Assembly (NCBI GenBank): GCA_016748015.1
Contig: JAAOMT010000109.1
Span: 145,820 to 209,819, forward strand
DNA: 64,000 nt
Reading direction: 5' to 3'
Origin: Geosiphon pyriformis uo1
Taxonomy: Eukaryota; Fungi; Glomeromycota
The translations under genes and the position numbers were made by a program. The notes under the pieces were generated by a model, which saw only the letters and a program-made list of their open reading frames with translations, had not been told where the DNA came from and searched no databases. Shown here piece by piece: positions 1 to 64,000 of this stretch (position 1 is the first letter of the stretch; each line of letters begins with the position of its first letter).

Positions 1-595
1 ATTTATATTAACAAAACATAAATTTTTAATAATATGAACAATATAAAAACTTTAAGTTTCAAATAATATTAATGGCAAAAATTTGGCTTTAAAATAATAA
101 TAAAAACCAATATAAGCTAATATTAAAAAAACACAATTTTTAATAATATAAGTACTATAGTATTTTTAAATTTTAGATAATACTAATTTGTTATATAATA
201 TATTAATTTTATTATTAGTTATTGATTAATCTAAATTTATGTAAAAAATATATATACATATTTTTAATTTTTATTTGTCTAAAATATAAATTTCTATAAC
301 TTTATTTTTAATTGTATTAACACAAAAAAATTAAAAAATAGAATTTAAATATTGGAATATTTTAATCAATTTAAGATTTTTTATTAAAATAAATAATTAT
401 TAATAGTTAATAAAACAAATAATAATTATATTATAAAGTTTTTTTATTATTAATATTAATACCAATTACTATAAAAAATTAGAACAGTTTTTTAATTAAA
501 TTAGCAATTTTATTTATTAAAATATTTTTTTAATTGATTTGTAATTTTTTTGGATATTTGTTTTTTTTTATAATATTTTTTTATTGTAATATATA

Positions 596-2378
596 TTGTT
601 TAGTAAAAACTATCTAAATAATGCTAAAAAAAAAACTCTTTGTCTTCTTAATTTTATGATCATGACCAGAATGAAGAGTAAAAAAGCTGCATCTGATATT
701 TTTCTTAAGATATCTAATAAAATTTCAACCAGAAAAGCTCTTTTTGTTGTAAAAGCAACTATGCAGAATGTTATAAAAGCCTTTTTTTTACCTAATAATC
801 GTGAAAAGCTATCTTTGGTAGCTGTTGAAGCAATTTCTTCTTCTTTGACTGGTTTTTCACCAATCAAAGTTCTCTTAAAGAGACACACTTAAGTTAGTTC
901 TAATGTTGCCTTTACTTCAACTAAGAGTCCAAAAGTTTTTAATAATAGACTAGTAAATAAGCTGGTCTTTTTTTTTATGGCTTCAACATCTGGTGCTGCT
1001 AATACTACCTTTTCAAAAAAAATGATCAAAAAAACCAAAATTTCAAAAAAGTGAGAGCAGTCGCTTGCCTTTGCTATTGTTACACCAAACCTCTTTGTGG
1101 TTTTTAATAAGATTTTAAGTGAAATCTTTATAGTATTATCTGGCACATCATCCAAGATGGACCAAGATTAACCACTGATTGTATTGCCAAATATAGTGTC
1201 TTTTAGCAAATTGTTATTGGTTTTAGAAGCAAAACAATTGTTTCTTGTAATATTATCTGTTTTTAAGAACTGAGTTGACCAAATAGAAACTGAATTATCT
1301 TTTCTAGTTTCTGGTGTTGCCACTAGTAGTGCTTGGGAAACCATTATTAATCATCAAAAGTTTGTTGAATAGGTGGCCTTTTTTTTGGTATCTGGTACTA
1401 CTTTTAATATTAAATTGACTTATGTTAAGATTGTTTTTTAGTCTGTACATGGTTTTTTGGATGCAAAATCTGTTTTTAAGGACAATGTAAAGCTTTTTTG
1501 TGTGGAGTTTGCTTTTCAAAACTGTATTTTTAGTTGAGCTTACAGGCTCTGTTTACTTTGTTACTCTTAAAATTGCCAAATCTCTGGTGGTTTCTGAGTC
1601 TGGTTTCCCTTCTGCTGCTGTTGTGCTGTATAATATGTCTTTAAATGTGTCTGCTGCTAACATTAAGATAGCTTTTAGTGTGTTTGGCAGTATTACTCAT
1701 GTTGTGCTGAAGTCTGCTGGCATTTGGCAATATATAATTATTTATTTTAAAAAATTGAACTCTGCTGTGTCTGCTTTAAATTATTAGTCAGTTTTGGTGG
1801 GCAAAAATAGTGTTAAAATCTTCTTCTTAGTGAATCAAAATAAGATTATTCTGTCTTGTGATAGGTTTAAGGCCAAGTTAATTAATCTACTGTCTGACTG
1901 TACAGCTTTTAAAATTAATAATATGATTTTTTAGGTTGATAGTCAAACATGTTTTATTTCTTGTTTTTCTGAATCTGGTTATTATTCTCAGTTTACTCTG
2001 ATTATATTTGGTTCTCAAGTTGATTTGAATTTTGCGATTATTAAAACTGGTATTCTAAGAAAATGCTGTATTTGGTAGAAAACTCCTAGTTGTTGGCACT
2101 GTTTTAGATGTCAAAAAGTAAACTATTTTGCTGTGAACTGTAAAGTATCTTCACCTCTCTTTTTTAAGGCTCCCAAAGTGTTTAAACTACGTTTTATAAG
2201 TGGTATTTCTTATGTAAAGACTTCTGCTTTCCTAAATTCTTTTGAGTTTTCTTTCTTGATAGCTTCTATTTCTCTTTTTATGGTTGTTGGTAATCTCTTG
2301 GTGTTCTTTTGATTGGCTTCTTTGGAGTCTGATTTGGCCAAGCTTTTTGCTTTGGTTGAGTCTATTGTCAAACCAGTT
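596..2378 (+). mobile_element. Decayed ORF1 (gag-like) of a non-LTR retrotransposon
   Basis: Broken reading frames contain an RRM-like segment (IKIAFSVFGSITHVVLKSAGIWQYIIIYF, ORF 1500-1787) and a CX2CX4HX4C knuckle at ~2100-2141 read as CFRCQKVNYFAVNC (H to Y by C to T). CpG nearly absent; many TGA/TAG/TAA stops. Ends approximate. Confidence 0.75.
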
Positions 2379-2444
2379 GAAAAAACACCCAAAATACTTA
2401 ATTATAATAATAACTTAGATAATCTAATAATCAATATTTTTTAG

Positions 2445-3263
2445 TGTTACTAAAGATATTTGGTTTTTTTTTTTAAATATTATTAATGTTTGTTTGCTAT
2501 GAATTCACGTTTTCTAAAAGCTGTTAAATTTTTGATAACTGAATTTATCTTTAAATTATCTTCTATAATTTAAATAGCCGATTTTGTACTAATTATTTAA
2601 TGTAGTTTTTTTATAGTAAAAGTCAATTTTTTCTTAAAAATTGCTCATCTGGAAGCTTACGAAAAATGTGTAGTTATTTTGCTGTAAAAGTCAACTTTTT
2701 TATAGAAATCTCATCTGTAGACTACCTTAATAATTATAATAAGAAAAAAATAAAAAATAAAAGAAATATAAAAAAATGAAATTTTATTAAGAGAATTGTT
2801 ATCTATTTAGGTCTGAAGTTACTAACAAATTACTGAAATTGGTAGCTAATTAATTTTAAAACATTAGTTGATTTTCAGAGAATTTCAAATGTAAATAATT
2901 TTTAAGAAATTTCGATTTTTAAAGTATCTTAATTTTTATTACTTTTTATAAAAGATAATTTACTTTAATTAAAATAATTTTGAGTAAAATAATTCTAAGG
3001 TAAAATATATTTCTCGAAAAGAAAAGCTCTTTTTTTATATAACTTGTTATAATACTAGTCTATAAACTTGAACTTTTTTCTTTGCCATAATTTCGATAAA
3101 CTAAAGATATATTTTGATAAACTACAAGTTATTTTGACAAATTATTAACTAATTTGGTGAATTATTTATTATTTCAGTGAATTTTTACAAATTTTAATAA
3201 ATTTTTAAATATTATATAATTTAAAATATTGTGTAATCTGATTATTTTAATTTTTTTTGTACA
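2445..3263 (-). mobile_element. Ty3/Gypsy family-B LTR (2585-3263) plus 5' leader (2445-2584)
   Basis: Ends are TGTAC...GTACA inverted termini. The reverse complement aligns with 60290-60987 (e.g. 2641 ttgctcatctggaagcttacgaaaaatgtgtagtt vs 60737-60769) and, more weakly, with 56698-57470. Confidence 0.7.
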
Positions 3264-3299
3264 AATTAGATTATTAATTAACTAATAATATTTAATAAT

Positions 3300-5500
3300 T
3301 TGATTAAATAATAAGTAATAATTAAAATGATTTTAATATATGTTAATTAATAATAAAAATTATAAGAGTAATTTCATGTTAATTAATAGCTAAAATTTTA
3401 TTAATAACACTAGTCATTAAAAATCAAATTGTAATAGTTATTAGAAAATCTAATAATCAATACTTTTAAATCATTAAAATTAAATAACAATAGTTATTTA
3501 AGTAATTTAATAATTAACAACAAAAAATAAATAGTTAATAATTAAAAGTAACAAAAAAATTGTTAATTATATATGTATATATAATATATAATCTTGTGTT
3601 TTTTTATTTGTCAAAAAATATATTATTAATATTATATATTGAAAAACTTAATAATTTGTTATAATATATTTTTTTATAATCAAATTAAATATATCTTATA
3701 TATTTTTTATATGTGATCAATTACTTAGATTAATTAAGACTATTATAGATGTCTATTTTTATTATAATATTATTGTTAAAACCAAAAAAAACAAATATTA
3801 CATATATAAACCAAAACTTATTATATATACTTCAATAATATCAAGTATTTACATAATATTATCAAACAAAATAATTGACAAATTATATTTACAGAATACA
3901 AAGAATTATTTTTACTTAATATATTACTTAATCTTATATTTAGATCTATATAACTAAATTTTATCTTAATAATTAATTATCAAGCTATATATAAACTTGA
4001 CCAGTTTTAAAACAGCAATTTTAATATTATTAAAAACTAACTACATTTTATAAAATTATTTCTTAAAAACAAAGCTTTTATACAAAATTATTTATAAATT
4101 AATTATAATATTTTGAATTTTTTTATAACCTTATTTATAATAAAATTATTTAATATTAAATGTTTTATTATTTTAAATAATATTAATATTTTTTATACTA
4201 AAAGTAATTTATAATTTTTATATATTTTAATACAATTAAATTATAATTAACTTCTTAATTTTATTTGTATTTTATAATTAAATTTATTATTATTATTATT
4301 TAATATATAAAATTTAATTTTTATTTAATACAATATAAATTTAATTATATTAAATCTAATAAAATAAAACTTATTTTAAAAAACATTTTGTACATATATG
4401 TAATTAATATATTATTATTTTAATTTTATTTAATAGTTTTATTTATATTTAACTTAATATTAAGTGTTTAAAGCATTTAAAAGCTATAATTTAAGTAAAT
4501 ATTTTCTTATTAATATTATTATTCAAAATATCTATATTATTATTATTTTTAATTTTTAATTTTATTTTAAGTTTACAAATATTTTTATTTAACTTATTAA
4601 CAATTTTTTTTTTAAATTATAAGACATTTTTTTTCGATTTAATATATAAAGCTAAAAAAGTTTAACTAATTTTATTACCAAAAAAACCAAAATATTAATA
4701 GATTTAACAATAAACTTAATTAATAAAGCCAACTTAATTAATTTAAATTTAAAGAATTAATTTAAAACTAAATATAAAGTCAATAATAATAAAAAAAACA
4801 AAAAAACAGTTTTAATATAAAATTTTATATTAATAAAACAAGATTTTGTTATTAATAACTTAATAGCTTAAATTTTAATATTTAAAATATTATTAATAAT
4901 TAAATATTTTTTATAAGATATAAATAAATTAATTTTATTAATAATAGTATTTAGGTTAACTTAAAACTAAATATAATCATTGTATATCTTAATTGTTAAG
5001 AAAATTCAAAAATAAAATAAATATAATTATAAATTTAAAAAATTAATTCACTAATATTATTTAAATTAAAAAATAAGAAAATATATATATAATATAAAAT
5101 TAGTTAATTAAATATTAGTATTAATAAGATAATATAATAAATAAAATATTAAAAATTCCAAAAATAATTATAATTTTTAGAAATAACAAAAGTATCAAAA
5201 AATTTTAAAAATATTAAAAAAATATCGAAAATATTAAAAATATTAAAAATAATTAAAAAATAATAAAAAATACCAAAATATTTTAATAAGAATAATAATA
5301 ATAAAATTTAATTATTAATTGTTTTAAAAAAAAACTTTTTTCTTTTATTTATTTAAAATTTTTCAAAGAGTAAATTTTAAAAGAAATTTTTTTGTATTTT
5401 ATTGTATTTTATTATTCAGTTAAATATATTCAAATTTTTTTTGAATAAAAAACTGCTATTAATATTAACAGCTTAATTATAAAAGAAATTAAGAAAAAGT
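3300..5500. other. Ultra-AT-rich relic, probably extremely decayed transposon DNA
   Basis: Almost no C/G; composition matches recognisable decayed Gypsy remnants at 51-57 kb. Family not identifiable by eye. Confidence 0.4.
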
Positions 5501-5699
5501 TTAATATTAGTTTGATTATTATTAATTTAATTACCAAAAAAAAGTAGAAAAAAGATGTGTTAAAAAATTAATACAGTCAAATTTGAAATAACTTATATCT
5601 TTAGTAGATACAAAATGCTATAAATTATTACAGATTATAAGTTTTTTAGGTTTAAGTATATATAGTATACATATAATAAAAATAGATATAATATTATTA

Positions 5700-7330
5700 A
5701 AAAATAAATTTATTTGCATATTCTTATAAAAATCTTTAAATAGTTTATATAATATTAAAGAAACTTGTAAGAATTATTTGTTTTTGTTTATTTTATATTT
5801 TTTTATAAAGTATATATTTAACATAAGCAAGCTTATTAACTGTATTATAAAATTTTTTGCTATTTTTAAGTTTTATAAACTGTTCAAGATTTATAATAGC
5901 AGTTAGTACATTTTTAATACTTATTATTTTCTGTATCTCTTGTTTTTTATCAAAGTTATTATATTTTATTTTACAATTGTTATAATATAATTTGCAATTT
6001 CATTATCATTTAGATGTTTTAAAGTAATTATATTGTTTTTTTCAGATAGATTTGTCAACTTTTTAATTAATAAATATATAGAATTTAGCTATATATAATT
6101 GAATTTTTTGTAACAATTTTTAATCTTTCTAATACTATCTTTTAATTATAATTAGCTATTATTTTTAAGTTTGCAATTTTATTCTGAAAGTTGTTATTTG
6201 TATTGATTAAAAAAATACTAATTTTGTGCTAACAATAAGTAATTATTTCATTTAAAACATTTTTCTATGTTCTATAAATTAGATATATTGTTTAAAATTA
6301 ATTAATTATATAACTATTATTAGCACTATTATTAAAAAGATTCAATATATAGTAAAAAAATAGCAATAGTAATATGTTTTAAAACAATAAATAATTTTAG
6401 TATCCATAAGCTAAATATATACTATTAAACTATTTTATATAAATATTTATAATAGATTTTATATTATAATTATAATTAACAAAATTGTTTACTAATAATA
6501 ATATGGTTTGTTTTTTTTTATGCAATTAATAGTCGTAATCAACAAGCCACTATCAAAAAATATACCAGTTATCTAAGCATAAGTATTTAAATAATACTAA
6601 AAACCAAATTGCTTTTTTGTTTTTTTTTTAAAACAGTATAAATATTTAATATAATCAATAATAAGTAATAACAAATACTTAATTCTATTAATATTAGTTG
6701 TAAAGACAAGTATTAATTACACTTTTGATTGTTTAATGTTATAATATAATATTGTAACAAGATCTTGATTTAGTAATATAGCATAAAATAGTGCAGTTTT
6801 ATCTATATTGAAAATATTATATAACTTCTAATCAGCAAAAAGTGTTATTATATGTACTTATTTATCTTTAATATGCTTAATATTAACTAATAATACTTAT
6901 CATAAAAGTAAAATAAATATAATCTAATATGATCTTTAAAGCTTTTAAGTTAATTATTAGATAGTTTTTGGCACTTATTTTTTGTAATATTCAATTAATT
7001 ACTGAACTTTATGCCAACAGCTCAAATTAAATTTTCAGTAAGTATTATTTTACATAATTTTATTTTTTAAACAAAAATAACAAGTGCTTTATCAAAGTTA
7101 TATATATACTTGCTAGTCAAATCACATATTGTATTTGCTTATAGATGAAAATTTAGTTTATTTTTGATTCAAACTAAAACTAGAAACTGTTTTATGTATG
7201 GAAAACCGTTTTTTTTAAAGTGTTTTGTAGTTTAATTAGTTTTTATTATTTGCATAATATCAATCAAGCACCATAAGCTTATTATAAAGTTAGTATTCTT
7301 ATAACTTTGTAAAACACAAGCTAAAAAAAT
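5700..7330 (-). mobile_element. Decayed pogo/Tigger-like (CENP-B HTH + DDE_1) DNA transposase
   Basis: Minus-strand translation gives KLSNN*LKSFKDHIRL (~6930-6965; cf. SNGWLxxFKxR), NIFNIDKTALFYA (~6780-6818; cf. IFNMDETGLFY), YYLNTYA*ITGIFF (cf. NxKAWMT) and I*LMDTKIIYCFKTYY (~6370-6415; cf. QPMDxGII). TIRs not located. Confidence 0.8.
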
Positions 7331-7454
7331 AGCATATTTTTTGTTATTAGATATAATAAAATTAAAAGACAAAAGAAAAATGCAATGTTACTTATAAAAT
7401 ATAGAAATTATATATTAGTACATAAATTAGCCAATCAGAATAGACATAGTAAAA

Positions 7455-7590
7455 GTGGAATTCCAGGATTACAGGATTTTTGTGTGAGGAATCGCAGGAT
7501 TCCAGAATTCCAGAATTCCTCTTGAGAAATTGCAGGATTGCAGGATTTCCAGGATTTCTGGCTAGAGAATTGAGGAATTCAAGGAATCTC
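7455..7590. repeat. Cluster of degenerate 8-9 bp GGAATTCCA/TTGCAGGA repeats
   Basis: ggaattccagga ttacagga ... atcgcagga ttccaga attccaga ... ttgcagga ttgcagga tttccagga ... attgagga attcaagga. Confidence 0.75.
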
Positions 7591-8013
7591 GTACAATGAA
7601 ATTTATGTATATATAGTGGTAGTGTTAGAAGCAGAAAAGACAGAATCCTTAGTTTAAAACCTCCAGTTCCAATCCCTTCATATAATAGTATTCTATGACT
7701 TGAAGTGAAAACATCAAATATCAATAAAATACTTTAAAAAATAGTCATCTTATATATGTTTTTTAAAAGTAATGAGTTTAATTGAAATAAAAATAATTCA
7801 TAAAAACCAAAATACTTGTCAACAAATATTTTTCAAATATAAAAAATAATATAATTGTTAATTAAATATCTAAAATATAAAAAATTGACTTAAAAATTAA
7901 TTAAATATGCAATAAAACAAGCATAAGTTAACTTTTAGCCTCAAAATCTATTTGGAAAAATACTAGATATGTATGTTTTATTCAAAATAAGATTATAAAT
8001 ATATAAAATATTA

Positions 8014-8565
8014 CACTCGGCGGAAAAAAGTCATGGGACACTTTATTATTTCTTTAATAACTTTTTATTTTATTTAATACTTAATAACTAGTTGGTCCAC
8101 CCTCCTTTCTAATACATTCTTCAATACGTCTAGATACACTAGTAACCAAATTTATATAGATATTTCGTGGAATTGCTTGCTATTCTTCTTGTAACGCGAG
8201 GAAGAATTTGTGATTATTCGGGCGCGGATTTCGTTTTTTGAGTTGTTTTTGTATATAATCCCATAAATGCTCTATTGGATTCAAATTGGGTGATTGTGCT
8301 GGCCATTTAGAAAGTAAATTGAGATGTTTTTGAGCCATCCAAGTCTTAACATTGAACTTTGAATTTTTGAATATTCAAAAAAAAATACCGAAAAATTTTA
8401 TGTTGATAAAAAAACGCGAATTAAATATTGTTAATTATATCTTAGTTTTGATTAATAATTGTTATTTTAATACATTTCTTACTATTTATAGATATTTTTA
8501 TCATTCATGGAACACAAATAATAAAAATGTTAAGTGTCCCATGATCAAATTTTTTTTCTATAGTA
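8014..8565. mobile_element. Tc1/mariner-type MITE (non-autonomous, ~550 bp)
   Basis: Left TA|CACTCGGCGGAAAAAAGTCATGGGACACTT and right AAGTGTCCCATGATCAAATTTTTTTTCTATAGTA are imperfect inverted repeats (core TCATGGGACACTT exact). TA flank; no coding capacity. Confidence 0.6.
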
Positions 8566-10733
8566 AATTGATTTTTATAAGCTAAAATAGAATGAAATAT
8601 TAGCTAAAATTATTTTTGAATTATTAATTAAAATTGTGTATTTTAAATATTTTGTAAATTTTAGTTTTTATTAGAAACAGTAAATATGTTTTTTATAAAA
8701 TTATTTGTTTAAAGTGTATTAAATTTTTTTTATAATATTTGCAAGTTTGTTGTCAGATTTTATTATGTTAAGGTTTTTATAGTTAAATTAATTATTTAAT
8801 TGGCCAAATAATTTTTATATTATTTATGTTAGTATAATAAAGTAACAATATATTTTCCATGACTTTTATCTTTAACTTATTATATTTTTTTTATATAATT
8901 AAACTTAGAGATCTTATCTTATATGTGTTTATTTCAATATTAAATTAAAAATATAATGCATTAATTTTAATAATATAAAAATCTTGTTATTAATAAATAC
9001 ATATATACATAAAGTTATTAGTTCTGTTTGGCTCTTATTTTGTATATAAAACTAAAATAGCCAAATAATAAAATTTTTCAACTAATATGAAAAAGAATAT
9101 AATTTTTTTAAAAGTGAAAAATTTTTTGTTAGAAAATATTACTGCCTGTTTTTAATTTTATTTTGTGATATTGAAGTCTTATCTTTTATATTATAGTAAG
9201 TAATTAAGGTAGTAGTAATATATATTAATTAAGTATTAACAAGAAAGTTATAAGTTTTTGTATATAAAATCTCTAAATATATTAATAAAAAGCAAAGTAT
9301 TCTTAAAAATTAACCATAAAACTATAAAATAATTGGGTCATGTGCAAAATCTTTTTTAAAGAACATATTAATTATAAATTAATATTTTGAAAAACAGAAA
9401 GTTTTAGTATTTCTTATGGACAATAAAATAAATTTTTGAAAAGAACATTAATATATTTAGTCATATAAATAAGAATTTTTTTTAAAATAATGATATTGTA
9501 AAAACATTCAACATTAATTATTATATTATAAAATAAATAAATAAGTATATATAAAGTTTACATATTTTTATTTTACTATATTTTATTATTTTAACAATTT
9601 CTGCCAAATTTTTTGCTTTTGAAATATGTTCGAAATACAAATATATTGTTGTTTTATAGAAAGACTGTTATCAAAGATTCATCATTTATTATGGTAATTT
9701 TTTTCTTAATAGTTTTGTTTTAAGCATTTATTAAAATTATCAATTTCTTTAATATTTTTTTTGAAAAATTTATTTAAATTTACTATTTATTAATCTTAAT
9801 TTAAAATTTTAATAACTATATTGTTAGGTAATTATTTTCAAAATTTAGAATATTTAATTAGTTGTTTAATAGGTTGATTAATACATTTTTTGAAATAAAA
9901 AAAGATCTTTTCATTATTAGATATTTAAATTATATTAATTTCTGGTGCATATCTAAAATATCTGAACACATTTTTAAAAATGAAATTGATACGGTTAACA
10001 TAATTGGGTATAAAGTTTTTGATATAAATTTTTATGATATTTATAAAGTATTTGAAATATTTTTTGGTTGAAAAAAATTTGTATTTGAATAATTATCTTA
10101 ATCGTTATAACAATAATATTAAAATGTGAAAATTGAAAAATAAAAGAAAAATATTTTTAATAAATAAAATATGAAATAAATTTTCTTTTTTCAAAATTTA
10201 TTTACAAAAAATTATATTATGTCAGGAATTGCATATCTTTTGTAAATTTAATTGATGTTTGATTTTAAATTGAAATTATCTTGAAAATGCATTAAAAGAT
10301 ATTTAGGTAATTTTTTCTTATGAATTGTTAAATTATAATTTGAAAGACAATATATAGAGTATTTGTTCATTATATTACTTTTTTTTAATGATATATAAAT
10401 TTTATGTAACTTCTTTATTTAAGAAATTTTGATTTCGCTAAAAAGATCTCAACTGTTAAAATACTGATTTTTAATAAAAATGGGATTTGAATTTGTTTTT
10501 ATGATTATACTAATCCCATAAATGTTTAATTTTGAAGAATTGTAATCAAGTTAAATAAATAATTAAAATGAAAAATTCTGAAAATTTTTACTATTTTTTG
10601 TTGATTGAAAAATCTATTTAAACTTTAAAAAGATTTTTTCAAAAGAGGAAAACAAATGAATTGGATTTCATATGTAATTTGAAAAATTTTCTTTATTGAT
10701 ATAATTGAATCAAAATTTTGGATCAAAAACGTT

Positions 10734-10902
10734 AAAGTTGTAGCTAGGGCGGTGCAGGTGTAGGAAGCGTTATGGCCATTATACTACAATGAGTTCGTTT
10801 CAATGGGCCAAACTACGTTAAAAGAGGGTATACTTGCAATATTCGACTAAAAAACAAGCTGCAGGAGTCCTCACTAAGCATGAACCCTTAGCTCGACCAC
10901 TA
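10734..10902. mobile_element. Small GC-rich element with imperfect terminal inverted repeats (MITE-like)
   Basis: 5' GTTGTAGCTAGGG pairs with 3' CCCTTAGCTCGACCAC; resembles CAGTGGCGTAGCTAGG-type hAT MITE ends; sharply GC-richer than its flanks. Confidence 0.4.
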
Positions 10903-11965
10903 AAAATATTTTAATTGAAAAAGTTTTTGTAAACTTTTTTTTTTACTGATATGAAATATAGAGTATTAGTTTGATAATATTTTAAAAATTCAAGTAAATT
11001 AAAACATTTTCAGTTTCTTGAATTTATATTCTTTTATGTTTAAACCTGAATTTCTTATATACATTTTTGAAAGAAGGTTCAATTTTATTTCCTTTAGAAA
11101 TTTCTTTTTTGAATTTAGAAATATTTTCTTTTTAAATTTTATGAATCAACAATAAAATATAAGAATTTTTTTTTTGAAGAAGGTTCAATAAATTTAGTTA
11201 CTCAATTCAGCTTTGAATATTTCTAGTTCATAACGAGAAATATTTTGTTGTGAATTTTTTATTACGATTCTATTTTTAAACCTCCGAAAAAATGTATTAA
11301 TCAACTATTTTTCAATTAATATAAAAACAGTTTATTTTTATAATAAACTTTCTCCAATCAAGAAAAATAATAAATCATGAGTTGTGATACTTTTTCATGT
11401 AAATTTCATATTTCTCATTAAAGTAAAAAATTATTGATTAGAAAGTCACTTAATTGTTTTAAAGGCACTAATTATTTTAAGACTTTGGTCAACTCATGAA
11501 TATTTTTTGCTTCTAACTTTGGCTTAGAATCTTAATTTAAAAGTTAGCTTAGTTTTTCTAGAATCAAAAATTTAATGAAAGAGTTTAGAACAAAATAAAA
11601 AATTTTATTCAAAGGATAAAATTTAAAAATTTGATTTTAGTTTCAGAACAGTAATATAAAGTAATTTAAATTTAATAAATTTATTTGCAAACTTCAAACT
11701 AGTGAAGATTATATTTTTTTAAAAAAACTCTTCAAACTCATTTTGATTTTTTAAATAGATTTTCTTTGGCTTGGTTAATCTGAAATTAATTTTGAAATTA
11801 ACTTTTTCAATTAAGAATTATCAGAATTCTACAAAACAAGAGCTAAAATATCAAAATACAAGTAGCATTATAAATTCATTTATTTACTATTTGAACCTGC
11901 ATAATTAATACAAGCTGATAGCTGTTCCACATAATGAACACAATGTCCCAGCATGATCATAATGA

Positions 11966-11967
<2 letters not shown>

Positions 11968-12024
<57 letters not shown>
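11968..12024. repeat. (ATT)19 microsatellite
   Basis: Perfect trinucleotide run. Confidence 0.95.
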
Positions 12025-12310
12025 TTGATTATTACTAAATAAACATTTGGGCGTCAGTACGAAAGAAATTTAGGAAACCCTTTGTTACTGGTGGTTTAAA
12101 TAAGGATTATTTTCTCCGATGAGATGGTTCGTGCGTCAACGTCAAAATTTTTAATTACAATGAAACTTGGGGGTTTCCCTTGCATAAAAAATTTATTCGT
12201 AAATTCTGCATTAATAGAATAAAATTATATTTATTTTTTAAGAAAATATATGAAATTTAATTAAATAAAACTTTAAAAATTTGAGACTTCTACCATCCAT
12301 TTTAAAATCA

Positions 12311-12330
12311 CCCCCCCCCCCCCCCCCCCC
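12311..12330. repeat. C20 homopolymer
   Basis: 20 consecutive C in AT-rich intergenic DNA. Confidence 0.95.
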
Positions 12331-15300
12331 ATGAATTTAATCATTTTACAAATAAAGAAAAATACTGGATAAATATTAAAAATTTTCACTAAATTATGAT
12401 AAATGCAAATTATTATTATATTATGTAAATATTTGTAGAATTTTCAATAGTATTTTTTATTCAATTTAACACTTAGGAACTTATTAACAATATTTACTTC
12501 ATTGAAAATCCTGAATATGATAGGCTTTTTTGAAAAAGTTTTTTTGTTTTTCGGAAAAAAGTTATATGATCTAGGAAATTAATAGTAAAAGATCATAATT
12601 GCGAATTTCTTTTTTAATTGAAAAAATCATAAATTTTTAGCTCTGGCTAAAAAATATTGAAATTTATTAAAGATTTTCAATGATCTCCACTTTCAAATTG
12701 GATATCATTCCGCCCAAGAAGAGATTTATGATGATTTCACAAGCACAAAAAATGACGCCGTAAAAAAAAAAACACCAATTAAAATAAATAAAATTCTTCT
12801 ATTATGATATGGGGCACAAACAGAAACCAGGTCATATGCTTCATGCATGCATTAAAAAATTGCATCTTTTACACCGGCACTTTTTTAAGATATTTATCAT
12901 CTGATGATACGATAGAAAGTTTCCTCTTTAGAATTTCAATCAAAATTAAATTTGGACTCCTAACCTATGTCAGTTAAACAAGAAAAAGCCCTGCAATCTG
13001 TAAAACCAATCCTAGTCCTTACCATATAAAAATAAAGTTTTTATTCTATCCGCCAAGAATTGATATTATATAAAAATGGTAACTTTTTAGTTTGAATTTA
13101 AAATTTATGCTTTTTAAACACTGATAATAAAAAATTAGGATTAAGTATTTTGATATACGGAACTTGGTAACATGCAGATTGTCATCATTTCCTGTTTCTG
13201 TAACTATGGTGTCATGTCAAAATAATAAAATTAATGGAAGTCGATGCAAAATTTTCGCAGTATTGAGTTTTGATTAACATTGTCAAGTCAAATAAAATGC
13301 TTACACCATGAAAATCTCATATTTTGTGCGTTATGCAGATTAATTGAAATATGCATGAATTTTATAAAAAATTTCATTTTTTTCTATACTCGTTTCAACA
13401 CAAAAAAAATCTTTAGAATGTCAAACTTTTCGATCGAGAAAGTGTAAACATTATTTACCGCGTGGTAAATTTCTTATGATGATGTCAACTTTTTTTAAAT
13501 TTTATTATTGAAATGAACATTTGAAACTTTGAACGAAACAAAATCTATCCTAATTTAATTTAATTGAATTAAAATTTGAAATTGTGGAGTATATTTGAAA
13601 TTAAATCCTGAAACTTTAATACTACATTAATATATTAAACAATAAAAGATATTTTAGTTTTTTATACTTGAAGTTTTAAGAGCACATATTTAAAAGCCTT
13701 TTCTTTAAAAACCAAATAGCTTTTACTGCTAATAATTTAATTTACAATTACTTAAACTTCAACTATTAATAATAATTTTTATTGATAATAAAGTAAAAAA
13801 AAGCTAAGATTTTATGTGTACAGTATATTTGGTTTCTAATTGAATAGATATTAACATTAAAATTATTAAAATTTTTCTTGTAAAGCCAAATTAAATATTG
13901 ATTAAAAAGTTTTTTAGTTTTTAAATCTAATTAAAATCTACTACTTTTCCATAAAAACTTAAATAAAAATATATATATATAACCTGAAAAATTTAAAAAA
14001 AGCTTTACTTATTATTTTAAATATTTGGTAAAAATAATTCAATTTTAAAGACTATGTAAATAAAACACAAATATTAAGCATTTCATAGATTTACATAGAT
14101 TTTAATTACTTAATCAATGATTTGAAATTCAGAGTTATTCAAAAAAAAGGATTTACAAATTTTTAAATTAAATATTAATATGAAACAATTTCAATTACTT
14201 CATTTTATTTTATTTTTATTTTAAAATAAATTTTTGAAAAAAAATAATCCTAAATTATTCACAGCCTAATTTTCTGGCCGTTATATATTTTATGATACTA
14301 AAAGAAATAAATTTCTTTCAAAAATTAAATCTAAATATTTTTCAGGATCAAATTTTTTAAAATGCTCTTTGATCTTAAATAAAACATATCAAACTTTTTT
14401 TTTTGCATCTTTGTTTGGTTTTTCAAAATATAAAAAATGGAGGAAATCTTTTGGTGTAACAAGTTCAATTCTACCCAAATAAAGTAACTGATCAGTTAAT
14501 AAAAAAAGATAAAATATTCCATTGTAATCACAGGCTTTATAGCGAACCGAAATGTGCGCGCAAAACACACATTGCAGCACAGCATGCACACAAAACATGT
14601 TCATAAGCACACTGTTAGTGGAAACACTTTTTTTTTTTAAGACTATTCACAGCCTAGTCACATATATTAATATGTTGCTATTGTTGCAATTTTCGAACGT
14701 GTCACACATAAAGTCGTTTAAAATGGGTATTGCCACCTTTTCAAGCGATAAATTTTTTTTTGCCTTTCTTACCTTTTGTCAATCCCTGTCTCAAACTGCT
14801 ACAGCTGTTGCTGTCGCTGCTTTCATATTCTTGGGCTGTTCTTCCATTTTATTTGATTCAATCCCTGGCTAAATTATCTTGAAAGTTTTCCTCGCTCCAC
14901 CCATTCCTCATAGCCGCTTTTTTTAAAATCTATTTGATTTTCATCTGATACTTTCCAAAAAAGCATTCAAAATTTGATTTTCCTTTCCCAAATTCTGAAA
15001 ATTTGAGCAACCTTTATCAATCGCTTTTTTCTTATTTTCATATGTTATTCTTTGATTCATTTTTCTAATTGATTCCCAAATTTTGAATGTGTGGTAAAAA
15101 TTTACAAGCCGAGTATTCCAAGTTCATACGACCTCACAAACCGAATACAACTCCTTCCCTGTTTTGAATACAAAGACAAGTTTTAGATTATTCCAAGAAT
15201 CAAATTCACAAATTTGCCCAACAAAACAAGAAATCCGCCCTATTTGAAGAAATCCTTCGAAAATTTAGTAAAAAATACAAACCAGTCTGCCAGCCTGCGA

Positions 15301-15366
15301 TTGTGAATTTGGATTCATTTCAAATATTAAACTAGAATTTTCTAACGACACAATAAGTCTTTACAA

Positions 15367-18300
15367 ATGATGGAATATGTATTCGTTGATGATTTACACC
15401 GCTATAAACGTCTAAAGGTTACTCGTGCATGTGAATCTTGCCGCCGACGCAAAGTCAAATGTGACGGCGGTTCTGGTGGTTCACAAACCCCTTGCTCAAG
15501 CTGTCGAAAACTCAAGATTGACTGTATCTTTTCGAATATGGCGTTGAAACGTGCCGTCTCTGCCGCGCCAAAAACAGAAGCGGAGCAAATGGATGAACGG
15601 TGGCAACGTGTTGAAAGTCTTTTGCAAAAACTTGATGAGGATGAAATTAAGCAAGGGAAAAAAGGTACGCAGGGTGAAAGACAGGATACTAGAGTGGTAA
15701 AAAGTTTGTGTTGGATCATTCCGAGGAATGGGCCCATTTTTCGGTCCATCTATTTAGGATATTTAATCTCCGCAATCCTTATTTCATCATATAATTTTAA
15801 TAAACTTACATCTTCTAAATCCCACGCGCCTTAAATTTGTTTCCTCTTTTCCCCCTTCTCCGCGCTCAAAAATGTCAATTTTTCTGCCCCGATTCATCCT
15901 TTTTCATGATAATACACTACTGGATGTACTTACAAACTTTGCCACCCAATTTACAATAGAATGTAATGGCCGTCGAAATCATAATTATTCTGACGAATCT
16001 GTAAGCCTACTTAAGGAAAATGAAGGCAGCGCTCATGTTGGCGAAATTATCATATGTCCTGAACCACAACTTCCATTTGTTCACCTTCCCTCGCACGCTG
16101 GTAATCCAACTCCTGATTTGGCAGCTGACTTGATTCAGCTTTACTTTCAAAATGTGCATCCCTACGTACCAATTCTGCACAAAGCTGATTTCTTACGTTG
16201 TTTGACTGACAAGAAAAATCCAGTCTCCCCATTGCTTATGTACGCCATTTTTGCCATGGCTGCTAAATTTTCGGATGATCCTATGGTGAGATTAGATGTA
16301 ATGAAGCCAGAAACAGCAGGACTTCTTTATTATAATTGGGCAAAAGGTAAATTTGAGGTTTTCTAATAAAATTTCCCTTTGTAATTTTTTTTACTAACAG
16401 TCTCTTTGTTCGATTCAGATCTCCTGGATGACTTTTTGGATACCCCACGTTTATCAACCATTCAGGCTCAAATTCTCATGCTAAAATTCCAAGAAGGTAT
16501 TCCTCGAAAAGGTTTCTTCTTCCGAAGTTGGTTATACTTTGGGGTGATTATCCGAATGGCAGAAAATTTGGGCCTTAATACGAAAGGTAGCCAGCAGAAT
16601 ATGAATATTTCCCGCGAAGAAATGACTAGTCGTAAGCGATTATGGCAAACTTGTTTCTTGTATGATCAGTTGATGAATGGTGCACAAGGTACGACTGAAC
16701 TAAGCTTTATCGTTTTCAATTGATTTTCATTCTATCCTGATATGATTTTTGGAATTCCTAATTATATTGCAGGAAGAGATGCTGTTATATCGTTGAGTAA
16801 CGCCGATATTGAATTACCGTCAAAAGCTGATTTTCCTGATGAGCAAGAATTTCAAATTCAGACAGATTTTGTTCACCTCGTACAATTAACTAAAATCTTG
16901 GCCAGTGTAGGGTCACTAAACTCAACTGCTTCCGGGACATGGTCATCAAACCCAAAATTACAAATTCTTGATGCTACGTTGGATGCTTGGACTTCAGCTC
17001 TGCCACTAAGACTTCAATGCTCATCAGCTTTGGAAGAAAGGAATAACTCATTACCGCAGTTTCCAACTTCCCATTTCGCCGGTTTCCTTAACATTCTTTA
17101 TCACACCATTCAAATCTTGCTACACCGGCCTTACATCACCAGTATTCAAGATAGTGATAAAATTTCAACACCACATCCCCATCATCTCAATAAATGCACC
17201 ATTGCAGCAAATAGTATTTCACAAACCTCCCAATCAATGTTTAATAATTGGGGTCCAATGGTGTTCCAATATCCGATTCGTGGTGGAAATTTCGGTGTAT
17301 TTTGTTTGGTGGCAGCATCAATGATTCATTTAGTAAACATGGGATCGTCTGATTTGAGATTTGCTCGAACAGCAACTGAACATTTGGTACGAACTTTAAA
17401 AGTTCTTGGAATTTGTGTTGAACAAGGTGCTGCCTCTGAATTGCGTGATAAGGTTCATTCATTAGAAGCAGCTTTTTCTGCTCAACAAGCTCGAAACTCT
17501 GCAGCTGTTTTGATGATGTTTCATCCTGGCTCAAACTCCAATCCGCTTAATTCATCGGGTGCCAGTCATCATTCGTCCTTGTTAAAATCACGCCGAACAT
17601 CACCGAAAAGACGAGCTACAGCTGCTAATGGTGTACAAATAACAATTGATCAAGAAGGTTCGCGTCATTTACTTTCAAGCAGTCTTCCCGACAGTTTTTT
17701 CGATTCGACACTTCCCATTCCATCACAATTCCAAGATGGGTCTTTATACCTATTAGCAGATGATATAAATTGTGAACATCAATCATTTGATAACTCTACA
17801 TTGGAAAATGTGCCAGCTTCAGTGCAAGATCTCGAAAATCGACAATCATTTAGCATGATGCATCATCATCAATCGATGGATGATGGTATAATTTTGAATT
17901 CGACACAAGTGGTAAATATCACGTTTAACTTTGCTATTGTTTGCTGCCTTCAATTTCAAAGGCTCCAACGTTCAGCTTGATATTAACAAAAAAACTTTCT
18001 TTGATAATTTGAAACAGATCGATTTGAACACTTCAGATGATCCAAACACTACGTATTGTGATCCAAATACTTTATCAGTCTGGTCAAACACAACACAACA
18101 GCATGCAGTATGGTCATCAGCTGGTAGTAGTGGTACCATTAGTCCCGCGAGTATGACCACATCACCCATAACAACACCTGCACCATCAACTCGAAATCAC
18201 TCGCCAATTCCATCAACACAATCATTATCTTTGGAACACCTTAATTTTTTGAATAGTACTAGTAATGTAGGCTCCAATTCAATAATTGCATCATCAACCG

Positions 18301-18404
18301 ATTCTACTCCTTCGCGTGTTTGCCAACAGCTGACGTCTCTCATAAGTCCGGTGATTTTAGCGTCACAGAAGGCTTGTGAATTAAGTTTATACTCAGAGTA
18401 TTGA
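15367..18404 (+). CDS. Zn(II)2Cys6 binuclear-cluster transcription factor with fungal-specific TF (middle homology) domain
   Basis: RACESCRRRKVKCDGGSGGSQTPCSSCRKLKIDC zinc cluster. Middle region YFQNVHPYVPILHK, PRLSTIQAQILM, SWLYFGVIIRMAENLGL, SRKRLWQTCFLYDQL. Phase-consistent GT-AG exons: 15367-15664, 15960-16346, 16419-16688, 16773-17911, 18018-18404. Branch site TACTAAC at 16392; first and last introns less certain. Confidence 0.93.
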
Positions 18405-20720
18405 GAGTATGAACAAAAAAACTTTTTTCATTTCAATGACGCCTGGTGCGCAACTATCACTTAAAAATATGAACAATAGATTTTTTTTAATTTCAAAAAT
18501 TTTTCAGTTTTCGATGTCTACTATATCCTCCATATACATAGCCCCTTGCATATAAAATTCATTGTATATTTATCTTTCATGACGATATTTTTTTTTCCCC
18601 ACATATTCACCTTTTTCTCTGCATTATATTGTATAAAATTTGCAGACCCTTAATTGATTTTTCCAATAAATATTTTTCACATTAAATTTTTTCTTTGTAT
18701 TTTTTATTTTCTCTTCACTTTTTAAACACACATACACAAAAAATATGGTAGACATGCCGAAGTTTTGTTTAAAGAAAGAAATTTGGTTATGAATTTAAAA
18801 TTAGTTTAATGTTCAACACACATAAAATTTTTCCGGAAAAAACAAAGATCATGCTGAAAAATTTAAAATCAATTTTCTTTAATTATGGAGATATTTTGGG
18901 GGATTGGATCAATATTTTAAAGATCGTTCAAATCAAATTTTAAACTGCCCATGGATTCACAAATTTGATTTGTGCGACTTAATTGCTCGTTTTGTGTAAT
19001 ACCCAATTTAAGATCCTGAAACTGGGGCGCTCCAGTTTAGAAACCAGTTTTCGGGTCGCTCAAGCGGAATTCTTTGAAAGTTTATGGCATGAAGGGATAC
19101 AACCGACTGCAGGGGAAATTTATTCACAGAATTTTAATAATACTTATTATTTCGGCTGGAAAGTGAACTCAATTAATATTAAAATCCTTCACATGTACTT
19201 GAAAAATTTAGCTGCAGTTGAAGAAAATTTCCGATTATTAAAAGGAAGAAATATTATTTTTTTGAATGTTACCATTTTTCGATAAACAATAATGTTGAAA
19301 AAAATGTGTCAGCACGTGGGTTTAAAATCAATCTTGTCGTTTCGTCGAGAAATCCATCAGTTGGATCACTTTAGCTGATTAAGTTTGAAGATAATTAGGT
19401 TTTCCTGACTTCGCTTTTACTTTTAACTATAAAATAAATTCCAATTGAGAAGCAAATAAAGGGGGTTTAACCACCAAAAAGCCTTTGTTACCTACCACTC
19501 CCAATAAACAAGCAACACGTGTGAAACGAGTGCTTAAACTTTTTTTAAAATCTGGCAACAAATTCATTTCGACTCTTTCATCTTCCAATAAAACCCTCCA
19601 CTCCAAAATGTCTTCGAAATGCTATGATTTGATTTAAATATATTGAAATCCAAAGATCTTGACGGAAAAATGTGGTATTCAAGTAGTTTATAAGTGACAA
19701 AGGATGCCCAGATTTGTAAAAATTTTGCTTGGTCATTTTATTTTTAGATAAAGAATAAATAAATTATATGGCTTTGGAAAAATAACCAATCTTTCCATGC
19801 ATCTTTTAACATTAATTGGTCTTAAAATGATCTGATTTGAACATTCATATCCTAAAAATCAGGGTTCAGGACGTGAAAATTTTTTTTTATAAATTGGAAC
19901 AATTTTACATAGTAACTTAAGACTCCAATTTGATAAATTTATGTGAGGCTCCTGAATGTCGGTACTTGACAGCTTTTCTACCAATAAGAATGGCATGACT
20001 TTTTTTATTATTAATTGGGCCAATAATAGTTCCAAGTCCCAAGAGTTTACATTTACCTGATTGGTGGCTTTAATTTAATAAATTGGCAGACTTTTTGCAA
20101 AATTGAATTAAGACATTCATATTCAAGGTATAATCTGTTTTGTATAATTTTTAACTTTTGGGTTCTCAATACTCGGGAGAGGAGTTTTGATATTATCTAT
20201 TATTCTCACGTCGGCATGCGCCTTCCAATTGATTTGACAACCATGTTGTAATCCATACATGCCTGACACACATATTCTGTTTAAGTATGCGTGGAAATGT
20301 AATCTCAAGGGTTTATATCATTGCTAATTATTTTGCCGTTATCCCTTTATTCGATCTTTTTATTAGAACTTAAAATTAAGTTATATGATTCAGCCAAATC
20401 TAAGATGAGGAATACGTCAAAAATAAACTTATTTTATGTTCTGGGGAAAGAAAAAAAATTTTGCCCACTAGAAAGGCTAAAAATTCCAAAGTAAGAATAT
20501 TGGTATTCAGAAGCAAATACATTTATGTTCAAAATAAATTTTTTAGAAATATTTTTAGAAAATAATAAAAAAAGGCAAGATATTTTCCTCATGAATGATA
20601 AAAAAAATCTGATTTAATAATATATTTTCTTTGATCCTATATTGAAAATGAAGATTTTTGACCCATTACTTGGACTTGTTTTTAAAAAAAGGAAATTTTC
20701 ATCAATTTATTGAAATTTAA

Positions 20721-20721
<1 letters not shown>

Positions 20722-20796
<75 letters not shown>
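20722..20796. repeat. (AAT)25 microsatellite
   Basis: Perfect trinucleotide run. Confidence 0.95.
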
Positions 20797-23700
20797 CCCT
20801 TTAAAATCTTAGTTTGTACAAAATTTGCGAATTAATTAAATTTTCTAATTAGTCAAGATTTTTGCTTCAAATGGTTGTGAAAGTAAATTTTTTTTCTTGT
20901 CAATAATAAAGCTTTTTAATACAAGACAAATTGCGATGAAATGTTTATTATTTAATTTAATTTATTTTAAGTCCTTTGTTTCTTTTTAAACATTTAATAC
21001 TTGGATCTAGGAAATGGGTTTTGAAACAAAATTCTGAAAGAGATTTAATCGATTATCATTGATTTTCATGCACAAACACAAACAACGAACTTCCTAAAAC
21101 GATGAGTAAATCATATTTGCATTGGTGATACGAGAAACTGTTTGTTTTCAGTTTGGTGAAATTTTTTTTTGAACAGCTGTCAAGTTTTTAGATGCAGGTT
21201 TTTTAAAGTTTGTAGTATTAAAAATTCGGAATGTATCTAATATTTGCTGAATCAAAAACTTGAAGTACATGATAAATATCCTAATAGGACAGAGATTTGA
21301 TGATATAAAAAAAATTAAAGTTTATTAATTGAAATTGCGAAATGGAACACTTACAAGACAATACAACACATAGAGTTGTACCCAAACAATTTTTGAAATA
21401 AAAATCAGAATAATTTGATCAAATTATCTACTAACAAAACCGTTTAAAAACCAAATAACACAAAAAATTTCCTGCATCAAATCTTAATTTTCCACGTGGG
21501 TTCAGTTGAGATAACATCAGGATTTTCTAAAAAATTTACTCGAGAAAAATGGAAATCTTGTGTTAAAGGAAACATTCCATTTATTTTCTACTTTTTTAAT
21601 TGGCCGAAAAGAGTTAAACACTTTTGAAATTTTTCGACTTAAAGTAGTTTATGTTAGACAACTTGTCAATATTTATATTATTTTATATCCAAACTCTAGT
21701 TATTAAACACTAACTATTTTTAATATTCAAAAGAAAAATTAAATATTGTACAAATCTTTTTGCCGAAATCGCATGTTTTATTCTGATGCGTGACCAAATA
21801 TCATAATATTAACATATTTTATGAATTTTTTTTTTAATTTTCACAAGAAATTATCAAGTAATTAAGATTAAGTTCTTAATTTACGTGAGTTGAGATTTTA
21901 TGGTTAAAGCTTTTAATTTTTTAAAGATTTATTCTTGGCCAAAATTGAAAATTCATTTAATCTTGTAAGAGATGAAGTAAATAAATCAAAATTTAAAGTC
22001 ATATTGTAAACATTTTTAATTATTGTGTTGAAAACATAATTTTATCTCCTTAAATTTTTTATTAAAAAAATTTTCAACCTGAAATTCTCGAGTTACATTC
22101 AAATTTTAAATCATTAAATATTTTTTTTATCATTTTGAACATTATTAATTTTAAATTATGTAATTTTCGCACTTCTATTCTTGAAAAAAATGTTTATTAT
22201 AAACAATCAATTCATAGAAATCTAAAAGAAAAAAATTCATTGTAGTCTTTTTTTTTGAAATAGCATGAATTCTTGTCTCAATTTTTTTTAACATTCAATG
22301 TTTTAAATGAGTAATTTTTGGCAACCCATCAAAGTAAATTTTAAAGACTAAATTCTATAAAGAAAATTTTTGAAATATTTAAAATTTGTATCTCTAAAAA
22401 TTTTTTTAATTATGCAAATAGAAATTACAAAAAAAAGTAGTTTCATACCAACCAAGTTGATTTGAAAAAAAAAATTCCTCACAAAATAATTTTAAAAAAA
22501 AATTCCAAATTTGATTTTAAAACTTTTAATTATATTAAAAATAAAATTTCGAATTTGAAAATAATTTAATCTTTTTAATTTGGATTATCAAGTATCAAAA
22601 GGTTGTAAATCTTTGTGAGTTTTTTTTATTTGCAACCCGAGTATGAGTATGCTTTTCATTTTTTGAAAACCAATCTTAGTTTAAAATGAAAAGAAATTTA
22701 TATTTGTTTGATAATTAATTTTTCCAATATTTTTCAATAAGATAAAAGTTTATTCATGTATCTTTTAAATATGCTTATGCTTTTATTGAATATCATAAAT
22801 AAAATTTCGAATAAATTAAATAAATAATGGTAAAAAATATATATTTTTTAATGTTTAACCTTGGTATTTATCAATTTTTTAATACAAGTCCATTTCTTTT
22901 CTTTGAAAAAAAATTTTTGAAAATGATCTTCTGTCAAAGCTCAAACTTTCATCTATCGAGGTCTGAAATAACACACATTCCGATTTTAAATAGCAATCAA
23001 ATCAGTTAAATAAGATTTCAGCTTTTAAAAATGTAAATTTTAAACCTCCAATTAAAAAGAAAATTTTTTAGGATTTCTTATTTGTGAAGATAATAAACTT
23101 GGTACTTTATAAAAGATTTGAAAAAAATTCTACTTTGTAAAATGTTTGTCAATAGCGAAATTAAAATGCTCTTAAATTGATTTGCAAAAATAATTGAAAA
23201 AATTCATTATTTCAAAAAAGATAATTTTTTCAAGCTCTTCAAAATATTTTCCCATTATTATAAAAATGGAAAAATGGAAAATTTTAAGGGTTCATTTTCT
23301 ATTAAAAAGCAATCCATTCTTTTAAATTTAAATTTTTATTGTTTGATTATTATTTTGTTTTTTTGTGAATATTAACAAATTTGAAGTTTTATTAAAAAAA
23401 TTAATGTATATATTGTTTAGATTTTTTCATGTTTTATGATTCAAAATTAAATTATATGTTGATGATTTTTTTCATTTCTGGGAAAAAAGTCAAAAATCTA
23501 AAAGTTTTCATTTCAGCCAACATGTTTATTTTTTAGAATAAATTCAGCTGGTTTGCCAAATTGAAACTTTGGTTTTAAAAAGGGCTATGACGTATAGGAA
23601 ATTTTGTTAAATAAAGTACATCAAAGCAAGCTTAAATATGTTCAAAAAATCTTTTATAATCTGTAATTTTTAGTGTCAAAAATATTTGGAAAATGTAGTC

Positions 23701-26700
23701 CATGAGGTCAAAGTTTTATTGTTTCAAAAAATATATTATATTTATATATTTTAATCGGGAATCAAAATCTCTGTTCATATTTTTCATGAAAAAATTTTAT
23801 TGAATGTTCTTTCAGATATATATAGATTTTAAATGTTGTTTTAAAAGGCACAGATCTTTTTGAATCGATCAAAGACAAATAAAGTCAAACCAAGAATAAA
23901 AATGAATCTCATTAAAAGTCTATTACAAAAGTGAATTTTCAAAAATAAAATTAATGTTTTTACTTTTTAATCATTAATATGATGTTTATACATATATATA
24001 TATATTTGAAAATTGACCTTTTTTTAAAAACTAAATTATACCTGTTTGACATATCTATCTATTCAAAACTAATTAAAAATTATTGTATATACACTCATTA
24101 AAAGTTTTTTTCTTATTAAAAGTATTTAAAGCGCCTGAAAAAAGTTTTCATTTTTATTTTCAAAAAAAATATATGCTTCAATATGAATTTAAAATTACAA
24201 TAATTGCTAATTTCATTTAAAATTGGAAATCCTGATATAATTTTTTAAAAAAATATAACCCTTTATAATAGCATGAAAAATATACACATGCCTAATCTTT
24301 TGCACATAAAATTGGATATGATTTTGATAAAATCAAAATATAAACTTGCGATTTTCGACCCAGAAATAAAATATAATATAATATCTGTTAATCATATTTA
24401 TTTAACGAAATCAATTATTTATTCAAAAAAGTTTTGATTCCAAGTTTTACAAATTTCAAGAAGGAAATACCAAATTTAATAATTATTGGACAAAATTTAA
24501 TTTTTCTCTATTAATATACTCACTATATATTACAAGAGTATCAACGTTTTATAATTATTTTTACCTTTTTTTAAATCCAATTCGGTTAATTTTTACTAAA
24601 AATTGCTCTTGGACTAAATGATAAAATATAAGAAAAAAAAGCTATCATGTGATTATTTTCAATAACCCTTTGTATTTTTATACTTTTTCTGAGTTTCTAT
24701 CAAGAGCTCTGAGTAAAATTCTTGAAATATATTTTCAAAAAGCTCCATTTCCTGTGTTTTAGGAGTATATTCTCTTAAAGAACCAGCTGCCAAACTTGAA
24801 TTTAAATTATTTAGTAAACATTGAAAAAGCTTACCATGATAAAAACAAATTTCAAAATACGTTTTTATTCAATTTTTTTTAAATTGCAAATAACCAGACT
24901 TTGTATGGTTGTAAATTTATTTATCAAAAATATTGAAATTTGCTGCTTTTAAAATGTTAAGCCAAATTGTCCCTCAATTTAAAAAATCTAAACAAAAATT
25001 ATTTCGGATTTAATTTGTTTGAATTTTTGTTAATATCTCAATGATTGGCAAAAACATACTTGGTTTTATGAAAAGCCTAAAAAATACAACATCAGTTTTT
25101 AATATTTAAAGTTTTTTTTTATTTTGAAAAAGATTCAAAAAAATGATTTATGACAACTTTTAAAATTAAAATTTTTCTTAAACTCAAATTACAAATAGTT
25201 CAATATTTAAAATTTTATCTTCATTGTTCTTATTCTCAATATATTCAAAAAAAAACAATGATGCACAAATATTTTTAGTTCTTTTTTCTTGAAGAATTTT
25301 TGAGTGGATATGAAAACACATTTAAAGTCAGAAAACCATAATTAGGTTTGAAAATTTTCAAAAAATATTCATAAAAATGTTTTATTTTAATTTTTTCTTT
25401 ACGACCAAACAAAGCACTTATAAATGCTCAAACAAGTACTTAACTTGCCATATAATTTATTGATTTTAAAATTATTTACACAATATTAAAAACTATAAGA
25501 TTTAAAATTTAATAAACTTATTTAAAGGGATATTGAAATACCAGTCATATTTTTTAAAATTCAGAAAAAAACAACCATATTTTTCAAAATGCAAAAAAAA
25601 AATACGATTAGTCAAATAAGAACATAATTTTAATGTCAATTTTTGATAAATAATGTGTTATTAATTTTAGTTTTTATAAATTTTTTTTTACAATAATAAA
25701 TTAATAAAAAAATAAATTTAATTAAAAAAATCAATCACTAATCTCAATATAATAAAACAGATTCAAAAATCAATCCAATTTAAATATATCATCATTTAAA
25801 GAAATAAGTCATAGTTTTTTGGTTATAATTCAACATCTATCATTTTTGTGAACTTATGCTAAATTTATCAAGTTTTTTTTCAACACCTTTATTTGTTATT
25901 ATTTGTTAATAGGTTGAAAAAATTTAATTTTAAGATAAAAAATATCATGAGAATGCTTATTATTCTTGAACCTATTTGAAAAAGTGATAAATTTACTTTT
26001 TATTTTCCTATGTCATTATTTATAATATCAAGATAAATCTCACAGAAATCTTACCAACGGTCACAATGATTAATGATTTTGTTTTCTCGATAATATACCC
26101 AACCACCCCTACCTATTTTCAATATTGATTAAAATGTTAAAAAAGTCATCTTGTAATTCAACAAGTGTTACCTCCAAGCGGTCGTTTCAATTGCCAGTGT
26201 ATTAATATCTAAAAAAAGAAGTCATTTGCAGTGTTCCATAAAATGTGCACATATATCCTAAAAAGATTATTGTTTAAAATTTTGTTTTTTAAAACTCCCT
26301 TATTTTTTTGCAGAGCCAACCTATTTTTTATTTCACCATTTTGATTTAAAATGTTTACCAAATATTTTATGCGTTCAATAAACCAAGGATAATACGCATT
26401 ATAAGCCACATTGTCTAACAAGATTGTTCACTCTGCATAAGCTGCAAACGCCCAAAATCGTCTCAATTAGTTAATCGTGGAGATTGTGATTGTCTCCATT
26501 TAATCACGATATTCTGCAGGAGTACAGTTCTCCTGAATCCAAGATTCATCGAGATTGTTATTTCAAAAGAAACTTGAGTAACTCAGGATAATGGTTGGTG
26601 AAATCATACTTTTTTAATTCCTTCATCATCATTAAAATACATGATATCCATTTTACTCTGTTATAACAATTTTAAAACTCAATAGAAAAGCCAGACCGTT

Positions 26701-27405
26701 AGATATAGAATTTATTATTCCTTATAACGGTTGGCCATATAACTAATAAAGATATTTTTTTACCCTTCATTTAGTTAAGCTTCATTACAAAATCGATCGT
26801 ATCAAGAATTTGGGCTAAATCTTTTATTCGGAAAACTATTTTAATTAATCATCTTGTATTTTATTTTCAAAGGAGATTCTAACCATGAATCTAAATGATT
26901 CAAGAATTAATCCAAATATTATAAAAAAAAATTATTTCTCTGTTTTTTTTTAAAAAAAAGTTTGTTCTAATTAGCTTTTATTTCAGTGAAATGTTAAAAA
27001 CTATCCATGAAACATAGTTGAAGGAAATCACCACAAGCTTATAAAAAGTTTGAAACTCTTACAACAGATTTGATTGAAATTTTTCATTTACAAATATGAA
27101 CTACAAATTCTTCATTATTGAAGATTGCCCAAAAAATAAAACTTTCAGAGAAGTAGTTGAAGAAAAAATTCAGAGAAACTTACACTAAAGAATTGGAAAA
27201 TTGAATTCAAGATTTTTTGAGCGAGATATCGAGTATTTGGCCTAAACTCCTATTTTTCAAATTGAATATGATTTAGGCTCAAGCTCAATATTTCATTGGT
27301 ATTAAAGTGTCGAAGAATAATAATTTGGCAGCAAAGATCCTGAAAAAGCGAAATAACGAATGTTGAGAAGCGTAAAGAGACTATATTATAATAGACAATT
27401 TCACG

Positions 27406-28508
27406 CTATTTCTGTAATAAGTTTACGGGATGAGCTCGTGCTTCCAAACTAGAATTGATTTTGTGTAAAAATCGTTAAATTAAATTAGGAATAAAATAAT
27501 GCATACATCAAGAATAAAATCGAGGGAAACATACTTTGAGACGAAACCGCCAACATTACTCACTAATATCATCTTCGATTTCAATATTGTCAAAAATTCC
27601 CCTTCATAACCACGACACATTCTCAGCATGACACTTTCCATCCCGGAAAAAAATTCAACAGCTCTTTGAATTCTTGCCGTATCCAATTCCGTAAAATCAC
27701 AACAACTAAAAGTTATTCGACGCAAGGATTTAGCGCTCTCGCCTATACTCAAAGCTTCCAATATTTCCCCAAGACCACTCCTGCATGATGAAATCTTAAA
27801 TTCTCGCAGGTAAGCATTGTGTTGTTGTGCTTTAATAATAGTTACTATTTGGGTTGTCTCAATAATTGCCTCTGCTAGTGACAACGCATTCGCTTTCGAA
27901 AACCAAATTGTTCTCAATTTATGCTGTGCATTAGCAATTGCTGTGTAAATATCCACTAACGGAACACTTCTCCCTTCTGTTCCTTTAAAATATCTTTTCC
28001 TTCTATCCAACGATTTATCATAGAAACAAGAGTTCAACAATAGATGCTCCAAATCTTTAGAATTCTGAGCAAACATTCGTATCAAGGCAAATAATAAAAC
28101 ATAGGCATCATGTCCATCATTCTTCGTTGCTCGTTTTAATTTCCATTCCCAGATTGCGCCCAAAATTTTTTTATCATCCAAAGAACGTAAATGCTGAGTG
28201 TAATTAAACAACTGTGGTGACTTTCTATTTGGCAAATATATTGAAGTTCTTTCTAACAAATCTGATTTTTCGCTCGATGAAAAACATGTAATATATACAT
28301 CAATTATTTTAGCATGTTTCTCTTCTCGTTTTTTTGGATCCAATTTTCTCAAAGTGCTGATTAAGTCGAATGGATTTCTCCATAACATTGGAATTACTAT
28401 ACGACACCATAATCGACTCACGAGTAAACATGAAAATAAAGAATTGGCATCAGACTCGAAATTTTTAAGAATGTTCGGAAGAAGGTCGATTGGTAAAGGT
28501 GGTGCCAT
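27406..28508 (-). CDS. F-box protein with downstream RNI/LRR-like region
   Basis: N-terminal LPIDLLPNILKNFESDANSLFSCLLVSRLWCRIVIPMLWRNPF and LFNYTQHLRSL motifs typical of the expanded Mucoromycota/Glomeromycotina F-box family. Probable intron 27534-27449 (GTATGT...CTAG), last exon LEARAHPVNLLQK*. Confidence 0.88.
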
Positions 28509-29156
28509 TTTTTGTTTTCGGTAAAAAGTTTAGAAATCTGGGTTTTATAAAGGAACAAATGTGGTTAACAGGGTTGTCCACTTATGAATGTCAATAAGGA
28601 TACCAGACACCGGCATAAATGATTAAATATTGTTGTATGCATTAAAAATTAGGTGCATTAAGGTTTGGGCAACTCCATACATGTACATGGGATGATAAGG
28701 AACTAATTAATTTGTCTACTAGCTAAAAATAACGACCCAGAAAAGTAAGATTCTCGTGATCATCAAAATTTTCACCCAAATTTAGTGGATTACAGATCAA
28801 TAAAAATCAAAGGGAAAAAATAATTTTCTGTTAACCAGATTTCAAAATATATATTATAATATATGGAGATACCTAAATCGACAAGAATTTAAATGTTCAC
28901 TGTTCAAATAACCGACCATTTAAATATCAATCAACCTCTATCGTTTTTTAAGGAGGGATTCTTACAAATTTAATATCAAATGATGATTGATGACGCCAGA
29001 AATATATTAAACTATTACTGAGTAATTTTTTAGATTATAAAATAAAGCCTTTTAAAGTTTCAATAAAAATATTTATGTTATTTATCTTCCAAAAAGCCTT
29101 TGCTCAAACATACTTCTCTTCTCAAAGAAGCTACAACTTTGATTTCTAAAAGGGAA

Positions 29157-29898
29157 ATGTGTCCAACAGATACTCGTGAAGTCAAGATTAAAGTGGGTGA
29201 TCGTATCCCTCAAGACGTTTACTTTGGGGTGTTGGATGAAAATAGCACAGAGCCGCGGAGAGTTACCGCTGAAGATTTGTTTTCCGATAAGAGAGTTGTA
29301 TTGTTTGGAATTCCTGGTATATTTGAAGCTGAATTTATTTTTAAATTAGAAGATAATTATCTCATGTGATCCTTCACAGAAAAAGGGAAGATTAGTGTGT
29401 TAACGATGAGGCTTGCCTTTTTTTCATTTAAAGGTGCCTTTACTAATGTATGTAGCTCGAAGGATCTTCCCGATTTTCTTCAATTTTATGAGAAATTTAA
29501 AGAAAAAAGTATCGATATTATTGCCTGTGTTGCCATCAACGGTGAGAATTTGATTATTATTTTTTATAATCTTTATTTTATGTCATTTAATTCTCGTTCT
29601 AACTTAGACTGGTCACTAAATTGTATAAACTATAGATCCTTACGTCATGCGTGAGTGGGGTAATGCTAAAAATGTAGACGATAAAATCTTGATGCTTTCA
29701 GATGGCGACATGACATTCCATTCCGTCTGTGGTCTTCTTCAGAAACTTCCATACTCTGGTGAGCGTGGTCGACGTTTTTCCATGTTTGTCGACGATGGCG
29801 TGGTAAAATTGTTGAACGTTGAAGAGCCTGGAGCCCTCAATTATACAATCAGTACGTCGTCAATTCTGTTGGAAAACCTCGAGGAGATGGAAAAATGA
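29157..29898 (+). CDS. Prx5/Ahp1-type (type II) peroxiredoxin
   Basis: IKVGDRIP, VVLFGIPGAFTNVCS (PxxxTxxC), NDPYVMREWG, MLSDGD, RRFSMFVDDGVVKLLNVEEPG. Exons 29157-29316, 29434-29541, 29636-29898 join in phase. Confidence 0.93.
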
Positions 29899-30872
29899 GT
29901 TTTGGAATAACTCTAATATTATATGCCAATTGCTATTGTTTCAGAATAGTAGCGTAATATGTTTGATCAATGTTAGTGCCTTTTTGGAAATATAATTACT
30001 AAATTAAAGGCACGATGAAATGAAATTCTCGTTGATCAGTTGTCTTTGCACCAGGCCTGCACTTCAAAACCATTTTTTGAAATTTACATATTTACTAATC
30101 CTGCAAACTAAGCACATTTGGTTTCTGGAAAAGAACGTGAGTGACTCACTCGCGCTAAATTTAGAAAAATGTTGCCTATTACCTCATTGCGTAACTTTAT
30201 GGCCTTATCTTTCGAATTTGCTACTTGCAGAGTGTTACTACAAATTTTCAAATTATTGGTTCTAATCATGTATCATACAAAGTTACAAATAGAATATTTA
30301 ACCCTTGGACTGGTTTTGGTTTTTTGAATAATAAAAATTCCCTAAGATTAGATTCGTCAAAAACCAAAAAATTGTTTTACTTAAAGCTCTACCCGGATTT
30401 CAAATGCTAATTTGTTTGGTACATTGTGATAGCAAGAAACTGGTAAATTAGTCAACACTTTCACAAATCTAAAATTAGTAGCCCCAAATATTATGTTTAC
30501 ATAATTCACCCTTATATCGATTTGTATACTCTATTTTTAGTTCAAACTCTAAAATTTTTAATCGTCAATTTTGTTTTTGTTGACGAATTTTTCTTGAAAA
30601 TCTTTGCAATCAAACTTAAATATTTCTTCAATTGAAATTGCCAACATATCTTCTAAATTGGCCAACAACAAAGAGCACTTTTTCTCACGATAGTTTATTA
30701 CGCTCAAAAAGTAAAATTACTGGAAAAAATTGGAAAATACTATTTTGATATTATGAGAAATCAGATTGAAAAAAAAGCTCGATTGCCGAAGAAAAAAACG
30801 AAAATGAATCAAGTATCACCAGTTTTTTTTGCCTCTCTGATATTCAGGGCACATATTTCCATATAGAAAACG

Positions 30873-30873
<1 letters not shown>

Positions 30874-30902
<29 letters not shown>
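30874..30902. repeat. Short (TAA)n microsatellite
   Basis: Perfect run of about nine units. Confidence 0.9.
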
Positions 30903-30903
<1 letters not shown>

Positions 30904-32590
30904 TTTATTAATTTTTAGAATTAAAAATTTTTAAAAAGTATTTCTAAAATGATTAGTTTTATTTTTACCAATTGAAAATAGTAAATCAATACCAAAAGAT
31001 TATCTTGGAAAGAATATATTATTTTCAAAGAATTGTTTGGAATTAAATAAATATTAGATTTTTGTAAAATATATGACATTCTATTTTTTAAAAGTTATTT
31101 TTTTAAAATAGATTCTTATTGAAATTAAACTTTCTCGGGAAATTGGTCTGTATAGAAGGAATTGTCACCCGATACTCCAAAGTTCACAAAACCATTTAAG
31201 TTTAAATCTTTCATTAATTTAATTAAAGTTTATAACTTTAGTAAAAAAATATGCAACCTTTTTGAATCACTAATTACAAATATTTGCACACAAATCTTTC
31301 ATGAGTTTTTCTCAAGTCATTGGCTAATGAAATGGATTTTCAAAAAGGTTCTTTATTGAATTAATAAATGGTTTTTTAATTTTTATTTAGCTTTTTAACT
31401 GAAACTTCTCATTGATTTTTCTTTACCTGATGAGACTATAATAATTATCGATATTTTTAACTGCAAGAAAAAAGCAAACTTTTTGATTTAGAATCTCTCA
31501 AATTTATTATTCAATTGACCAGTTATTATACTTTTAGTTTATTTAATTTTTAATTTTCAATTTTTAATGCATTATCTGCTTCCAAATTTTAACTTTTCAT
31601 TAAATCTAAATAAATCAAATTCTAAAGTTCTTGAACTCCAAATAAGGAGAGTAAAAATATTATTCAGGGTAAACTCTATTATGATAGGCATTTTTTGTAT
31701 TGAGTTATGCTCCACAATGCATGAAATGTTGATAACACCAAAAATTCCCGTCTATAAACTCGAATGAGTGGCTTAAAATGTCGTCAAATATTTTTCTAAA
31801 GGCTTCATTATCTACCTTTTAACTCTTCTAATTTCTTGCAGAAATGCAAAGAAAATCAGTGCATCAATAATTTACTTATGCATAGCATACACATATTTAT
31901 GAAAGGTTTTTATTTTTTTTACATTTCACTAGGCTAATAATATTATTACAATATATTAGATTTTTTACAGGGGGAGGGGAGGGGGGAATTACAAGAATTG
32001 AAAACATTCCAATTTTTAAATCGAATAAAAATTGATTCACTATAATCAATTTAAGTTGGTATGCCAAGAACTGCTTAGGGCATAAGAAATTTTATTACAA
32101 GTTGAATCTACTAGATTATTTTTTATTTCTATATTTTTGATGAACAGGTTTATTTTTAAAAATACTTTTTTCTCTAAAAACACAATCAGTGTTAAGTAAC
32201 TGAAGTTATGAAATTATATTTTGGATAAAAAAACAATTGAATGTTGGCATTAGAACTTTGTACCCTATTTTTCAATGCTAAAATATTATGTAAAATTTGA
32301 ATTAACTCATTTCGATTTAGCTTTATCAAGAACCCCATAAACAAATTTTTGAGTAACATAATAAAGAAATTTGTTCAACTTTAACTTGAACATTTAGAGG
32401 TTTTTGAGAATTGTAGAAATTCAATGAAACATATTACATACCAAAAAAAAAGAAGAAATTCAACCTACGATCATATATATATATATCCAAAAGATCTCAT
32501 AAACTTTTTTGCTTTAGTTTCTTTCCAGCCTCTCCTTTAGACTAAATATTAGTGAAAAACACACTCTCGTTTCAACACAAAAATTGGCAA

Positions 32591-34361
32591 ATGAATACGC
32601 TAATAATTTCACATCCATCGAAAAAACCATGTACCAGCTGGGCCGTTTTAAACAATATTACAAAATATGATTACACCTCAGAAAATAAAGAACATAAACA
32701 ATATATTCCACGCCCCGATAAATATGAATGCGACTTTCATCCTGGCTACGACAAGCTCTTTTATGTTATATTAATTTATACTATAATCATATTGATGACA
32801 TCACTATGTTTCCTTTATGTCCGAAATTATAAGTTAAAACATCCATGGCTCTTTCCCAAGTCCAGAGCACGAGGATTGATTCGAATTAGACCTCAAGAGG
32901 CATTTCATATATTTTGTAGTTTGTTTTGTTTAAGTAAGTCCTTTGAAACAGATGTTCATAATGTTTTACTTGGAATAAAGCTCAAAGATTTCTTAATTAC
33001 CAAAGCAACTATTACCGATATTGTTGTCGTTTTGAATTCATCGTATTCGAACATGGGATATATAATGGGTAGGTCTTCAAAATTTACGCTCATACAACTA
33101 AAAATTTTCGATTTGCAAAAATTTCAACGTGTTTTTACTTTTAATTTTCTAGTGGGGGCAAATTTGCCATACATTATTGGTACTTCTTTAGTGGCTTTAT
33201 ATCCAATAGGTTTATGTAATGTTTATTTATTAAATTTCTGATTCTGATCCTTTTCCAAACTTGCTCATAACTTCTCTCCCGTATAACAGTCCATTCACTA
33301 AACACAATTGACGATGAACACTTTTCAAAAGTTTCTTGTCTACACAATAAACACGTGATTGACGGAATCGGAATTTTTCTTTTCATAGGTCCAATCATCA
33401 GCATCCTTCCAGTATCCTATCTCAAAGGATCATATTTGAGCAAAAATGACGAGGATTCGGCCAGAAATATTGAAAGATTGGTCAGCGCGTTATGGATTTT
33501 TTGGATAGTGATACAGATGGGTGTGCTCCTTTTCTTCTGGTGGAAAATAAATCACGTTTTGAAGTGTCAGCTTCAAAATTTAAAGAAGGAAAGTGAGCCT
33601 GAGTCTATTCAAAAGTATGTGCAGATCAAATCTGTTTCCTACTAAAAAATTATCTCGATCCATTGATTTTTTTACACGCTCTTTTTTCTGAAAATTCTTT
33701 CTTCCTATTTTTGTAGCTAACTATAGTGGTTGGAAGTATCGCATTTCTTTTTTTATCAGAATTACTCTCCAATTGCTTGGTAATTTCCTTGGGAAAGAAG
33801 GCATGGATATTACGATCAAGTTTGTTTTTTGACATCTTTGACACATTTGCCGTCCCCATATTTTCCCAAATTGGTCAAATTACCATAATATACAAGTAAA
33901 GAAGTTTTTTTTGGGTTTTGATTCTTAATCTTTAAACCTTAAATAACGGTATCTTCACTTACTTTCTCTCTAGCGGACTCAAATATCATAAGCTACCATA
34001 CGCTTGTAAGTTGTCGTTCAGTTTTAAGAAGCAGCCGACATGTAGTCTTAAAAATCAACCGATAAACGGTAATATGAAAGAGCAAGATAATCTAAATAGT
34101 CCCATGACAGCATCTCAACTCGAAAACACATACACTTTAATCTTGGCAACTTCTGCACAACCGGGATTACATAACATTCTCTTAAAAAACACCGAAAACT
34201 CTTCACCAATTACTCCAGATTTTCGCAGTACTTTAGGAATCGACGAAAATTCATTTACCTCACTTTTATCAACTAATCCTATTCACCAATCCCAAGATTT
34301 AAATGTAATTCATTCGTCATCAACTATGTCCGGGAGTAATACTAACATCATATCAGTTTAA
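32591..34361 (+). CDS. Multi-exon polytopic membrane protein, about 7 predicted TM helices, with Ser/Thr/Asn-rich C-terminal tail
   Basis: Hydrophobic segments FYVILIYTIIILMTSLCFLYV, AFHIFCSLFCL, LPYIIGTSLVALYPIG, GIGIFLFIGPIISILPVSYL, LVSALWIFWIVIQMGVLLFFWW, LTIVVGSIAFLFLSELLSNCLVISL, FFDIFDTFAVPIFSQIGQITIIY, spread over ~6 exons with GT/AG boundaries (approx. 32591-32933, ~33006-33068, 33153-33209, 33289-~33632, 33717-33894, 33974-34361). Confidence 0.75.
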
Positions 34362-35216
34362 ATCCTACATCTTAAGTCGTTTCATGGATCTGAAAGCTTT
34401 TAAATAAATCCCAATCATGATATCAGAAATTGGTTATGATATAATTGAAATGGTCTCTTTATCTAGATCTGTTGCTACTTCGAAGAGACACAAGGAATGA
34501 TATCAACATTGAACGATCGAAATATTTAAGAAATATCAAAAGAATCATACTTTAAGATTATTCCCGTTAAACTTGATAGCTATTCTTTGAATGGCATCAA
34601 TAGAAGTACTAACTCGGGCTTGAAATTGAAATGCCATAATAAAGAAATAGCTGCTGTAGAATTATTATTATTCTAAGATATTGATTAGCAAAAAGATATT
34701 TCCTGGTGAAAATATTTGCATCTATGTCATATCAGTAGCCCAAATATCCCCACTATCAATAATAGATTTCTTTGAATTCAGTCTCACTTTGGCGTTAACA
34801 AAGGATTTTCCGAAAAAAGTTATCAAATGGGTCGATCCAAGTTTTAAATCTTCAAATGTGGGAATAACCTTAAAAAAGATAACAGCTCGGAGCCTGGTTG
34901 AAAAAGTACCTTCGGAAGACACAAAACGAAACAATCACTTATCAAATCGCGTTAGTAGTCGACTTAAAACAGATAACTGGGATTCAAAAAAATAAACATA
35001 CACTATCAAACGGTTAGTTTTTGTTTAGAGATTAATAATTGTTGGAGTATTCTTAATATAATGTTTTGTTAAATGAAACCCTATAAAGAGAGGCTCACCT
35101 AGCTTTGAAATTAATTCTTTCATTCTCCGTTTTACTTCGAAACCTGTTCATTATTTATTTTTCATTTTACTTTCACGTCTTAAAATCATAATTAAATATC
35201 ATTTTTTCGTATAATT

Positions 35217-36106
35217 ATGGAGAATATTAATATGTTAATTCCTCAGCAATCAAAATTTACAGCCAGTGACAGAATTGTGTTAAACGTTGGTGGTGTTAAG
35301 GTAATTTGTCTTGAGTCAAGAAACGAAACATAAATCTTTTCTCATTTCTGAATCTTATTCTAGTACGAGACCTATAGGTCAACATTGACAGCATACCCGG
35401 ACACACTGCTAGGAACAATGTTTCAAAATCGAAATTCTGAATTGTTGAATTTGACGAACGGCAATGAATACTTTATCGATCGTTCCGGGCATCTCTTCCA
35501 CTTTATAATGCAATTCTACCGAACAGGTTGTCTAGTGTGGCCAAAAGAAGGTGCGAGTCATTTGCTTATCGATTGCCAAGAATTTTTGTTTGTATGGGCT
35601 GACAGCATCTTTCTTTTTAAGGTTCATCAATGATGCCAATCGATCGGCGTGAATTGAGTGAAGAGTTAGACTACTTTCTAATTCCAAGAATTCATCCATT
35701 TGATGAACGAATCGGTCGAGAAATCAACAATTTTACTGAATCCTTGATTGATGCCTTACTTTCCGTACTTTGGGCAAAACAACCGAACTCTGGGGAATTT
35801 ATCGAGATCAATTTTACCTTTAAAATTCTACAATACAGTTCCGTTAGTTTCTTTTCCAAGGATGATTCATTAAGCTATGATCGTCTCAGGTCCTTTTTAA
35901 AGAGTGATCGAAATAACACAATTTATATGTTTAAACAATTTGGCGAAGAAATTGGAAACCGTCTAGAACGAGATATTCCTGGATTTAGTTGGACACTTGA
36001 AGAATTAGAAGAAACCCAAAATTGGATTCATCAGAAAGGAATCCAGGGTAATGTAAGAATGGTTTACATAATGGAACGACAAGCGATAAGACACCTTGTT
36101 GCTTAG
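35217..36106 (+). CDS. KCTD/T1-type BTB/POZ domain protein
   Basis: DRIVLNVGGVK|YETYRSTLTAYPDTLLGTMF...NEYFIDRSGHLFHFIMQFYRTG...ELDYFLIP. Exons 35217-35300, 35364-35550, 35622-36106 in phase. Confidence 0.92.
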
Positions 36107-37081
36107 TTTTTAAAATGGGCCACAGACGAGAAATTGTAATTTGGGTGGTTTAATTAAAATTTGTAGGCTTGATGTAAATATTGTAGGATTTTGTACAGGT
36201 CTATGAGAATTGTTCAAGTGGTAGGTTTAATTTATTGCTATATTCTATTACATGGACGGTTACTTCTTATTTTCTTTTCTTTTCTTTTCTTTTTGTAATT
36301 ACTTTTTATTTCTTTTTTGTAAAAAATGAATAAGTATTCGGACATTTTACTTTCATTAAAAAAGGAAATCGAAAATTGGCCATAAAATTTCTAAGCTGAT
36401 AAAAAAAATTATTTATAAAACAATTCTGAGATTTAAAAGTATCAAATTAGCATAATAAAGAATAATTTGATTTGACCCTTTATAAATTTTTAAAAATTGA
36501 ACCTATTTTTTCATTTTTCATTAATTTTATAGAAAGCTAAGAAAATCAAAAAAAAAATTTCAAATGTTTAATGTTCATTCAGATATTATATTTAAAAATA
36601 TATTAAAAGGAATTATTTACTAATTCATTACAAAAAGTTAAACCATTATAAATCAAATAATAATTCATTAATAAGTTATATATTCAATTTTTTTTACCCA
36701 TCAACACTAATCATAATTTTTTTTACTTTATTTATTCTTGAACCTGTTTTTAATTAAAACTTGTTACTTTATTTTAATAAAATTACAACTTCTTGACAAA
36801 GAAAGCAAGTTAAATCTTAATTTAATAATTTTTTGTGTTTTAATGTTTTGTGTGCTTAGTATCTTGGAATATTGTTTAAAATATTATAAATATTGTCTAA
36901 AATGTTTTATGAATTTAGTTAATTTTTTGTATTTTTAATTTGATATTTAAAAATAAACAAAAAATTATAGAATTAATATTTGTAATTAAAATAAAAAATC
37001 TTTTAAAATTATTTTTTAATATTTATTAATAGTAGTAAATATTTTTTTGATTTAAATTAACATATATTCTAAATAAATTTC

Positions 37082-37084
<3 letters not shown>

Positions 37085-37116
<32 letters not shown>
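37085..37116. repeat. (ATT)n microsatellite
   Basis: Perfect run of about ten units. Confidence 0.9.
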
Positions 37117-38068
37117 GTGGATTTTTAGCTCTTAATTATTTTTTTGATTTATACGTTTTTTTGATATAAAGTCAATTTTTGTTTACCAAAAAGCAATATA
37201 TCTTACACTAATTTTTACTTTTTTTATTAGGTTTAAAAAATATATATTTTTTAAACTTTATAATTACCAAGATATTTAATATATTAATTTTTGAAAATAT
37301 AATATTACACTTTCTTTTAAGACTAAAAATTTTAATTGTTACATTGAATGTTAAAGATATTTGTTAATTTTTTTATCGAATTTCAACATTTAGCTGTACT
37401 TTTTAGATAGAAATTAAAATTATTTTTCTTTTTAAATTTAAAACCAATATTACAATTTTTTATAATTTTTAAAGAGTTAAATTTCAATTTTAAAATTGTA
37501 TAATCTTTACAAAGAGAATATATGTAAAAAAATTTTTATATATATTAACAGGCGATAGGTTTAAAATCATCAATAATAGAAGTTCCTGTAAACTTTAATA
37601 TCCAGTATTCGTGAATTTAACACACATAACATGTCTATTAGGAAAATATAATCAAAAATTACCATATATATATTATGAAATTTTGTGAAATGAAAATTAT
37701 GGAAAAAACAAAACCTTGAACTTTTTTATATGTTTTTGATTTAAAATTGATCACAAAAATTCCGGTGTTAAACATTTCACACAATATATATAAATATATG
37801 CTTACTGGTTAAGAAATTGGTACAAAGATTGTTAAGATAATAAACCATATAACCAAAAATTTTCATAATTAATTTATTTACTTTCCTCCTTTCTGAAGCA
37901 ATCAACCTAAAATTTCAATAAAAGTCTTAGAGTAATATAAATGTGGTACATAGAAATCTGAGAAAATAGTTTGAAATAGAAATTTGATTTTATAATGCAC
38001 AAACTTGTTTTGTTTAAATTAAAAATTCAAATTTTATTTGCCATTTAGAATTTAGAATTTTATTATTA

Positions 38069-38086
38069 GACACACACACACACACA
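38069..38086. repeat. (AC)n microsatellite
   Basis: gacacacacacacacaca. Confidence 0.85.
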
Positions 38087-39436
38087 AGTAACTTTAAATC
38101 GAGTTAGATTATTTAATCTCCAAACTTTAAATAATACACAATTGTTTACTGAATGGGATTCCAAATCACTTACTTATATAGTGAATTTAAAAACCGGCTT
38201 TACATCGTAAAAGGATATTCATTTTTCAAGGCGGTGAAATGCATTCAGAAACAAGAATTTTCCGGAAAATAGTGAGAACTCCGTAAAAGTGAAGCTTTTT
38301 CACAAAAAAATATTTAAATTAACTTTAGAAATTTTCAATGTTTCTGTTTTGAATCGATTATTTTTCTATTAAATTATCAATTTCAATAAAAAGATTTTGG
38401 CAATTGGTGAATCCTAAATAAATTTTGAGATGAAATTGATTTGTGAATTGTAAAAAAAAAATCCAAATAAATAACCATTTGCACATTGTTACACATATTT
38501 TTTTATCCGAAATTTTAATGTATCACATAAAAATTAAAGTTTTCTTTTTAACCCTCAATACCCCCGTCATGTCACATTTGGTATGACCAATCGTCCGTAC
38601 AATTCAAGTTGTCTTCCATACGACCTAAATTTAATTATTTAGGGTTGCACTATTTGGAGAATTTCTCACAAAATATCATTAATAAAAAGAAATTAATGTA
38701 AAACTTTTATGATGAGTTCATTCTAAAAAATTCAAAGTGAATTTTTAGAAATGATAGCAAATGACATCACATCCCCCTAGTTCCCAGTGTTGAAAGAATG
38801 TATTTGAATAATTGAAATCTTTTTGTTAGAAAAGTAAATTTCTTCAACTTAAATGTAGATCTGGTTGTTGTTCATATAGTTAAAAAAAAAACTTTTAATT
38901 TTCTAAATACTCTCACCATTTAGTTTGACAAAGCCAATAGTGGGAAACGGCATTGATTTTTAGTGTTTCCTAAAAACTGTCTGCTAAGAAAGTTGGCTTT
39001 TTAGTTCAAAAAGGGAATTCTTCAAATAGATGGTATGATTTAATCAAACAATGAATCTTTTAGCATTAATACCATTTCAAAGTTTCACAAAAAAGTGTAA
39101 TTTATTTGTCATTTGTGGAATGACACGCTTTTCAACTTGCATACCATTGTTAGTGTGTCACGACTTTCATTGTCAAATCGAGTCGAGGCAGATTTTATTG
39201 AAATAACAACGAGTTAAAATGATTTTTTGGCTTTTTGCTTTGTTCTCCTCTGTTTAAAAAGCCTGATTTGTTGTTAAATGCCGGGTTTTTAATTATTAAA
39301 AAAATGTTCAGACCAGAGTGGCCACTGTTCATTCAATTTATGCAAAAAGAAATTCAGCTAATTAAAATCTTCCAGATTTATCAAAAATATAGGATCTCCA
39401 ACTACTAAAATTTCCAAATTAAAAGTTCTTTGTTGA

Positions 39437-39440
<4 letters not shown>

Positions 39441-39497
<57 letters not shown>
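39441..39497. repeat. (ATT)19 microsatellite
   Basis: Perfect trinucleotide run. Confidence 0.95.
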
Positions 39498-39500
<3 letters not shown>

Positions 39501-40208
39501 CAATGCAACAAAGAACTATAATTAAGTTTCCTTTGTTTATAATAGTCTTTCTTTGACAAATTATTCCATTTCATGAAATGTTTCTGGTCTTTTCTTACGG
39601 CTTCAGTAATACTTCCTGTCAAGTTTGTGATTGAAAATGAGGGGCTGTAAATAGGCTGATTGAATTTCTTGCTTGAAGGCAATGTAGAAGATGAATCTAA
39701 AACATACTCCTGTCAATTTTATTAAATGAGTATTTTTTGCCGGATTGAACATTTTTTTATCAAAAATCAAAAATCTTGAAATCAATCAATAAAATTATTT
39801 TATCTTTGAGATCACGTCATCGATAATCACCTACGTTGTTGCCGTGAGGTTATCCCATTTTTAATGTCTCATCATTTGATACAATTCCTTGATTTTGTGT
39901 TTAAGAATAGACGAAATGGGTATATTGAAAAAAGAAAACTCAGGCAAGAACCAATTGAGACAGATAATAAGGCTTTTGTGAAACTTAAAAGATTTCAAAC
40001 TTTATAAATACATAAGAATTAGTGTTGAAACCTGAATGACATACGGAGGCCTTTTCTCGCCAAAAAATTAAATCACTTTCTCTATGTTCGGCTTCCTTTT
40101 GCAAGTTTCTTTCAAATATTATACTTTCACTTTCATTTAAGTACTATTAAACGCATACACACTCATTTTTAATTTTAACCTTTTCCTTGCCCAAACAAAT
40201 ACAACAAA

Positions 40209-41204
40209 ATGCCACCTCATAGACAATTTCAAGGTTTACCCTTCCCCCATTCTCCCTCCGAAATTTTTATCCAAAGAAAACAAGATATCGAACAAAACCA
40301 AAATTTAAAATCTTCGGTACGCGTGTGTCTAGACAATACACTTGATCCTCCACGTTTTACTCTGTTATTCTCTAGCCATGAATATCCTCCATTCGAAACT
40401 ACGTTGCATAGTGTGGAGGAACTTGTTAAAAAATGTAATAATCAAAGGAGTCCCAATTCATGGATGATATTTCGTATGACTATTCAAAAAGCCATCACTG
40501 AGACTGGACTTCGTATAACACGTGGCGATGTTTCTCGTCTTGCTGGGAAAGCATGGAGAGAAAGCCCAATATATATTCAAGAAAAGTTTAAAAGCATTTT
40601 TCTACAAGTGAGAGAGCGTCTGAAAATTTTGAATGAAAATTTGGTAATGCGAGATATTCTTGATATGAATGTTTCGATTTCAGAAAAAAGTGAGAGAATC
40701 TTTTAAAATCTTTTCGTGTGTATTTTCTTCGTGGCCTCAAAGAAATTTTAATCACATGAGTTCTTAAATTGAATAGGTCATCGTCTCAAACCATCATTCC
40801 AAACAGTTAACACAAATCAGGGGCCAGAAATTTTTTCATTTTTAGACCCCAATATTCAGCCTTTTACAACCTCTTATTCATTGCAACCTGAACAACAACA
40901 ACATCCTTACCCATCTGAAATATCCACAAATTTACAAAATCCTCATATGATCGATTTTCTATCGCAAAATAATATATACCAATTATCGGAAACTCCAGTA
41001 TTACCACAAACCACTTTTTTTCTTGATCCAGCCTTGGAATTCAATCCATCAAAAATCTCAAGTATTCAGTCAACGATTGTTGGTGACCATTTTAATGAAC
41101 ATCATTTAGATAACAAGGTTCTTTCCGATAGTCAAGATTATCTAAACTCCTCAAATACAAGTGAAATTTTTCATGGATACTGCAACTCGAGTTTTCACAA
41201 TTAA
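40209..41204 (+). CDS. MATA_HMG-type HMG-box transcription factor
   Basis: RSPNSWMIFRMTIQKAITETGLRITRGDVSRLAGKAWRESPIYIQEKFKSIF fits the RPxNxFxxFR...ISxxAGxxW HMG box. Exons 40209-40689 and 40777-41204 join in phase; Q/S/P-rich tail. Confidence 0.85.
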
Positions 41205-42699
41205 AAGCTAACCAAATTATGCTGCGGTTTCTAGAGAATTTTTATTAAAAATAAGCAAGTTTGATAAACCAAAAACCTGCAAAACTTTTGGCTTAAAGAA
41301 AAAGAACTTTAAATTTCTATCCTCTTTTAAGAAGATTCCGCCCAATTTTTTAAGTTTTCCAATCAAAGAGTTAAATTGAATCCAATATAAATATTTAAAC
41401 AAAAAAATTAGTTTCCAAGATCTGCTGAAAATTTTTATATTTTTTCAATATCAAATACGGGTTTAATTGGATGATTTCATAAATTATGACAATATATTGA
41501 AGAGTAAAGTTTTATAGCACAGCAGAAACATCTCCGTAAACGATGTTATGCACTGCTTTAACGACATCCTCTTTGTGATATTAATAAACTTGTTTAAACG
41601 TCGTGATCCATTTTTAAGAGATTTCTAAGCAATTTAATCAGCTAAAATATCGTGAAGGAGATTGTCTAATTGAGAATACAAATTACAAATCAGAAACACT
41701 TGATTCAAATGAATACACTCAAGAGCTAAATATATGTTTTTAGTTTAAAGCCACACAGTTGACCCTTTTAAATTTCTTTTTCGATATATATCACATTTGA
41801 TGTATACTCTATCAAATTTAATGAAACCAGTGGCAGGTTTTGATTCAATGTAAAAGTAATTATAACAAACCTCTTGGGTGCTTTTTAACCTTATCAATGA
41901 CATCATGCGACACTATAATAGAAATACTATAACTATTTTAATATCAAAATTATAAAAATAACAAGTACATTGTAGATTAACCCAATTTGGAATACAAGAG
42001 ATATCAAAAGATAAGCACACTATAGTAAAAAAATAACTGGCTAAAAAACTTTTGAGAAATGCTGAATTTTAATATTTTTGGATAAACTAATATCTAAAAT
42101 TAAGTTAATAAAATATTCAATTACTTGGGCTTTACAAATAAGATAAATAACATTGTTATTATTAACAAGATCTATTTAACAAAATTATTTATTTGTTTTT
42201 AGCATTTATTTTTGTAATTAAAAACTTTTGTAGATCTTTTAAAATTCTAAATGTATAATAAATTGGCCAAATGTGATGTGAACTGAAATTTTTATTAAAT
42301 TTTTAACTACTAAATAGAAGTCTGATTTTTAAATAATTTCTAAAGATTTTAATTTTCGTGAATTTTTAAATGTTTTTACTTTTAATGCTTTATTTTTGTT
42401 ATTAAATATCAAAATAATTGTATTTAAATTAAAAATTAAACCTGACTTTGACTTGTATTTTTTATTTTTGAAAGATATACTTATCAAGTTAATAACTAAT
42501 ATTTTATTGTTTTAATTAGAAAATCTTTTTTAAAGAAATTTATATATATCTAATTGAATCTTAAATTAAAAAGTCAATTATTATTTTTAAAATTTAAAGA
42601 AAACATTGAAGAATTATTGCGATTTTAAAATAAATAACCAGTAATTTAACATTAATAATAAATTAAAAAATCTTAATTTTAAAATATTTAATTATATTA

Positions 42700-43168
42700 A
42701 AGTTGTTATTATTAATTAAAATAAGATTAATATTAAATTTTTAATTTTTATATTGTTTAAACTAAAAATTCCAAAAGTTAAATCAAATTTTTTGTTATTT
42801 ATTTATTAATTATTTATCTGAATTTTATTATTAGATTGTAAATAAAATAACAGTTATTTAAAAAGCAATAGCAAATATAAAAGCAGTTATTAAAAAAAAT
42901 GTATTTTTTATTTTTATGTTTAATTAATTTTTAAATTGCTTTTATATATTTAGTTACTTTTTTTAAGTTTTGAATTTATTATTTTGAAAAAAAGTTTTAG
43001 CTTTTATTGATCATATTATTAACAAAAACAAAATTATATTAAATTTAAAAAAAACAATTAAAAGTTCAAAATTTTCTAAAACACAAAATTAGTATTAACT
43101 TTTTATTATTAAAAATTTATAAAATTACTAAATTATTTAATTACTTATTTTACAAAAATATAAAATAT
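42700..43168 (+). mobile_element. Extremely decayed Ty3/Gypsy pol (RT thumb), left half of host element
   Basis: LAFIDHIINKNKI (cf. FLGHIIxxxGI) and KITKLFNYLFYKNIKY (cf. SKIAKPLxxLLxKD). Reading continues after 50922. Confidence 0.55.
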
Positions 43169-43928
43169 TGTTATGGGTTGGAGTAATAAGCTAACAGATA
43201 GCAAAAGAGAACAAAATTGTAAGGTAATGAAAGAAATTAAAGGAATTCAATTTCAAAGAGCGAATTAAATGAGTATGAATTCAATGTATAAGATTAGTTT
43301 CATAAAATATCTCAGTTACTATACTTTTCAAAAGATAACTGAGGAATCTAAAGATAGAGGGATAGTCTATTCTGTTAATAAATAATCACACTAGTATAAT
43401 TCTATGTCTTATGTCAGCATTCTTAGAATTCAATATCAGGTATCAAATATATTCTTTAGTCATATTTTATTCAATAATCTTCAAATACTACAATTATATG
43501 TTTTAGAAAAAGGTAAAAAATAACCAACAAGTAATTTTTTATCTTAAAATATTTAAATAGTTAAAAGTAAAAAAAGAGAAATTAGCAATAAGAAAAGAAT
43601 TGAGATGAAAGTTGTTATTTTATTTATTTTATTTTCTTGATTTCTGACATGCTTTTCTATAGCTAAGAGATTCATTGCTTATATAACTATTAAAAGTAGT
43701 TAATGATCAAATCAATAATTAGATTAATAATCAGGTTAATAATCAGATCAACAATCAAGTCATTAATTAAATCAATAATCAGGTCAATGATTAGGTTAAT
43801 GATCAGATTAATGGTCAGATTATTAATCAGGTTAATGATCAATATCTAAAAATAGAGTGATTAATTATATGATATTAGTAACTAATACATATAATAATTA
43901 ATAAAAAGTATGAGTTTCAACTGTAATA
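43169..43928 (-). repeat. 3' LTR of family-A Gypsy (760 bp)
   Basis: TGTTATGG...CTGTAATA (terminal CA decayed to TA); direct repeat of 50252-50918; adjacent purine tract GAAGAGGATAA on the minus strand at 43929-43939. Confidence 0.92.
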
Positions 43929-46900
43929 TTATCCTCTTCAAAAAGATTAAGCTCTAGTGAAATTAAGATATTTATGATGTAATTTATTTGAAAAGTTTTG
44001 TTTAATTCAAAGCTAACTAGTTTATTGAAGTTTTTAATAAATAAAGTATATAATATTTAAGGCAAAATAAGTTTTGTATTCAAAAGACCAAATCTTTGTA
44101 TTAAAGTTTTGGCTCTTTTAACAATAGTTAAAACTTTTGGGACATCTAATCATATAATGCCCAAAATTTTTGTCTGTATCTTTAAAGTTGTTTTTTTTAT
44201 TAGTTTCATGTCTTCTATGATTTTACCAAAGTAACTATAGAGTTTTAATTGTCTTTCATATAACAAGTTTTTGTCTATGGGCAAGATTTCTTGGAATGTT
44301 TTTTCAATTGTGCTAAAAGATAGAAGTATAGCTGCTGTTATACTTTTCAACAAATATTTATCCATTTTACTACCAATTTTTTCTTTTTTGGTAGTGGTTT
44401 TTTTGGATTTAATAATAATATGTGTTCTATTATTATCAGTTATAGTGGTCTGTTTCTCAATGATCAGAGTAGCATTTGGATAGTTTTTGATTCAATACTT
44501 ATGGAGAGTATAGAAGATATTTTGAATGTTTTAATTCAGAAAATAATTATTTATGTTGATTGAAAATATCTCTGTTTTAGGAAAAGTGCATTTATTTATA
44601 CTTGATTTTTGCTAATTATTTGAGTCAGTATTACTACAATAGACAACTAATTAAGTCGTTTATAATATTTCTTAAGACATGTATCATGAACAAAACAATC
44701 ATTAAAGATTGTTTTGGATTGATCTTAAAGAATATAAGAACCATTGTTTAAAACTTTGTTGACTAAAAAAGATTCTTTTTACTGGCTAAAAAATTTATTA
44801 TCATAGATATTATCACTATCTGAATAGTATTCCAATACCAAATTACCAACACTTAAGGAAAGTGTTTTATAAGTTTTCTTTTTCTTAAGCTTTTTTTGAA
44901 ACTGTTTTATCTTTTTAAAGACAATTATTTGTACTTTTACCAATAAGTTAAGAATAGTATCAAGTCTTTTTTGCAAAATATCTTTATAATTTCTTATTGT
45001 AATTTTTTCAAAGAGTATTGTTTCAATGTCAGTTTTTATTAATAATGTTGCTATGTATCTATAAAACAGATAAAAAAATTCATAACTTGTTATGTTATGA
45101 TTCACAGTTTTATAAGCAAACAAAGCTAAAGACAGTACTTTGTCTTATAAGTTTGTTTTTTTACTGGTTTTGGCTAAGGTTTTACATAGTATTCTAATGA
45201 AATGTTTTATTAAGCTATTTGTTTAAAAATGGTAAAAGAAGAAAAGTTTATGATGTATTCCCATTTTTCTGCAAAGTTCTTTAACCAGTGTACTAAAAGA
45301 AACTCTTTTTCTATCAGATAAAAGTTCTTTGGAGCAGTTATGATAGCAAATAATATCTTCATAAATGAAGTTGGCTATTGAGACTGCTGTTTGATTTGAT
45401 GTGGCTTTTGCTTCTATCTACTTTGTAAAATAGTTGATAGCTATAATAATATATCTATTGTCATTAGAAGTTATTGTTAACAGTCTAATAACATCTATAC
45501 CAATTTTGTCAAATGATTGGCCAACAAAAATTGAATAGATATCTTCTTTCTTGTTGGATTTTTCTTTTCTTTGGCAAGTATTACAAGTTTTAATGTACTC
45601 AGCAATGTCTTTTCCTAAAATAGGCCAATAATAATAAGCTAAAGTTTTCTGAATTGTTTTTGTTTTTCCAAAGTGTCCAGCTAATGGATTAGTATACATG
45701 TTGTAGATTACAATTTTTCTTTCTTCAAATCTAATAACTTTTTGGGGACAGTTAGAATCTTTTCTATTTCTTTTGTAAAGTTGGTTCTAATGAATTAAAT
45801 AGAAATTTGTTTGTTTGTGCAAATGTTCTTTTTGCTGTTAAGTGTATTTTAGTGGATATTGTCTTTTAACCAAAATTTCTATTAAGGCAGAATAGTTGTC
45901 CAAGTTTATTATTGTGTATGTTTATAAGAGTATTACTAATAATTAAGTTGGTTTGATTAAAAAGTTGTACTATCACTGAATGGTAAGTTTAGAAAAAACA
46001 TTGGTGTTTTAATGATTTGCTTCTTTACAGTATTGAATATTATAGTCAAATTTATCTAAGTGAAGTATTCAGAAAGTTATTTATTTGTGTTTTAGCTTTT
46101 TTTTATTACACAGTCAAACCAAAGCTTAATGATCTGTTACTACTAGAAATTTCACACCAAGAAGATATTAGTCTCAGTAATTAGTAGTCCAAACTACTGT
46201 TAAGTATTCTTACTCAGTAACTAAATAGTTTTTTTCTGCTGGTGTAAAAGATCTACTGGGATATATTATAGCATGTTCTTTGTCATTTTTATCTTTTTAG
46301 AAAAAGACAGCATCAAGTCCATAACCAGATATATTAGTGTATAAAATAAAAGATTAGTCCAGATTTGGTTGTTTAAGAATTGGTTTAGTAACAAGTTTTT
46401 TCTTCAAAGTTTTAAAAACTTTTTGTTAATGAATGCCTCAATAATAATTGACATTTTTCCTGAGTAGCTAATTAAAAGAAAAGGCAATTTTAGAAAAATC
46501 TTTAATAAATTTGTGATAATAAGAAGCCAAACCAAGGAAAGAGCATAGTTTAGGAACATTTATAGATTGTTTAATGTTTTGGACTTTTTCAATTTTGGCT
46601 GGGTCAAGGAAGATTTTATCTTTTGTAATAAGATGACCAAGAACTAAGTAAATTGTTATTTAAAGAAAGATTTAATTAAGTTTATCTTAAGGCCAGTATT
46701 TCTAAGGAAATCAAAACCTTTTTACAAGTGTTTAAGATGTTCATTTCAGATTTTTGAGTATACTATTATGTTGTCCAAATAAGCAAGAACAAAGTTTTCT
46801 TTTACTAATTCAAACACTTTGTCCATTAGGCATTGAAAGATAAGAGAAGTATTAATGAGACCAAAAGGCATGACTGTGAATTCATATGTACCATACTTGG

Positions 46901-49900
46901 TAATAAAAACAGTTTTCTTTCTACTTTTTGAATTCATTTTTACTTGCCAGAATTTAGCAGTTAAGTTAATGATTGAAAAAAAAGCAGCACTATTAAATTT
47001 GTTTAACATTGTATTAATTTTGGAGAATAAGTACATGTTTCTTATAGTAATAATATTTAATTAGTAGTAGTTAACACAGAAACATAGGGTTCTATCTTTC
47101 TTAGATACTATTACAACTGAAAAAGTTCATTTACTCTTGGTTTTTTGTATGAATCCAAGATTTTTTATTTGAGTTATTTCTCTCTTGATAAACTCATCAT
47201 TGTGCTGATTGAATTAATAAGACTTCAAATAAATGGAACAAGTTTTTTTGATGGTAATAGTGTGTTGTATCATATGGATTCATCCAGGAGTGTTATTTTT
47301 TTTTGAGATAACTGGGCTATTTCTAGCCAACAGATTTTTAATGACTACTTTTCTTTCTTCAGAAAAGAGTTTTTTTTGTTCTACTGCAAGTAATTAGATT
47401 TCAGGTGATTCATTCTCAAAGAATTTTTGTACTTCTCTTAGTTTTTCTTTGAGTATCAAACTAATTGGCTACCAATCTTTGTAATAGATCAGACAAAATT
47501 TGTATTTATTACTAAGAGAATACAAAGATTTATTGCACTAGTATCTAACATAAAGACCATGTTATTAATAATTGTATTTGGTTTTTTTGCTAGATTTTCT
47601 GTCAAAAATTCTTTTGAGTATGTCATAGTAGGGCCAGCAGATTAATTTGTTATTTACAATGATTCTTTTTTTGTCAGCTTTGACATTATCTAGTGGCTTG
47701 TTATTGCTAATGAAGATAGTATAGGCAAGTTTAGCAGTTTCTTTTTGTTTTTCTTGATCTTTTTTTCATTGCTCTTATCATCATCTGATTCATTTGATTG
47801 TTTTTCTTTTTGGTTTGCTTGGATGCTAGAGAGATTGTCTAATAATAGCACTTAACTACAATAAATTTCTTACTACATCTAATAGTTAACTCACAAAGTT
47901 TATAGTCAAGTAGTGCTTTGGCTTTCTTAAGCCATTCATTGCCAACAATTATGGTATACTTTTTTGCTTCAGATACTCCTATGTCAATTTCAATGTTGAT
48001 GCCATTGATGGGAACAGAAACAGCTTTGGCTATACCTAAGTCTTTCTTCTTATTACTATGTATATTGGTCATAGACTGGGTAGAAGATTTATTAATCTTT
48101 CTTTCAATGGCTTTCAGAAAGTGTTTGGCAATTATACTAACAGATAATTCACTGTCTAAGATCAAGTCAATAAAATAACCAGTCACTTGGGCTTTGCAAA
48201 TAAAAAGGGTAACATTGTTGTTATTAACAAGTCAAGTTTGGCAAAGGCACTTGTTGGTTTTTGGTATTTTTTTTTTGAAATTAATGATTTGTGAAGATTT
48301 TTTCTGAACTGTAAATGAATTATTAGTTGGCCAAATGTAATGTGTACTGGGGTTTCTATGAGATTTTTAACAATAGAATAGAAACCAGATTTTAGTACTA
48401 TTTCTGGAGATTCTAATTTTGGAAGATTTTTAAAAACTTTAGTCTTTGGTGGCTCATTGTTATAAACAATTGATGTGGATACTTTATTTGGGTTCAGAAT
48501 AAAATCAATCTTAGCTTTTTTTTTCTTTCTTGTTGATTTAGAAATATTGATTACTAGTTCATCTATGTCATAGTTATTATTAATTAGGTTAAAAACAAAA
48601 AAAGAGTTTTCTTTTAGTTGGTTTGTACTCTTACCCTTTAAAAATGCACCTACTAGTTTAAAGACTGATAAACAGTGGCTTTAACTAAAGAATTCTTTCC
48701 AAAGAAATTAATGTTAGCATGATTGAGTCTTTGATTGAGTACATTATTGTTGTTAATTCTGTTGTTTTAATTATCATTATTTCTAAGAGCTAAAGAAGGC
48801 AGAGGAGAATTGTTGCAATCTTTGAAAAAATGTCCAGTTAATCCACAGCAATAATACACAAGTGGGCCACAATTTTGTTGTCTTTGATAAGGGGGTTGCT
48901 GGGGCTAATTAAAGTAGAATTCATATCTGGGTCTTTGAAATTGTTAATTCTTTTTGACTGCTTGAGCTAAGAGTTCTAATAACCAGACAAAATTGGCTGT
49001 AAATCTATCTATCAATTGTTCATTAGGATCTAGAGTTTGAGCAGCAAAAGAAATGGCAGTTATTTGAGGAGCAAAAGCCATAACAGAAGCAGGAGCAAAA
49101 ACTGAAAATGTGAATTCTAAGTGCATCTTTTGATTGTTTTCAATTCATTGAGTTAGTTCAATAATTATATCTATTGTAAGATTGTTTTTCAGAACCAAAA
49201 GAGACCAAAAAGCATATAAGAGATCAGTTCTTAATCTTTTTGTAAAAGAATGAATTTTCTGCTTTTCTGTCCAGTTTCTTTTAAAGTCTATTCACTTGAT
49301 TAACTTTCTGATTGCTTTGGTGTATTTAGTTACAACTTTACCAAGACTTTGGGTTTTTTTTTCTAATTCTATGCATTATTTGGATACCAAGATAAGAATT
49401 TTAAATTTTATTTTAAACCAAATAATAAAAAAGATGTTGTTCTTTTTAGTATTTGCTGATATCTATTTAATAATTCTTTACTGAGCATTGGCATTGGTTT
49501 TTTGTGAGAACCAAGTAGCAGAAGAGCCTTGAAGGTAGCCACCAATAATTTGAAACTTGTATTCATTATTATATTGGTTGACTGTTATAACTCTTTCAAA
49601 GTTATTTAATCATTCAATTGGATCTTGTATATTATCTCTAAATAATAGTAATGATGTATTGTTTTTTTGCTCTAAAGCAGTTTGTATGCCTTAGAGGACA
49701 ATCAGAATATTTTGTTGTATAAAGTCATTAGCCATTGGTTTAAGAATAGCTGTTTGTGTAGAATGTTCTGATTTATTTGAAAAGAGATCAAAAACAGAAG
49801 CAGTTTGATAACTTTTTTTTTTGTTTCAAAGAAAGTTTTAGCTAGTTAATAAACAGCAATCTAAATATAAATTTGGTAATTTAGGTATTCAGAATTAGAG

Positions 49901-50226
49901 AGCTGTTGTTCAAAAGTTGTAAAATATAAAAGCTGATTGATGTTGTTATTTTTTTCTTCAAAGTTGTCTTCAAAATAAGTTTGGTCAAAATAATAGTTTG
50001 TGTAAACTGTATAGATTTTAGCTAAATGTTCATTTAGGAACCAGTTTCAAAAAGTTTGAAATTGTCTACTGGATTGTTTTTCAATGGAAAAGCAAATTAA
50101 GCAGAAAAGCAAAGAATTGAGTTTAATAAAGTCTAGATTGTTTTTGTTGTGTGCTTTAAAGTATTCTTCTAATTATTGTGATAATAAATAATCATCCATA
50201 CAATAAAAAACAAAGTCAATTTTAAC

Positions 50227-50245
50227 AATCTCACAAAAAGCACCA
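50227..50245 (-). promoter_or_regulatory. Primer-binding site, probably elongator tRNA-Met
   Basis: Minus strand TGGTGCTTTTTGTGAGATT starts 6 nt inside the 5' LTR boundary and resembles the complement of eukaryotic elongator tRNA-Met 3' ends (TGGTGCcccgTGTGAGg). Confidence 0.6.
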
Positions 50246-50251
50246 CTTTTA

Positions 50252-50918
50252 TGTTATGAATTGGAATAACAGACTAACAAATAGTAAGGGAAAACAAAAT
50301 TATAGGGTAATAAAAAGAATTAAAAGGAATTTAACTTTAAAGAATGAATTGAATAAGTATGGATTCAATATACAAGATCAGTTTTATAAAATATCTCAGT
50401 TATTATACTTTTCAAAAAATAACCAGAAAATTTGAAGATAAAGAGATAGTTTATACTGTCAACAAATAATCACATACTGATATAATTCTATGCTTTACAT
50501 TAGTGCTCTTAAAATTCAATATTAAATATCAAATGTACTTTTTAGTCATGTTTTATTCAATAATTTTCAAATGCTACAATTACACATTTTAGGAAAAGGT
50601 AAGAAATAACCAACAAGTAATCTTTTATCCCAAGATATTTAGATACTTGAAAGTAGGGAAAGAGAAATTAGCAATAAGAAAAAGATTGAGATAAAAGTTG
50701 TTATTTTATTTATTTGATTTCCTTAATTTCTGATATGCTTTTCTACAGTTAAGAAATTCATTGCTTATATAGCTATTAAAAGTGGTTGATGATCAGATCA
50801 ACAACTAGATCAATAATCAAGTTAATAATTACTATCTAAAAATAGAATGGCTAATTATATAACATTAGTAGCTAATATATGTAATAATTAATAAAAAATA
50901 TGAATTTCAACTGTAACA
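50252..50918 (-). repeat. 5' LTR of family-A Gypsy (667 bp)
   Basis: TGTTATGA...CTGTAACA; TGTTA/TAACA inverted termini. Confidence 0.92.
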
Positions 50919-50922
50919 ATAT

Positions 50923-52200
50923 TAATAAATTTTTAAACAATAAAAAGTTTTTATATTCTAAAAAAAAAATTAAATATAATTATAATTTTTATTTATTTTA
51001 ATTATAACAAAAAATTTTAATTAGCTATTAATGTTTTTTATATTATATTTAGTATTATTTTATTTTAATTAAATAATAAAATACACAAAAAGTAATTATT
51101 TATGTTAGCAGAACTTTAAAATTTACTTAAATCGAATATTTATTAATTAAACTAAAAACAATAGTAGTAATTTAGACTTGTAAACTTTTTTGACAATATT
51201 TTTTAACCAAAAAATTTGATATTATTATTTATAATATTAAACTTAAATAACTTAACAATACAAAAAATTAAATATAAAACAATTAAATAATCTAAATTTT
51301 TAGTTTACTACAAATTTATTATATATATAAATTTGACAAATTTTATAAAAATATTAATAAACTTTTAGAAATAAGACAAAATTAATATTAATTAAACTAT
51401 CATATTAATATATTACGAACAAAAAACAGTAAATTCAGAAAACTATAATAATTTTAAAACATAGTTTTTAAGTAAAAAATATTTTTTACAATATAAATAA
51501 GACAATATTTTGTACAAAAAAATAATATTTATTATTAAAATTTTAAATATTAAAACATTATTCTTGGTCTTATATACAAAAAAACATTTAACAATATATT
51601 AATTCTTGTAATAGTTGTCAAAAAAAACTTAATTTTGTAAAACCTTTTAATTTAATCAAAATTAAATTATTATTTGACAAAGTTAAAATTAATTACATTA
51701 AAAGATTACTTATTACAACAAAAAATTAATATATAATATTATAAATTATTTTATAAAATAATTTAAAGTAGAGTTTTTTAAAAAAACAAATAAAAAATTA
51801 ATAGCAAATTTTATTTATAAAAACATTATTTATAAATGTAAATATTTAATAAAATTTTTATTTAACCAAAAAACACATTTTATAAATAATCTAATAATAA
51901 ACAGTTTATTTTTTTTGTAATATTTTGAAAATAAATAATAAATTATAATTACTATATTAAATATTTTTAAAAACAAATAATTGAAAAAAGCCAAAAAAAT
52001 TTTTTATTATAAGTTTTATAAATTGTAAATTCATAATAAAGCCAAATTTATAATAATTAAATACTAATATTAAATAATATTTTTTATAATAACTTAGCAA
52101 CAATAACAATAACAATAAAATAACAATAATATTAACTTTAATAATTTTAAAAATTTTGAAAAAAAGAAAAAAAAGTTAAATTAGCTTTTATTACTTTTAA
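50923..52200 (+). mobile_element. Extremely decayed Ty3/Gypsy pol (RNase H-integrase), right half of host element
   Basis: YINSCNSCQK (~51595-51625) and LFDKVKINYIKRLLIT (cf. PFDRVGIDYIGPLPxT). Confidence 0.6.
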
Positions 52201-52821
52201 TAACAAAAAAAACTTTTAAAAAATATGTAAAAAATTAATAATTAATAAAAAACTTATTTATTGACTATATTATAATATGTTCAAAAGAATATTTAAATAA
52301 TAATAAAGAAAAAAAGCAAAATAGAATTATAAATGATATGGCTTTTATATTTAATATTAGTTAATTAATATTTTTATTTTTCAATTAATAAATACAAATT
52401 ATTTTCAAAAATTAGGAACCAATTAGTTTGATTTTTAATAAAAAAATTAAAACAATACAAAAAAAATTTAAAAAAAATACCAAAAATTTAATTATTAGCA
52501 GTTAAGCAAAAAAACTCTAATAAAAAAAATTGAAATATTAATATTAAAAATCTGTTAGTTTGAAATAAATTAGTAATATTAAAAAAAAAAATTTTAGCCA
52601 AACAAATCTTATTTAACATGTAATTAAAACTAAAAATATTTAATTTATTTATTTAAAATTTTATTAATTAAATTAGTAAAACAATAAATTTATTAAAAAA
52701 AATAGATTAGATAAAAAAACTGTATTTATTATAAAACATAAAACTTATAAATTTACTGTAATGCTCTTTAGATTAATAAATACTTTATTTATTTTTAAAA
52801 ATTAATATATAAAATATTTAT

Positions 52822-54330
52822 TTGGCCAATTGGCTTGAGCATTTTGAATTCCAAGAAGTTTGCTGAAGTGCAGAATAGTTTACTTGGAATTTGGTCTGGT
52901 GCATTCAAGATTTATACAGATGGTTTATTAAAAAATGCTGGCTTTGTGGCTGTTGCTAGTAGTACTGCTGCATATTTTTTGGCATTAGATATGTGTGTTA
53001 ATATTGGAGTTTGTGGTCTTGTTTCTTTTACTATGGCTGAGTTACAGGCTGTTGCTTTGTCTTTAAAATATGTTCCATTTTCTTGCTCCTTGGTTGTGTA
53101 CCTTAACAGCCAAGCTGCTATTAATGTATATGTGTCAAAAGCAGTATTTGCTACACCAGATTTTCATAACCCATGCTGAATTGAGAGAAGACATATTGTC
53201 AATTTGATTAGAGATAAGGATCTCAACATTAATTGAATCAAGATTAAGGGTTATTCTGATGTTTATAGTAATATTAAAGCAGATGTTGCTGTTGATGTGA
53301 CTGCTGATTCTCCTTTTTCTTTGCCAGCAAGAGTGTGTAAACATTTTTTAATGGTTGAAAATTCTGCTGTTTCTGACAATACTCACTATTTTGTCAAGAA
53401 TATTTATGGATCTATTTGTTATACTTATTGGGAAGCTGGTCCTGATCATAGTGTGGTCTCTGGTGCATTTGTTATGAATATAAATTGGGCAATAACTACA
53501 AAAGTCTGGCACTTTAACTCACATATACTTGCTGATTTTACAAGTCAAAAGTCATCTAATCTTTATACTTACTTGATAAAGACTGTGCATGAACAGTTGT
53601 TGGTAACTGTTAGGAAAAGATTGTATGATAGAAGCTATCCTAGTGTGCTGTGTCTACTGTGTGATGAAGTGGAGTTGTCAGATCACATTTTCATTTGTAC
53701 TCAAAATGCTGGCATTCAGGAAAAATTTTTGGCTGAAGTTTCTATATGATGGGCTGCTTTGACAGATAATTGTGTTTTGTTTTCCTCTGCTGTTTTGCAG
53801 ATGCTCTCTCATTGTTTGTCAGATTCAGGAATTTATACTGTTGTATACAAGATATTTGTGCTAAAAGATTGGTTTATAGAGGCTGTTGGAATTTTTGAAA
53901 GTAAGAAGAAAGCCATTTCTGCTGTTGTGAATTTTGTGAGGTGTTTAGTAAAACTGTATTGTTTTAAAGCATGACTCATAAAGTCTAAGTTTTGGGTTAA
54001 CATAAAAAAAGCTGGTTTGGTTGAAAATAGTGGTGTGGTGTTGGATTTGTCTTGTAGTGGGATGTCATTGCTGTCAGATGATATGGTCAGGATGTTTGGT
54101 ATTATTGAGTCTTTTACTATTAATTTTGGCTATTAAAGATCTTGTCTATTTTATTCTGGTCTAAATGGTAATGTACATGTTAATATAAGTGTATAGTATT
54201 CTCTTGTCTGGTCTGAATGACTAGCCACATGTAGTAAGTATGTGAGTTGCATTTAGTTTAAGCCATTTAGTTTGGCTTTATATACTAGATAACAATTAGG
54301 CTTTACTCATTAAATATATTTAATATAAAA
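52822..54330 (+). mobile_element. 5'-truncated non-LTR retrotransposon (RNase H + C-terminal CCHC), copy A
   Basis: IYTDGL, MAELQAVAL, YLNSQAAI, IKGYSDVYSNIKAD RNase H motifs; CLLCDEVELSDHIFIC knuckle; A-rich tail; TSD AAAATATTTAT (52811-52821 / 54331-54341). Confidence 0.88.
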
Positions 54331-55984
54331 AAAATATTTATATTAAAGAATTAATAATTTTTTATATATTTTACTAATATAATTGTGTATTTAAAACTTG
54401 AAATAAATATTTAGATTATCTTTAAAAAGTTTTTAATTTAGCCAAAATAAAAAAGTATAAAAACTTAAACAATTAATAAATGTTTTCAAATTATAAATTT
54501 TTCTTAAATTAGTTTCTATTACTAAAAGTTCATTAAAGATTTCTTTAAAATTACATATTTAATTAATTGATTTTTATAAAAAAATATTAATTATTATTGA
54601 AAATTTTTTAGCAAAAAACTCTTAAAACTTTTAAAAAAAAACTAATTATAAAGTTTATCTTAAAACAATTTAATTTTAATAAGTTATTTATTTTTTATAT
54701 TAATATTTTTAATATTTTTTGGTGTTATCTTGTTTTAAAAAAATAAAAAAAGAATATATTATGGTTTATAATAATAAAACTTTTTAAAAAGCAAAAAAAA
54801 GCTATACAATTACCAAAAAAATATCAGCAATAATATAATCTATTATTTATTAAAATAAAATATTTTATAAAAAAATAATTCAATATTTATAATAATTAAT
54901 AAGTTTTAATTTAGTTAAAAAACAAAAAAAATTAGACTACAAAAATTTTTTTTATTAAATAATATATTTAAATATTATAAAAAAACAAACAATTAAAATA
55001 CAAATATTCTATTTTATTTAATTATATAATAATAAAACAAATTAGAAATAACCAATTAAATCAAACATAATAATTGATTTAAAAAACTATTAATATTTAT
55101 TAAATTTTTGAATAAAAAACAATATTCATAAAAATATAATCAACAGTAAAGAGAACATTTGCAAAAAAAATCAAATTTTTATTTAATTTATCAAAACCAA
55201 TTATATAAAAAAATTAAAAAAAATCTTGATTAATTACAAAAAGTTATTTAATTTAAAAAAAATTATGATATATAATATGTTTATTAATTTTATAACAGAA
55301 TATTTCAAAAAAACAAAGACAATTTAAAAAATATTAATAAGATATTATTGACTAATTTTAATAAAAAATATAATAAAATTTGTAATATCTGTTAATAAAA
55401 AACTAAATTTAATTAAAAAAAAAACATTTATTTAATTTTGTTAATTAACTTTTAAATAAATTAAAATAGATATTATTAAATTTTTAATAATAATCTCTAA
55501 TAAAAATAAATATATTATAATTACAAAAAATTACTTAATATAATAAGTAAAAACAAAAGCAATATTAAATTAACTTTATTTACAAAAAAATTACTTTTAG
55601 ATAAAAAAAAAGCTTTTTTTAGCTTATTAATAAAAAAAATTTGAAAAACTTAAAATCTATTACAAAATTTTTTTTTATTATCTATAAACTAATAAATTAA
55701 TATATTTTAATTAAACATTTTGTAAAACTTTAACAAAAATCAATAAAAAAAATTTATAAAACAAAATTTGGTTTTTAATACTTTTTGTTTATAAAACAGT
55801 AAATTATGATATAGTTGATTATAAATTCTTTTATTTACTTTATAAATATATGATAATATTACTTATTAAAACCAAATATTTTGAAAAAATAATTAAATTT
55901 AATTATAAAAATATTTTACAACAAAAACTTAAAACAATATTAAATTTTTTAATAGAAACATAAATAATTGCTTATAAAAAAAAA

Positions 55985-56034
55985 TGTGCCAGATAGCATT
56001 TGGGTCTTACTCATTAAATGTTAATAAAAAAAAA
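55985..56034 (+). mobile_element. Ultra-short (~50 bp) 3'-end-only insertion of the same LINE family
   Basis: ccagatagcatttgggtcttactcattaaatg + A tail matches the last ~35 nt of copies A and B; flanked by A9TGTG / A9TATA. Confidence 0.6.
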
Positions 56035-56697
56035 TATATATATATTTTAAGAAAAACTCAAAAAATAATAATATATAAAATATATTTTTTAATAAATTCT
56101 CAATAAAAAGAACTATTTATAATTAATAAAATATTGAATAATAAATCTTTATATTTTATAAAATTAATATAAAATAATATTTAATAATTAATTTATTTAT
56201 AATACAAAAATCAAAAAATATTACAAAAAACTTAATTAGTTATTAATTATTATAATACTTACAATATTTATTAATAAAATACTAAAACAGTTATAAATAA
56301 AATTATTCTAGTTTTAAAATAAACATATATTTAATTAACATAAAAAATATTTTCAATTAAAATATGTAAAATACTCTTTTTATAATTCACAAATATTTAA
56401 TATAAACAATTACTTAGATATTTTACTTATTATTGAAAATCAAATAACAATTAGAAATAAAATTAAAGTACAGAAAATTAACAACAAAATAGAAAAATAT
56501 ATGCTTAAATACATAATTACCAAAATACTTTCTTTTTTTAATATATTATTATTAATAAAAAATTAAATTATTAATTAGTATAAATTACTTTTATAATTTT
56601 TATTATTAATTAACATATATTATTATTTTAAATTAACACTTATTATTTTACCAAATTATAAAATATTAATATTTAATTAATAACTTAATTTATATAA

Positions 56698-59600
56698 TAT
56701 ACAAATATAACTAATTATAATAATCAGATCATATAATATTTAAGAATTTACCAAAATATTTAAAAATTTAATAAAATATTAACAGTTTATTAAAATAATT
56801 AATAGTTTGTAAAAATAATTTGTAGTTTGCCAAAATAGATTATTAATTTGGTAAAATATTAGCAAAAAAAAATTATAAATTATAAAATAATATTATAACA
56901 AGTTATATAAATAAAAAACTTTTTTTTAAAAAAAAAAATTATTTTAATTTAATCATTTTTTAGCAAGCAATTAATTATTACAAATTAATTTAATAAAATT
57001 TACTTTAAAAACCAAATTATTATTGTTTAAAAACTAATAATTATAACTAATATTCTAAAATTGATTAATTATTAATTTTAATAATTACTTAATATGAATT
57101 ATAAACAATTTTTTTTATATATTTTTATTTAATTATTATTATTATTTTATATTATTAAGTAGTTTATTATTAAATTTTTTTATAAAAAAATTGACTTTTA
57201 TTTTAAAGTAATTACATATTATTAAAAAGTTTACAAACAATAAATTTCTGTAAAAAAATTAATTTTTACTACAAAGTAACTATGTAAATAATTAGTACAA
57301 ATTAATTATTTTATTATAAACTTAATAATAAAATAGTTTAAAATATAGAAAAATACTTTGAAAAATAAATTAGTTTATTAAAAATTTACTAGTTTTTCTT
57401 AACAATAAAATTAATAACAAAATAATATTAACAATATTTTTAAATAACAATAAAAATTTTTAATAATAATATTTAAAAAAACAATAAAAAAGTTTTATTT
57501 ATAACAAAAAATTGATATATAGAAAATAACTTAAATATCATAAAAAACTTGGTAAGATTATTAAAGATATAAAACTTTTAAAAAAAATGACTTTAAAAAT
57601 TCAGGCAGAAATTTTAAGCATTAAATATTTAAATATTTTAAAAGTTTTAATTTTTTTATTATTAAATATTTAATAAATATGGCTCAATCACTATCTAAAA
57701 GTTAAGAACAAACTAAATATTTTAATATTAAATAAAATTCACATATTTTTTACATATAATTAATTACTTAATTTAGTTTAAACTATACTATATTAATACA
57801 ATAAAAAAATTTACCTAAAAAAATTATTTTTTAAATTAATTTAAACAAAATAATATTATAAAAAACCAATGTCCTTTTTTTCAGCTTGATTTGCCTTTTT
57901 ATAGACAGTCAGGCTGTTTTGGATGTATGCAAATCGGAATTAAATCTGGTGTATCCAGATTTTTGGAATTGGTGTTGGATCAAGTATTGACATATTGTAA
58001 ACATTGTTAGGAAAAAGAATTTAAATATTAATTAATGTAAAGTCAAAAGTCATTTAGGTGTCTTGGATAATAAACGTGTAGATGCTTTCGCTAATACAAT
58101 TTCTCTTTCTCCCTGGTGCCTTTTTCCTGGCTTGGAAAAACATTGCATTTTGGTGGAGGGTAATGTTGTTTTCAGGAATTCTAGATATTTTGTTTATGAA
58201 ATTTTTGTTTTATTTATTGTGCACACTAGGAGCTTGGTTCTGGATCTAGAGTATTAGATAGTAGTTTGCTTTCGGATATAAACTGGTTTAGCTTGTCATC
58301 AGTATGGCATCTTAACTTACACATGACTGCTGGTTTTACTAGTAAGTTTACTGCCAGTACTCATACATACTTCATGAAAGCTTTGCATTGTCAATTGCTA
58401 GTTGCTGTTCAGAAGCATCTGTATGACAAACATTACCCCAGTGTGTTGTGTCTGTATTGTGAAGATGTTGAGGTTTCAGATCATGTTTTTTCTTGCATGG
58501 TTGATGATTTGGCTTGTTATTGTTTGTTGAATGTCCATACAACTATTTGGTATACACTTTCTGGTCTTTTTATTTCTTCTTTATGTGTATCTCATTTATT
58601 GTCATCTTGTGTTTTGAATGCTGCAGTGTGTACAGCTCTCTGTAAAAGCTTTGTTTTTAAGGATTGGCTTTATGAAACTGTGTTAGTTTTCAGAGATTCC
58701 AAAGCTATAAGTCAGAAGATTGTGAACTTTGTGTATGACTTCTGTCTTGCTTTTAGAGAGAAAATTTGGTTGGTTCATGTCAAGCATCATGCTTTCATGG
58801 AAAAAAATAGGCTAATATTATCTGATGGATCAATTCCAGGGTCAGTTTCAGGTTTGTCCTCATTGTTTTCTGCTGGTGTAGTTAAACTGTTAAGTATTAA
58901 TGAGATATTTGGTATAGAGTTTGGGTTTCATAAGCCTTGTTTGTTTCTCTTAGATATTGAAGGGCCTGTTTCTGTTTATATAGATGCTTAGTATTGTTCT
59001 AATCAGCTTGAGTGGCTGGTCGCATATAGAAAATACATGATTCACACCTAGTTTAGATCGATTATTTGATGTATTATACTAGGCAGTGTTTGAATCTCAC
59101 TTATTAAATGAATAAAAAAAAAAAAACCAATCTGACTAATCATTTAACTGTTTTCAAAAGATTAATTTTTATTTCAACAAATTTATAAACCCAAAGTAAT
59201 ATTAAATTAGATAATATTTTATTATTAACAACAACTTAACTTACAGAATTACCAGATATATTAATATTATTTTTTTTTCAACTTATCAACAACTTTGCTA
59301 AAAATATTCAAATATATTATAAGTTTATTAATCTTAAAGTTAAAAATACTGTTTAAAACAAAATTACTCTTAACAAATTGTTCAAACACAATTACTAGAA
59401 AACCAATAGACTCAACAATAAATTTAACTAAAGTATTAACTTGGTTAAATCAAACTTTAAAGAAATTAATTAAAAAAAACCAAAAAATTACCAACAATTA
59501 CAAAAAAAAAAACATATACTGTTTAATAAAAAAGAATTAGAAGTGCTTATAAAAGCAAAAGTCTTGACATAAAACTTAATATCTATAAAATAGGATACAA

Positions 59601-60280
59601 ACATCTTGAAAATCTTAAAAAAAAAAGATAGAAATATCTTGCAGTCTATAATTAAATGGTCTATTTCTTAATACCTAAAACAATATTAACAATTAGAAGT
59701 TTTTTACTAGATATAATACTTTTTTAGTATACTAGTTTTGACTAAATTAGCTTAAGATCTAAATATAACCAAAGCAAACCAAAAATAATAACCAAAAATA
59801 AAAAAATAAAAATAAAACATGTCTAATTACCAACTTAAAAAATCATATTACTAATCTTTCAATTATACTAATAACTATTTTTTAACAACCATAACCATAA
59901 TTATTTACATTAATAGTATATATACCAATTACCAAATTAAAAAAATTTACTAATAAAAAAGACAATATCTAAATATGACTAAACAATATAGCCAAAGTTA
60001 TTACAGCCAATAAATAGAACAATGCCAAAGTTTTTTAGGCCATTCTATACTTTTTACAGAATATTGTTAACTTATAGTATTAAAGCTTGATTAATAACTT
60101 TTAGATTTTTAACACTTTTAAACAAAACTTTTTGCAATATTTTAATAATTACAATAGTATTAATTAACTGTTAACTGAATTTACTACCCTTAAACAAAAC
60201 AACATTGAAACAGTTATCATGTATTTAGAATGCTTTCATAAAAATCTGTGTTAAATCTAAGCAATAAATACAATCTTAAA
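56698..60280 (+). mobile_element. Family-B Ty3/Gypsy 5' part: LTR (56698-57299), leader/accessory ORF, gag; interrupted by LINE copy B
   Basis: LTR homologous to 2585-3263. Gag domain at ~59910-60270 reads IPITKLKKFTNKKDNI*I*LNNIAKVITANK*NNAKVF*AILYFLQ...FKQNFLQYF...LKQNNIETVIMYLECF (Retrotrans_gag-like). Confidence 0.7.
57871..59120 (+). mobile_element. 5'-truncated non-LTR retrotransposon, copy B
   Basis: RNase H tail (VKSHLGVLDNKRVD), CLYCEDVEVSDHVFSC knuckle, homologous to 53297-54196; poly(A) tail; TSD AAAAAACCAAT (57860-57870 / 59121-59131). Confidence 0.9.
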
Positions 60281-60289
60281 AGCAGTACA

Positions 60290-60987
60290 GTCAGAAATAA
60301 TTTGTAGTTTACTAAAATGTATTTTTAGTTTGCCAAAATTATAGCAAAAAGAAAAGTACAAGTTCAGAAATTAGTACTACAACAAGTTGTATAAAAAAAG
60401 AGCTTTTTTCTTCAAAAAAATATATCTTAGATTAGAACAATAATTTTGGTTAGAATTAATCATCTTTTACATAAATAAATTAAATATTTAAAAAACCAAT
60501 TTCCTAATTATTTTTACTTGAAATTCCCCAAAAACCCAACTAATACTTTGAAATTAATTAGCTATCAATTTCAATAATAAGTTGTTAGTAACTTTAAGTC
60601 TAGATAAAAAATAATTCTCTTGACAAAATTCTATTTCTTTTATATTTCTTTTATCTTTTTTTTTATTTTTTTTATTATCATTAGGGTAGTTTACAGATAA
60701 AATTTTTGTAGAAGAGTTGATTTTTACAGCAAAGTAACTATACATTTTTGTAAGCTTTCAGATGAGCAATTCTTGAGAAAGAATTGATGTTTACTACAAT
60801 ATAATTACATAAAGTAACTGATACAGAATTGGTTATTCTACTTATAAGTTCAACAGTTTAAATTATAGGAGATAATTTAAAGATAAAATTCAGTTATTAG
60901 AGATTTAACTACTTTTAGAGAATGTAAATTTACATTAAACAAACATTAACAACATTTAAGAAAAGAAACTGAAAATCTTTGATAACA
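60290..60987 (+). mobile_element. Family-B Gypsy partial LTR (to 60825) plus PBS-like TGGTTAT and leader
   Basis: Inverted homolog of 2445-3150. Confidence 0.75.
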
Positions 60988-61519
60988 TTATTAATTATCC
61001 AATATTTTTTTTTTTAAAAAATAGTTTTCTATAACTTAAAATGAAATTATTTTTATATTAATAAAATTATCTATTATTATTAAATTCATGTTATTATTAC
61101 TTGATTAAGAATATTAATTATTTTTATTACTATTAACACTCTATATTAATAAAATCCAATACTTAACTACATTGAAATAATAGCTCTTGATTACAATTAT
61201 TAACAAAATATTAATTTTTTATTTTTTTTATTTTTTTTTGTTTTGTTTTTTTGTTGTTTATTAATTAATTAAAAAGATTAAGTGCTAAGTATTTGATGTT
61301 AAGAATAGTCTAATAAAAAACCCAGAAATAAAAGTAAAAATTTAAGAATAGCTTACCAGAAAAGTACAACTGCCAGATTAAACCAGTTATTACACTGAAA
61401 AAAAAAATTCATAAAAAAAACCATTAATTAAATCTCTGTTTATTATACAAAAAACTCAACCAAAATCTTCAAAAATTACCAATACAACTAACTATTGAGC
61501 ACCAAGTTATGAGTTTGTT

Positions 61520-63905
61520 ATTTGTTCTAACACCAAATAATTATTTGTAATAATGGCCAATCTTTTTTTATTGTCAAATATAGAGAATCTTACAAGAACT
61601 TAGGAATTTTTTTATTAACAAAAAGTATATTTAAGCTGAGTCTTGTTAAAACACATTCAGATATTAGATTTTTTTTAAACATGGTACTTAGGAAGATTTT
61701 ATTAAATAAACAATTTTCTTACTTAGTTTTAACAGTTTTACAGTTTATAATTAATTACTGAATGCAATTCAGTTTTGTATTTAAAAGTGTGTGCCAAAAG
61801 TAGAATATTATAATTAGGAAAGAATTTAGATCTAAAATTAATCTACCAAAAAACTTTTTCAATAAGATTCTATATTATTTATTTTTGTATAGGCTTAAAT
61901 CATTTAAATAATTATAAATAAAGGACAAAGTGGCTTTATTAATTTGGTTTTCTAATGTAATAAAAATTCTTGGTTATCTATTTGTATACAAATTTTTAAA
62001 TTTACAGATTACAAACTAGACACCAAAAAATTTACTGCAATTTCTTGTTAAATTAAGAATTAGTTTTGTAAAATGTTTTTTGGCAGATCTAGTAAAAATA
62101 TTTTTGAACAACAATATTTCTTTAGCAAACAAATTGTTTTGTGTATTTCACTTTTCTGGTTGCTTTTTAATATCTGAAATTTTGAATGGTTTATATTATT
62201 TTAATGTAATTTTATTTTTAAAATAACTTGATATTGTTGTTAGTAATCAATTATTAAACAAACACAGCTTAGTTATGGATTAAAAAATCATTGTTGTTAA
62301 AAAAAACTGAGTTTAAAAAACCCAATATCAGCATGGTTTTTAAAAGCTTTAATTTATATGAATAATTCTTTTATTAATTTTGTAAAGAATAACTTTAACT
62401 CTAACTGTTCAGATTTTTATGATTTAAGAGAATTTTTGAATATTCAAGAATATTTGTATAAATTATAGACAAAAAAAATTAATGTATATATTAATAGTTC
62501 TTTGAATAGTTTGGGTACTGTTAATATAGTAAGTAAAATAGTAATATATTTTTCTAATGTTGAAGTAAATTTAGGTGTTAAAGTTTTTGGTTTGCTGTTA
62601 TTAACAATATTAGAATTACAGGCCATTGTTTTGGCTTTGGAATATGTTTCCTTTTTTTGTTTGATAGTTTTACATATAAATAGCCAAACTGTTATATATA
62701 TATATATATTAAAGCTTATGTTTTATGTGCTTAATTTCTATAATAAATACTGGATTAAAAAGTGGCATATGGCTAATTTAATTAAATTTAAAAACATTTT
62801 TATAAAGTGTGTAAAAGTCAAAGCCACTCAAAAAATGTTAAAAATAACAAAGCTAATGTTTTTGCAGATGTTGTAATATGATCTGATGTTTTTTTACTTA
62901 TTAATGTATATAAGAAGTTTGTCTTGGCAAATAGTTCGATTGTTTTAAACAATGTTTGTCATTTTGTTCACAATATTTATTAAATAATTAATTAGGCTTA
63001 ATAAGAAGCAGATTCAAGTATAAAAATTTTGTGAAATTCTTTTATTTGAGATATTAATTAGTATTATACTATTTTAGTTTGACATCTTAATTTTTATATG
63101 CTTTTTGGTTTTACCAACAGACTTTCAGCAATTTTTTATATATATCTAATAAAGACAGTTTATAAAAGACTGTCAATTATAGTTAAGAAAAAACTATTTA
63201 ATAAGAGATACTTAAATGTGTTATATCTATTTTGTAATAATATTAAACTGTTTAATTATGTTTTTATTTATCCAAAAAAATTTTTAGTGTATTTTAAGAT
63301 TTTGTTAGATTATGTCAAATTATGGAAGTTTTTAGTAGGATCTTGCTTTTTACCAACTTTTTTAATATTGCATATTTTCTTTTTGAAAATATTTAACATT
63401 AGTATTTATAAAATTCTGTACAAAAGTTTGTTTTTAGAAATTAAATTAGTAAAGCAATATTGAAATTTGAGGATAAAAAAAAGTTATAATGATAATGACT
63501 AATTTTATCTGACATTTTGTTAATATATATTATAGTAAACTGTAGAATTTTAAATCAAAATATAAGATTAATATAAAAAAAAATGACTTAATTAAGAACA
63601 AAAAAGTGTTGCCTAAGGTATATAGTGATCTGTCTGGCTTTTTTTCAACAAAAATAATTTGTTTGTTTGGAATTATTGAATCTTTTGTTGTTTGTTTTAA
63701 ATTGTATAAGACTTGTTTGTTTTTTTAGATTTAGATAATAGGTTAGGAATCAATATAAATATATAGTGTAATTTTAATTGGCTTAAGTAATTGGTTATAT
63801 ATAGTAAGTATATAAGCCATATTTAGTTTAAATTATTTAGTTTGTTTTTATATATTAAATAATAGTTAGATTGTATTTATTAATAAATAATAATAATAAT
63901 AATAA
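61520..63905 (+). mobile_element. Heavily decayed non-LTR retrotransposon 3' half, copy C
   Basis: ILELQAIVLALEYV, INSQTVI, VKVK RNase H remnants (62502-62876); decayed knuckle region (63098-63463); same 3' UTR as copies A/B; (TAA)n tail. 5' boundary approximate. Confidence 0.8.
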
Positions 63906-64000
63906 AATATTAATAGTAAAAAACTGTTTGATAATTTTTAAAACATTTTTTTATTTTTAATTAATAGTTTTCTCTAATCAAAATTTTTTCTAATAAATAT

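What the first reader, a model, noticed from the sequence alone, without database searches (positions are those of the whole stretch)
43169..50918. RIP-like, transition-only hypermutation of repeats, not confined to CpG, in an apparently non-Dikarya fungus
Seen: the two LTRs, identical at insertion, differ at 16 of the first 70 aligned positions and all 16 are transitions (hand alignment); the rest of the LTRs looks the same. Many changes are outside CpG (AGT/AAT, CAGA/CAAA, AAGG/AAAA, TTG/TTA, ATG/ATA). Both strands are hit in coding regions: YLDD to YLDN, DSG to DSE, and Trp/Gln/Arg codons to stops, while the TSD, domain order and most frames survive. Known: RIP (RID/DIM-2 dependent) is established in Pezizomycotina, with RIP-like signals in some basidiomycetes; passive 5mC deamination should be CpG-focused. 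Inference: a repeat-targeted cytosine mutagenesis system with broad context works in this lineage, and is the best candidate here for a poorly described system.
Basis: partly seen in the sequence, partly recalled or inferred. Interest (0 to 1): 0.78.

Follow-up and report, generated by a model that had tools for sequence, protein, structure and literature searches.

The report
One-way cytosine hypermutation of Geosiphon transposons
In the fungus Geosiphon pyriformis, a relative of arbuscular mycorrhizal fungi, transposon copies have lost their cytosines to C-to-T changes on both strands and in every sequence context while neighbouring genes keep theirs; this RIP-like scar is likely caused by continuous methylation-linked mutation rather than classical RIP, and I found no report of it for this fungal group.

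Summary
Observation confirmed and strengthened. The window is Geosiphon pyriformis (Glomeromycotina). The two LTRs of a dead Ty3/Gypsy element differ by 103 transitions and 6 transversions; only 9 transitions are CpG-type. Against 120 other Geosiphon copies, 4,832 of 5,764 amino-acid changes are C>T/G>A type and 292 the reverse (E>K 791/3,593; K>E 2/4,589). CpG is hit about 5 times faster than other cytosines, which are hit at least 75 times above the reverse transition. 5' T is favoured, 5' G protects, and there is no 3' preference. A non-LTR family shows the same direction. Host genes and ORF-free host DNA keep CpG. It differs from canonical RIP: no CpA preference, no strand-coherent bursts, negative composite RIP index. 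Most likely chronic, methylation-coupled mutation by DNMT1- and DIM-2-type enzymes (inferred; the enzymes and the methylome could not be checked). A kingdom-wide survey limits RIP-like signatures to ascomycetes but did not sample Geosiphon. This scan noted a similar process earlier on other DNA (Jimgerdemannia, CpT spared; unchecked AI notes).

The parts
43169..43928 (-). 3' LTR of the Ty3/Gypsy element, with an expanded 12-bp repeat array at about 43686-43853
50252..50918 (-). 5' LTR; differs from the 3' LTR by 103 transitions and 6 transversions
43165..43168 (+). 4-bp target-site duplication, left copy
   Evidence: flank print
50919..50922 (+). 4-bp target-site duplication, right copy
   Evidence: flank print
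48700..50200 (-). decayed gag region (family copies carry Retrotrans_gag and a zinc knuckle); limits approximate
   Evidence: P0166
47842..48231 (-). aspartic protease (RVP_2); catalytic DSG reads DSE at 48150
46660..47440 (-). reverse transcriptase with stops; YLDD reads YLDN at 46772
45980..46644 (-). RT thumb and RNase H, one frameshift from RT; limits approximate
44650..45783 (-). integrase (H2C2 zinc finger and core) with stops
42000..64000 (.). repeat zone around the element: older Gypsy relics (GC about 10%) and non-LTR RT/RNase H relics; 13 CpG in 22,001 nt
8000..41950 (.). host gene block used as the internal control (Zn2Cys6, F-box, HMG-box genes); 543 CpG in 33,951 nt, last CpG of the block at 41908

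Best explanation
Transposon copies in Geosiphon lose cytosines to C-to-T changes after insertion, on both strands and in all contexts, likely because repeat heterochromatin is methylated continuously, at CpG by a DNMT1-type enzyme and at other cytosines by a DIM-2-type enzyme, and the methylated cytosines would be fixed as thymine. Shown: the direction, size, context, post-insertion timing and confinement to repeats. Inferred: methylation as the cause, the two enzymes, and a gradual, mitosis-compatible accumulation site by site. Open: whether the deamination step is enzymatic (a methyltransferase side reaction) or spontaneous with T:G mismatches left unrepaired. The outcome resembles RIP: copies of one family end up 77-96% identical to the family majority at the protein level and are inactivated.
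For: Direction: 151 of 492 ancestral G/C sites of the window copy are C>T/G>A, against 7 of 599 A/T sites reversed and 10 transversions. Family-wide 4,832 forward, 292 reverse, 640 other. Distant homologues give 50/135 against 3/141. In laid contigs 88% of G and 87% of C places vary, against 30% of A and 19% of T places. Hierarchy: Arg CGN intact in 196 of 821 cells, about a 5-fold higher hazard than non-CpG sites (about 0.13 per site); reverse transitions 34 of 19,630. CpG loss and non-CpG load rise together across copies (intact CpG 35% to 11% from lowest to highest load quartile). C-strand and G-strand loads correlate (rho 0.75) with no clear excess strand skew (chi2 123, 119 df); simulations with 32 or fewer strand-coherent rounds reached that value in 0 of 200 runs each. 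Confinement: host genes have 33 CpG across codons against 32.5 expected; ORF-free host DNA has GC 0.22 and CpG O/E 0.79, while old relics fall to GC 0.10. Literature: AM fungi are reported to hold DNMT1, DNMT2, DNMT5, DIM-2 and RID (PMC8298701, citing Bewick 2019); Phycomyces methylates TEs at CG and CHH (genome-wide CG 3.4%, CHG 0.5%, CHH 0.9%; PMC11258239); Zymoseptoria Dim2 drives mitotic C>T in repeats (PMC8016269).
Against: Zymoseptoria Dim2 mutates CA and spares CG, unlike here. The same review gives DIM-2 a CpT preference, which is not seen here, and a 5'-T preference is not among the contexts it lists. Load rises 2.7-fold across copies while background change rises only 1.4-fold (rho 0.24), so load is not a simple clock. 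The strand statistic is slightly above the independent-site null (P 0.06). The LTR pair alone shows no 5' preference (T 38/79, G 14/28). The 120 proteins are gene predictions, selected for open frames, so loads are underestimated and stop-creating changes are invisible.
Confidence: 0.58

Rival explanations
1. True premeiotic RIP by a RID-type enzyme with a broad, lineage-specific context, acting in many weak rounds on top of ordinary CpG decay.
For: Size and purity of the signal match RIP. Load is strongly overdispersed among copies (2-28%; chi2 875, 119 df) and only weakly tied to background change. No two copies exceed 95% protein identity over shared columns. RID is reported in the AMF clade (PMC8298701).
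Against: No CpA or other 3' preference (C 0.15, A 0.13, T 0.11; P 0.16). No strand clustering in the LTRs (runs tests P 0.49 and 0.93) or across copies in two families. Even the least-hit copies are hit on both strands (2/87 and 2/93; 4/108 and 3/131). In Neurospora one cross gave 3,163 mutations in one 802-bp copy over 24 spores (bioRxiv 115501). That single RIP rounds are strand-biased is my recollection; that paper scores strands separately.
Confidence: 0.17
2. A TpC-preferring AID/APOBEC-like DNA deaminase attacks repeat chromatin, and supplies the non-CpG part.
For: 5' context: T 0.19, C 0.15, A 0.10, G 0.085 at certainly non-CpG sites (Kruskal P 2e-13). Same order in the window copy (0.41, 0.35, 0.26, 0.20; P 0.017). 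TpC is top and GpC bottom in the non-LTR family. Old relics have TpC O/E 0.53-0.69 and GpC 2.3-2.4. The TpC preference of APOBEC3 enzymes is recalled.
Against: The preference is only about 2-fold. There are no strand-coherent clusters, which single-strand deaminases usually leave (recalled). The two LTRs differ and both strands are hit, so editing of the cDNA before integration is excluded. No deaminase was identified.
Confidence: 0.13
3. Ordinary ageing: CpG decay plus a genome-wide, transition-rich AT bias acting on an originally GC-richer element.
For: The genome is AT-rich; ORF-free host DNA (GC 0.22) is poorer in GC than the element (0.26). Ti/Tv of single-copy variants was not measured.
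Against: A forward-to-reverse ratio of 26:1 in the window copy and at least 75:1 in the family would, by my arithmetic, push neutral DNA to about 4% GC or less. Host fourfold sites are 27-30% GC. The host F-box shows 10 changes toward AT and 14 toward GC against two Ambispora orthologues (under selection). Non-CpG-by-construction sites are hit (CpC 28/88, CpA 23/79).
Confidence: 0.04

Closest known systems
Dim2-dependent mitotic C>T mutagenesis of repeats in Zymoseptoria tritici (PMC8016269; passages)
   Same: C>T dominance in repeat regions, non-CpG sites hit, no need for sex
   Different: There over 98% of C>T are at CA and CG is spared; here CpG is the fastest target and there is no 3' preference among the rest
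RIP of Neurospora crassa and other Pezizomycotina, RID and DIM-2 branches (bioRxiv 10.1101/115501, PMC4352252; passages)
   Same: Massive C:G>T:A in both copies of repeats, single-copy genes spared, no near-identical copies among those seen
   Different: No CpA or CpT signature, no strand-coherent bursts, composite RIP index of the element negative (0.98 minus 1.24); RID dependence and premeiotic timing untested
CpG/TpCpG mutation bias in TEs of basidiomycetes and Tuber (PMC4352252; passages)
   Same: CpG is the first and strongest target; a 5' T raises the rate
   Different: Here 94 of 103 LTR transitions are not single CpG events, and non-CpG cytosines lose 13-35%
Index-based RIP hints in Entomophthorales, e.g. 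Zoophthora radicans (PMC11105155; passages)
   Same: RIP-like claim outside Dikarya in a Ty3-rich genome
   Different: That rests on dinucleotide indices and carries stated caveats; here changes are polarised copy by copy, and the index is negative for the element
Repeat-confined C>T in Jimgerdemannia (Endogonales), earlier AI notes of this scan (unchecked)
   Same: One-way C>T in repeats of a Mucoromycota mycorrhizal fungus, CpG first
   Different: Those notes report CpT spared; in Geosiphon CpT is hit (37/82 in the LTR pair; 0.11 per site in the family)

Membership tests
RIP (Neurospora type) | C:G>T:A transitions dominate in repeats | tested here: met
RIP (Neurospora type) | both copies of a duplication are mutated after duplication | tested here: met
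   53 and 50 changes in the two LTRs
RIP (Neurospora type) | single-copy DNA is spared | tested here: met
   by composition only; no single-copy variant spectrum was obtained
RIP (Neurospora type) | CpA or another non-CpG 3' dinucleotide preference | tested here: not met
   3' C 0.15, A 0.13, T 0.11, P 0.16; LTR pair P 0.30
RIP (Neurospora type) | burst-like, strand-coherent mutation per round (feature partly recalled) | tested here: not met
   64 or more weak rounds are not excluded
RIP (Neurospora type) | RID/Masc1 dependence | not testable with these tools
   no genome held; no fungal DNMT query was available; second-hand report of RID in AM fungi
RIP (Neurospora type) | premeiotic timing | not testable with these tools
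   needs crosses or mutation-accumulation lines
RIP (Neurospora type) | triggered by homology as such, so duplicated host genes are hit too | not tested
   two unrelated TE classes are hit, but no duplicated host gene was examined
Dim2-dependent mitotic mutator (Zymoseptoria) | CA-specific, CG spared | tested here: not met
   CpG lost fastest
Dim2-dependent mitotic mutator (Zymoseptoria) | functional dim2 and non-CG 5mC in repeats | not testable with these tools
   no methylome or proteome access
CpG methylation decay (basidiomycete type) | mutations focused on CpG, other cytosines near background | tested here: not met
   non-CpG about 0.13 per site against 0.0017 reverse
APOBEC-type cDNA editing of retroelements | one-strand G>A, fixed before integration (recalled) | tested here: not met
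   both strands hit, LTRs differ
Ty3/Gypsy LTR retrotransposon (the substrate) | LTRs with TSD; order gag, protease, RT, RNase H, integrase | tested here: met

The most novel reading that the evidence does not exclude
Geosiphon runs a dedicated, homology-triggered repeat-mutagenesis system (RID- or DIM-2-derived, or a recruited deaminase) with its own pyrimidine-C signature. With the Endogonales case, this would place RIP-like genome defence before the split of Mucoromycota and Dikarya, and if RID-dependent it would be a molecular record of cryptic sex in the arbuscular mycorrhizal lineage.
Probability: 0.25. Interest if true: 0.88.

Novelty: new variant of a known kind. Interest (0 to 1): 0.67.

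Why it matters
1) A 1,239-genome survey found RIP-like signatures only in ascomycetes (PMC12543289), and RIP signatures are stated as not detected in Gigaspora margarita or Mucoromycotina (bioRxiv 2021.03.30.436303). Geosiphon shows RIP-scale, one-way decay in Glomeromycotina. 2) The usual composite RIP index is negative on this element, so index screens can miss the process elsewhere. 3) It makes two open questions testable with one methylome and one gene inventory: whether a mitotic RIP-like process exists outside Dikarya, and whether RID acts in AM fungi. 4) LTR-divergence dates and TE landscapes for Geosiphon would be inflated: 16% LTR divergence carries under 1% transversions, by my estimate a 5-10-fold overestimate. 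5) Many 'hypothetical proteins' of the public annotation are decayed TE pieces (all 240 listed hits).

Tried and rejected
No whole genome is held, so there was no DNA-level family alignment and no search for RID, DIM-2, DNMT1, DNMT5, deaminases or T:G glycosylases. The read-based control on single-copy host DNA gave no result, so the Ti/Tv of single-copy variants is unmeasured. No RNA holder was listed. Runs X2 and X3 held almost none of the element (12 and 3 contigs). X1 may be the source of the window and is not independent; its summed depth is not a copy number. DNA copies were sought without success in metagenome contigs by motif and in genome and viral contigs by protein. The 31 metagenome loci are distant relatives of unknown hosts (GC 0.33-0.64, CpG O/E 0.19-1.4) and gave no usable control. 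No Ambispora or other AM-fungal copy appeared among the 120 listed of 191 and of 147 hits, so taxonomic breadth is untested. One search used a 68% identity cut that left no columns and was rerun at 48%; that older family is noisier (6,363 forward, 1,698 reverse, 2,807 other), and CpG sites could not be excluded there. UV damage was considered (my idea, surface-living organism) and set aside: ApC and GpC are hit far above background and host DNA is spared. A sequencing or conversion artefact is rejected: both strands, genes intact, same variation in laid contigs. The Geosiphon genome paper and Bewick 2019 were not held.
Full report
Host and object. The F-box gene at 27480-28505 (-) is 100% identical to a Geosiphon pyriformis protein; the next hits are Ambispora at 57% and 53% (7 hits among 1,876 candidates). 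The host is therefore Glomeromycotina, not Dikarya. No genome is held. The interval 43169-50918 is a dead Ty3/Gypsy element on the minus strand, with LTRs, a 4-bp target-site duplication and protease, RT, RNase H and integrase in order. It sits among older repeats.

Observation. With transition-neutral scoring the whole pair gives 103 transitions and 6 transversions in 664 columns. Only 9 of the 103 can be single CpG deaminations. Taking C or G as ancestral, the mutated share by 3' base is CpA 37/72, CpC 19/31, CpT 37/82, CpG 9/10. The element keeps 2 CpG in 7,750 nt.

Direction. A pair cannot show direction, so I polarised three ways. (a) 150 distant homologues: at residues shared by at least 75% of rows, 50 of 135 ancestral G/C positions are C>T or G>A, and 3 of 141 A/T positions are the reverse. 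(b) Contigs of run X1 (45,894 laid of 2,090,870, 80% likeness, 1% share): G>A at 1,035 of 1,175 G, C>T at 776 of 889 C, A>G at 870 of 2,865 A, T>C at 623 of 3,272 T, transversions at 564 places. Nearly every surviving G or C is lost in some copies, while about three quarters of A/T places show no transition at the 1% level. (c) 120 Geosiphon proteins of the same family (best 120 of 191 hits): 463 of 489 alignments, 650 columns, 46,460 cells, 5,764 changes from the column majority, of which 4,832 are deamination-type, 292 reverse and 640 other; D>N 550/2,654 against N>D 2/2,708, E>K 791/3,593 against K>E 2/4,589. The window copy itself has 151 of 492 G/C sites changed, 7 of 599 A/T sites reversed and 10 transversions.

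Context. In 13 Arg columns that were CGN, the CpG is intact in 196 of 821 cells, falling from 35% to 11% with copy load. That is a per-strand hazard near 0.7 against about 0.14 at other cytosines (my arithmetic). Reverse transitions at K, N, F and Y are 34 of 19,630. At certainly non-CpG sites the 5' base matters (T 0.19, C 0.15, A 0.10, G 0.085; P 2e-13), and the 3' base does not (C 0.15, A 0.13, T 0.11; P 0.16). The window copy and the composition of old relics agree. The LTR pair alone shows no 5' effect. An older non-LTR family (105 of 120 proteins aligned) shows the same direction with more noise (6,363 forward, 1,698 reverse, 2,807 other; E>K 365/2,120, K>E 44/3,720), with TpC highest and GpC lowest. 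Caveat: these are predicted proteins, selected for open frames.

Confinement. The host block has 543 CpG in 33,951 nt; 42000-64000 has 13 in 22,001 nt, with the switch near 41,900. Four host ORFs have 27-30% GC at fourfold sites and 33 CpG across codons against 32.5 expected. ORF-free host DNA (17,283 nt) has GC 0.22 and CpG O/E 0.79, while old relics reach GC 0.10. A forward-to-reverse ratio of 26 or more would not leave host DNA at these values (inference). The direct spectrum of single-copy variants is missing (one search gave no result).

Bursts or chronic. Load differs widely among copies (2-28%) and follows background change only weakly (rho 0.24). But the two strands move together (rho 0.75), the strand share is not clearly overdispersed (chi2 123, 119 df; non-LTR family 88, 98 df), the least-hit copies are hit on both strands, and the LTRs show no strand runs. 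In my simulation, where each round hits one strand of the whole stretch, 32 or fewer rounds never gave so low a value (0 of 200 each), 64 rounds did in 3%, and independent sites gave 103 +/- 13 (P 0.06 for the observed value). Mutation therefore accumulated in many small steps.

Mechanism. The simplest account is methylation-coupled and chronic: CpG methylation by a DNMT1-type enzyme, weaker methylation of other cytosines by a DIM-2-type enzyme, and fixation of 5mC as T (0.58). The CpG-to-other ratio of about 5 is close to the CG-to-non-CG methylation ratio of Phycomyces, and Dim2 mutates repeats in mitosis in Zymoseptoria, though at CA only. Rivals are weak recurrent RIP (0.17), a TpC deaminase (0.13) and ordinary drift (0.04). 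It works like RIP in outcome; it fails two tested RIP features, and the enzyme and timing could not be tested.

Literature seen. Passages only: bioRxiv 2021.03.30.436303, PMC11952901 (LTRs cover 41.2% of the Geosiphon genome, no hit for RIP), PMC13297926, PMC5751038 (RID homologues listed for Dikarya, with one likely bacterial transfer in a chytrid), PMC8298701, PMC12344493, PMC11258239, PMC7862722, PMC8016269, PMC13443276 (no hit for RIP), PMC11105155, PMC4352252, bioRxiv 115501 (68). PMC12543289: abstract, passages and supplement searches; Geosiphon and Ambispora are absent from the 12 of 19 files searched for them, including the species table, which lists Rhizophagus, Gigaspora and Diversispora. 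Sources disagree on RID in AM fungi. Not seen: the Geosiphon genome paper and Bewick 2019, the G. margarita genome paper, Sorwar 2024 and bioRxiv supplements; any of these could mention the signature or list the enzymes. Ten searches showed no report of repeat hypermutation in Geosiphon.

Earlier notes of this scan describe a similar process in Jimgerdemannia with CpT spared and none for Geosiphon. They are unchecked and not used as support.

Verdict. Real, strong and repeat-confined; a new variant of methylation-linked or RIP-like repeat mutagenesis, in a subphylum where I found none reported. Interest 0.67.

Noticed in passing
window 43165-43168 and 50919-50922: The TSD is 4 bp (ATAT).
   Followed up: partly
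window about 45970-45985 (-): Two stops follow the end of RNase H, and the metagenome relative P0110 ends just after RNase H; compatible with earlier notes of a separate integrase ORF, but decay could also explain the stops.
   Followed up: no
window 43686-43853 and 50784-50830: A 12-bp tandem array inside the LTR is 96 nt longer in the left LTR than in the right.
   Followed up: partly
window 2415-3134 and 60295-61017: Two copies of another repeat in opposite orientation, 75% identical, 104 transitions and 31 transversions.
   Followed up: partly
window 500-2400, 52750-54200, 57950-59200, 62400-63900: Relics of an RT/RNase H family without recognised LTRs (read as non-LTR); 147 hits, the 120 listed all Geosiphon 'hypothetical proteins'.
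   Followed up: partly
window 54400-57700 and 3400-6000: Very old relics at about 10% GC with GpC O/E 2.3 and TpC 0.66-0.69, the end state of the process.
   Followed up: yes
window 8018-8417: CpG density rises abruptly (13 CpG in 400 nt) at the left edge of the host gene block.
   Followed up: no
window 15346-18404, 27480-28505, 29067-29654, 40179-41204: Host genes: Zn2Cys6 factor, F-box and HMG-box protein (HMG below the Pfam cut-off); 29067-29654 looks like a peroxiredoxin (recalled, not tested).
   Followed up: partly
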